Assembly (NCBI GenBank): GCA_030704615.1
Contig: CM060733.1
Location: forward strand, 38,006,001 to 38,070,000
Source: Takakia lepidozioides
Taxonomy: Eukaryota > Plantae > Bryophyta
Direction: 5' to 3'
Length of the DNA stretch: 64,000 nt
Each line of letters opens with the position of its first letter. Within the stretch, counting starts at the first letter, position 1. The position numbers were made by a program, and so were the translations under genes. Positions 1 to 64,000 of the stretch are shown here, piece after piece. The notes below the pieces were generated by a model, which saw only the letters and a program-made list of their open reading frames with translations, made no database searches and was not told the DNA's origin.

Positions 1-9
1 AAAACAACT

Positions 10-190
10 TCACATGATGCCAGCTCTGTGGTGGAGCATTTTCGACAGCCATTTTGGTTTCAATAAACCCTAACCACGTGCATACAAATACATCAGCATG
101 ACCAGACTTTGACTTCTTAAATAAACATCAGATGATGCCAGCTCTGTGGCTTGCCATTCGGACAGTCCTTCGGTCTCACTAAAGCATAAT
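10..190. repeat. Diverged direct duplication, period ~118 nt (intronic)
   Basis: atgatgccagctctgtgg...gacag occurs at ~14 and ~132. Confidence 0.5.
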
Positions 191-1104
191 GATGCATGTC
201 CGTTATAGAGTAAACAAGAAAGGGACAAAGACATCAGACAAGTCATGAATCAGAACAACTGACCAAAGAGCAATCTGGAGGCAGACAAAGTTACAGGGTT
301 ATCAAAGGCAAAAAGATCCAGGTGCGATCAGCACCCATTGGATCAGGCAACTGCATGGACAAGTTCAAGGAGCATTCTATGGACAATCTTCTGTTTTCTA
401 CCTCTTCATGAACAACATAATAATCGATCCTTGCAGATAGGTTTTAATTTTCAAAGGTCAATAAATGAGTCCTTTAATAACCAGCCAGGGGCATTGCAGC
501 CCTGCCTAGAGTGCAAGGCTCAAATGGAATGTTGTAAGAGTATGTGCAGCAAATACATTGGATTAAAGAGCTCACAATTGTGAGAATCAAATTAAACAAA
601 GACAGACATATATTGTTCTCTAGAATGCATCAGCTGCGTCCCAGGCATCTGTGATTTTGGATTGTGTTTACGATTTGGTGTGTGTGTGTGCGCGTGTGAG
701 AGAGTGAGAGAGAGTTGTTTAAGGAGGCAACTTCATGCCTGGCAGTAATCTACACTGAATTTTTTTTGCCTCATACAATGATGAGAATCTATTTTCCGTG
801 GAACTTTACAGAGTTTCCCGGTGCTTGCACTTGATTTACTTGGGAGATTTGAAGAACTTTCGGGCATCAATTCTGCCAGAGGAAAGAGAGAGCTGGACTG
901 CTACAGTAGTGAGAAGGAACTGCGGTGGATGGAGCCAGGAAGGGAGACCACTTAGCTGGTCCAACTAAATTGTGGAACAACAGTCATTGTATGCAAGAGG
1001 GACGACAGTTTTACAGAAAAAGAGATTTTGGAATGACCACTAGTCGACCAGAAAAATGAGTCGCTTTTAGTTTGTGACACTGGGAAGATGAGAGAAGGGA
1101 ATAC

Positions 1105-1525
1105 CTTCTTGAGGATCCTCCTTTTCAGGAAATTCCTTCTCCAGAACCTTATCAAACATCTCAGCAATGCTCCCTTCTCTGGAATTTGGGGCATGTGCTA
1201 TGGTCGAGTTTGTCCGGGTAACATTTAAATCTACCTCCTTCTTCTCCTCACTGAAGTCAACATAATCCAGTCTCTCCCCTGTTGCTTCGGCCATAAGCTT
1301 TGCCATCAGCAAAATTCCCAAGATACATATTGTGTACATACTAACCCATCGACTCCTTCGTGTATGTTGAGGAAAGGTGCTCTTGGTACATTCACATTGA
1401 CCTAAACTAGTTGATAAATCTGTGCTTCTCCAGTCACATTTGCCCAACCTCCTGGTCAGTTCATAGGCTGATGTCTCTTCCCCATTCAAGTCTGTGCCAT
1501 TGACGTTGCTTACCCTGTATTCCAT
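1105..1525 (-). CDS. KEA: First coding exon of a KEA4/5/6-type K+ efflux antiporter (rest of gene probably beyond window start)
   Basis: Hydrophobic segment followed by REGSIAEMFDKVLEKEFPEKE, resembling the KEA4-6 N-terminal motif (SFADMIDRALEKEF); GT donor at 1104; no further KEA exon recognised in 1-1100. Confidence 0.7.
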
Positions 1526-4500
1526 GGTAACTATTCCTCGGAGAGGGATGGCAGAGCCAGAGCACTTCTTGCTCCCTGTGTTATGAGAGCATTGATTCCC
1601 AGATCCGGCGATCTACTCCAACCAATAACCGACATGAATACCAGAGGGCCAGTTTGGAAATTCTAAAGACATCTAGCTTTTGCGTTGCAGTCCATCCTCA
1701 AAGAACAGAGTTTCTAGATGCTTCCCTGGGGTTGCCCCGATGAACATCGAGGACACACTCGCCATGAGTCCTGAACCCGACATTGAGTCTGTATCGCCAT
1801 GACATTAACTTCAAGCTATCCGACGTGACCATACTGGAGGTAATATTCTTGCCGTGCTTACAAGTCCATGGCTTCTCTTCTCTTCTCTTCTTCTTGGATA
1901 TGCACAGCCAGCAACTAAAAGTCCACTCGTTTAAGCTCCTGTACCTGTCCCCAGATATGAGATTGGACACTTCTTTCACCGGACGCTTTTCCTCACTTTA
2001 AAAAGCGCACATTTACAGAGAAGACGAGAGACAGTCGGCAAGAATAGCAGCAGGGCAATGCAGGCTTGCGAGAGGGAAGACATGGCCACGCTCTCATCAA
2101 GCTTCCATGTGAGAAGCCTTGGATAGAACGAAAGGAAACAGACACAAGCTTCGCATGGTGACTGGTGAGGCTACAGAGACAATTGAAGGAAAAGGAACAA
2201 ACTCTGACATGGAGGCGGCTCCTCAAGAAGAATGCAAAGACACCACCGAGAGCGCAATCACAGCACTGCAATCATGTACAGAGCAAGAATGACAAGGACT
2301 CCATTATTAGCACAAGCCAAAATAAAAAAGCTATGGCGGATTGCAGCAACGCAACGACAGGAAGCCACCTCTTCTGTCGACGACGACGACCAACCTTGTC
2401 TCTAGTTGCTGCCTTCTTTCAGCGTTCCCGCGTTCTCATTCAGCCCGTCTTGTGCGCGTCACGTTCCCTAAAACCTTCCCCGGTAGTTCCCGAATGTTCC
2501 CACAAAACCGTCCGTACATTGTTTTGTCGTGACCCAGATTCCCAAAGGCTTTCCCTCAACGTTCGCAACACGTTCCCCAATCGCCTCCTCTGGCAGTGAA
2601 CCAAGGTTCCCAATGTGGGGTAACTAACTAACAGCATTTAGGAGGGCATTATTCTGTGTTAACGGGGACACCTACCCACTTGATTGGTGGAATGTCACAT
2701 CCATTTAGCTATTAATGTTTGTCCGTTGTTGTTGCAATTTTTATACTTTCACTAAGTAATGTGAGGAAGGGGGAGGCGGAGAAAGCGGAAAATTACAAAG
2801 ATTTCTTTCGGCTTTCGGTGGACAAGAGATCCAAAGAAAGTCAAGTTAGAGAGCCGTGCGATGGCCGACTACCTACCGAGCGCAGAAACAGACGTAGGAA
2901 ATAACTGAGTCAGGATGTGATGTGACATGACCTGCCTGGCCGCACAAAAATGCATTCCAACAAAATGGAAACATGTACACAAACACTGGCTTGAGCAAGG
3001 GCGCGTGCAAAGCGAGAAAGTGAACAACAATCATGGCATACATGATACATTCCCCACTCAGGCATTGGGTGGCTCGGACGGATGGCGCAATATTTGAAAT
3101 CCGACGTGGAACACAGATCATGCCATTGTTGGTGCCTAAATACTCGAGAGAATGTGTTTTTGCTGGTTGGGGCATCCCACTGGCTTTGAAACCCCACTTC
3201 GGTCTAGGTATGCATCAAAGTTTCTGTTCATTTATGTGTACATGTTCCAGAAATTGGAGGGCCCGGAGGACTTGAAATTAAAAAATATCTATATTTTATT
3301 TATTTTTTGGGGAAAAGGTGGCCCTGACTTATAATACTATTCTCTTGGTGAATCCTTTTGAGTCAAGTTGGCAAGGCAAAGCCTCCCTCAAAAAACAAAA
3401 AAGGAAAACAGAGGCTGCTGCAACGAAGTTGAGCCGGGCCTTTCCCATATATAAATTAAAATGCTATTATACTATAACTGTTATTTGCTCTTTTGGCCTC
3501 GTAATCAAAACTAGTGTAGGAAGCGTAAATTAAAGTGTCTCTTCATCCCCAAAGAGGCCTGTTAACCCTTGAGATTGAAGAGGCCACCATCATCTTGCGG
3601 TGGAGTGAAATATCAAGCCATAGCTGTTGTGCGTTGCTGGCGACAATTAAATCAAATTTCATACATCTAACTTCTTCAATTGTTGTGTCTTTCGGAAATA
3701 GCATAGAGCATCATAGCATTACAATTGCCAATGTTGATACCATTGTGAGTAAAATTTGTTGCATTTTAACATGGATAACAAGGCGTGTGATACACAGAGG
3801 CCCTGCCATTGTTTTACTATATTGATAAGTAATGTAACATGTGCCCAACTGGGAACTAAAAACTTTCATGTTCCGGTTAAGGTCAATTTGGTCAACTTGG
3901 TGCGTAGTCCCTACACTGTCGGGCAGGGCCAATAAACAACCGGTGAAAGAGCTTGCCAGTGAGACACTTTCTAGGTCGTGCATGTATATGATAGGTATAT
4001 CAATTTCTCTTTCAAAACATTTGTAGGAGTAAGACAAACGCAGTTCATAAGCGTAAAGCTCATTCCCTTCTCCATCTCTTTTGCGGTCACATTGTCACGA
4101 ATAATCGCATACCCCCAATCCTTTGACAATTGAAGTCGGCCAATCTGGACGGACTGTTGAGATGAAGTGGTAATGTAAGTAGCGTCTGCATGCAGGCCCC
4201 GCATGACGAATGCATGGCCCTGCCTAACTTATCGCCCCACACGGGGATTGCATGCCACACAAAAGTGACAGCTGCCTGTAAGGCCATTGAGCGACTCTAA
4301 GTATACTTGGGAGCATCGTAACACCCATCGAGCATCCTACTCTTCCCACTATCTCTACTCATTTTCACTACTAAATTATCTCGAGTCCGATGGTGAAGGT
4401 TCCCCATGTAACTTAATCAGCTTCACGAGCCCTGCCAGCGACTTGAATTCCTGGGAAATTTCCAATCTCTAGATGGTAAAGATGTAAAACTGTACATCTT

Positions 4501-5484
4501 TATTTACAGGAAACATGAGGTATTTGAACATATATAGAAAAACCCCCAAAACCTGGGAAAGAACAAGCTGAACTAAACTATTCAAACTTTTCAGTCATCC
4601 CAGCCTACTGAGACCGGGATTCTACTCTGGAGGGAAGCAGGAAACAAAATTGCCTACATTAGTCACGCTTGACCTGAGTAGGAGAAAGAAACTTGGAGTT
4701 GTCCAACAAACTAAATTCTTATGAGCACTACAAGAACCAAATAGCTGGAGGTGAATTTGTAAGAGATGCTGTTGAATTTTAACTGTAATTTTTCGAGAGG
4801 GTGCTTGCAATGGAGCTATTCGTTCTCACACAACCAAAAGACTAAATCATGCGAACTGGTAACGACAAATCTAGAGAGTTAAGCACAGACTTGAGCTCTT
4901 CAGAGTTGCCCAGCCCCCAGTCCTAGTTACACCACATGACGAAATTATGCGAGTAGCATGTACACAGATTCAAGCTCCCAAACACCGGATCATTGCCAAA
5001 ATCTGTATGTAACTTCAGTGTGCAAAACAAGAATATTCACGTAGACTTCACAAGTAAGATCACAGACTGCGCATTGCTGTTTTTATTTGGAGGTACAAAC
5101 TAACCCCACACCGTCCAGGAAACGAATCCTCTGCTCAAAATACCACTAAGACTCCACTGAGTTTCAAATTTGGAAGTATCATGTAGTACGAACTACATAT
5201 AATATACGAACCATACTCATATGCACTGATGCCTGCCAGCATAAAGAACAAGTCCCCACTGCCGGTCTTCACAACAAGTCCTGTAAAGATTGAACCATCC
5301 AGACATGAAGCTCTCACCAGCAGCTGAATGACACACCGCAGGCGAGATTTTGCATCTGTTCATTGCACCATGTTGATCTCCACGTTTGATCCGGGCAATT
5401 AAGTCATAAAGTAAGAAAGCTCTATAGAGCATAGACGTAATCTGATGTCTAGAGATCCCAGCCGATTACCGAGATCAATTCCTT

Positions 5485-5775
5485 TTACAGCCCACAGCAG
5501 CAAGGACCATGGCAAGGCCACGTACACGCCCAACATGCAACAAAGATCGCCGCAAATGTGTTGGCAACCCTGTGCCTCTTCTTTCTCTGAGGATCGTCAT
5601 TAGCATATCCGGGGCCATAGCCTTGTCCAAACTGGCCTTGTTGCGGGTAATTATACCCCTGGAAGCCTCCTTTGTTTACGTACTGCGGTTGTTGGACATA
5701 CTCAGACCCTCCTGCTCCAACCCCTCCGTCAACATTCGTATCAGCACCTTGTACTGGGTATCCCTCGGCGGCCAT
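5485..5775 (-). CDS. CYSTM-like peptide (96 aa): G/Y/P/Q-rich N-terminus, Cys-rich C-terminal TM
   Basis: MAAEGYPVQ...YPQQGQFGQGYGPGY...basic patch RKKRHR then FAAIFVACWACTWPCHGPCCCGL*; ATG at 5775. Confidence 0.7.
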   Translation of the reverse strand: MAAEGYPVQGADTNVDGGVGAGGSEYVQQPQYVNKGGFQGYNYPQQGQFGQGYGPGYANDDPQRKKRHRVANTFAAIFVACWACTWPCHGPCCCGL

Positions 5776-5810
5776 CTTTCCCTGTCTCTGAGTCATCCTC
5801 TCCTGCTCTC

Positions 5811-6070
5811 TCAGCAAAGATCCAAACGTGAAATCTTTACTTTGCGATGAATCTCCCTCTCCCCTCAACCGCAATTCCTGCTGCAAAATCCTATCTTTCC
5901 TCACAGCGTATCCCTCTCTGTGATGCAGACCTCCCCTCTGAGCAAAGATCCAGATGTGAATTCTGTACTTTGCGGTGAATCTACCTCTCTCCTCAACCGT
6001 GATGCCTGCTGCAAAATTCTATCTTTTGCAGCGTATCTCTCTCTGTGCAGACCTCCCCTATGAGCAGATC
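5811..6070. repeat. Tandem duplication, ~128-nt unit, ~2 copies, upstream of the CYSTM-like gene
   Basis: agcaaagatcca...ctttgcg.tgaatct...cctgctgcaaaat...gcagacctcccct repeated at ~5813 and ~5941. Confidence 0.8.
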
Positions 6071-7427
6071 TATATCATGAAACCTTCACAAATCCTCTAA
6101 TTATATGCGCCCCTCCAGCCTACCAACCTCCGCGTGAATGATCCAGGAACACAGAGCGACCGACCTCCACAATCGTGCCAGATTACTCCAAGCAGATGAC
6201 ATGTAACAATCCACCTGTGTGGAGCATCCACGCCTCCGCAGCCAGGCCAACGCACACACCCAGAAGACGCAGCGAAGCTTCTCTCTCTCTCTCTCGGGCG
6301 GCGGGGTCTCGTCCAACCGACGATAACATCCGTCCCGACGAAATCGAATCCTCGTTCGTCCTTCTCGCCAGCGGGTTCCGGCACGCGTGAGAGATCTGGA
6401 CCGTCCAAATTAGCCGGAAGTGGGCCGGTGAACTAATCGCAGTTAGTGCGGCGGCAGCTTGATGACCGTTGACGACCACGTGTACTGGTCCGTACTCGCA
6501 TCTTCAGCAAAATTAACGACCCACAGATATTTGAATTAATTCGCCGTCGGCAGTCCTTAAAGCCCCCGAAAACAAATTCGAGTTGCACCATCCATTATTT
6601 GATTTTTTATTCTTATTTCTGTGAAGGCCTTTGTGCCGTCCATCTTTTCGGTCTTAACGGCGGAGATTCTCCGGGGTCCGTACGCTTGTATGGCGATAAT
6701 TAATTTAATCAGATAAGAATGTTTTTTTCGGGAAGCGCGGGCAGATGCCCAGAAAGGGAAACGGGCAGCAAAGCTCCTCCTTTTGACAAACGCGAGAAGA
6801 GACGAGCGAGTCAGCAGACAGCAGCAGCTTGACTGGACTGGACTGGACTTGAGAGAGATTCTGGAAGAGCTGCTGTTGGAATGGAGCTGTTGCGATCGCT
6901 GTTGCGATCGCTGTTGCACAGACACATTTGTTAAGCTTTGAGCTGACGCACGGGTTGCTTGCAGGGAACGAAGAGTTTGAGAGAGGGATTGGAAAGAGTT
7001 TTGTGTGTTGTGGTTGCTTCTAGGATGGTGCTGTGGGGGATGAAGATGGCGCATAAAATCATGGAGAGAGTGGAAAGAGTGGGGTCTTGTCAGATGGAGG
7101 GATATTGCTGAGCGGGATTTCTAACTCCAAGAATCCCGATCCCAGCTTAGCCCCAGCAGGATATGCCGTCAGCAGCGGGAGAAAGAGAAGACTGGAGTTT
7201 GAGAGAGCAAGGAAGCGGGGTGGGGAATGGAGAGGGGGAGATATCTGCCAGCAACATGTCAATGTCATGGTACAGATCTTCGAAATTGTGGCGCTGGAGC
7301 TGTCCAGGGAAAGTTGGTTAGTTGAGGTAGCGGAATCTCGCAAGACGTGGATGCTAAGGTCCCAATCCCATATGCAGGCGTCTTCTGAGCTCTTGTTGTT
7401 GAATTGAAGGATTCTCGTAGCCGGGAA

Positions 7428-10400
7428 ATGGCAGGGTTGATTCTTCTTTCCCCTGCATCGCCTCCGTCTTCCTCTCCGAGCTTTTGTTATTCGGGAGGGG
7501 GATGCATCAGCGATTATATTGCAGTCGCTCTCACTGCTGCGGTCGCATTCATGTCAGTCCCTCTCCCAGCCCAGTGTGTGTGCGAGCTAGTGTATAACGC
7601 GTTGGTAGAATTGGTCCTTTTATACATGGGGCAGAGCTTTTAGTTTCCTCCTCAGATTCTCACCTGATCATGAGGGGTCTTATCCTGGGGATTTCGCAAG
7701 CACGGCGAGGCACCTGAGCAATGGAAAAACTGTCGGACGCTGCATTTCCTCATGATCGTTCTTCTGATTTCACAGAGTGGTGTTTTTCGGTGATGTTGTA
7801 CCATTTTCAAATGCAGTGTATTCGACAGCTCTTTGACCCTCCAGCCCGTTACAAACCGAGCTGTAGTGGGTAATTGTGCCCTTGTCAATGACAGTAAGGT
7901 CTAAAAGGAATACCAATCGTTTCGATTGTCTCTCTGACAACAAGACTGGGAATTAAGTCAGAATGCTTAATCCAGTGATACAACACTTCAACATTTGGTA
8001 GACTACCAGTGTGGCTAACTGACCTGGTTCAACTAAAATCACCAGGCCTGTTATCCTCTAACTCAAAAGTCGGGTGTGGTTCCTTTCGATCTTTCAAAGG
8101 TCCCCGGTTATGTCCTATTCTAATGAAAACAAGGTCGCATTTGTTTGCGGAAGTCTCCATCAGTAGTGCCCAACACTTGGGGGGACGTCAACTGCTGGCC
8201 GCACATCAGTCAATCAATCGTGACTTGCCCTGGCTTTGTTGAAAGTCCTACGACCTGTGGGTGAAGGCACTTAAACAAGAGTGAGGAGGCTGTGAGAGAA
8301 AGTAGGAGAGACTGACTGCCATGTAATGTGGATACATGCCTCTGTGCATCGCTTGAACCGGGAGAGTGAACGAAATAAGCTTTCTGACATCCACAACAAA
8401 CCCAAAGAAAGCTGGGGTGGGACAACAGGGTGGAACAAATTAGAGAGAGACTCTTGTGATGTCCACAAATTGCTGTGTTGCAGGATAATTGCAGGCACAA
8501 TCCTTTTGATAACAAAAAGTGGAGTGCCAGAGATCAAAGCGAAGCAGATTGAGCTGTTGGTGACTCAGTCAATTGGCAGCCTCGTGTGGCTGACTTCTCT
8601 TTTGGCATGTCTACCAAACCATGCTTCACTCTTCCATGTTCTCCAATTTGTTTGGATCCCTCCTTCAGCTAGTTTGATACCCACTCTTTGACTGCTGGCC
8701 TGTACAGTTTGATACCTCCACTCATACAGTGGTGGTGCCCCAGGATTTGTAATCGCAATGTCATCCTTGCAGGTGCTACATTAGTCAAGGTGATCATCGG
8801 TGCGAAACCTACCTCTGTTGCATTGACGAATAGGGAGCAAAGTAGTGAAGAGAAACTGCATATGGGGAAGTGATGGATGGAGAACTGGCTGTACGCAGAT
8901 GACCAGGAATATATTGAAGCTTCCGCAGAGGAAATCTTTCTGGGACTCATGCAACCTTTGGCAAAGTGAGCCTCTTTATATCTCTGGATGTCATTAAGGC
9001 TCATTCTAATTTCTTCCTGTTTTTCTCTATCAGGCAGCTAACTTGCATGAGGCCTTAACACTTTGGGCAAGGCTTGCAGTCTACACTGCTATAAAGTCCT
9101 TTCTGTGGAAGTCCCTTCCTCCCTTTCCTCTCAACTTTGTATCGTATCTTTGTATGCTACTCAGAATTATGTTGATGGTTGCAAATAGCTAAAGGGATGG
9201 TACGAATGGGATGTTGGTGGCTGTGGAGGAGCTATTGCAGTTCAGTATAGGCATCCTCATCACACACAGTCTCTCTTCTGTTTCCATTTATATCTCTCTT
9301 CCCCCAGTTGGACACGAGTTTATAATTTTGTCAAATAGCTGGCTGATATTGTTTGTGCCTTTCTGATGTGAAGTATGGTTGGAAGGCCCATTTGGGTTTG
9401 GGTTGTTGATGAGCTGTTATATAGCTCGGGCATTCAGGCTCTATCACGTGTTTGTGGGGTAACTCTTCCTTCATGACTACACATTTCTGGCATAGATTTG
9501 TTATTTGTGGTCACTAAAATGATTAGACGCACAATCTAATAGCTGGTATGAATTGCATTCATTCATTGAGGGACACTCTCAGAGCTCAGAATCTTGTAGG
9601 TTGAAGAAAACATGAACAGATAGAAGTCAGGTTTCTGGTCACATGGATGACAAGTTAAGTGAAGTCCCACTTCCCTCTCTTTACCCCCTATCTGGCTCTT
9701 GCCACCCGCCTCTGAGAATCAGACAATGATCGCCTTCTCTCTTTGCATGTGAACAGTGCTGTACCTGGCAGGGTGATGGGTAAGGGGAAGAAAAGGGAGA
9801 GCATAACAGTCATGTTGTAATAGCTTCTATTGTGTTCCTGATTACAGGAGGCGGTTACCCCCCATTCGCTCTGTTCGACTCGTGCCTTTCCTTCTCATGC
9901 CATGGATTATCGTAGCTGCAAGTAAGTTGTGTATCAATCATTATGTGTGAACAATGACTTAAAATGTCCTGCATGAGTTAGGTGGATCAAGCCTGTGTGT
10001 GACAAATTTGACCTGTTAAACTCAGATCCAAGCTGGGCTCCATTGTATCTTCTGTCACAATATCACTCCATCCCCTTCTGAAAAATGACCTTGTTGTAAC
10101 TGGGACAGTCTTACAGGGGCTGAAACCGTTTGCGACGGCAAATGAATGCAAAGCTCCACTGTACATATGGGTAGTGATTGGTTCCATGCATATTCTCTAT
10201 TCCCTGTCACTCATTGTGCACACCTGGCTGATTCGGAACATCCGATTCGAGTTCAACGAGTTCATTGAGCTTCTGACGGGTGTGAGCATTGGCCTCATTT
10301 TTCTTGGTAATCTTCCACTCAACTGTTAAATGTGGTAGACAGATGAGGCCTTGTTATGAGTGTTGTTTCAACGGAGACATGTCCCTGCTCCTTAATCACA

Positions 10401-13108
10401 CTGTGTTGCCGTTTAAGAGTCATTATTGTGGAGATGATCCTATTTACATTTAAACGAAGGTGGCAAACTTTCCATGCTGCTGTGTTAAGATACCTGGTCA
10501 CATGTCCTACCTATTAATTTTCCTTGTAACTTGGAGCATCGGAGATGCAAGCTCATCTATTGTGGTTGAGAGTATTTCCGGAGTTCCATCTTAAATGTGT
10601 GATCTAATTTCGCTTTTGGAGGGGGATGATAGCTATATGGAGCATAATTTATATTGTCAAGCACGTCGAGAGTAAAACTCATGTAACAATGGAAGTCGTC
10701 GCACGGTTTTCGCTTGTCATTTTGGTTAGTCTCTGGAAACCTACTTCTCTACTACGTGTTGATATTGTCAGAAGTTCGATGAAGCTGAAACCACTGTCAA
10801 GCCAAGATGCTGTTATGTGGGAGACATAACTCGAATGAATAGATGAGAGACGAGACGTAAACATAGGTCAAATTGACAACTCAAGGAAAAAGCCTTATTT
10901 TTAACCCTGCTGTAATGTAGTGGTCTCTAACTTTTGAACTCTTCCCGCATTCAAGTTTCCTTTTGTGCAGTCCTCCATTCTCATCTGTGGAACTCAGCTA
11001 TCTGCTCCGCAAATACAAATGACCTGTACAATTAGTGAGTGGAGAGATGATTTGAAGTTGTGGTTTGGCTTCTGGGATTGGACAGGCAGATGTGGTTGCG
11101 ATGTGCTTCTTTTGGGTACCTGTTGCGCGGCCTCTATGGGCTTACACAACTCGAGAACGAGTTCTTAGGGGGGGCGTCTTTGATCTAGACAATGACTATA
11201 GCATGGGTCAAGCTCTTGGAGTTCCAAAGAGTGGCCTGCTGGCGCCCCCTGCCATGCGATTCAGCTTTGATGAGCCACTTGAGAGCTTACTTCAACATAA
11301 GCGATTTCGCCTCTCGTTTCTTGCATTTGCTGAAAGGTTTGGTCATCTATTTTTGTTAAGAACAGTAATGAATTTGTACAGTCGTCCATACATGAGCATG
11401 CTGGAAGGGCAAGAAGGTTTCAATTATGTGGAAGATGTACTCACTGTAGCGTTTCAGCCGTAGACTCTTCCAATCTGGGTACCCAATTGTTCTTAGTTAA
11501 GAGTAAGACAAGTGACTATGCCCATGTTTGTTATGCCTTTGAGCATTGGGGGTCGACTTTGTGGACTCATTCCACCCAATCTCTGTTCAGTCGAATGGCA
11601 GGAGAAACAGTCCATTTTTATGATGAAGTGCGGGAGCTGAACAAGCTGCCAGCTAGCAACCCAGACAGGCGGGTATACATGGCGGATCATATCATAAATA
11701 GATACATCATGTTTGGTATGTTCTCCCTTCAATGACATTGAGTTTCTATTTGCTCAATTTGACCCTGTCATCAGCTGATGTGCACTTTGGTGGATTTGTT
11801 GGGTTCATCTTCATGCCTTCACTTCACTTTCTACCATTTTGGGGGCCAATTAGTGGAGGATGTGCTATTTCTACAGGATCGCCTTGTGAAATAAACATCT
11901 CTTACCCAATGAGGTCAGCAATTCTCAATACCAAGGACTTGGCCAGCCAGAATTTGTTCAAGCAAGCAGCAGATGAGGCAGTCAACATGATGCAGATGGT
12001 GGGTAGACAGACCATTTGTGCCCTGGGGTTTTCTTAATCTATGAGGAAATAGTAGTTTTCAGTCCACGTCTCTAGCCTTAGTGCTGTGTAGTGAAGGGAC
12101 AAATGTTCACACTTGTGGATGCTTGCATATGATTAGTAGATGCTGATGAGACCAACCCCATCTTAGCCATTGTGAAGAAGAGTGACTCACACCGTGGTAG
12201 ACCTCCAGATTTCGTATTGTACCTGTCAATTTACCTTAAGGCTAGGGAGACTTAAGAATGAACTGTGGCTGCAATTTGCAGAATCTGTTGAAGGAGTATT
12301 GGCAGTCATCATATTTCTTAAAGCTGAAGGAAGAGATCGATGCGGAGGCTGAATACAGCGCTCAGCTAGAACGAATGAGCATACGGGACATCCCTCTTCG
12401 ACAAATCAAGGGTTCTCCTTATGACTTTGTGGGGTCTGACGACCCGTTTGACCAGACTCAACCCAATAGCCTACCCCCTAGTGGCCCCCTTCACTATAAA
12501 GTCGCTGAAGCTGGTGTACCCAGGGGAAATTCTTCTTTGGCTAGTTATGGGAATGTTCCCCCATGGGAGGTCGAAGTGGACAATCTATATACACCCCTCC
12601 CGCTCTCACCACCGCCAGCCAACCAGCTTCAAAAGGTAGTCCCTCACTCTTCAGACACCTCGCTTCTGTGTGTATGATTCCTATTTGTGAAGGATTTGCC
12701 AACTTGTTCAAGTTATCACCCTACTAAATCGTAGGGCCCCGCAGTGCTTTTGAAAATCTTGTCTTCCTCAGGAAATAAGTCGTGGGTCAGGTTCTTTCTT
12801 CTAATGCTGCATCCATTGTAAGTTTTATTTCCTAATCCTAAGGTCTATCTGTTTCATATTCTTGTCAGGCCACACTCTCTGCTGCAGAAGTAGAATTGGA
12901 TTCCTGCCAATCTGATGGACCTTCACAGAACCTGCAAACAGCTGCCATCAACGGGAGTGGTCAACCTCATGTATCTCTTTGTCAGCCATCTGCAACTACT
13001 GATCCCCTAGATCGAGAGCAGAGGAGTAACAGCAAATCTGCTGCCATCACAGATAATCTGAACCCCTTCCACACAATGGCCATCTCCAAGGAATCACATA
13101 TACCATGA
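7428..13108 (+). CDS. RGS1: 7TM-RGS, regulator of G-protein signalling 1 (about 12 exons)
   Basis: Exons give [11 protein letters not shown] (~7500), [14 protein letters not shown] (~9375), RRLPP (~9850), IRFEFNE (~10240), [29 protein letters not shown] (~11200), [20 protein letters not shown] (~11600), EINISYPMR (~11890), [18 protein letters not shown] (~12290), collinear with Arabidopsis RGS1 as I recall it; last exon 12869-13108. Junctions in 8600-9370 uncertain. Confidence 0.93.
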
Positions 13109-14291
13109 GTGAAGTTCCACTGTTCCGAACATCGCACTTACATTATTGGGCTGAGATACAGGCTCTTTGATATCAGATATTCGGATTTTTGCCTGGGAGT
13201 TCCAACTCTGGCGGCGAGTGTAAATTAGGTTGCATGCTGTGTTTAGTTCATGAGAGGGATTAATTATTTTGATACTACATTGATTTCTAGAGTCTTTATG
13301 CCTCGACAATGTTTTGTCCTCTCGCATGCTAACTTCGAAAATACCAGGCAGTCAGCCTGCCAAACGCCAACATCCCACCTAGAGCATGAGCATGTTGCTT
13401 GTGTTTTGTGTAATATGTGAAGCATCAAATGAGCTCCACAACAGCCACTTTTGTTTCATCTTTGCCTCCCAAGGTCTGCTTCAACATCAATAGCAGTGGT
13501 TGCTTGGCTGGTTTGGCTGGCTGGCTCATTCACTGGATTCATTGGCTTTCACCAATAATTTGATTTTCTTGAGCATAGCTTGCTTCATGGTCATCCTCAA
13601 AGGCCTCAAGTTCTTCCAGCGTTTCTTAACATTAATGCTAGATATTGTCCAGCAGTGATGTACACAAGTCTGTCCTTCGCAGGGCAATTCCATCTTATGT
13701 ATATGACAAGAACCAGAATCGCCCAGGTCGAAACAGAAGCACTGAGCAATCTAACATTAATTGTTGTAAAATCTCTTAAGAACCCAGCAAAACCATTTAT
13801 GTTTGAGTCTGTCCTGCAGACTGAAGGTCGCAGACACAAAATAGCATCTTTGTGGATTTGTTGAGGACAAACAGCTTGGTCACGAACACCTACATCATAG
13901 GATGTTGTGTTGTTGCCCACACCCGCTGCTTGTTTACTGTGTGCCACCAATAGGCCCGTGATCTCCAGCCCGTGAATTTGTGCGTGGGGTGTCCTCGCGT
14001 CTTCTGAAGATGCATGCAGAGTGGTAGGCTGCATAAATGTGCTGGACATTGAACTGACCTAGTATAACCTTACCTGTTTTTTAGTTCATGTTCTTGTTTG
14101 ATGCAGCGGCAGGCAACAATGCACTATCTTACAATCAGGTGGATTTTTTTTCCTGAATGTAAACAGCCACCAACAGTGGCAAGTTAGTATCACAGATGCG
14201 ATCTGTTCCATGCTATTCCCATGGAACAAGATGAAGCTGTGAGTTACAAGTTCCAAACAAAGGGTTAGGCCTCATTCATTGGCCACTCCAG

Positions 14292-16782
14292 CCCCACCAA
14301 CATACCGGAACCCTTCCTGAACCAAGTAAACCAGCTGCTAACTCTAACACATAAAATGAAGGCCACTAACCCTCCACCCCACCACTCACCTATCTCCGCA
14401 CACGAATGCGATCCACTCTCATTTCCCAAAGTTAAACCCAACAAGGCTTGGGGCCGGGCGCTGCCGTGCCCTCCTCAAACCACCATTTTAACGCCCCCAC
14501 CCCCCATCCCATCAATATACCGTCGCAATACCCCCCTCAAATATCCACCCACCCACTCCCATTACACGGATGGTCCCTCACCAAACCCAACGCTGGATAT
14601 GGCGTATACCATGCTGCTACCAACCGGGACGTAGCCCTTAGGCTCCCTGGCCCTGCCACCATATTACGCGCTGAACTTATGGCCATCTTTGAAGCCCCTC
14701 TCCCTATTAGATGCATTTCCCCCACCTTACTACATCTTCACCGACAACCTCAAATCACTCTTTCTTATCCATAACCACATAGCCCGTCCATCATCACACC
14801 ACCATCACCCAGATCGCACCCTCATTACATCCATTGTCAACCTTGCTATCTCCAAAAACCACCCTATCCACTTTCTCAAAAATACGATCACACATAGGCA
14901 TTCTGGGCAATGAGGCTGCAAACCTACTCACTCAAACTTGCACCTCTAAACCACCAGTACTACCCACACAAGACCCTATCCACATTGCCCACACCTACCC
15001 CTTCTGGTTCATACATCCAGTCCCGGACCCCCCAACACCCAAACCAATCCGGAACCTTATGAGCACACTCACCGGGGAAGCTAACAAATAAGCTGTGGCC
15101 TCCATCAGCCACACCAAAGTACACATCCAAAAATGGACTCAATCCACAGTTTTCCATCACAAACTATCAAACTACTTTTGGCACACCAAAGCCGCGACTG
15201 ATGCACAAATACGACTTGAAACACTCAAATTTCGGTATGCACAATACATGGGCCACCAATGCAAACACATTTTTTGGCCACACATGTTCCCATCCCCGTT
15301 CTGCCCGCTATGCTTAAACACCCAGCATGTACGTGACACTGGCCACACCTTCTAAGCCAATGTTCCCACCCAATCATCCACGGCCTCCATATCACCCGCC
15401 ACAACCACACAGTGTGACATATCCATAAATTTTCTCCTAAGTCGTGCCGAAACTCGCTGGTTTTCCCTCATCAATGTTGGCACTTACCAAGACCGGCCAC
15501 CAGACCACACAATACCACCATGGCTGCTGCCATGTATGTACCCCCGGTCGCCATGTACCTGCCCCGCCCGATTATGGCCAGATATTCTACTTGTTCAGGG
15601 CCTACTCACTGCCACCCTGCCCCCCACTGCACCATCCTCACTACTCACCATTCACTTCATTGAATTCACATACTGCCATGACCGCTACCCCCACAATTCA
15701 ATCCTAGAAAAACGGCAAAAATACACATGGCCACTTATCCTTGTACTCCGCTGTCTTAACTTCAACATTCCCCTCCCCCCTATTCACAAATGCTTCAAAG
15801 TCATTCATTTCACAGCCCTATGCTCCCTCATAGCCATCATCACCAACAAGCGACAACTGGAATCCACCTCCATGCCGGCATCCTAGGAACCCCAGGGTCC
15901 CCTTGGTACCCTAGGGCACCATTGATGGTTACTTGGTGTCCCACATGACACCTATTACACTTATAGGGCCCATGTCGCGGCCCTTTGCCTTGAGGGCAGG
16001 GGGTCGGGACACATGAGGGGCTGCCCCTGTGGTGGGGGCAGCGGCAGCGATAGGTATGGGGGGCTGAAGCACCCTTGAGTGCCCAAGGCACTCAGGGAAG
16101 CGGAGGCGCTCACTAGGTGGAGCCCCGCACACCGGGTTGCGGTGGGGGTGGCTCCACAAGGGGTGGTGGTAGCTTAATGGGACTTAGTGGGGGTGGCATA
16201 GGACTCACCATGAGGGCGGAGACCTCGTGGTGGAGTCGTGGGGAGTCTTGGGACTCATCACGGTCCATAGGGGCCGTGGTGAGTGGGCCAAGACTCACCG
16301 CGACTCACCACCGGGAATCGAGGGTCTTCGTGGTGGTTCGCCATAAAATGGCATGGCTAGTTGTGAAACCCCCGCGGACAGCTACATAAGTATATATAGG
16401 GAGTAGTAACCCCGAGAACGGTGCAAGCCCGTTGGTGACCAAAAACTAGTGAGTAAGCGAGCGAGCCGGAAAGCGACCAAAGAGTGGGGAGCTGTTCCGG
16501 ACTGCCATCTACCATAGGGAATTCCACTAGGCCCAAATAGGTGGAGGGTCTTTCGGGAGAGCGAAGGAGGACCGTTATGTCCCGGTGAGCAGCCGAAGCT
16601 CCGAGTTGGCCCGGCGGCCAGGTTGGGAGTCAGGCGCGCGCATCAAAGCGAGTAACTATGACTTGAAGGGGAGCTTACCGAAGTGAGGTGCGCGACAACC
16701 CACCCCCGACAGGAGGCAGTAGCCGTAAGGTAAAGTGGCTCTTAGTTACGCCGGCTTTTTGCCGGAGTCATCTCTCTCTCTC
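14292..16782 (+). mobile_element. 5'-truncated non-LTR retrotransposon with RNase H, zinc knuckle and restriction-like endonuclease (Dualen/RandI-like), degenerate
   Basis: Frameshifted RNase H (YTDG, RAELMAI, IFTDN, IRSHIGILGNEAA), CPLC..HLLSQC..RHN, PD-(D/E)xK-type PDILLV..FIEFTYC..EKRQKY, stop at 15886; (TC)6 tail; exact 12-bp TSD tggccactccag at 14280-14291 and 16783-16794. Confidence 0.85.
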
Positions 16783-17518
16783 TGGCCACTCCAGGGGTAG
16801 AGGTATCCCCAAATGTTTCAACACACCACAGATGAAACCTAGTAAGAGGCCTTATGCTATCAATTCAACTAGGAGAGGGAGTTAAAACAAACCAAAGACC
16901 AAAAAGGCTACTGTAAAGGTTTAAACCTAGCCCTCCTTCCCTCTCCTAGAAAGTATGATGAAGAACATCAGGCAAATGCACACTTCAAGTTCAAGGTCCA
17001 TCATCACCATCACCATCACCAATCACGTCACTGTATTTCACACACCAGATTTTGCTGCCAGAACTGGAGGCCATTCAATTGGACACGCTGCTCCACAAAC
17101 ACATGGTCAAGCGACTTGTGCGAGACAGCCTGCTGCTACACCAAGCACCTACATCCCTCCTCTACTTTTTTTTTTTTTTTTTTTTTTTTTTTGATTTGTT
17201 TTTTTTTTTCTTTGAAACTTTCGGAGCATTATAAAATGTTATTCATATATACTAAGATTTCTTTTCTTTTTTAATTTTTTTGAAAAAAAAAACACAACTT
17301 TTTCACTGCCATAGACGTTCATTTACTTTTTGAAAACTTCAACTTTTTTCTTTAAAAAATATGTTATTTGGGTATATAAGCATTTTCCTTCAACACTGGA
17401 GTTTCATTCTAAGTACTCCTTGATTGATAGTCTTCCTACTGAAAGCAGTAAGCACAAGTCTTGGTCCTTACAACTTAGTTGTGTGTTGGAGGTGTGTTTA
17501 GTGGAAGAATTCGGAGTG

Positions 17519-18958
17519 ATGGCTAGCTTGGCTCTGCGCGGGGGTTCAATGATGTTGTTGTTTGTCATACTACTCAATTTGGTTGCGACTCCAAGCTTGG
17601 CAACATCTACCACGTGTCCGCACGGTGCTATCTTTATGTTTGGGGACTCCCTTAGCGACACAGGCAATGATGGATTAGCATTTCCAAACAATCCGCAAAC
17701 ACTCTTGAGCCCGCCTTATGGAGAGAGCTTTGATTTTCATCATCCACCAAGCCGCTACTCCAATGGTCGCCTTGTCATCGATTTCGTTGGTATGCTTAAA
17801 CTTGAAAATAGAAAATCGTTGTATGTATGTGTACTTTTACCTTGGGCCAGAACGCTATTGAGCTACGTCATCTGTATTGAATTGGGAATTGTTTTTGCTA
17901 TGTCTCATTTAGTAGTTCATACAAAGATATTTTGTTTCTTAATTGGTTTTTGAAATATATATATCTATAATTCTAACTTGCTAACTTTTTGTTAATGGAC
18001 GCCTTTGGGTTGGAAGAGCGAAGGCATTTGGATTTCCTTATTCAACTCCGGTGCAAGCCCTCCTACTATGCAACCAAAGATTTTCGACATGGTATCAACT
18101 TTGCGTACGCGGGGGCAACTGCACGAAATGACACCCGCACTATCAAGTATTATCTGAAGACCCAAATTGATCAATTTTTGGATTTCAAAAGAACTGCGAA
18201 ACGTAAGAGCTCTTTTCCTTTGACTGATCATGTATTTATTATTTATTTCTCTGTGATCTTATGGTTCTTTTCTTGCTGAGTGCTTTGCTATCTGGCGGTT
18301 CTAGGGGTCCTTGCCCCTGTTTCTTTCCATTGCTGGCTTCGTCTTGGCTGCTTTCTTGGGTTTTCCGCTCTTGGCTCAGTTCTCGCTTGTTAGTTTTTTT
18401 CTGCTGGTAATTTGAATGGTCTCAGGGTGTAATTATTGTAACAGATGAATATTTGCAAAGTTTCTGACTTAGAATTGAATTTTTTAAATATTTGCAGCAA
18501 TTTTGTCGGAGGAATATTTACCAACCTCCAATGATTACAAAACTGGGTTATATATTGTTCATGTGGGCGGCAATGACTTCACTTACGAGTATAAATATGC
18601 GACCCAAAACGTGACCAAATCTATTGTACCCTAGACTTTGGCAGCGGTCATTGCAGGGGTACATAGATTGTACCATGAAGGTGCCAGAAATTTTTTGATG
18701 TTCAACAATCCCCCTCAGGGTTGTTCACTGTTCTGGCTTACATTAAACATGGGAAAACCCAGCGTTCCAAAAGATGGATACGGATGTTTGATTCCTCACA
18801 ACAATGTTGTCAAAACATACAACAAAGGGCTTGAAAAAAGCCGTGAACATTTTACGAAATCTTCCAGAAATTACCATACATTTCGGCGATTACTTCAACA
18901 TCCACTATGACATTATAAAAGATCCACAACACAAGCTTTTACTCAATTTTTTATTTCA

Positions 18959-19007
<49 letters not shown>

Positions 19008-19488
19008 ATATTTTATTGTTTGGCGTAGTTGAATTTGTCACTAGTAAAGTTAGACATCATGTTTTCAGATAACTATCATTTCTGTATATTATTATAATAG
19101 TACCCTATCCGATCAACCCCTAAAATGGTTTGGTGGGTTAATGTGGTAAATAGGATTTAACAAGAGCACAATTTTGGAAGCGAGCTGTGGGTATGGACAA
19201 CCCTACAATTACAATATGGATGTGACTTGTGGACGCAGCGGCATGCTCACAGACGGAAGACATATGACTCTGAATACATCTCGGAATCCTAATGGCTACG
19301 TCATTTGGGATGGTGTACACTTTACAGAGGCCTTCTGTAAGATTGCCGCTAAGTCTTTTATGACGGGGAAATATCTAGATCCTCCAACTAATTTCAGTGC
19401 TGAGTGCAAGCTACAAATAAATGTAGTGCACACAGGATTAGACATTACAGTGGACAATCCAATTGTACACATTTTGGTGATTTTGTGA
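17519..19488 (+). pseudogene. GDSL esterase/lipase pseudogene
   Basis: Signal peptide, FGDSLSDTGN, RYSNGRLVIDF, GINFAYAGATA, VGGND, WDGVHFTE; apparent frameshift near 18060, in-frame TAG at ~18632, frameshift in A-run ~18835. Confidence 0.85.
18961..19004. repeat. (AT)22 microsatellite in GDSL intron
   Basis: Direct reading. Confidence 0.95.
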
Positions 19489-19512
19489 GCTTAATTAGAA
19501 GGGGCTACTTAA

Positions 19513-22500
19513 CCCCTAATGGACGAGGCGACCTGAAACAGGTCGCCGGAAAATTTCGATTGGATGAAAATCATCGAGATGAATTCGGATGACTTTGAGC
19601 CCTGAATGAAAAATGTAGGAAATTCAATTCTACGCCTCTTGTGTTGATGGCACCCCAAAAATCCTAAAGGACAGCCGACAGGATTTTTTGGAAAGCGTGG
19701 GGGTACCCAAAAATCAGTGGTTTGGGGCCCTCCAGCAGGGTTGACCTGCCACGTGGCCGGCTAGATGGGGTGGGGTTCATGCGTTTGGCGGCGAGGGGTG
19801 CCACCGGGGGCTGCATGTCCGCCCGTGCGGACAGCCACATCTCCCTCCGGCACGCGCGAAGGGTGGCGGGAGGTGGGAGGGATGGGCACTTCGCGTCCTT
19901 CGTTCTCTCTCGTTTTTGCATGTCGAGGGCTCGCAGCTTGTTGTGTGCAGATCTTCCTCTTACGCTCCTTCTTCCTTCCTGTGTCGATCCTATTTAGCCC
20001 TGCATGCGCTTGATTGTTTTCTTTGTGCGCTTATTTGGGCTCTTTGCGATGTGGGTGTGTGCGGGCCGCTGTTCCGTTTTGCGCCGCGGAGCTTTTGTTT
20101 GTCTTTAGAGCTGGCCGCTGCGTTTACATCTGCTGCTCCACCTACATTTACGAGGTACGAGAAGGGCTGCGCAGCCACGAATTCAGTGCGCAGCCGTCTA
20201 TTCGCCTTAGGTACAAGCTCGCCCCTTTTCCTCCTTTGTGCTTTTCTCTTTACACCTCTTGCTTATGCTTCATTCAGCTAGTGCTAGGGTTCTGCATGCC
20301 AACTGATTAGATCCTACAGCCATGCCATCAGGGATGGTAGTGCTTGGGTTTTGTGTTTCTTGATGTGGGCATCAGATTTGGGATTTGTTTTTTTGTTCTG
20401 TACGTAGGCTTGTAGTGATTGGGGTGAGCTGTCTGGGTGGTAGGGAATCAATGGCGCCTAAGTGCAAGGCCCTTGCTGCACCTGAGCCACCACCTCCTCC
20501 GCCCGAGCATGCAGCTGCAGCCCAGGTTATAAGAGAATGGGCGATGCAAGAACAACATTGCACTGAGGAGCAGTGCAAAGTAATCTTGGGCTGCCTTTCT
20601 CCTGACTTCTTGTTAAGCTTGCCTCCCCCGCCAGGTGCCAATCGTTGGCCTCGCCACCCTCGTCTTCACAACTTCCGTTTCCTGTTTTAGACGTCAAGTT
20701 GCTCTTGTTCTAGGTTGGAGAGAGAGAAGAGAGGAGGGTGACAAAGACGGTTTTAGTGAGGCTGTGAATTCTATGTTGAGAGAAGATGTGTGGCTCGATG
20801 CCAACAGTCAGTCGTCTGAAGGTTTTGGCTCGTGCAAAGAGGTCTCTTCCTGCAAGTGTGACAACATCTCCCAAGGGTGTCGTCAGGAAAAAAACTAGTC
20901 ATGGAGTGAATTCTGGGATTGGGGGAGAGGCTGGTGGTCTGCCGGTGAATGTGGGGTGTGTTGGTGGGTCTCTGAGTCCGGGGAGGATGGTGGCCGTGGG
21001 TCGGGTGGCTTTGGGGGAGTTGCATCCCAATAGTGGGGGTGCAGGGGATACTGTGAATTTTGGGGAGGGGTCTTCTAATGGGAGTTTTGGGCATGATGAG
21101 GCCTCGTCGGACATGGACGAGGATTTTGAGGGTGACGATGGCTACATGGGGGATTCTGCCGATGAATGCGACTGGGAGAATGATGGGGTTGACATGGAGT
21201 GTGATGAGGAGCCAACCGCCGATTTTGTCAAGATGTTCAAGCCTGCGACTTGGGAGTCCAATGTTGGCTCTGAGTTTGCAACTGATAGAGGTGCTTTTAC
21301 TAGCCCTGTACCTGGTCCCTCCCTGCCAGATATGAAGGGCTCACATCCTGTTTGGTTCATTCGTTTGTTTTGGAGACAACATGTGCTTGCACGGATATGT
21401 AGGGAGTCCAATCGTTATGCATTTGAGGCTTTGGGTGCGGGCACTCGTGGGGGGGCTAAGTGGAAAGAGCTCAATGTTCGTGAGTTGAGGGCTTGGATTG
21501 GCATTTGTGTCCTCATGGGCATGAAGAAGTTGCCCCGAACTCGCTTGTACTGGCAGCACTCGGAGCAATTCTTCTCTTGTCCTGTCATCCGCAAAGTGAT
21601 GACGAGAGATAGGTACGAGGCCATCCTCCGCTGTTTGCATCTTGTTGACAACGCCACTTTGGTGGCGGATCGGAAGAGTAGCAATTACGATAAGCTTGGA
21701 AAGCTAAGGTAGGTGTGTGATGAGATTGTTGATAGGTGTAAGAGCCTCTGGAATCTGAACAAAATGGTGACCGTTGATGAGGTCATGATTCGTTACAAGG
21801 GGAGGTACTGTCCAATTAGGATGTATATGCCTAAGAAACCATGCAAGTGGGGCATAAAGGTGTGGGCCAATGCTGACTCGGAGACTTCATATGTCTACAA
21901 TTTCTGTTTTTACTCTGGTAAGAATGCAGGAGGGCCAGATGGCCAGAGGCAGAAAAGTGGGAAGGGAGAAGGTTACGATGTTGTTTGCCTGCTGACTGAA
22001 GGGCTGCATGGTTTGGGCCATGTCATTGTCACTGACAATTACTTTACCTCTGTCCAGCTTCTGTATGACTTGGCGAAGCTTGGCACTTGGGCCACTGGCA
22101 CAGTCAGATTGAACCGAAAGGATCTCCCTCCCTCTTTGCTGAAAATGAAGAAATCAAAGACTGCCAAGCAAAGGCAGTCATGGTACAGGATGCATGATTC
22201 AAGGGAGGTGGTTGCTGTGTTATGGTGGGACAAGAAGGGGGTCTTTTTACTGTCATCTACAGCCAGGCCAGCATGCAGCCCGTCCTCTCCTGTGACTGTA
22301 CGTCGTTTTGTGGGAAACCAAAGAGTGCATGTGCCATCCGTGCTTGCTCACGTGCAATACCAAACGTATATGCGAGGAGTAGATGTGCAGGACCAGCTGA
22401 GGGGTGCGTATAGCTTGTAGCTGCGCACAAAGAAGTGGTGGCATCGTGGGTTTTTTCTTCTTCTGGATACCACGGTGGTGAATGCGTATATATTGCATTC

Positions 22501-24272
22501 TCCAATGGAGAGAAGGATGGGGCGTCGGGTCATGACACATCTCGAATTCAATCTGGCTTTGGCATACGGATTGACAGCAGGCTGCTGCATTGACATCATG
22601 GACACCATTGGGGATGTGGAATGCACGTTTGTGCATCAGTGCCTTCACACGACAAGGCGGCGATTGTGTATTGTGTGTCACGTTCGTACTCACTATTACT
22701 GCCCTGGCTGTGATGGCAGCCACTTGTGCCTTGGCCCGTGTTGGAATGAGGCACACCGACATGCCACGAGGTGACTGCAGCTAGGCCTTTCAGTGGTTAC
22801 TTCTTCATTGTGTGTGTGCATTGGTTGCGTGGATGGGGGTTCACTGCTGTGTTGGATTGCATTGCAGGTATGCTGGCGTTGGCTATGGATGGCGTGTGTG
22901 CGTGGGGCGTGGGGTGTGTTTCTCGCTGATCTGTAGTGGCTGTAGGGGTACTGGGGGTGTGTTGGTGTTGGTTGACGGGCAGTGGATGCTTCTGGGGGTC
23001 ATGGGTGTGTGTTGCTGTTGGTTCATGGGTAGTGGAGGCTTCTAGGGTCATGGGGGTGTACTGCTGTTGGTTCATGGGCAGTGCTGGTCATGTGGTGGTG
23101 TGTTGCTGATGGTTCACAGGCTGTGGGGGTCATGTTGATCTGCTGCTGCTGCTGGTTGAGGGGCTGTGGAGGTGATGGGGGTCTGGGTGTATTGGCGTAG
23201 GAGCGTTGTGTTTGGGTGGTTTCACACTTTTGGGGAAGGGGGCGGGGGCGGGGTGGGGCAGCAATGCATCAGTCATGGTAGTGGTTCTGCTTTTTGGGGT
23301 GATGCTTGCTGCTTGGGGGGGGGGGGGGGGCTGTCTGCACAATGGGCAGATCGGGGGGTTCAACTCCCTCCCAGTTCTGGGATCATGATATTCCTGGGGA
23401 GCTTGTATTGCTGCATTGGGGGTAAAGCAGGGGACCTTGTATCGCTGCATTGGGGGTAACGTAGGAGCTCGCAGGGAGCTTGTATCGTTGCACTGGGGTA
23501 AAGCAGGTAGTTGGTAGTTGGTAGTTAGTTTTCAGATGCTTGTCGGGTGAAACGCCGAAACATAAGGCGGCCCCAGGCCCTTCTTAGGGTTTCGCATTTG
23601 GGGTCCCCCGACATTTTGTCGCAAATCGGTGACGTAGCCCATTTTTTGTAGCCGGAAATGTCTACCGGCTCAGGCAATATTTGGCCTGAGCTGGGATTGA
23701 AGTAGAAATTCACAGAAACAGAAATCAGTGCTTCAATTTTTGCTGAAATTCTGAAATTCTTTTTGGAGGTGGTACTTTATCATTCAAGGGAGACTTTCAC
23801 TGCAGCAATTGTGATTCCAAGGAAATTTGGCCCCCCTCAGCCTGAATTACATGTCATTTGATCTTCATGGTGTGTTTTGACCCCCCTATTTTCCCTTACA
23901 AAGCAACCTTGTGAAAATTTGGGAATTTTGCTTTGGAATTTTGCCACAACATGCTTTAGGTGCCACATAATGGGAATCTGGATGGGGTCTTGTGAGAATT
24001 TTTTTTTTGTCGATCCACTTTCCTGGTCAAACCATTTTTCCACTGCAAATTTGGAGTGTACCCCAAATTTAGGGCTTGCAAATTTCTTATTATCTTCCAA
24101 AATACGTGATGAAATGAGGTGAAATTTTCACAGAAGCCGGATGAAGTAGGTAACCTCCAATTCATACGGTTCATCCCAGTGGATGTTAGTTTCGTGAGAG
24201 ATATACCCTCATCCGTGAGGGTATGTCCTGTTTTGGAGGGGGCCCACCAAAAACTGCCTCGTCCATTAGGGG
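19513..24272 (+). mobile_element. Full-length piggyBac DNA transposon (~4.76 kb)
   Basis: Perfect 17-bp TIRs cccctaatggacgaggc (19513-19529) and gcctcgtccattagggg (24256-24272), flanked by TTAA (19509-19512) and TTGA (24273-24276); internal transposase. Confidence 0.93.
20451..22774 (+). pseudogene. piggyBac DDD transposase with premature stops
   Basis: VDEVM, VTDNYF, GVDVQDQ triad; KPCKWGIKVW; C-terminal CIVC..CPGC..HLC..CWNEAH; TAG at 21710 and 22418 split one frame; probable 5' exon 20451-20579 with intron to 20712. Confidence 0.9.
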
Positions 24273-24533
24273 TTGATGTAGCATTTGCAGAAACATGACC
24301 CTGAATATTCCAATAATTCAATAGGCTTCAAAGATTACTCCTAAAATCAAGGCTCATGCCATGTTTGGAGATGGAGTACAGTTATGGGAGAGGGCTACCT
24401 AATCTCCCCAGTTGACATGAAAATAAATGTTAAAGTGAGATGTTGGACAAATTACAGATACATGACCAAATTTTAAAAATAAGTGATGGTGCCAGGCTTT
24501 GATAGTCTTGACTGGCTGCTGCCTTCTTTTTCC

Positions 24534-24746
24534 TTTTTTTTTTTTTTCCGTTTCCAAGGAAACACCAGCCCCAGCTACTGGACGTTGAGGGGGGAAATAA
24601 AGCCCCTATCTGAGCCATGGAGGCATTACAGGGGCAGAGCCCCAGCCTGAAGGCAGAGAGACAGATGGCAGGGATTTGAAACCACCCGCAGGCCAGTATG
24701 TACAGGCCAGTATGTACACGAGTGGCTTACCACCGGGCCACAGCCC
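24534..24746 (-). mobile_element. tRNA-derived SINE-like element
   Basis: Minus strand: GGGCTGTGGCCCGGTGGTAAG (A-box-like), GGTTTCAAATCCC (B-box-like), unrelated body, A14 tail; internal 14-nt tandem duplication; no clear TSD. Confidence 0.6.
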
Positions 24747-25399
24747 TGTTGTGAAAACATTCTGATTGTCACGTTTCACTTGACACAAACTGTAGTGTTG
24801 CAAAGTGTGGTTATTCAACTAGGGCTTCGCGTTGCTCTGCATTACGAGCGACGACTTCTGAGAGCAACGTCCAAATAGATGGGCTATATTCAAGTTTTGA
24901 GATACTCACACAATAGACAACAAAACAAAAGCATCCAAAAGAGGCATTGCAAGAGATTATATTCGATCCAGACTAGTGTTGGGCGGATCTAAACTCAGTC
25001 CAGACAGTAGGAAATGAGCTATGACAATCAAAGTACTACTGCCACACTAGAAATTGCACAAGACAATTGCAGGAATTCGTAAACTAAATTCCTCAGAACC
25101 AGTTGCAGATAACTATCCGTCAATCCATGCCCTTGAGTAACATGTGAAACAGAGTGGAAGGTGGCAAGCTGCAGTCGTTCAACAAAGGAATGTGATAGAA
25201 AACTCTCAGAACTTGCCACCAATTAGCCAGCTGGAAGCCCGGGTAGACCAGGCAGGAGCTTGCACAAGCCCTCCGTTGTTGCAGCAATCTTGACAGCACG
25301 TGGGAAAGTTGGACCAAGAGATCGTTTCAGAGAAACACAATCTAAAATGCAAGGGCCTGTGCTTATCGCCGGCTAACACCTTCGTAAGCTGCCAAGCAT

Positions 25400-26055
25400 T
25401 TCTGATCCTGATAATGGAGACTTCAGTGAGAGATTGAATTCCAGGGAATAAACAGTGGAATCTCCCACAGATCCCATAATACAGAGGGCACTAAATGAAG
25501 AAGTGTTCTTCAGTTTCAATTTCCTGGTTGTGTCTGGTGCAAGCTGGGCATAGGCAATCCCCCCATTGCAGGAAAAGAAAGAGAATGAAATGAAATGGAA
25601 TTTGTAACATCCACAGAAAGCTCAAACCGCTTATGGGACAAAATGGGAAAAAGTAAGAGAGATGAGATTGTAACAGAAAATGGATATTGTCTTCAAGCCG
25701 TCTGCACACTGGGCATTGACAATCTCCTTTCTTCTCTGCATCCGCTTATTGTTCAAAAGTAGACTCCCCACCCTGAGTCAAAATTACAGTAGTGCCAAGG
25801 CTGCCCTTCACTTATCCATGTCACAAACTGGAAACAAGTTCAGGGTTTTATGCCTAACTTTTGTTTGGACATTCTGCACTCTTCCAACATGGCCTTGGAC
25901 ACGTCAGCTTCCAAGTCAACTTCATCTTAGCAGGGTCAGTTCCTCTTGCCTAATATTCAGGTACTTGAAAATCTTCTCTTCCCGTTCCGCCAGGACTTCA
26001 CCTGTTTAATGGGGTTGGACTGGATGTTGGCAGATCCACTACCTTCGTCTCCAGA
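25400..26055 (-). mobile_element. Two decayed LINE 3' fragments abutting the truncated DYW domain
   Basis: CPVCRRLEDNIHFLLQ followed by a (CATTT)n tail (~25585), then a second CPAC..IETEEHFFI*CPLY zinc-finger remnant. Confidence 0.55.
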
Positions 26056-28410
26056 CACAAAACCAATGGCCAGCTTCTCACTGTGGTGGCAAAGAGAAAA
26101 TTCCCTTTCCTCCTCCCCCACATCATGCAATACAAAGCGCTTGTCAGGCACATACCCCGCCTCCTTCATCTGCCAGACAATGTTATCGGCTCAGCATGGA
26201 TTTCCTTAATTCTGGGATGCAACTTGTCATCTACAACGAAGGTGTGCACCCTGTTGCCAACCTCAATGCAGCAGCGACCTGGCTCCTTTCTAACCCCTCT
26301 GACCTTCATCATTCTTCTCACCTTTGCAGTATCATCCCACCTGCCAACTGCAGCATAGATGTTTGATAGCGACACATAAGTTGCGGCATCCTGTTCATCC
26401 CATTTGAGGATAGATGTTGCCGCACGTTCAGCCATCTCCACATTGAGCAGGCATCAAGCAAGGCCTTTCCACACCACAACATCTGGATTGATTGGCATCT
26501 TATTAATCAGATCCACTGCCTCATCCAGTTGTCCTGCACGTCCAAGAAAGTCCACCATACAGCCAAAGTGCTTTACTGACGGAGTGACACCATGATCTTG
26601 ATTTCCTTCATTCAGTTGGCCAGTGTGGCTGCATGCAGAGAGAAACTGTCCGGCTTCAAGCCATTCTTTTGCATTCCTTCAAATAGTTACAGGACCTCCC
26701 TATGACAACCATGCTGGGCATATCCTGCGATCATCGCGTTCCACGACACCACATTTCGTTCAGCCATATTTTCGAACACTCCCTTCGCATCCTCAATGCA
26801 CTCACATTTGGCATACATGTCCACCAGGGCAGTGTTCAGAATACATCGGGTACAATTCCAGCTTTGACGATGTCACCATGGACGTCTTTGCCCTTTTCCA
26901 GGGCTGCCAGCCTTGCACACGCATTGCAAACGGAAACAAACGTGATGTGGTCGGGCTTCACCCCTTCCCCCATCATTTGCTCATAGGTTTCCAAAGCCTC
27001 CATCCCCCGCCCTTGCTGTGCATACCCTGCATCGTTGCACTCCACGACACCAAATCTCGTTCAGCCATACTGTGGAACACTCCCTCCGCATCCTTGATGC
27101 ACCCACATTTTGCATACATGTCCACGAGGGCATTGTTCAAAATGACATCGGGTACAATGCCAGCTCTGACAATGTCACCATGGGCCTCTTTGCCCTTTTC
27201 CAGAGTTGCCAGGCTTGCAAACGCACACAAACGTGATGTGGTTGGGCTTCACCCCTTCCCCCATCATTTGCTCATAGGTCTCCAAAGCCTCCACCCCACG
27301 TCCCTGCTGTGCATACCCCGCAAGCATCGCGCTCCACGACACACATCTCGTTCAGCCATATTGTTGAAAACTGCCTTTGCATCCTTAATGCACCCAAATT
27401 TGTCATACATGTCCACCAGGGCAGTGTTCAGAATGACATCTGGTACAATTCCAGCTTTGATGATGTCACCATGGACCTCTTTCCCCTTTTCCAGGGCTCC
27501 CAGGCTTGCACACGCATTGCAAACACAAACGAACGTGACGTGGTTGGGCTTCACCCCTTCGCACATCATTTGCTCATAGGTCTCCAAAGCATTCGTACGA
27601 CACCCATGCTTGGTAAATCCTGCCAACTTATATTCCATGTGATCAAAGATTGTTGAGGCATTCTGTTGAACACTTGGTGAGCATCCATGATGCTCCCGCA
27701 CTTAACATACATGTTGACAAGGGTGTTGAGTAGAATCCACTTTGGATAATGTCAGTGTGCACCTGCTTTCCAGCTTCAAGGCCTTTTATCTTGATGCACT
27801 TATGCAAGAGACAGACATACGTATTGAATCTGCTGAAATGCCTCCTTGGTTTAAGATCTGTAGAGCCTCTTCCAGTCTGCCTGCCTCACAAAGCATCTTC
27901 ACATGCCCAGAAGTGCCAGAAGAGGCATTGTGGACTCCCTCTCTTGATCCTCTTCCAGAAGCTGTGGTCATGGTTGAGGTGCCTGATTTTATCAACTGTG
28001 CCGCTGTAGCTGCTGCCTTTAGTCGACCATCTACCCATAGAGGTTTCTTGTAGCTATTGATCCACAGGGAATCATAGGTAATCTTGTGCTTGAAATCTGG
28101 CCCTCTTGGATGAATCTGGACCCACACTCTATCCCTGCTCCTTCACCTATCCATGCCTCTGCACAAATCATGCATACATCCTTACCTTGCTGCTAGCAGC
28201 TGACAATGACAGCCTAGATTTGTTCCAGCAAACACCCCAACCCTACTTACCACACTAGTTCCTATGCTGACTTGCGTCTGCTTCCAACAGGCATTCACCT
28301 TTTTGCCTCGATTGTTCCACCATTGACTGGGGTCGGAAACGTATTCATTCCAGAGCTTCTCCTGGTCTCTGTTATCTGTTTTTCGATACTTTCCTGTTGC
28401 CACATTGGCA
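26056..28410 (-). pseudogene. PDF-motif/PLS-PPR/E/truncated-DYW pseudogene
   Basis: Spliced KLWNEYVSDPSQWWNNRGKK|IHPRGPDFKHKITYDSLWINSYKKPLWV running into VKMLCEAGRLEEALQIL; frameshifted PLS repeats; [20 protein letters not shown], then cut before CxxC. Confidence 0.85.
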
Positions 28411-28479
28411 GTAACATGTCAAAATCACTCCAAAACCACCATAGATCCACCAACGAGCTAACTTGCAGAATTCAACATG

Positions 28480-29170
28480 AAAATTTTGGGACGACTCTGA
28501 TAACAGGGAAAACAGGCTGAAATGTGTCGAAGAAGGTGCCTTCATTAGCAGTGCCTTGTTCTATCAATTGTGCTGCTGCCGCTGCTGTTTCCAGTTGACC
28601 ATCTACCAACGCAGATTTCTTATAGCTATTGATCCACAGGGAATCAGAAGTAATCTTGTATTTGAAATCCGGCCCTCTTGGATATACATCCTCAGCCGTG
28701 CTGCTAGCAGCTGACACTGACGGCATGAAGTTCTTCCAGCAAACACCCTAACCGTACTTATTACAGTAGTTCCAATTCTGAATTGCATCTGCTTCTCTCT
28801 GTAGTCCAACAGGCATTCACCTTTTTGTCTCCATTGTCCCACCATTGACTCGGGTCGGAAAAGTGTTCATTCCAAAGCTTCTCCTCATCTCTGTTATCTG
28901 TTTTTGGATACTTTCCTGCTGCCACATTGGCAGTAACTTGTCAAAGTCACTCCTAACCACCACAGATCCACCCAACGAGCTAACTTACAGAATTCAATAT
29001 GCATCTCAGGGCCAAGTCTGATGAGAGGGCAAAACAAGCTGAAATAGGTTGAAGAAGAAGGTGCCCTCACCACATTGTCCTTGACCTTGTGTCATGACCC
29101 ACGCAGGATTTACCCGACTATCAACCCAAAAGGACCTCTTGTGTGTGCTGCTTGTGTCTGTAGTCAGGTC
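28480..29170 (-). pseudogene. Additional degenerate PDF-motif exons (tandem ~525-nt module)
   Basis: EEKLWNEHFSDPSQWWDNGDKK|gt (ends 28821), YPRGPDFKYKITSDSLWINSYKK (~28600-28690), and WVDSRVNPAWV (~29095-29130). Confidence 0.75.
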
Positions 29171-29274
29171 ATGTCGGATCGGTATGTGAGAACCACCATG
29201 GTGCAGCTGAGCAGGCAGAGATTGAAACACGGCCTGCTAAGACCAAGCTGACTCTCCGAAGAACCTTGTAATTA

Positions 29275-30050
29275 TCAGGAAGAATACCAAATCATGGTAC
29301 TAACAGTAGGAGTGAGACCATGATCTTGATTCATGGAATCAAAGTAGTGACATCCTTCATCCACTAGGCCCACATGGCTACATGCAGAGAGAAGAGATAC
29401 GAACGTGATACTTTTGGGCTTCCAGCCTTCCTGTTGCATTCTTTCAAATAGTTGCACACCCTCCCTACCACAGCCATGCTGGGCACATGCTGCTATCATC
29501 CCACTCCATGAGACCAAATCTCTTTTAGCCATGCTGTTGACCACTTGACGAGCATCATTCATGCCCCCGCATTTGGCATACATGTCCCCAAGGGCATTCT
29601 CCAAATTAATGTATGGGACAATTCCAGCTTTCATAACGTCAGCATGGACCTCTTTGCCTTTCTCCAGGGCTCCTAGGCTGGCACAAGCATTGAGAACACA
29701 TATGAACGTGAACCTTCAAAGCTTCCCTACCACACCCATGCTGGGCATATCCTGAAATCACTGCACTCCACGAAACCACATTCTGTTTAGCCATCCTGTC
29801 AAACACTTGCCGTGCATCCATCATGCTCCCACATTTAGGATACATATCGATAAAGGTATTCTCCAAAATGATATCTGTCGCAATTCCACTCTTGCCGACG
29901 GCAACATGGACCTGCTTGCCCATTTCTAGGGCTTGTAGGGTGGCACAGGCATTGAGAATACAGTGAATGTGACCCTGTCATGTGTCACCAGCTCCCGCTG
30001 CATTCGCTCATAGATCTTGCAAGGCTCCCCACCACACCCATAACGTTGCA
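29275..30050 (-). pseudogene. PLS-PPR fragment (L-S-P..P2-L2), frameshifted and truncated
   Basis: [60 protein letters not shown]. Confidence 0.85.
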
Positions 30051-30433
30051 ATACTTAGTCAATTTCTTGACCTCTTTCGCAGGGAACAGGGGACAGCCAA
30101 GCATACACAGCGTGTACTCCTTCTCTGTTTCTATAGAGACTGCAATTCGATGCTCATTTGCGAGAATGCCCCCTCCATAGAAGATGCTTCACTGGGATGT
30201 TATTGCCAGTTGAAGTACACCTGAGACATTAAAACTGTTCTTCGAACCTCCTGCATTCTTATTCAACCGCACATCTGTAAGCGAGAAGGTTGTCAGCTGC
30301 ACCGGAGACTTGTCAGGACATCCACAGAGTTCATGGACGTAAGTAGGAGGCATGCTGAAGCGCCGCGAGGCAGGCATACCCGCTTCCATACATGGTTTTC
30401 TCTTTGGGCAACATGGGCAGCTCAAAACAAAAA

Positions 30434-30510
30434 TGACGACGATGACGACGACGACGTGGCTGACGACGATGACGTGGCCGACGACGATGACGTGTTGTGA
30501 CGACGATGAC
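30434..30510. repeat. Compound (GAC)n / ~18-nt minisatellite
   Basis: gacgacgatgacgtgg unit repeated about 4 times. Confidence 0.8.
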
Positions 30511-31463
30511 TATTGCACCCTACTCACGCTCCACGCTAAACTAGCTGTCGACCTTTGGTTGTCGCTAGAATTGGGAGGATTGAAGGACCGTTTCCGCAAG
30601 TCATCCCTTAAGTTATGTATGTGCCCAAGCAGTTTTTGCAATTGATCCAGAACTCAGGGATCAATTGGGATGTGGTCAGGCCAGTGGCAGGTGTTTGGCA
30701 CAGGGCTGCAGCATCCCATCCTTTGCCCAGGTTGCTGAGAATCTCGCATAAATAGCAGTCTCATTGTTCAGATTCCTTCGGATGTCTGCTTTAGTGAGTC
30801 AAGTCACACCATTTTTATGAAAGTCTTTTCTGTCTGTAGTTCCTTAGTAAGGGTCAAAATAACTGATTTACTAAGCAGCGACAGCAATTTATGAGAAAAA
30901 TGTTTCCAACAGCATTGGATTCATTGCTTCCATCCCCAGCACTGCCACATGCCAGAAAAACCTCTGTTGTGCATTTGGCTATAACTCTCCAAAAACACTT
31001 TGTGCCCACCAACAGTGGATAAAACCAATGCTTCAGATTTTTCAGATGAATTCAACAGGTTAAACCATTTCACCTGGTCATAAGTTCTTATATTCTGTGA
31101 GATACATAAATCACATCCACCTCATTTTTCAGGCCAACTTGGTTGGAAAGACACATGTTAATGAGACCTCAGGGTTTGAAATTAACCGCATACTTGCTCC
31201 ATGATCGAGCCTCCCAGGCACTTTGTAGTCAGCGAGTCACAGAAAGATGATGCCAGCTGAAGCTGGTCTGAATGTGTGCCCTTTCCAATGTGCAGTCTAT
31301 ACCAAATCAACGATTGTATGACTAATCATACTATGGAGGGTGCATTTTACAAGGAAACCTTTCAAATGTAAGATGGTGACAACCCAAAGGCATACTACAG
31401 AAAAAGTATGTTGGATGTCTGTTGCAAAATCTGCTCTACCCAGGGCCGGAAAAAATAATCCCT

Positions 31464-34400
31464 CTACAATTTGTGGATAGAGGAGAGATCTGCCAAATGG
31501 CGCATTGTTGGTCGGCCATGTGGGCAGTTCCATGGTGAATCCAGATCAGCCAAATGACACAGCACCTGTCACATATGGATGAAATATGCCACTCAGCTCT
31601 CAAAAGAAAATTGCCCCATCCGACTGACATACTGTGGCGCCTTGTCCAATCAGGGCTATAACGTGGCACAGCTTTGAGTGCAAGCAGATCTTTCCTCACA
31701 ACCACTTTCATTAAGTAATGTCTATGGCTGGGTAAGCTGTTCAGCCTCCTCATGGCACAGGCCAAGGGTCATATGGAGCTTGATGGCTTGCTAGTTATTC
31801 GTCACAACCTATATCCACTCCTGGCCTATGATTCGGCCATGGTTTAAAAGCTATTTATTTGAAGTTGTCTTACAGAGTACCAACAATTTGTAGTGGGAAT
31901 CAGATGTAACTGGCCAAAACTATTTATCCTTATCTTTGATAAATTTTGTTTCAATTGTTGGTTATTGGGCCATGTTTAAGTTGTTCTCTTACAGATACGT
32001 GGGGGAGAGCAAAAGGAAAAAGGAGCGAAGGAGAGTACAGCAATTTACCCGTTCCATCTCCTTCTTGCTCAGGGCATCACCAATCATGATGGACGAACGA
32101 CAAGCGCGTGATGCGAGCATCGCTCGCACTCTTGATGGGCGTACTGATATAGTCAGCTGGGTTCCACCATCAGTACTGTTGTGGGTTTCCTTCCCATTAA
32201 GGACCAACCCACTGCTGGGACTTGCCCCCCGCATGGCACTTTCCACAGGGATTGGGGCGGGTTCATTCGCAAGAAGGGCTACTAACTCCTGTACATCTGT
32301 AACATAGATTCGCCAGCCAAAACCAAGTGATATGGTCGAAACGATCAAATAGTGAACAAAATATACCGCCTCTCGAAAATATACACTGGACAAAAACTAC
32401 TGTCAATAGATTCAGAAAAGTTTGGGTACACAATGCAGAACTACAGTTTGGCACACCAAAATGTGGAAATAAAATATGTACTGACAAGGTGGTTTGTCAG
32501 TCGCCACAAGAGAAATACTGTCCCTGCTGAAGGGAAAATATCCTTTATATCATATCTTGGTATTTCCAAACAGCCCAGTGGCAGAAGAGGGTAGTGAAGG
32601 ACGAGTTTACCTCCAATACCGAATGTGATATTTTTGCTGAATGGAACAGCTGATAAGCGGAGCCGCTGGCCTGGAGGTGCTTCGTTGTCTTCAACAAAGT
32701 CAAAGCCATTCTGCCTGTTCACCGAAGACATACCATCACAGCAAATAAACCTTCAATATGTACTTCTGTATCGTAAAACTGAGTAGTAATAAAATGAAGC
32801 TGGCAAGGATGAGAGACCATGAAATACATGTGCAAAAGGTGCCTGTTAAGAAGTTCCCCTTCTTAATGAATGCTGAACTCTCAAGTAGACAATGAAGCCC
32901 TTCAAAGTTAATGAAGGTACCTGAATGTATGCAAATGTGTGGACACAATCACCTCTTCTGCAGCTGACAGCTCCACCAGCATTGGCCTGCACCCTCAACC
33001 TTTCATCATACATCACTACTCCCATAGACTGTTTTCCAGTGCCCTTCCTTTCCCTGCATCACACTGAGCTCTCTGCACGTGTACCCTCCCGTCCCTTGCA
33101 CTCTCTAGGCCACCAAAAATTTCCTGTCATGGTACTCAATGTTGAGGAAATCTTACCCTTGAGAACTTACTGTACAAGCATCCCATCCTAAAAGCATTCA
33201 GAGTAGATGAAGCTGTGTACCGCAAGAGAGGCTGGCGATTCAACACCGTTGTCTTAGACAATCGCTCAAAATTGAACTTCTCATCTGATGCATGCTGCAT
33301 GCCATCAATTCATCCATACATCCATCTTATATGCATGGAGATCTCCTGAAAATGATGTAACTAAAGCTGATTGTGTCCCTGCTGCCAAATGATGTACATG
33401 CCTAGCAAGGGGTGTAAGGAAAAAAGAGGAACCACTCTCTGTGCCTCATAGACTAACACAATGTACAGACAGTTGTTGCAGGGTTTTTGTTGGCAAAATA
33501 TGAGTGTATATATGTTTCTAAAACTCATATATGATCATGATTGCACAATGACAATCTGAAATACCAGGAAAAGATTGACTGAAGTCTGGCAATCACATCA
33601 TAACGAGAAGGATAATATTGACTCCAGCTCTCCGCGTATCTCTACCTCCACCCTCAAAGAATAATATCCACAAAAGAAAGAAAGAAGAAATACCTTTCAA
33701 ATCCACACAGGGTCACAAGGGCCCAAGAGCAAGAGAAAGATAAAGAGGTTCACACCTGGTCGATAATAAAAAGATCTTCATTGAGCCTTGCTAGAATGAA
33801 CCCCAAGTTGAACTGTCCAAGCACCTGCCTCAACCAACCAATCCACATTTGATTGAGACCAAGGATGCTTTCTGTACAAGGACAATTGTCTTGTACCACA
33901 TATGGGAAATAAAATTGGAGTTCCAATAGTTACAGAGACTAGATTTAAAAAATACTAATTTCTAAATCTTTTGATATCCTCGAGACACAAACTATGAATG
34001 TTTACAGCAAAAAATTCTTAAGCTCACACAGGAAGACCATTTTCTCTTAGTAAACAATCTTTACTGAGTTACTTCAGTAGCGTCCCTCAATAAAAAGTAT
34101 AGCTTGCAGACATACCAAATGGTTGGGACTTACAACCAAGATAAGGACTGTCCTTGACATGGATCTTCCAGTCCATTACACAGAAAAACCAACATTGTGG
34201 TGAAGGCCGGAAACAAAGTCCGTCACAGCAAACATCTCAGAACTTATGAACAAACCTTCATATGCTTGAAATCAGCTTTGTTGAAAGTGCGTTCCAGCTC
34301 TTTGGTGGCAGCAGCAAGTGCTGCTTCTTTCTCCATCTCTCCCTTGGACATGCCATCTGCTGCCAGTGTTGCAGCTGTAAATCCTCTGTCCCACCACCAA

Positions 34401-37400
34401 CCGATCCAATAAAACTCCTCTCTGTTTCTTCAATTCTTTTGTCCTTTCTGTCTCTATCCTCCGTCCCAAAGCTGATGTCTTCAAAGTGCAATGGTCTAGC
34501 CATCATATAGGCCTCCCTAGAACCCTAGAAATTATTGACCTAGATGTCAGAATTAGCTTTGAAACTTCAATGTTCACCTCATCCTTTTCGAAGGCCTTCC
34601 ACGGTTCGCAGCATGGAGTCTCTCATCACCACAATGCAACAGACTGCGATTGCTCTTCTGGCGGAGCTTCTCCAGATCAAATTGAACAACAGACACATCT
34701 TCTTGCGAATTTGAGGGAATCTGAGCGAATTTGCGAATTTCTGGCATTCTTTGACCACCTACAATGGAGAGCAAGTATGTAGACAGTAAAGCCTCAGCTT
34801 TCAGTCATATACAGATACAGGGTTTGAAATATCTTAAGTCAAGTCTCTCAACTTTAGTCCAAATCCCACATGCAGTGTTCATGCTATGAAGCCAATTGTC
34901 ATAAGGAGGCACTAACCATGTGGAATGGCTTGAGAGGCATAATCACTGGTTTCTTTCTCAGGAGACAAGGTAGCTTCCTCGTCCTCAAGCTCAGTATGCT
35001 TGCTAACATCACCTAGTGACCCCCGGGCCTTTTCGGAATATGTACAACACTTTAATGTGGGAGGTTCTTGGTGGTCAATGCACACTGCTGTGTCCTCCTC
35101 AAGCTCTTCCCTTACCAGTGTTGGTTCTGAAGAGGGGGGAGAAGAACCAATTTCAATGCGCTCCGCACAACAGAAAACTCTGTCTGTCTTTGTCTTGAAT
35201 GCACTACTTTCAACCTCTGACAGTGGAGAAGTATTTTCAAGCCTGGACCTGATCATTACAGCTTCCTTGTTACCAGTTTCCTCATCTTTGGTTAGTGCAT
35301 CCTCCCTGCCACCTCCAAACAACTTTATAAGTTCCCAGCAGACACTACATGATTGCATGGTATATTAATCCATGGATACGCAACTCTTTTGTCATATCAA
35401 AGTAAGCTCTGCTGGTTGGTACGCAGGATGGTACCCAGCCTCACTGCTTGTCCATCCATAACTCCTACTTTTGCCTGATGGCAGGACAAAGACAAATGGA
35501 CAATTGAGATGAACAGAGCTGATACAACAAAAAGGAGACAATTCTGAATACCTCTCTTCCTCGCGAGTCCTCTTGCTTCGGGATATGAACCCAGTGAGCC
35601 GAGATTGAACTATCTTTGAAGGTTCACAGCTAGAGAACCCATTCTTGCTATGAGGCCGAGCTGCCACAGCTAGATGCCCACCTCCACTTGATACCATACC
35701 AACCCTAGGTAGTGAAGCCTTGATAGCACCTTCACATTGAAAAGAGAGGAGATCCAGGGCCGGAGACTTTGCAGGAAGCCCTGATCTAATCTCTTGTCCA
35801 GGCATAGAGAATGGTCTGGTGTCCAATGCCCTTCTGTTCTTGATTGGTTCAATGTCCTCCATTTTTCCTTCATCGGATTGTGGACTTTCTCCAAGACTCT
35901 CAACAGAATCAGCCTCAATAGTGGGTGAGCTAGATTTCTTTGACTTCTCCTCGTCGACTACACATAGTCCGGGGTTGGCAGGTAGCTCCTTCACAGGTCC
36001 GGTTTCTACCTTATTTAGCATGAAAGTGTACTTATCGGGGGCATACACGCGGTCTAGAGCCTCTCTAAGGGCAACCAGGAAAGCATTCTCCATATGTAGG
36101 AACACCTTGCGCTTATCCGGAGTTACATTAACGTCATAGGCTGACGTAGGAAGAATAATGTTTAACACCGCCATTGGGTACTGCATAGAATTGAAGGACT
36201 TGTAAAGCTCATTGAATAATCTGCTAATCTTTGACAGGTCCACTGGCCGACCATTAATATAAAAGAACTGCCGGTCCCCTGAGGCCCTGTAGCAAAGAAC
36301 TAGTGAAAATGTGCGATAATGAAGGACTGCAGATGAAACACCCTTTGCCCTTCTTAGAATCGAAGGAAATAAGAGTCTACCCTCTGGCATTCACTCAAAG
36401 TAACGTCATGAATTGCATTGATAGACGAAAATGGTGGCCTCTAATATTTGTGTTGATTTCCCAGCAAATTTGGAATGTGTACAAACAGCAACGAGAGGGT
36501 GCAAGTTACCTGCCACAGCCTGCCCCAGGCTTGGAAACAAATCCCTCAACACGGCAACCGTCAGATACTGAGAGGTCTAAAGGCTCCAAGCATGCAGCAG
36601 TCTTGCTACCAAAAACAGTGATAATGTTATCCTTGACAGAGCTGCTGCCTTGAGTCTGCAAGACAGTTGATCGTCCACTTTTCCCCACTTGATTGGTGCA
36701 CACCAGACGCACCCCTTTGGCTATTAGGGCGTATGCCTACACATAAACAAGCTGCATCAGGGGCCTTCATGTCCAAATCCAATCCGCTCTTTCTATCTTT
36801 CTTCGCCTTTGGGATTTTCTTTACATTATAAAGCACCATTTCATTTCATTTCATTTACTGCTTCCTCTTCAGTAATTTGGCCAAGTGGAGGATATGGGAA
36901 TGTTAATAAGCACACCCTGACCCCACTGAGACCCAGAATGAGCCCATGAGATACACCAGCATGCCCTTAAGGCTTTGCCACAGACCTACACTGTCCCTCA
37001 GCCTTACTCCCCCTTCACAACAAAGGATACAGCCTTCACCTCATCCCCTCAGGGTTTCAAGAATACTTCTTAGAAACTCCTTGTGAATGGGAGGGAATGG
37101 GGGGTCCTTCGTTTGAAGGATTTTGGTGTGAAAGATCTACCAATGCATGCCAATCACAATTCTCAAACTCCACAGATGCGAGAGAAAGAAAGCAGGGAAA
37201 AACCTATACAATCCACTGGAAACCTTATGGAACAAGAGCGTGGAAAACACTAAGGAACGATGGCCTGAAGACCGAGTGCCTAGTGGAAATAAGCACCCAA
37301 GAATTTATGATCTTCATATCTGGATGCAACATACCTGCAACACAGACAAGAGGCGTCCATATTCACGTCGAATGTTCCGAATGAACTCCTTGTAGCGTAC

Positions 37401-38608
37401 AGGAAGTGGGGAAAAGAGCTTGGTTATGGCAACCGTCGTCCCCACTGCACGGGCGACATTGTCCTGGGAGAGTATAACACCTGAGTAGTCATATTCCAGG
37501 CGGGTTCCCACGGTTTCCTCCTTTGTTCGTGTGGTGACAGTAACATTTGACAATGCACATATAGAACTCAGGGCCTCTCCTCGAAATCCAAATGATGAGA
37601 GTGTTTGCAAGTCGGAAAATTCCGAGATTTTGGATGTGTTGTACTTGAGAGTTAGCGCCTGCAGCCCAATTTTGCACAACCCAATGCCTCAACACCAGCA
37701 CTTCCTATTCAGAGAGGTAGGATTTGATGCAGCAGAATACAGACTATTGTGGTATAGATAAATTTCTCTCCTGTTAAACAAAGAAGACGTAACTGAACAC
37801 GTGCATTTTCAAACCACTAACCAAACAGTTCCCTTTATCCCATCTCTATCCTCACACTAACACAAAATCCACACTAGACCGAATCCAGTCAGCAGTGCAT
37901 GCCATTTTTACTTTGGGTGAAATCCTGTGACCAATTTCAGGGGCTGGTATCCTCCTGTGCACTATGCACTTACAGGCACATACTGGCCAACAATGATGGG
38001 GAGCTGTCAAAGGAAAATTTCACGCCTTTCCCCAAGGGTCAATCTATGAAAACAAAAATAGCTTTTACATCTGCAAGGAACAAGTTCACCACCATAATTG
38101 AATCATAGCAGGTATCTCAAAGTCCCCTATTCTCCTTGCCCACCTGAAAATTCTCTGGCGATACGCCCGAGCCATTGTCAGCAACTTCAATAAGCGCAGC
38201 GCCATATTCCTTTAGTCGAATTTCAATGTTGGTGGCCCCAGCATCCAGGCTGTTCTCCACCAGCTCTTTCACTGCAGTTGCCAAATCTAGCACAACCTGG
38301 GCTCCCCTTACCACACAACGACATCCAAATGCACCAAAATTAGACAGTCACAGAATTTTGATGAGAGTGCTGAGCAGAATTGCAGCCTGGAAATGTCTCA
38401 TCGGATTTGAACCTCATACATAATACCTTTCAACATTCAGAGGTCAGAAGTTCAGACTACAATGAGTGAAAACTGTGCGATATACAGCATCCCTGTACTA
38501 GTAGACTGAAGTTGATTCTGGAATAAATCACACCTGGCCTGAACATATTCGATGGATTGCTGCTTTATCAATAGGTCGGATCTTTGCTGTCCCCTTGCTC
38601 TCCGCCAT
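31464..38608 (-). CDS. PMS1: DNA mismatch repair protein PMS1 (PMS2/MutL family), multi-exon
   Basis: IHRICSGQ|[72 protein letters not shown]|[36 protein letters not shown]; GT-AG junctions. Confidence 0.96.
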
Positions 38609-40333
38609 CTACCACTATTCACAGCCTCTAAATTCCTGCCACCATGAGGTAGAAACTGGTTATTCTTACAGGAGCGAGACCACCAATCATCAAATTGAGG
38701 TACAGTTGATGCTTACGTCTGAAGAGTCCCAGCGGGTAACTTAAACCCCTTGGTTCTAAGTGAGCCACACAAATGAGCCAACCTGGTGAGGCGAAGATGT
38801 GGCAGGTACAGCCTTATGCTACATCCTGGATTTTACTACTACCCGCACATTTCTAGTTTTGCCACATTGATCTTTTCAGATGCTTCTCATTTGTTAAAAG
38901 TTCGAAAATGTTTGAACATGCAGTCTGGGATTGCTCAGTTCAAAACACCAGATTTCCCTGTCAATGATGCATCTCGCAATCACGGGAGCTCACCATTCAC
39001 TGGTAATCTCTGGCACCAGATCCAGCACAACCCCACAACCGAGTCCAGGATAATTCAATATATCCCCACAATTGTTTCTCGATACCATTAGTCGCCATTC
39101 AGAGTCGCACTCGAGTTGTCTGACAGGGCTAGAGTCAAGCTCAACCTTCCAAAGAGTACGCTTTGGCCCCGAAAGAGCTACGCCAAACTGATGCTGAAAT
39201 TGCCGCCCAACTGCCCTGAGGACTGTGGCACCACTGTCACGGGTAAGAACCAGTAGCCATCTCTCGCAAACTGAGTCTCCCCGCCTTCAATTTCCACAGC
39301 TTCTTCCCACCGTTGATTTCTAATTCTCCCAGAGAAGTACTCAGTCGCGATGGCGAATCTCACATATAGCCCTAATTGATTCCACGGGTTTCACTGGTAG
39401 CAGATTTGAACGATGCTCGAGGGTCTTTGCGCCAAAATGGAGAGACAAACCGTTGGAGCTTATGGTAACTGTATATCTGAGGTGACATGTTGTTATCAGT
39501 TAACAATACTTTGGGGTAGCTTCACAGATAGTTGTAACGAATTACCCCAGCTTTTGATTCTATGAGAGGAAGAGTGTGTGAGTGTGTTGTCCTGCTGAAG
39601 CGTTTTAACTGCCGCCCCTCCACTGCCAAGGGCCAGTCCTTCCAACCATTTCTCTTGAGAGGGTAAAACGTTCCCCATACAAAGTTCGAGTTGAGTTCGA
39701 GACAACAAACAACTTTGTTATCTGAGCTGTTCGTTTCACTTCGAAGCCTGGTGGATTGGTGTGCTTACTCGGGTTTCATAGATGTACTGGCGTCGTGGTC
39801 ATGCAGTGGGGTTTTCTGGTGCACTTGTTTCACTAGGAGAGACTGCATGCAACAGGCACCTATGGACATTACACATTACCTCTTCTTGACCACAACATGT
39901 GGGGAAGTATTACTAACAAGGTGTTGATCTCTTGTGGGATGACTCTATTTCCATGCATCGGAAATCTGATATGGCCGAAGATTTCATGACTCTTGATCTC
40001 CATCCACTCCCCCACCCAACAGGAATGTGTTTCTCAAATAAAGATGACTCCAACACAATGTGGGTTTACTGAAATTAAGTCGCCCCCTAATTTTTTAAAG
40101 ATGGGTCTTCTTCAAACACAACTTCGGTATCATGTGCACCATTTCAACATCACATCGTGAAGACCAGAAAAGTAAACTGCTCAGTGCTTCAGCAATCTGG
40201 CCCATATCAGTGTGCCAGTCACTCCAACAAACTGTGCGCCTTGAGGACCCCTTCTTCCTCAATAATTTGGTTATCCCCCCTTGTTTGATGGCATGTGCAG
40301 TCATTCACTTTCTCTCATGCATGTCACATTGTT

Positions 40334-42580
40334 TCACCAGTAATCCCCACAGGAACAAATCCCATCTTGGAAGTGGTGAAAACGGTTGACATCGCGCAGA
40401 ACAATTAATCGCCCTACAATCTTTGAGATGAACTTGGTGGCAGTGTGACAGTCACCGCACACACGAAGGTTCTTGATGACATGGACGGGCGTCTCAGGGG
40501 GTGTGCTGATCAGGCCAAGAGCAATGGCCAGCTTCTCACTATGGTGGACAAGTGAATATTCCTTCTGCTCCTCCTCCACATCATGTAGTACAAAGCTTGT
40601 GTCAGGCACATACCCAGCTTCCTTCATATGCCCAGACAATCTCTGCAGCTCAGCATGGATTTCCTCAATTTGTGGATGCAATCTATCATCTACAAGGAAT
40701 TTATTCACCCGGTTGTTGATCTCAATGAAGCTGCATCCTTGCTCTTTTCTCACACCTCTGTCCTTCATCAATTTTCTCACCTTTGCCTTATCATCCCACC
40801 TGCCAGCTGCAGCATAGATGTTAGATAGCAGCACATAAATTGCAGCTTGCTCTGGGTGCCACTTGAGAAGGCATTTAGCTGCATGTTCCGCTAGCTCCAC
40901 ATGACCATGAATTCTGCAGGCACCAAGCAAGGCCCCCCACACAGAAGCACCTGGTTCGACTGGCATTTTGTTAATAAAATCCTCTGCCACATCCAATTGT
41001 CCTGCACGGCCAAGAATGTCTACCATGCAGCCAAAGTGCTCCTCTGTAGGAATTAGGCCATGATCTCGAGTCATGGAATCAAAGTAGTGACAACCTTCAT
41101 CTACTAGGCCCACATGGCTACATGCAGAGAGAAGAGATACAAAGGTGATAGCATCTGGTTGCAAGAATTCCTGTTGCATTTGTTCAAAGAGTTGGATGGC
41201 CTCCCTGCCACACCCATGGTGAGCATATCCTGCAATCATAGTGTTCCATGAGAACAAATCTTGTTGGGTCATTTTGTCAAACAATTGATGTGCAATCTTT
41301 ATGCTCCCGCATTTGCCATACATATCAACAAGGGTATTCTCCAGAATGATATCTGGCACAATTCCACTTTTGCTGATTCCAGCATGGACATCTTTGCCCG
41401 TTGCCAGGGCTCCCAGACTGGCACACTGTTTGAGAATGCAATTATATGTGACCATGTCAGGCGTCACCCCTTCCTGTATCATTTGCTCGTAGATCTCAAA
41501 AACCTCCCCACCACACCCATGCTGAGCGTATCCTGCAATCATGGCATTCCATGACACCACATTCCGTTTAGCCATTTTGTCGAAGACTATACGTGCATCC
41601 CTTATGCTCCCACATTTAGCATACATGTCGACAAGGGCAGTCTCCAGAATTGTCTCTGGAGCACTTCCGGTTTTGATAATATCAGCATGGACAGCTTTGC
41701 CGTTTTCTAAAGTTCCTAGGCTGGCACACACATTAAGAATACAAATGAATGTGACTGTGTCAGGGGCAAAATCTTCCTGTTGCATTTGCTTGTAGATCTC
41801 GAAAGCCTCCCCGGCGCAACGATGCTGAGCATATCCTGCAATCATGGCATTCCATGACACCACATTGCGGTTGGTCATATTGTCAAAAACTTGACGCGCA
41901 TCTTCTATGCTCCCGCATTTGGCATACATATCAGCCAGCGCAGTCTCCAGAATCATATCTGGCCCAATTCCAGCTTTGATAATGTCAGCATGGACCTGTT
42001 TCCCTTTTTCCAGGGCTCCTAGGCGGGCACACGCATTGAGAACACAAACAAATGTGACCTTGTCGGGCATCATCCCTCCCCATTGCATTTGCTCATAGAT
42101 CTCCAAAGCCTCCCTACCGCAGCCATGCTTGGCATATCCTGCCATCATTATAGTCCACGTAAACAGATTTCGTTCAGGCATTTTGTCGAACACTTGCCGT
42201 GCATCCATCAGACTCCCGCACTTGGAATACATGTTGATTAGAGTGTTGAGTAGAAAGATGTTTGGCTTGAATCCACTTTTGATGATGTATGCATGCACCT
42301 GCTTTCCCTTTATTAGGTCTTTCATGTTGATGCACTCCTGCAAGACACAGACATAAGTTTTGCAGTCTGTCCACATGTCCCATCGGTGCAAAGTATTCTG
42401 CACTTTTTCCAGTCGTCCAGCCTTACATTGTGTACTCACATGCTCACACGTGCCAAGAGAGTCCTCGTTGACTCCTGGCCTCGATCTTCTTTCTAAGGGG
42501 GTGGCAGTCACAATGGTGGACATGGTAACCCTGCCGCCAGTCTGCCCAACAACAATCTGTAGCTGATTCAGCCCTACCAT
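40334..42580 (-). CDS. PLS-class PPR protein with E1/E2 and complete DYW deaminase (C-to-U editing factor), main exon
   Basis: 748-aa ORF, 14 PLS motifs, HHSEKLA and CGDCH zinc ligands, terminal CSCGDYW. Confidence 0.95.
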
Positions 42581-42768
42581 CCTGCATGACTTGCAGCTCT
42601 TAGATACAATTGCAAATATATCTCAGAGCTCTCAGATACTTAATCAAAAGATCTCTTCATGAGGACAGCATCCTTGCTACATACTTCAGGGGTTGCAAAC
42701 CTATATTTCTTATCTACTTCGAAGAAAAACTGAACAATTCTTCATATTTGAGTTTGAAACCAAAATAC

Positions 42769-43265
42769 CTGTTGTATTCTAGGGCCAGCTCCCCATGGTG
42801 CACAAGGACATTAGGACTACCACCACATTGTGGTCGTAGTAGTGTCATGGCAGCTAGCTCTCCAAGGAGGGTTGACCATCCCTCAATCCAAAGGACCTCT
42901 TTTGTGCATTTATCTCTTTAGTCTGCCGCTTTGGGACTTTTCTCTGAAAACCATTGGTTGCCAACTGAGGAACCATAGCTCAAGCACATCTTCCTGTAGA
43001 CCAGATTGCAGACACAAAAGCACCGGTCATCTTTCAAAAATCACAGGTGCCAACATTGAATAATTATACCTCTGCTGTTACCTTTTAGAGAAAATTGTCA
43101 TGAATTCAGGAGATAAATCCATGCACAAAACATCATCATGCGAGCTTTAGTCACACCACCTCCTGTCAAAAACTTTGGAGTCCGAAATGAAGGTAAAATC
43201 ACCTTATCAAAGCTGTTGTCCCACCACTCTGAAGGGTATGACAGGAAATCCTGTTCTGTGCTCAT
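42769..43265 (-). other. Two upstream exons encoding a damaged PDF motif, spliceable in frame to the PPR-DYW ORF
   Basis: 43265-43203 MSTEQDFLSYPSEWWDNSFDK|gt; 42941-42769 KSPKAAD*RDKCTKEVLWIEGWST..EYN; GT-AG intron 42768-42582 restores R-MVGLNQ; TAA at 42918-42920. Confidence 0.75.
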
Positions 43266-46061
43266 TCTGGTCTGCATGCAACAACTGCGAGGACATGAGA
43301 ACGTTCCAACTACATAAGAGGATACGTCACAGCAATTTTCAAAGGGAACAATCTATGCATTCATCTCCCTGACACTCCATCAGTTGATTGCCCTGCACTA
43401 TTTGAGAAGGACATCACGACGCTGTAGCTCCTGCATTACGAAGTTAACTCACAATGCTTGCACTTCTAGGAACTTCCAGAGGACTTCAGTGGGTCATGTA
43501 GGGAGCCCGGATCTCACCAATTACAGACCAAAACGACACGCCAGAATGACAGTTGTTATTCCAATTGCGGCTCTACACTGCTCACACCACTCGGTGTCTC
43601 ATCTGTGGTAACCAGCCCCCTGCGTTACCGAGTGAGCTCAACACTTTTTCAGCAACTTGCAGTGAATTTCCGTGGGCCCTTATGGAGCCTGGATGTCAGC
43701 AATTACAGACCCACAAAAAAACCCATAAATTATTCGTATTTACCTTTCTTCCGTTTCCATACAAGATGGGGAGGTGTCATATCCATCACTTGCAAGGGTG
43801 TCCAGCCCGGAAGACCCAAGGTGGATACCAATTGCAGTTTCACAGTCTCGCCCTTGAAGCTGTTGCATTATGTCAGGCATCCCGTCCATTTCCTCGGATG
43901 TACTCTGCCTGCAAGCTCAAAGTATGTTTACATGGACCTGAGAAGCTCCGGACTCGTCCTGGCCCTCCAAGGAAACTGCCTTCAGAGAAAGACGAGGAAG
44001 TGGAAGAACTGAGAGTTTTTCACATCAAGTAATTCGACCGGGTATGTCCAGTCCTTCCAGTCGTCAACCGTTATGTACGAAAATACAATATTTGGACATA
44101 CTGTACATATGTTAGTAGTCTCAGTCTCGTATGTTGGGGACCCGAATGCCCTCTAGCTTCTGGGAGCTCGAGAGTGTGCAGAAATCGCAGCTATGGCAAT
44201 GGCCCTCCTCGCCTATCTCGAGAAATTTGTGAAATGAATTTTGGTTCTCCTCCTCGTGATCTTGCAGTTCCCCAATTTTTCAAGCTTTTACAAAAAGGCC
44301 CAGAATTTGGAGAGTGAATCTAAAACTTCGTCCTTCCTTTTCTTCCATCGCAGCTCTGTGCATTCAAGTTGCTAGAAGACCAGTACCTGGCGATGATGTC
44401 AGCTATAGAACAATCTTGACCGGGTTCCCCTTTAAGATGAGAGACACGGTCCTCTGATAGCAATGCTGTGAAGGACATGGCGATTGCACTGGCTGCAATC
44501 TGGTCGAGAGAGAGAGCTCGATTGGTATCTCGTGCGCAGCCTCACTGGGTTGATGAAAGATTGTAGTAATTGGTTGTACGTGTAGATTGTGAATTCAGAG
44601 GCACGGGCCGGAGAATTGGCCCTACCGAATTGGAGGACGACGGAGGGCTTTGTCCGCCATATGTTAGTGCCTGGGTGTTGAGGTGGGATCGTATATGAAT
44701 GTGCGAGATTTTCGGAGCACGTGGTGGCAGACCAATGTTGAGAGATTGGGAGGTTCATCTCTCTAGTGCTTTTTGCAAAGGACAAATGAATTGTTGGCCA
44801 TGGTGCCTGCAAACCTTTCCGCCATGCCTTCAGCTGTCCTCTCTCAAGCCAAGGGAGGTGGAAGGAAAGATGGAGGGTCGTCTACCTCAGGGTTGTCTGG
44901 AACTCCAGCGACCTCAGCTGCATCCATGAGCTCCGGGTCTGCTGGGGACGACCCATTATCTACCTCCCCTACGGTAATCGCTTCCCTCTGCTACTCGAAG
45001 TGCAGCTTTGGTATTCAAGTTTTTGCTCGAATTTAGGTGTTGAAGTCTGCGAATAAGGAGTATTTTTTTCAAGTTTGTGACTTTGATACTCAGGATTAGA
45101 AATAGAACAACGTGCCAGGGCAGCCAAAGCTAACTGAGCCAACAAAACCACTGGCAGCTTTTCGGAAAAGACACTTGCAGCAGATCTTGTACATTGGAAC
45201 CTATCACATTTTAGGCCTTTTAAGTAACATGCCTGAGTTTCACTCTGTAAATTGCGTTGCAAGTGTGACGTGATTGATCGAGCTTTTGTTATCTCACAAG
45301 AGCGACGCAAGAGAGATTAGACTCTTAGACTCTTGTTATCTTTGACGTTTCTTCTGTGGGATGCGAAAGGGATTTTTGATCTGTGTACTGTGGGCGGGCA
45401 GTCTTTTCTCCCCAAAATCTCAAAGGGATCCACCCAAGCTGAGACTCAAAAGGAGGATGCTCGAACACCTTTGAATTTTCTGTAAGTCTGCCCCCAGAGG
45501 AACTTTTCAAGTATCTCTGTCCAGACTTTTGCTTCACCTAGTCACTTTGTCTATGATTCTACAGGTGGTCAGTGTGCTTTGTCCTCTTTGTGCACACCAC
45601 ACACATGCACTTTTGATAGTTGGCGATGACCTTTCCTTCTGGGAACCCTCTCAGAGCCAATTTCAGGCACAACACCTTCACCTAGTCACTTGTGTGTATG
45701 ATTCTGGAGGTGGGCAGTAGGTGTTGCCCTGCATGTGCAGAAAGAGCAAGATGTACTTATTGATAGTTTGGTAATTCTTTCTGTCTAAGGATAGTCCTGC
45801 AGAATGCTAAGTGGCAGTTGTAGGGCTTTCAGTCACAAGGGTCTAAGAGGAGAGAGGGAGATGCTGGCTGGCCGGCATTTCCTGTTTCACAAGTTAGTGA
45901 TCAAGGTTTTTGGGTTATAAAGTTTGATCGGGGATCCAGAAAAGAGAGAGGGAGAAAGAGAAAGAAGAAAGAGAGACATGTATTATGCCCATGGGAGGCT
46001 CAAGAGCCTTAGGGATACACGTAGAATAACGCAGTAGAACCATAGAGACCCCACACAGAGA

Positions 46062-46102
46062 TTGTACTCATAAGACGTTGTTGCCGTAGCCTTGTGGCCA
46101 TT
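46062..46102 (-). mobile_element. ~41-nt 3' tip of the (TC)-tailed LINE family with 15-bp TSD
   Basis: Reverse complement of aatggccacaaggctacggc..gtcttatgagtacaa; TSD gaccccacacagaga at 46047-46061 and 46103-46117. Confidence 0.9.
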
Positions 46103-46252
46103 GACCCCACACAGAGAGAGACATAGAATGGTGGGGAGTAAGCGATCGCCAGATTAAAAGACTCGATGATTTCATGGGGATCAATGCACTGTTTATGATA
46201 CAGTAAAATGGTAATGCACCCTTGCCTCTTTTGTCCTCTCTTGTGAACCCAG

Positions 46253-49200
46253 ATATTCTGAGCCAGGAAAGGGCTCAGCAGTAGAACAATGGAAGAAGTT
46301 GGCCAGGAAGACAGAGATAGAATTGCATGTGGAAAAAGATCAGCATCAAGCTAGTCGCGTGAGAGATTGCGAGATTATTGAGCACCTCAATCACAGGTCA
46401 GTCCCTCTTTATATGTGTGTGTGTGTGTGTGTGTATATAAGTCCATGTGCGTGCACCACTCTGAATCACTACTTAACTTTTGAGTAGCATTTCCTCAGTA
46501 GCCTATCTCCCCTCCACTGACATCTTTAGACCCGAAAGGCGTATGGTACCAGAAGTTCCAAGTGAATGCACCCACAGACTAATGGCATACCAAAGACGTT
46601 GGTTGTGCAGATTCTACCCCAAAGATATGGTCTAATTCGGTAGCAGTCACAAAATTGATCCATCCTCTGACCCCCAATATGTCCACAGGTCTGACACTGC
46701 CATCACAGTGTCTAGGAAGTGCATGAAGGAAAAAAGAGAGGTAGAGAAGTAAGAGAAGAAAGAAAGAAGACGAGTTTGACATCCAAAAATTTACTGAGTA
46801 CACTGCTCAACGTATAGAATGATGAGAGAATGACCTTTGTTACAGAGTGAATTTTTTTCCTTTGGTTATTGTCTCTCACTTCCTTACCTCAGCTTGCAGC
46901 AGGTAGCCCAGTGGATAGGCCATCTGGCTTTCTAGGTGGTCTTTTACCCAAATTCTACGTCCACTCAGTTGCAGGCAGCCACTGCGTCACCTCATTGGGC
47001 ACTGGAGCTTCCAAGTCTCCTAGGGGAAGCATTTGGCAAAATCTGGCCTGTTCACACTGTTAATGGCCACTAAAAAGTGCCCCTCGTACAGCAGGAAGCA
47101 GCCTTAACAGGTCAAGGAATACATGCCGATTCCAGCCGCCATCATTCTTTTCCCTTTAAAAAAAAATTCATAAACCAGTTGACATTGTCCACGAGATCAG
47201 GATAGAAGCTTTGGAAGGAGCAGCTCAAGAGAGGGGGACTGCACTTGTCAATCAACTCAAGAAGATTAAACAGTTGCGAAATGATCTAGATTCTACTAGC
47301 AAGGTAATTCTGTTAGAGTGAGGTGTTCATTTGTGACCTGTTAAATGTTCAAAACTATGTTGGTCAGATTATTTTGCATTGCCACCCCTGCTGCTCTCTC
47401 TCTGAAGTTTGAGAACCCGAGGTGCCTGGTACCTGCATGAGACTTATTTTTGTGGTATCTTGTTATTCTACTTTGTTGCATGGGCCTAATGTCCCCCTGT
47501 ATACGTTAAAAGGTCTCTCGCTCCCTCTCTTGATGGAAGTTTTATATGTTCGTTTCTTTCTTCTTCCTCCTCCCATGCCTTTGGGCCTCCTATGGACAAT
47601 GATGTTTTCTTCTTTTTTGTATCGCAAAAGTCAGAATCAGTTGAAACAAGCCTCCCTGGCTTTTACTCTCTTCCTGTACACCCCTTCTGTTCCCTGTCCA
47701 AAGGCTGAACCAAAAACACAAATAACATTACCTCTGGATCTTGCAATGACTGCTGTTGTATACTACATACCAAGTAGGTCGCCAGTAAGGCAGGCCAGGA
47801 GGATGGATATGTGCCCTTTGACCTCTCCCTGCATACATTGCCTGTACGTATGATTAAGGGCTTAGAGTGGGTTTCACCCAGCCTGATTGTGATATCAGCA
47901 TGCAAAAGCAGGGGTTGTCATGTCCAAAGTTTGCCTGCCAACCCTTTCTCAGGTCTATCTATTGAAAAAACACAAATGCCTGCAGGGGACCTTGGCTTCT
48001 GGGTTCCCCAGATGAGGAGCCGAGAAAGGGAACAGCAGTGTGTACTGGAGCCTGGATCCTCATGGCTGGTGGCACAGTACATACACGCCCCAATCCCCAA
48101 ACTTCTTGCTGATCCAGCCAATTCTGGCACCAGCAAGAGAAAGGGGTTGGGCATGGAAATCGGCCAGTAGTCCCTGCAGGGTTCTAACCCGCCTGGGGCG
48201 GCACGGGTAATCATGATGTACTAGTTGGACGAGAGAGTGAGACATTCCAGAGGTGCAGCATCTAGCAGCACCCTGAATTGGGTGAATTTGTCACTCCAAT
48301 TTGTTCTTACTAGAGCTCTATCCGGAGAGGTTGTTAATCTAATTCTGGTCAACAGGACAATTGCACCCCGAGAAATTGGCTGTAAGGTCTTGCTTGTAGG
48401 GAATGCATTGGATGTCTGCTGCGAATTTCTTAACAGGTCTAGGTAACTTATCAGCCAATTTTAGCGACCTTGTCTTCGTGATGGTAAGGTGGGTGGTGTC
48501 AACAGTTTCATATCACAGCTCAAGTGTCCTTACATGGTGAATTCATCCTTGAAACCACTTCTGACTTATGTATGACATGCAAAGGTTTGAGTGCAGAATT
48601 TTGAGAGGAAGGTAGCGAAACTTCAAGGCCAATCAGACCAGATGCAACAGAAGCTTTCGATGGTGATGGGAGAGAGTGAACAAAAGGTGAGCCCTCTGCT
48701 TTTTACACTGGGCATGGAGGAGATAATTTCATATTCAGGACCAACCCCTATATAAGCTTGCATTGGGTCATTCAGGAGGAAGTACTCCGACAGGTTGGAA
48801 GTGAAATCTGGAGGTATAAATCGATCACATTATATGAGGCCTAAAGGTAAGGACTTACTACTAGGTAAAGAGGGACGACTAACTAACTCCCAAGTTCAGC
48901 CAGAGGTTGGAACTTCCACCAGTGTCTGACTATATGATGGGGAGGTAAGATGGAACACTGATGTTCTCTGACGCTTAGCATATGGTATGTAGAACATTCT
49001 GCGTCCCCATATTTTAGGGGCTTTCAGATGCCTGTTGACCTTTCTAAACAGGGCTTGACGAAATGATTACTTGATTTGTGATGGGGTCTGACAGATTTTG
49101 AAGCTGAAACAAGAGTTAGAGTATTCTAACGCATGCACAGAAGTTCTAAAAGATTGAGGAAATCTGTTTGTACATAGAGGTATCTTCAGAGAGTATTTAC

Positions 49201-52200
49201 CAGCCTGATGCGGCTGATAGAGAGGATGATCCCACTGGCGAGGAAAGTAATGGTGGCCGGCCACAGCTGAAAGGGTGGGCAAGGTATAATAGTGGTATCC
49301 GTGCGTCCCCAGGTCCAGTGGAGGGCCCTTCAGGTCTCCTTCTGTCAGGGTCAAGGTGGAGAATGGAACAATCCACAAAGAAAAAAAGCCCAGGAGAAGT
49401 TTCAGAGAGTGGGGTGTTGTTGGATGAGATCGTGAAGAGGAAAGGAGGTCCAAGATTTTGCAGCACCAGCCTGCTCAAATGTGGGCCTGTCGTACTTGAG
49501 ACGTCTCGCAGCGTATCTGCATGAGGCATTACATCTAGACAATCCGTTCATCAATAATTGTTGTTGTTGGGCTGCTTGTTTGTGGGCCCCATTTTCTTTC
49601 TTGTATCCTGCTTTCTCTTGTCCTGTAACAATATGAAGTACCATTTCCATTCATTTCATATCTCTCTGTGGTTCTACTATGTTTTCCAGCCTGTTGCCCA
49701 TGGGCCCTCAGGACCCTCAGTGAGCATCAAAAAGTGTCTTTCTTTCCTTTTTCTTTCTTGTACTAAGGTATTTTCTTCTTCTCTCAAGCTTTCTTGCTTT
49801 TCTCTTCTCAAGGCTTTGGCAAGCCCTCGCAATGAACCCCAGAGCAGCTTCAGTTGATGCTTTATTTGAGCGTCTGTGGGTGTTGTAAATGAATAATGTT
49901 ATCTATTGGCCAGATTCTGGTTGTTGACCTCAGTACTGGTGAGACAACACCCCACCTAGTGTAAAGGCAATGTGTGGTTTATTAAAATTGACAAGTAGAT
50001 CCTGCACCTATACATCTGTGAGGCAAGTTTCATACAGAGGTATCCCTTTGTGGACTTTTATAGGTTTGCATCAAATTATAGACACGAGTTATGTGTTCTA
50101 TGTGATATTCACATACAGGAGAATGGCTTTTGTCCCTTTGAGGGAATAATCTCTGACCAGATCTATCCAACTACAGTTTGGTGAGAACGGGTTTGGTAGA
50201 TGATGGGGAAAAGAAGTCTATGTGAACCAGATCGGTGATATCTAGTAACAGAGTGGAATCTAATGGAAACTATGGCAGACACAGTTGTCAAGGGAAAAAG
50301 ATGCCAGGATCAAGGGACTGGTGCAAGAAGCAGGTTTATTCAAGAAAAGGTCCAAGGAAGCTACCTGCAGTAAAGATGAGATAGGGGGGTTTCTGCAAAT
50401 GGTGATGGCAGATCGTGATACTGCTCAGGTGACTTCTCTCTCTGTCTCTCTCTCTCTCTCTCTCCCCCCTCTCCCTGTCCTCTAGGAAGCCTATTGACAT
50501 TGGTGGACTTGATACGGGAGTACAATAATGTCTCTGTGACTAAATGCCGGCCTTGTGACCTCGTGTCCTTGTTTGTTTCGACCTGAAGCGCTTTGCTTCA
50601 GGTAAGGTAGTGCATTGGATTTAGTTGGAAAGCTTGGGGCCTTTCCCTCTTTAGAATATGCCTACACGGGCCATTCCCTGCAACTCCCTGGAGTGTGATC
50701 TCTGAATGGTAACAAGCGGACTCCTACCGCTTGGGGGCAGCCCCCCCGCCCAAATTGGGCAGTCGTATGCTCTGTCTAGCATACTCGGCACTTGGGCTCG
50801 GGTTGGTTCCTGTGCTTAAACTTATAGCCTGCGAGAACAATCAAAATTTTAGCTCCTATCAACATCAACACTCCTCAGGGTGATCCCTGGGAATTGGTTA
50901 CTTATCCCAAATCTAGGGCTTCATGTGTAGTTTTTGGGGTGAATCCCAGGATGGACGATGTGTCCTTTAAAACTACATGCTCTAGCTTAGGCTTGGATTT
51001 CATGGCTAATGGTACCATCTCGAGACTTGATAACAGGGGTACGTTGAAGGTTGCAATGACCAAAAGTGCTTCTAATAGAGTCCCACATCAATTCAATCTC
51101 AAAGAAGTTCGTCCCTTGACTGGCTGGAGAGCGGTCTTAGACATTGGTGATTCAATGGGGCGCTCTAGGAAGACAACCAAGGGCAACGACTTCAACTTGA
51201 GAGTTTCTAATCGGTTTGATGCTCTGGATGAGGTTGAATCCAAACAGCCAGAAGGACAAGATGCCCCTAAGTGTACGGAACCTGAACGTCCTGAATCTGA
51301 AGGATTTGGTACTCTGAATGGTTTACCAATCCTCAAGGTTTACACAAGACGAACTAATTCTATACACGGGGTAATTGCCCCAAGCCGTCAGATGGACAAT
51401 CTGTCCCTAAGTGTGCAGAGCCTGAACGTCATGTAACTGAAGGATTTGGTACTCTAAATGGTTTACCAATCCTCAAAGTCTACACAAGACGAGCAAAATC
51501 TATACACGGGGTAATTGTCCCCAAGCAGTCTGACGGACAATCTGCCCCTATGTGTGCGGGAGCCTGTGCGTGGTGTAACTGAAAGATTTGGTACCCTGAA
51601 TGGTTTACCAATTCCCAAAGTTTACACAAGAAGAGCAAAATCTACACATGGGGTAACTGTCCCCCCTTTGCAGAACGGTTGGCCGTCCAGGAGCAATCAC
51701 AAGCTACCTAGACGACAAACAATTCACATGCAAAGGGCTGGCTTGCGGCTGGCCACTTTCAACTTCTCAGGGTTGACCAACCAAAGGAAACAACTCGAAG
51801 TGGGACAAGTTCTTTGGACTAATGATATTCATATCTGTGCTGGGCAAGAAACATGGGAAACGTCGGATAAACTGGTTGGAGATGTCAATGGTTATAAATG
51901 GGCAGGTAAGATGTGTACTCTCAAGGCAGCCTCTGCCAAACGCGGTCAAAAAGGGGTTGGATTCTTTGTCCGTGATTTCTTGTTTGACAATTGTGAAATT
52001 ATCAACAAGGGTTTGAGGTACGAGCATAGTATCTGGCTAAAACTGAATCTGAAGGGCGGCATGAGTACAAAGGACCTCTTTGTGGGTTGTGTTTACATGC
52101 CCACAGAGGGGACCCTTAGTGCTGACGCAGACAAAGCCTTCGAAGATGTAAAGCTGGACTGTGCTTTGTTCCTTGCCAAAGGTCAGGTGGTACTATTGGG

Positions 52201-55200
52201 GGACTTCAATGCCCGGGTGGGCAAAGGGATCCATCAGGACGATATCATTGGACCTTTTGGTGAGGACGAGCTGAATTCTAATGGCGGACGGTTAATTAAC
52301 TGTCTAGAAGAGCTTCAGCTTTTGACCTTGAATAACAGGACAAGAGGTGACCAAGTGCAGTGGACTCGTGAGAAATCCCAAACTGGGGAACGTTCCATTG
52401 TGGACTATATCATAATGGACAAAATTTTGTTCCCCCAGTGTGCCAATGTGTTGATCGACAGAACTGATATTGGTACCTCTGACCACTTCCTGGTTTGGAC
52501 TGAGATCAAAAGGTGTTTTCCCACCACCAAGAGGTGAGACGTACCACATTCGGAAGTGGCGCATAGAAAAATTCCACAATGAGGAGGTCAAGGCTGAGTA
52601 CGTCCAGGCTACGGTCAGCAAGTACAAGCGCTGAAGACTACTAAAGGTGCAGTGGTGACTTCATCGGTTGACATTGTCAAAACCTTTGAAACTCACTACA
52701 GTATCCTTGGCAGAACTTCTAGGTCTAACAGTGAGGGGTCTTCTGCTGAATGGAGGGACACAGTTGGAAAAACTGTTCCTATGATTCAAAACAGCCCTGA
52801 TGAACTGGAGTATATTTCAATGGCTTATAATGCTCCCATTAGTTCTTCTGAGATTGTGGAAGCAATTGAACATTTAAATGGATATAAAGCTGGTGGACCT
52901 GATGGTATTGTCAACGAGCTTATCAAGCACGGTGGCGATCCCATGATAGAGGCCCTAGTTCTCCTCTTTAACCTTATCTGGAAGACTGAAATGATCCCCT
53001 TTCGCTGGCGACAGGGGGTCATTGTCAATCTATACAAGAAGGGTGACAGAGAAGAACCGGGGAACTACCATGGCATCATGCTCCTCAATGCTGTTGGCAA
53101 GACATTCTGCAGAGTTATAAGTACTCGTCTCGAGGTTGATCTGGAGTCCAGAGGTTGTTTCCACGAAGGCCAAGCTGGCTTTCGGCGAAACAGGGGCTGT
53201 GTGGATCATATCTTCACTCTAAGCCAGATTATCCAGGGAAGGAAAAAAGAAGGGAAACCCACTTATGTCTTTTTCCTGGATGTCAAAAAGGCTTATGACA
53301 CAGTGTGGAGGGATGGCCTATGGTTCCGCCTCTGGTCTTGTGGGATCAAGGGAAAGATGTGGAGAGTTGTCCACAACTTGTATGCTCACACCAAAAGCTG
53401 TGTCACTGTTAATGGACAGAAGTCCAACTTCTTTGACATAGACCAAGGTGTAGCTCAAGGATGTACTCTCTCCCCTCTGCTCTTCAATGTTTTCATCAAT
53501 CAACTCCTCGAGGATGTGGAAAGTGAGGGATTTGGGTTAAGGGTGGGTGATACCACCATACCAGCCCTTATGTTTGCGGATGACTTCGCAGGCATAGGGG
53601 AGACTCCAACCAATCTCCAGGAGTTGATTGATTGCGTGAAGAGATACTTTGATCTTTGGGGGCTAGAGGCTAATGTCAGCAAATGTGCAGTGGTAGCATT
53701 CAACGACAGAGGAGAGGGAGGAAGTGATCTTAAGTGGCAGTGGGGTAGCCAAGAGATCCCGGTCCTCCCTTCCTACACTTACCTGGGCGTTGAGTTTTCC
53801 TCCAATTGTAATTGGGATGTACATATCCGGAAAGTTGTTCAAACTGGCAAGGGCAAAGCTCTGGGGCTCACTAAATTTTTCCACTGCAGAGGGGTCAACT
53901 CTGAGGTTAAGAAAACCATGCTTTGTCGCGTTATTAGACCTGCCTTGGAGTACGGATCTGCTATATGGGTTGACAACTCCAACCAGGCTAAGTCTCTAGA
54001 ATCCATTCAAGTGGGGGTGCTTAAGGAGTGTATGTCAGCATGCTCCAAAACAGCCAATGTGGCTGTTCGGGGTGAGTTTGGCATTCCGTCCTTAAGCTCC
54101 CAACGAGATGAATTCAAGGTCAGATGGTGGGGTCAGCTGCAACATATGCCCAACACCAGATATCCTAAGTTAATCGACTCTATATCTTGGAAACAGGACC
54201 GCCCTGTCAAACAGGCTAAGTCCTGGCAGAAGAGAGTAGAAGAGATTCTCAAGGACCTGGACCTGGATCCGCAAGCCTTGACCCTGCTGGATAAATCTGA
54301 CTTAGAGGCTGTAGTGTCCTCAGCCATGTCTGTTGCCATGAGATTGTCTGATGAAAATGAAGTTAGGCAGAAAACTTCCCTGAACTTGTTTCCAGTCAGT
54401 GACATGGGGGAGGACATCTTGGGGTCCCCTCAAGGGCCTACCCACTCTCGGCACTAGACTGAAATTTAAACTCAGGGCAGGAAGCCTACCTTTGAACAGC
54501 AAACAGAAGCAGAGAGGAAAGGGAGAGTGCAATTGCCCGCTGTGTGGGCAATCTGAAGACAGTATTCACTTTCTGATACACTGTCCGGGGTTCTCTCACC
54601 AAAGAGACGCTCTCTTCAAATCTATTAAGGGAATTGTGCCTGTACCCCTGTTTACCAACTTTGACAGTCTCGAGGCTGAGCCAAAAGCCCAGGCCCTCCT
54701 GAGGCCTAGTTTTTGGGCAAATCACACACAGCAGATTGATGCTTGTGTGAAGGGATTTCTAGAGGATATCTGGAAAACCCGGATTAATTCTTTATATGGA
54801 GGTAAGTCTTACTACCAACGTCAGCCCCTGACAGAGGTAGGTTCTGTCCCTTTTGTTCCCGCTCAAACTGGGCACAGGGTCAATGGCCACAAGGCTACGG
54901 CAAACAACGTCTTATGAGTACAATCTATCAAGGGAATTGTGCCTGTTCCCCTGTTTAACAATTATGAAAGTCTCGAGGCTGAGCCAAAAGCCCAGGCCCT
55001 CCTGAGGCCTAGTTTTTGGGCAAATCACACACAGCAGATTGATGCTTGTGTGAAGGGATTTCTAGAGGATATCTGGAAAACCCGGATTAATTCTATATAT
55101 GATGGTAAGTCACACTATCAACGTCAGCCCCTGACAGAGGTAGGTTCTGTCCCTTTTGTTCCTGCTCAAACTGGGCGCGGGGTCAATGGCCACAAGGCTA

Positions 55201-58200
55201 CGGCAAACAACGTCTTATGAGTACAATCTCTCTCTCTCCCTGTGGGTTCCCGCTCAAACTGGGCGCGGGGTCAATGGCCACAAGGCTACGGCAAACAACG
55301 TCGCATGAGTACAATCTCTCCCTGTGGGCTGACTAACTAAAGGAAACAATTTGAAGTGGGACAAGTTCTTCAAGTTAATGGCATTCACAGTTGACAGTGT
55401 CTGCAAAGGGTGGTGTAAAGGGAGTGGGGTTCTTTGTCCATGATTTCCTTTGTGACAATTGTGAAATCATCAACAAGGAACTTCAGCACAAACCCAGTAT
55501 TTCTACAACAGGATGACGTCATTGGTGTTTCTGGCGAGGATGAGCATAATTCCAACGGCAAGCGACTTATCAATCGCCTGGAAGAGCTTCAGCTTTTGAC
55601 CTTGAACAATAGGTTAAAAGAAGACCCTTTGCAGTGGACTCGTGAACAGCCCAAACTTGGGGCCTGTCCATTGTGCATTATATCTTAGTGGATAAGGGTT
55701 GTTTCCTCAGTGTCCCAAAGTGTTGGTTGATAGATCCCATATTGGTACTTCTGACAACTTTCTTGTCTGGACTGAGATCAAAAGGTGTATTCTTGTGAAA
55801 CGTTCAATTTGAAAGTGGCACATAGAAATATTCAGGAGGGAAGAGGTCAAGATAGAATATGTCGAGGCCTTCAAGAGGCTCTCCCACCCTTTATCCAATC
55901 ACTCCAAGATCTCCCCTCTTGAGAAGTGAGGTTGAAAGAGCTGTGGACTCCTGGGAGATTTCGTCACGTATGTGGCTGACATGATCATTGGAAAGGAAAC
56001 TAATTGTATGCAGAAGAGCAGTGAATTGGTGGACCAATGAGATCATCACCGACAAACGGGCACTTTATAGGCAATGCTGTAAATTCAAAACATGACAGAT
56101 AGCTGTGCTCTAGATATTACCAGCTGCAAAAAGATGTAAATTAGCTAGTAAAGGCTCAGAAGAAAATTTATTGGGGTAATGATAAAGATTATGGTTGCCT
56201 TATAGCATTTGTACCGGCTGAAAATGGTCCAGCAAGTACACGCTTTAAGGAATAACAAGGGTGCAGTGGTGACTTCTGGTTGAGGTGTGAAAACCCTTGA
56301 AACGCACTACAGCCTTCTAACTCTAATGGTGAGAGGTTTTTCTAAAGAATGGAAGGATACATTAGAAAGAACTTTTCCTGCGATCCAAGACAGCCTGACG
56401 ATACAACACGGTCGTTGGTTCTTCTGAAATTGCTGAAGCAATAGAACATCTAAAGGCTATAAAGCTGGTGGGTATGATGGCATTCTCAACGAGGTAATTT
56501 GCCGTCCTCTTTCACCTTATTTGGAAGACTGAAATGATACCCCTTCGCTGGAGAGAGTTCAATCTCTATAAGATTGTACTCATAAGACGTTGTTTGCCGT
56601 AGCCTTGTGGCCATTGACCCCGCACCCAGTTTGAGCGGGAACAAAAGGGACAGAACCTACCTCTGTCAGGGGCTGACGTTGGTAGTAAGACTTACCTTCA
56701 TATATAGAATTAATCCGGGTTTTCCAGATATCCTCTAGAAATCCCTTCACACAAGCATCTCAATCTCTATGAGAAAGGGACACAGAAGAGCCTGGGAACT
56801 ACATGGCATCGCACTTTCGTAGTGCAGGCGGCAAGCTGTTCTGTAGGATAATAAGCACCTATCTCAAGGTTGATTTGGAGTCTAGAATTTTTTTAGGTCA
56901 GGCGGGCTTCTGGAGAAATAGGGGCTGCATCAACCACATCTTTACCCTAAGCCAGACTATTCAGTGGAGGAATAAAGAAGGAAACCCCACCTTTGTCTTC
57001 TTCCTGGATGCACCAAACACATGTATAACTCACCTGGCCCCTGAACATAGGAGTGGGATAACAGAAGACTCCTATCTGTCGTAGATTAAGACTCGTGCCA
57101 AAGCAGGCATAACTTGTGGTGTCAGTTAATACCGAAGGGCTACTGCCTTCCATTTGAAAAAGGACACCTTCTAACGGCCATAACCGGGGCAACACGGTTG
57201 CCCAAACCTCCCCCAAGGACTTAGGATAGAAGGAGACTTAGAGCAAGGCTTTAGCCTGTCAGGGCCCTTCTCTCAAGACGGTCCGACTGGCAGTGCAGTT
57301 GCTGCCACATCTGTCACATCCATGAAGGTTGGGATAAAGTAGAAGTGTCATTCTTAAATCAACAATCAATGCCTTATAATCAGTTTGTTGTTGGCTGCTA
57401 GCAGTGGCTATGGCAAGATTTTTCCCTCAAGTGTAGTTAGCAAGTCTTAGGGGGAAACAATCAATTGGGACATGGTTATTTCCTCACTTTCCCTCTACTG
57501 ATCACACCAAGTTAAAATTGGCAGTTTCGGTTGAAGGAACTGGAAGATGCACTGATGCACCTTGAAGGTATGGAGAATGAGCTTGCAAAAGTCGCATCAC
57601 AACCATGGCCGGAACCCAAGGACATGCTCGGAGGCCTTATTGTTTACAATCCAGTAAAGTTTGCTGTTAAGTGGCAATATACACAACCCCCACTGCCCAA
57701 CCAGGACGACAAACATCCATATCTACTTAGACGAAAATCTGCAGCATGTGTTCCAGAGAGCACTAAATTTTCCCCTTTCAAGTCGGGGGCATCCTGCAGA
57801 GAGAGGAAAAGTGAAGCAAGCAAGGATACACAGAAGAAGCTACTTGACTTATTCCACAAAATCCAAGAATCAATTCAAACAATTCTGTTGAAGGTTGGAT
57901 GTTCATCTTCTGAGGCCCTATGGAATGCATGTGTGCGGGTTTGAGAGAGCGAGTTTTTGCTGCACTTCAAATCATGTTTTGTTTTCTGGCCGCTATTAAT
58001 CCCTGTCCTTGGTCCCTTTAGGCAATTTGTCACTGGCTGGTTGTGTGAGCTTGATCAAATCGCTGTCCCGAGTGTGGTCTTCGGCATTTCCTGGCTTGCC
58101 AAAGTTGTGATGAAGGTTTTTGGTTTATAAAGTTAGATCTGGGGTGCTTCCAGTTTCCTCCCTAAAAAGAATATTTGAAGAACAAGGTCTACTAGAGGCT

Positions 58201-61200
58201 GCATGGCCTATCAAACAAATTTAAGATCCAAATGAGATTATCGAAACCAGAGACTGAAAGCTGTAGTAGTCTAAGTTACCCTCTTAGATGCTTGCAAAGA
58301 GAACTTTTGCTCAGTAGAATACCCTCTGCACTGTATTGGAAAATGTGCTGCTTCTCCCATCATGTTCATAGTTGGGCAAGCTGTCTTTCAGTAGATATAA
58401 AGAGGGAGTTTGTGTTTCATTAGACTCTGCTTCATGCAGTTTTTTGGCTGTAGAATAAAGAGGGGTAGTCTCAGCAGGCAAAAGTGTCCACATGCAAGTT
58501 GCAAAGGGGTTTTCCTGAATTTACCTTGCTGATTTCTAGAAGGCATAGGTGTAAGTGATCACATTGTATGACTGTGCTCTCTCTTGCGCTGTATAGCTAA
58601 GGAGTTTGTGTGAAAGGCATCTGGCCCTTACATTTCATCAATTTATATACTGATTTATATGCTCATCCCATCACAAAGACTGCAGATGATTTTGATTGTG
58701 GAAGATAGACATAAGGTGGCCTCGTTTCTAGTCTTAATAACACTGCAACTATGCCAACTTTTACAACCGAGAATTGTTGTAGACTGAGCTACTTGCAATG
58801 CCATGATAATGTAAGCAGTGCCTTCAATTATGGTTCAGGCGACTGCAGCCAGCCAAGTAGCCACTAATATGAAAGTGGAGAAGGAATTCATTGCTGCCTC
58901 AGTTGTAGACATCAAAAAGGAGCTGCTAGGGGCCTCTCGACCCCCCCCTAGGACAGAGGATAAGAAGGTCTCTGGGAGTGCTAAAATGAGAAACGGGGAG
59001 CCAATTTGGAGGCGAGACAAAGAGGATGCATCAAAACTTCTAGCTGCAGTTCGAGAGCTTAAAGGCCAGGTTGAGGTGGGCATTGATTGTTTGAGGTCTT
59101 GAGGACTTCCCCTGGTTTGTGGGGTCATGATCTGTTCCTTTCCCTCTTGGGTAGTGGGCTTTGGAGGGCAAGACTTCCCCCTGTTTTATCTGAGAATATG
59201 GATATCTGTCTGAGTGAATGGAAAGCTTTTAGATACCATCACAGTTTAGGAACTGTAATGATTGTTCTCTACTCAAACTAGATATCACCTGGGTTTTTTG
59301 GATCTGGGGGTTTAAGTTTAAATTGAGCTTCCACAAGGTAGATATACTGGCCCACGCACTGAGGTGAGTAATTTAAGCTAATTTGAAGCATTCATGCCAA
59401 TGGCAGTAGTATAAGTATTTCCTCCTGTTATAGTTTCAGTATGTATGTTATTTATCTGTAATCAGACTTCAAATACTTACCAGGATAACTGTTCTGAAAC
59501 CTTCTAGAAGTTCTGAAGGTCAGTTGAGTAAAATTCAGAAAAATTCATGGGATTCCAAGTTGCAGCTCCGGTACTGAGATCCTCTAATGCAAAAGTGTTT
59601 CACAATCTCAGGCTCAGAAAGTTGAGAAGATGAGCTTGGAGGCCTCTCTCTCAAAAAAAGAGGCGAAGTTGGCTGAAGTGGAGAGCCTTGTTACTGAATT
59701 GCACGCGGAAAGGAGTGCTCTCTTAAGTTCCCTGAAGGCCATAAGTAGTTCTCTGGGACTTGAATTGCCAGGTGGCATTCAAAGAGAGGGTAATGCTTAT
59801 CAGAAACCTGCCATATAAAGTACCATTTCATTTCATTTCTGTCCCTGGTAGATGCCTTTTACCTACAAGTGTCCAAGTGCTTAGCAGCTTACCTGCATAA
59901 GACACTCCTCCCTTTTGGCAACTAAAAATTTCTTGCATTCCCATTTCTTAGTAGAGGCCTTCTGGTTTGAAGATCGGAAGTGCCTTGCAGCCTACCTACT
60001 TGAGGCCCTTCATCTTAGGGCATCACTTGATGTATCCTCTCCCTCTGGATAACACAAGGTTCCTTCCCTTCTTTTTTCTTTTTGCCTCTATAGCTTTGTG
60101 GAGATTATTACTGTGTTTCATTTTTCTGTGGATGTCACAACTGTTCATTCTTTGTTTTTGTTTCTCTATTGATGGGTCCACAGGGCCACCGTGAAAGTAC
60201 CATTTCTTAAAGTACCATTTCGTTTCATTTCATTTCTTTCTTCCTTCATTTCTTTCACGAACTCTTGTGTTTCCAGTTGTATTGAATGAATACATTACTT
60301 TATGTGTGGTCATGAGTTTGGTTTCTTGTAGGAGGAGGATATGTGGGGGTGTACGGTCTGTGAGATGAATTAAACTCTGAATGCTGGTTTGTTTGACTTT
60401 GTCCTATGGGCCATTGTGGCCTTCTGCAGACGATATAAAATGTCATCTCATTTCATTTCTTTCTTCTTTCACAACAGTTGACAGAGGAACTCCTAAATGA
60501 CTTAGAATCTGCTCCTGATGGTCATCAACTCAACACCAATCAACCCGTCTGATCCAGTCTCAGTTCAGAAGTTGTACTTGCAAGAGATTTTGTTTTCCTT
60601 TGTGGATGATGGCAGCTTTGAATTGAGCTTTGTTTGGTGGGTCGGAATGTCAAAACTTTAACTTTGGACAGATGTACATTTTGTGCAAAGATTGAAATAC
60701 TGTTATGGGTGCTGTAAGCAGGCCTGGTTAATGAAGGGATGCAGTATAAGGCAGAGGACCATAGCCCTTCTGTCCAGAAAATTCAGGTGTTGACCAAGGA
60801 GAGCGATGAAAGCAAAGCCTTGCTTTCCCAAGTACAAAATGAGCATGCTTCGTTGCAAAGAAATTTCTCCGACTTGAAGAGTCGTTTTGCAGAGATGAGA
60901 ACGGCCATGGCAGAGGCAGAAAAAGAGAAGGAAATCCTAGAAAGGCGTTCAGTGGACCTACAAACACAGTTATCAGAAGCCAAAGGCATTACTGTGAATG
61001 TTATGAAAGAGAAAGAAATCCTTGAAAGGCAAATACGTGACCTACAAATTCACTTCAATGAATTCAAAACTTCATATGCAGCATTAGGACAAGAAAAAGA
61101 GTCAGCACAGCGAAGGTCCCTTGACTTACAAATGCTGCTGTCTGATGCCAAAACGGAGCTTGATCACTTACAAGGACAAAATCAACCATTTGAAAGGCGG

Positions 61201-63465
61201 CTGACAGAATTACAATCTCTTTATACTCAAAGTAATGCAACAGTAGCCAAAGTTCAGGAGGACAAAGAAATGATGGGAAGACAGATGCTTAGCATGAAGG
61301 CACTCTATAAGGCCATGGATGTGGTTCTTGGGCTTGGGGATACAGCGTTATCTAACAATCTGAAGAGTGCTCTGAGGAGTGAGTGTGGTGGTCAAGAGAG
61401 ACTCCTTGAGAGGTTGATGCAGCAGAGAGAAGAGCTGGAAGCATGGAGGGAAGAAGTTCGCAAGGATAGAGAGGTGTCAGCTGCAGCATTGCAAGATATA
61501 ATTGCCACGTTGGGTGGCACCGATCAGCAAAATCTCGGTGAGTACTTGTTTGGTGCATCATAGAAACTTAACCCCGCCATGAATGGAAAGAGGCTTGCAA
61601 TGCACCCTACCCGTTACAGACAGAGCACATAACGAAGGAAGAAATCCAAAAGATACAGATTGTTCTTATAGAATGCTCTTTTCAAACATCGGCTAGTTGT
61701 GGGATTGCATACGCCAGGGTACGACACCTATACAAAGCTTTCCTAATCTGGATGAATTAATCGGTGGTACATGGGGTAGGTAATCAGCACCCAGCCTCCA
61801 CAACAATTGTTGCAAGTGTGAAAGCGCTGAAAGCTGAGAAAGAGCAGTTGGAACAGGTCATTCAACAAAGCAATGCCCTTTGTGGTTTAGTTCAGCAAAG
61901 CATACAGTCTATTTGGGATCTTGTAGCAGATGGCCACGGCAGAGGTCAAAGTGGGAATGCTCTTGCTCAAGAGTATCCACTATTGGCAGGTGAGGAATCC
62001 ACTACTTCATAGGAAGCTACTTAGACAAGTTGAGAAGTTGTGAAACACATAAGGGAGAGAAGAATGACATTTATTTCGTTTACTGGATGCTGGAAGGGCA
62101 TGTGGAACTAAAGGAAACTTTGAATGAGATTTCAAGACTTAAAGAGAAAAAAAGGGGAAAGAACAAAATAGTACCTCTCCCACAGGGCAGAAGAGTCCCA
62201 TTACCATTCTGTAAAAGGAAAGAAAGATAGCAACTTTATGACGTCAACAGATGAGTTGGTTTTACTACATCCAAGTAGAAACAGAAGGGGGAAAAAGGAC
62301 AATGTTAAGTCCACAGCGGAAGACCTCATTTGGCCCACAAGAAGCCGAAGTGCCTAACAAACCTTTCCAAGATCAAAGCGAGACTGCAGATCACTGCTGA
62401 GCTTGCCTAACAATGCTGGGAGACAAAGTGCCTCGTGCATGTATGCTGTTAAACCTGTTCTGATCCTTATACCTGAAGGTTGCTGACAAAGTTTCTGAAA
62501 ATACAGTAGTAAATTATCTGATCTCATAGTACCTCACTGGGCAGGAGCAAAGAATTGTGATTCTTTCTCCACCTGATCTAGGTTGCATATTGGACAGATA
62601 TCCTTTTGAGGTGTTTCACCCCATCTACCTGTCTGGATCTGTGCATTGTCTTAACTGACTTTGAAATTGCCCAAACCCTCATGAGGGGCGAGCAACTAGG
62701 GCATGAGGATGTTAGTATCTCTGAAATTTGTAATAGGATCTTTGGAAAAATGGACCTTTCAGACCCCCACTCTCCCTTGGATCTTGATCAGCCTTTTCCT
62801 GTCCTGCCTTTGAGGAAAACGCCTTGGGGTCAATCAAAAGGTGGCATTGTTCCAGTATAGAGACCATGTGGGAAGACGGATTATCTGACTTGAGAACCAG
62901 CATCCAGCATCCCGTGACCCCTGCGTTGCTGATCTCTTAGTCACTGCAAAGCCCTGGCAGCCAATATTCTGGTAGCAACCTAAGTCTGTTGAGGTTTGCT
63001 CGACACCTCTCTGCTGGTCTGTCGGTCTGTTACCTACCCTGCCAGGGTCGGCATTTCATGGAGTGCCAAGGCCTTGACCAAGGGTTTTGGTTTATAGAAG
63101 AAAGGAAGGAAGGGAGGATGACCATGGGAGGCCCAAGGGGCCCACTGGACACTGGATGACCTTAATAACCTTAGAACCGAATTGTGACTGCAGGAGAATT
63201 CACCAGGGCAGTAGCAGAGGTGCCAGAACTGGTGAAACTAGTGGCGAATTTGAAGATGGAAAGAGACCATCTCATCACCAAGCTTGAAGCTGTAGAAAGT
63301 GATAGAGATGAAGTTCACACACGGCTACAGGCAGAGAAGCATGAGCTAACGCAGATCTATTCAGGCTCACAGCAGGAAGCCCAAACCCTGAAGAAACACC
63401 TTGACAGTGCACATTCTTTGCTTCTTGCTCCACCTGCACTCTCTCATGATGAGCTTTTGAAACAG
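46253..63465 (+). CDS. Uncharacterised long coiled-coil protein, at least 10 exons; start and end not resolved
   Basis: AG/GT-bounded E/K/L/Q-rich exons at ~46253, 47201, 48597, 50279, 57525, 58839, 59612, 60722, 61781, 63194; heptad-like repeats (EKEILERRSVDLQTQLSEAK). Confidence 0.75.
50479..55233 (+). mobile_element. Near full-length APE-RT-ZnF LINE in an intron, frameshifted, with duplicated 3' end and (TC)n tail
   Basis: APE (GQETW, LGDFNARVG, VDYII, SDHFLV), RT (QAGFR, FLDVKKAYD, QGCTLSPLLF, FADD, YLGV), CPLC..HFLIHC; TSD ctctccctgt at 50469-50478 and 55234-55243; last ~300 nt repeated at ~54926-55226. Confidence 0.93.
51263..51666 (+). repeat. Three tandem ~140-nt repeats upstream of the LINE APE domain
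   Basis: Units start at 51263, 51403, 51544; each encodes FGTLNGLPIxKVYTRR. Confidence 0.9.
55247..55314 (+). mobile_element. ~68-nt 3' tip of the same LINE with its own TSD
   Basis: Flanked by tctctccctgtggg at 55233-55246 and 55315-55328. Confidence 0.8.
55329..57010 (+). mobile_element. Older, decayed copy of the same LINE family (APE to RT)
   Basis: Collinear with ~51770-53285 (GEDEHNSNGKRLINRLEELQLLTLNNR; GQAGFWRNRGCINHIFTLSQ) with many stops and indels. Confidence 0.88.
56574..56759 (-). mobile_element. ~186-nt antisense 3' fragment of the young LINE nested in the old copy
   Basis: Near-identical reverse complement of ~54738-54925; TSD tcaatctctat(a/g)aga at 56559-56573 and 56760-56774. 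Confidence 0.9.
59813..60460 (+). repeat. Cluster of ataaagtaccatttcatttc-type retroelement tails (also at ~25585(-), ~36828, ~63740, ~63853)
   Basis: Shared terminal motif plus (CATTT)n; longer copies share ttttgtcccataagc..gagctttc. Confidence 0.7.
62540..62720 (-). mobile_element. Decayed LINE C-terminal zinc-finger remnant
   Basis: LGNFKVS*..IQTGRW..ICPICNLDQVE. Confidence 0.45.
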
Positions 63466-64000
63466 GTGAGGTGCACCACTCCAGGCCATGGTCTACTGCA
63501 TCAGTTCTATATTACATGCTATACATGCTAAGATCTAGCAAACAATTTGAGGAGACTGTAACCCCCCTACATCTATCTGTGTTGTTCTACTGGGTCCCAT
63601 GCGCCCTCTGGGCCTCCAATGGATGTAATAATTATCTTTCTCTCGAGCAATAGTTTTTGTTTTTGGCTCTGGTTTTGTTTCCTCTCTCATGTTTTCTTCC
63701 ATTTTGTCCCATAAGCTCTATGAGCTTTCCGCGGACATTATAAGCACCATTTCATGTCATTTCTCTGTGTAGGAACTTACCAAGTCCCTCAGAGCTTCAA
63801 ATCTGCAAATCTCGAACTACCTTTCAGTTCATTTGAGCTTTCTGCAGATGTTATAAAGTACCATTTCATTTCATCCCCGTAGGTTAGGGTCCTCCACGAA
63901 TAATTCTTTCTCTCTATCCTCACTCTGTTGTTAACAGTCCCCATGCACTCATATGTCAGAGACAGAGTATAACTGGAGCGTCGACTTCAGAGGAAGGAGA

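Follow-up and report, generated by a model that had tools for sequence, protein, structure and literature searches.

A transcribed relic of the PDF motif upstream of an open PPR-DYW reading frame in Takakia lepidozioides

On the minus strand of a 64,000-nucleotide stretch of Takakia lepidozioides DNA (the window), peptides resembling the OSB-type PDF motif lie directly upstream of a long PPR-DYW reading frame, raising the question of whether the locus encodes an in-frame PDF-PPR-DYW fusion or whether it has lost its PDF module and kept its deaminase. An earlier interpretation made from the letters alone (the sequence-only reading) had proposed that three exons join in frame, with a single TAA as the only interruption, and that this copy may have shed the module and start at ATG 42848 or ATG 42580. 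We compared this model with profile searches and with assembled RNA contigs, and the resulting features of the locus are given in Table 1.

Table 1. Features of the locus, numbered on the window.
Feature	Position	Strand	Basis or remark
Exon 0, non-coding 5' leader	43744-44300, runs on to at least ~44373	-	ends AAG/GTAAAT
Intron 0 (GT..AG)	43272-43743	-	splice sites read; X5 depth 0 over 43273-43725
Exon 1, 69 nt, relic of first PDF half (TRMSTEQDFLSYPSEWWDNSFDK)	43203-43271	-	RNA inclusion deduced, not directly seen
Intron 1 as spliced in RNA	42994-43202	-	X5 record 13 and X6 record 22: exon 2 begins 42992/42993
Exon 2, 225 nt, relic of second PDF half, frame +1 relative to exon 1	42769-42993	-	X5 record 13, X6 record 22
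Relic of second PDF half, KSPKAAD-(stop)-RDKCTKEVLWIEGWSTLLGELAAMT	42827-42941	-	HMM match and alignment to PRGPDFKHKITYDSLWI
TAA at Phe position of P-D-F signature	42918-42920	-	sequence, DNA contig and RNA contigs
Intron 2 as spliced in RNA, GT 42768-67 .. AG 42543-42	42542-42768	-	X5 record 13 joins 42769 to 42541
Main ORF in spliced RNA, ATG 42523 (ACCATGT), 729 codons, stop TGA 40336-40334	40334-42523	-	frame bookkeeping on observed exons
PLS-class PPR array, ~15 motifs, (P)-L-S-P-L-S-P-L-S-P-L-S-P2-L2-S2	40910-42451	-	Pfam; boundaries read from translation
E motif, residues 558-620 of 748-aa ORF	40721-40909	-	PF20431
DYW cytidine-deaminase domain, residues 656-748	40337-40615	-	PF14432; conservation against 117 DYW proteins

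The open reading frame at 40334-42580 (minus strand, 748 codons) was free of lesions on re-reading, as had been claimed for it, and has a PLS-PPR/E/DYW layout. Its PPR array was matched by the Pfam models PPR (3.2e-75, in 10 stretches) and PPR_2 (1.1e-74), with blocks of 101 aa (35+35+31) legible in the translation. The E motif was matched over the full profile (PF20431, positions 1-63 of 63, 8.5e-21), the E+ motif weakly (0.0078) and the DYW domain again over the full profile (PF14432, positions 1-93 of 93, 5.4e-42), and the signatures H680-S-E682, C708-G-D-C711-H and a C-terminal DYW are all present. Of 81 E/DYW columns with a conservation of 90% or more, 5 deviate (7 if two alignment-edge gaps are included; the median of the other proteins is 3), the deviations including Q for P in the PG box, F for W in SWIE and L for F in LAIAFG. 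A word search with residues 1-130 returned no close orthologue, the best matches being Ginkgo models with 48-60% identity in the PPR part only. From the P/S code of the repeats, the predicted target leading up to the edited C is approximately 5'-Y G n A U n A U n U U n n NNN-C. Only about 25 residues stand before the first PPR-like motif in the main ORF.

Upstream of this frame, the two peptides that the sequence-only reading had described were read again in the sequence, the first (...DFLSYPSEWWDNSFDK) ending at 43203 and followed by GT, the second (KSPKAAD-(stop)-RDKCTKEVLWIEGWST) starting at 42941 and containing the TAA at 42920-42918. A profile HMM of 169 PDF units, all taken from database proteins (consensus e.lW.dLf.nP..WWDNR..K.NPk.PDFKHK.TGeALWlnS.aP.WV), matched the first half at 43256-43170 (7.3 bits, i-E 0.0014) and the second at 42947-42879 (3.3 bits, i-E 0.026). 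These are the fifth and sixth best PDF matches in the six-frame window, adjacent to each other, in the correct order and on the strand of the gene. The peptides had been proposed to align to the PDF profile, and they do so, with a similarity that is weak and of relic grade. The low individual scores would fit a chance resemblance in the 5' UTR of an ordinary PPR-DYW gene. So would a blastn search of the window with 42300-44400, in which the relic matched none of the other PDF exons at DNA level (the sole match, at 69%, joined 42491-42300 to 27954-27764); the homology of the relic thus rests on protein-level tests. Pfam holds no model that matches the PDF peptides, whether relic or intact.

Both halves nevertheless scored above every control (reversed window, at most -6.8 bits; 30 window shuffles, at most -0.6), and comparison of the relic with the window's own PDF halves gave a z of about 5.5, a score reached by 0 of 2000 shuffles. 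Position argues in the same direction: intact copies, too, have the intron that splits the motif at this K/gt site, and in the window's paralogue, as had been claimed, the AAG runs to 28299 and is followed by GT at 28298-28297. The likeness also continues past the motif into an ELAA(I/M) stretch common to the Sphagnum protein P0224. Judged on these sequence comparisons, the resemblance is more than chance, and we regard an accidental likeness as extremely improbable.

Evidence for how these exons are spliced came from assembled contigs, and that the runs behind them are RNA was a guess which the splice pattern supports. X5 depth falls to zero across the introns and past the 3' end, which marks X5 as RNA rather than DNA. 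The 827-nt X5 record 13 aligned to 44063-43744, 42992-42769 and 42541-42329 on the minus strand, with GT-AG sites at its junctions and 0 differences over 42769-42992, and a contig from a second run (X6 record 22, 42873-42992) has the same exon 2 start. Exon 0 is based on the alignments of X5 record 13 and of X5 record 14 (44300-44041), the latter carrying 73 further letters past 44300. Within the ORF, RNA contigs matched without differences at 40339-40438, 40450-40658, 41224-41346 and 41529-41636, and X6 record 15 (40033-40356) covers the 3' end and UTR. Contigs of this kind drop rare variants and are silent on isoform proportions, minor isoforms and the transcription start.

Exon 1 was placed by contig-length arithmetic. 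X5 record 13 contains 70 unaligned letters, which equal the 69 nt of exon 1 plus the G at 42993, and the sum 320+69+225+213 is 827, the length of the contig, so exon 1 and its donor 43203 are probably used in RNA. The only other 69-nt candidate between AG and GT in the bin with unexplained depth is 43228-43160. The PDF exons therefore share a transcript with the PPR exon, directly for exon 2, which X5 record 13 links to it, and by this deduction for exon 1.

These junctions bear on the splice sites that had been proposed. Donor 42769 is used, as predicted, and donor 43203 probably so, whereas the proposed acceptors 42941 and 42581 are replaced in RNA by 42993 and 42541. AG 42943-42942, the ancestral acceptor of intron 1, is homologous to the acceptor of the paralogue (tccag followed by ATTCATCCA, at 28116/28115) and is unused in the contigs. 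At the position of intron 2, the window's paralogue and Sphagnum P0224 have neither an intron nor a long linker, and P0003 has a long linker. Around this intron a search for a transposon signature (terminal inverted repeats, target duplications) gave nothing convincing, and an Rfam search of 39500-45500 gave no match.

An in-frame fusion mRNA, possibly a minor isoform, spliced through 42941 and 42581 with the TAA as its sole interruption, would still have some footing in the sequence, as AG dinucleotides are present at 42943-42942 and 42583-42582, the frames do join when these acceptors are used, and a rare variant would be dropped by contigs. No contig uses either acceptor, however, and the contig joining 42769 to 42541 accounts for the whole of the X5 depth in the bins 42518-42668 and 42669-42819, and over 42542-42668. 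Translation of such an isoform would in any case end at the TAA, seen in the RNA too, and its PDF would have neither P, F, R, H, G nor PxWV. The available contigs thus show 42769 joined to 42541 and not to 42581, the outcome that the sequence-only reading had itself named as telling against its model, and we consider an in-frame fusion mRNA very improbable.

With the acceptors used in RNA (42993 and 42541), the two PDF halves share a frame neither with each other nor with the PPR ORF, and the PDF frame carried across the 42769 to 42541 junction meets a stop at 42510. Both start codons that had been suggested fall with this pattern: ATG 42580 lies inside the intron removed from the RNA, and ATG 42848 opens a 37-codon uORF in a frame other than that of the PPR array, which ends at 42510 and overlaps the main ATG. 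The first ATG of the PPR frame after its last stop in the spliced RNA is ATG 42523, preceded by a leader that is at least 943 nt long and contains 22 ATGs. Its uORFs include those at 43265 and 42848, and a 48-codon one still encodes the first PDF half.

The state of the motif itself was then assessed residue by residue, with the two relic halves aligned to the profile separately. The TAA at 42918-42920 is no assembly error: one DNA contig (X1 record 8) and two RNA contigs that come from other samples and studies (X5 record 13 and X6 record 22) carry it with 0 differences. Of the consensus residues at 50%, 70% and 90% conservation, 12/27, 8/18 and 5/10 survive in the relic, with medians of 22, 16 and 10 for database PDF units at the same thresholds (5th percentile 8.4 for the columns of at least 90%). 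In its P-D-F signature the P has become A, the D is kept and the F is replaced by the TAA; R, H and G of the core are lost, and LW and PxWV are absent, as had been noted. No uninterrupted frame crosses the relic motif, which is broken by the in-frame TAA and by the +1 shift that acceptor 42993 introduces. Set against the 76/81 near-invariant residues retained in E/DYW, the 5/10 retained in PDF represent a significantly greater loss (Fisher p = 0.001), which shows that the PDF module was shed while the deaminase ORF stayed open, in agreement with the suggestion that this copy had lost it.

Taken together, we think that this is probably a nuclear land-plant gene for a PLS-class PPR-DYW organellar C-to-U editing factor whose PDF exons are now non-coding leader. 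The gene would descend from a PDF-PPR-DYW family with an OSB-type PDF motif in small upstream exons; these exons are still transcribed and spliced but have ceased to code, through residue loss, the TAA and shifted acceptors. As acceptors 42993 and 42541 put them out of frame, the former PDF exons would have no role left but that of a long, uATG-rich 5' leader. The product from ATG 42523 is predicted to have 729 aa and to consist of a PDF-less PPR array with E motif and DYW deaminase, which may be translated, imported and active in editing one site, its ORF presumably held open by selection during the decay of the PDF.

The same transcript could instead come from a young unitary pseudogene, a gene still expressed but on its way to death, which lost its start and targeting together with its PDF and presequence exons, the ORF being open only as the loss is recent and the uATG-laden transcript not being productively translated. 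The 22 uATGs and the uORF overlapping the main ATG, from which poor translation can be argued, would fit this account and weigh against a working editing factor, as would the loss from the ORF of the ancestral N-terminus with any transit peptide, organelle import of the product being putative, and the slightly more than typical deviation of E/DYW (the 5 near-invariant changes lie at about the 90th percentile of the comparison set). The PPR-DYW part of locus 1 (26056-28127), the neighbouring paralogue, is dead, and simulated neutral drift leaves the ORF without a stop with a probability of 0.16 at 2% divergence; the values of 0.017 at 5% and about 0 at 10% speak instead for selection on the ORF. 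Against recent death stand the catalytic residues, all of them intact, and RNA whose expression is steady and whose splicing is correct in each of two independent samples. The PDF is moreover far more decayed than E/DYW (5/10 against 76/81, as above) and the relic shows no similarity at DNA level to the other PDF exons of the window, which together indicate that the ORF stayed open over a long decay of the PDF. We therefore consider a dying gene possible but rather unlikely, and prefer a functional editing-factor gene with a non-coding PDF leader.

On its own the locus is an ordinary PPR-DYW gene and a degenerate family member. As one more independent and diverged copy, it adds to the PDF-PPR-DYW architecture as a family trait, and it shows how a module can be shed: the exons stay in the mRNA, donors are kept, acceptors slide, frames break and a uORF-rich leader results. 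Together with the neighbouring locus, where a good PDF accompanies a dead PPR-DYW, this suggests that the survival of one part is not tied to that of the other, and such independence bears on the role of the PDF module in editing factors. A bolder interpretation, which we offer as speculative and doubtful, is that of a natural 'PDF-deletion' experiment in an apparently undescribed PDF-PPR-DYW family, where selection kept the deaminase ORF long after the PDF had decayed and the formerly coding exons were re-used as a regulatory leader, with the 48-codon and 37-codon uORFs throttling translation of the editor. If true, at least some editing factors would be able to do without the PDF.

Among known systems, the nearest database proteins are Ginkgo biloba Gb_22769 (P0118), other Gb_ models and PPR-DYW proteins of Cryptomeria and Taxus, with 65-71% identity in the E/DYW region. 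With land-plant PPR-DYW factors this locus shares a P-L-S array followed by E1/E2 and a complete DYW with HxE, CxxC and terminal DYW, and a whole PPR-DYW part contained in one coding exon. Unlike those factors, it has a long multi-exon 5' leader made of coding exons that have decayed, very few residues ahead of the first repeat, Q rather than P in the PG box and F rather than W in SWIE.

The closest parallels in architecture are proteins in which a PDF lies upstream of a PPR array on one transcript, as at this locus. Sphagnum fallax BDL97_05G099200 (P0224, a hypothetical protein of 637 aa) has a complete PDF at residues 62-118 followed by PPR-DYW, P0011 (a Logan protein of 1371 aa from SRR4210093) has 3 PDF units with PPR and E on one 4755-nt assembled contig, P0003 (a Logan protein of 680 aa) is a PDF-PPR fusion, and in the window's paralogue (28925-26056) the fusion recurs (28925-27990). 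These occurrences, among them independent public proteins, bear out the proposal that PDF-PPR(-DYW) fusion characterises a family and is real elsewhere, rather than being a chance juxtaposition, and a search for literature linking the PDF motif or OSB with PPR or DYW found no paper describing it. The present locus shares with the paralogue the intron that splits the motif after WWDNxxxK, and with the fusion family the ELAA(I/M) stretch after the motif. It differs from the fusion proteins in that its PDF is out of frame and interrupted by the TAA, with half of its conserved residues gone, leaving a predicted protein without PDF. The paralogue is the reverse case, with PDF units that look good and a PPR-DYW broken by frameshifts and a truncated DYW. 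DNA depth suggests that the genome carries many paralogues.

Beyond the fusion family, a profile made from the good PDF halves in the window retrieved proteins of OSB architecture, among them P0014 (SSB at 137-234 with 3 C-terminal PDF units), and also P0017 (Sinapis alba) and P0016 (Welwitschia). The PDF motif of AtOSB1 is reported to be sufficient for ssDNA binding (PMC6963530). Of the OSB motif the relic retains P..WWDN...K..PK..D...K.T.E.LW. (LW being listed as absent above). Unlike OSB proteins, this locus has no SSB/OB domain, its motif is a non-coding relic, and that motif sits on a putative RNA-editing factor rather than on a DNA-binding protein.

The minus-strand PPR-DYW gene, with its ORF ending at 40334 and its leader reaching at least about 44373, is a degenerate copy in a family of PDF-PPR-DYW genes, the PDF being a motif of about 50 residues found in organellar single-stranded DNA-binding (OSB) proteins and the PPR-DYW part a PLS-class RNA-editing factor. 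Since the motif is without any Pfam model, a profile was built independently of this gene, using as query an alignment of the window's two good second halves (27981-28115 and 28553-28690). Among 1.84 billion representative proteins, 100 matched at E <= 1e-3, including P0017 from Sinapis alba and P0016 from Welwitschia, most of them measuring 250-600 aa and matching in 2-12 stretches. P0014 carries a Pfam SSB domain at residues 137-234 (1.2e-15) and then three C-terminal PDF matches, which is the OSB architecture as defined in PMC6963530. An HMM of 169 whole PDF units cut from the protein matches (consensus e.lW.dLf.nP..WWDNR..K.NPk.PDFKHK.TGeALWlnS.aP.WV..kL), run with every filter off on the six-frame translation of the window, found eight places only (see table), with best control scores of -6.8 on the reversed window and -0.6 over 30 local shuffles.

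Both halves of the relic upstream of the deaminase gene matched the profile above all controls, and direct comparison with the window's PDF halves gave z of about 5.5 (0 of 2000 shuffles attaining the score). The first half, ...TEQDFLSYPSEWWDNSFDK, ends at 43203 with GT next, the second, KSPKAAD-stop-RDKCTKEVLWIEGWST..., starts at 42941 with TAA at 42920-42918, and GT directly follows 42769, all as a sequence-only reading had stated. Its proposed shared intron also stood: the relic is split after K at the motif position shared by the other PDF units of the window, where AAG ends at 28299 and 28821 in the paralogue locus 1 (25957-29230, minus strand), each then gtgaatgcc, and acceptor 42942/42941 is homologous to tccag/ATTCATCCA at 28116/28115. 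These scores, with the right order and strand, the place directly upstream of the PPR-DYW ORF and the family's intron position, establish at sequence level that the relic is homologous to the PDF motif.

The relic is badly decayed: of the residues that at least 50%, 70% and 90% of database units share, it keeps 12/27, 8/18 and 5/10, where those units have medians of 22, 16 and 10 (5th percentiles 17, 14 and 8.4), and blastn within the window found no DNA-level similarity left to the other PDF exons. The TAA was confirmed in RNA contigs of both samples and a DNA contig. DNA-contig depth in run X1 was about 1236 at 43122-43272 and about 218 at 42820-42970, where single-copy sequence has about 62, so short stretches around both relic exons occur in many genomic copies of >=95% identity; close paralogues with the same decayed leader may exist.

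Splicing was read from Logan contigs, of which X1-X4 are DNA runs of one sample and X5 and X6, guessed to be RNA, come from other samples and studies. X5 behaved as RNA, since depth in its intron-flanking bins equalled the contribution of record 13 alone and was zero over 43273-43725 and past the gene's 3' end. This 827-nt contig lies on 44063-43744, 42992-42769 and 42541-42329 with canonical boundaries throughout, and its 70 unlisted letters fit exon 1 (43271-43203) plus G 42993, as 320 + 69 + 225 + 213 is exactly 827. Contig-length arithmetic thus argues strongly that exon 1 is included; the one bin whose X5 depth is not accounted for contains a single alternative 69-nt AG..GT stretch, 43228-43160. 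In X6, record 22 has the identical exon 2 start, and record 15 runs through the stop codon into about 300 nt of 3' UTR. X5 contigs matched unique parts of the ORF with 0 differences; the sole difference, 42449 C>T (plus strand; synonymous ACG>ACA in gene sense) in an RNA contig of sample S2 against the assembly, appears to be a polymorphism rather than RNA editing. Intron 0 contains a 62-nt direct repeat (43651-43711 and 43468-43529, 79% identity).

Positions of the PDF halves, ORF domains and splice sites
Feature	Positions	Strand	Detail	Source
Long ORF	42580-40334	minus	748 aa	translation
PPR repeats in ORF			PF01535 3.2e-75, 10 stretches; PF13041 1.1e-74	Pfam
E motif in ORF			PF20431 8.5e-21, profile 1-63 of 63 (full)	Pfam
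DYW deaminase in ORF			PF14432 5.4e-42, profile 1-93 of 93 (full-length)	Pfam
Relic first half	43256-43170	minus	7.3 bits, i-E 0.0014	PDF HMM
Relic second half	42947-42879	minus	3.3 bits, i-E 0.026	PDF HMM
Locus 1 tandem PDF units	28925-27990	minus	two good units, before broken PPR-DYW	
Locus 1 good first halves	28901-28815, 28379-28293	minus		
Locus 1 good second halves	28690-28589, 28118-28017	minus		
Locus 1 four good halves			37.3, 24.3, 18.5, 16.9 bits	PDF HMM
Locus 1 third, decayed unit	29189-29087		1.9 and 0.2 bits	PDF HMM
Donor, exon 0	after 43744	minus	AAG/GTAAAT	
Acceptor, exon 1	before 43271	minus	tgcatgcag/ACC	
Donor, exon 1	after 43203	minus	AAG/GTGATT	
Acceptor, exon 2	before 42993	minus	tctacag/GAAG	
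Donor, exon 2	after 42769	minus	CAG/GTATTT	
Acceptor, PPR exon	before 42541	minus	gttgggcag/ACTGGC	

Acceptors had been proposed at 42941 and 42581, but the contigs use 42993 and 42541 instead; record 13 joins 42769 to 42541, and no contig links 42769 to 42581 or retains intron 2. Exon 2 begins 52 nt before the homologous acceptor, which sets the second PDF half +1 off the frame of the first. The end of intron 2 lies 40 nt further downstream than proposed, so that the PDF frame does not run on into the PPR ORF but meets a stop at 42510. After splicing, four stops in exon 2 close the PPR frame, whose first ATG is 42523 (ACCATGT), giving 729 codons behind a leader of at least 943 nt with 22 upstream ATGs, among them one at 43265 whose 48-codon uORF still encodes the first PDF half. 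Neither suggested start codon fits: ATG 42580 lies inside the spliced-out intron, and ATG 42848 opens a 37-codon uORF overlapping the main ATG. The suggestion that this copy shed its PDF held, given the 5/10 near-invariant residues, the TAA and the frame.

Read from the translation, the motif order of the 748-aa ORF is (P)-L-S-P-L-S-P-L-S-P-L-S-P2-L2-S2-E1-E2-DYW, with H680-S-E682, C708-G-D-C711-H and a C-terminal DYW. By the published PPR code, the fifth and last residues of the P and S motifs (NN, TD, TN, ND, TN, ND, ND, ND) would predict a target in which roughly Y G n A U n A U n U U precedes the edited C.

The gene is probably a live, PDF-less editing factor, which would have kept its ORF and shed the PDF module. 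Every domain and every catalytic residue is intact, and expression and splicing were seen in contigs of two samples. E/DYW keeps 76/81 near-invariant columns against 5/10 in the relic (Fisher p = 0.001), and in a substitution-only simulation the chance of a stop-free 729-codon ORF fell from 0.017 at a neutral divergence of 5% to about 0 at 10%, whereas the PDF exons have diverged past blastn recognition. These same data speak against a recently disabled gene that is still transcribed, which we consider possible but rather unlikely; it would accord with the uATG-laden leader, the loss of the ancestral N-terminus and any presequence with it, and a few unusual residues (the PG box has Q in place of P, SWIE has F in place of W, and LAIAFG has L in place of F).

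Elsewhere in the window, two adjoining ORFs of 308 and 235 aa at 20786-22420 (plus strand) match DDE_Tnp_1_7 of piggyBac-type transposases (3e-21 and 1.6e-38) and are probably one gene split by a stop. A 332-aa ORF at 35392-36390 (minus) has a MutL/PMS1 DNA_mis_repair domain (1.6e-19); PMS1/PMS2-like proteins come closest to it in the database, at <=46% identity, and it probably represents a single large exon of a PMS1 gene. A LINE-type retroelement at 51515-54457 (plus) has an Exo_endo_phos endonuclease ORF, then an RVT_1 reverse-transcriptase ORF (2.4e-33).

The PDF-PPR architecture is not confined to this gene. The tandem PDF units of locus 1 (27990-29230, minus) have a period of about 520 bp, and PPR fragments lie upstream at 29275-29965. 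Its PPR-DYW part (25957-28127, minus) is cut by frameshifts into ORFs of 50-145 aa and ends after HSEKLAIGF without CxxC or terminal DYW, which marks it as a pseudogene. With good PDF and dead PPR-DYW, locus 1 is the mirror image of the studied gene, with its decayed PDF and intact DYW; the neighbours, having lost opposite halves, form a natural contrast, and the studied gene shows how the PDF module was lost. No paper in the literature searched describes a PPR protein that bears a PDF motif. Among the database matches, P0143 and P0181 are gene models starting inside the PDF and P0085 is a fragment. Recurrence in locus 1, P0224, P0003 and P0011 bears out the sequence-only reading of a family architecture, not a chance juxtaposition, which with the shed PDF outlasts its splice model and start codons. 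Sphagnum fallax BDL97_05G099200 (P0224) has a PDF at 62-118 (E 2e-24, PDF HMM) and then PPR-DYW; P0003, third-best match to the studied gene's N-terminal region, has one at 63-119 (PDF HMM); and P0011, encoded on a 4755-nt contig assembled from run SRR4210093, joins 3 PDF units, PPR and E in one ORF.
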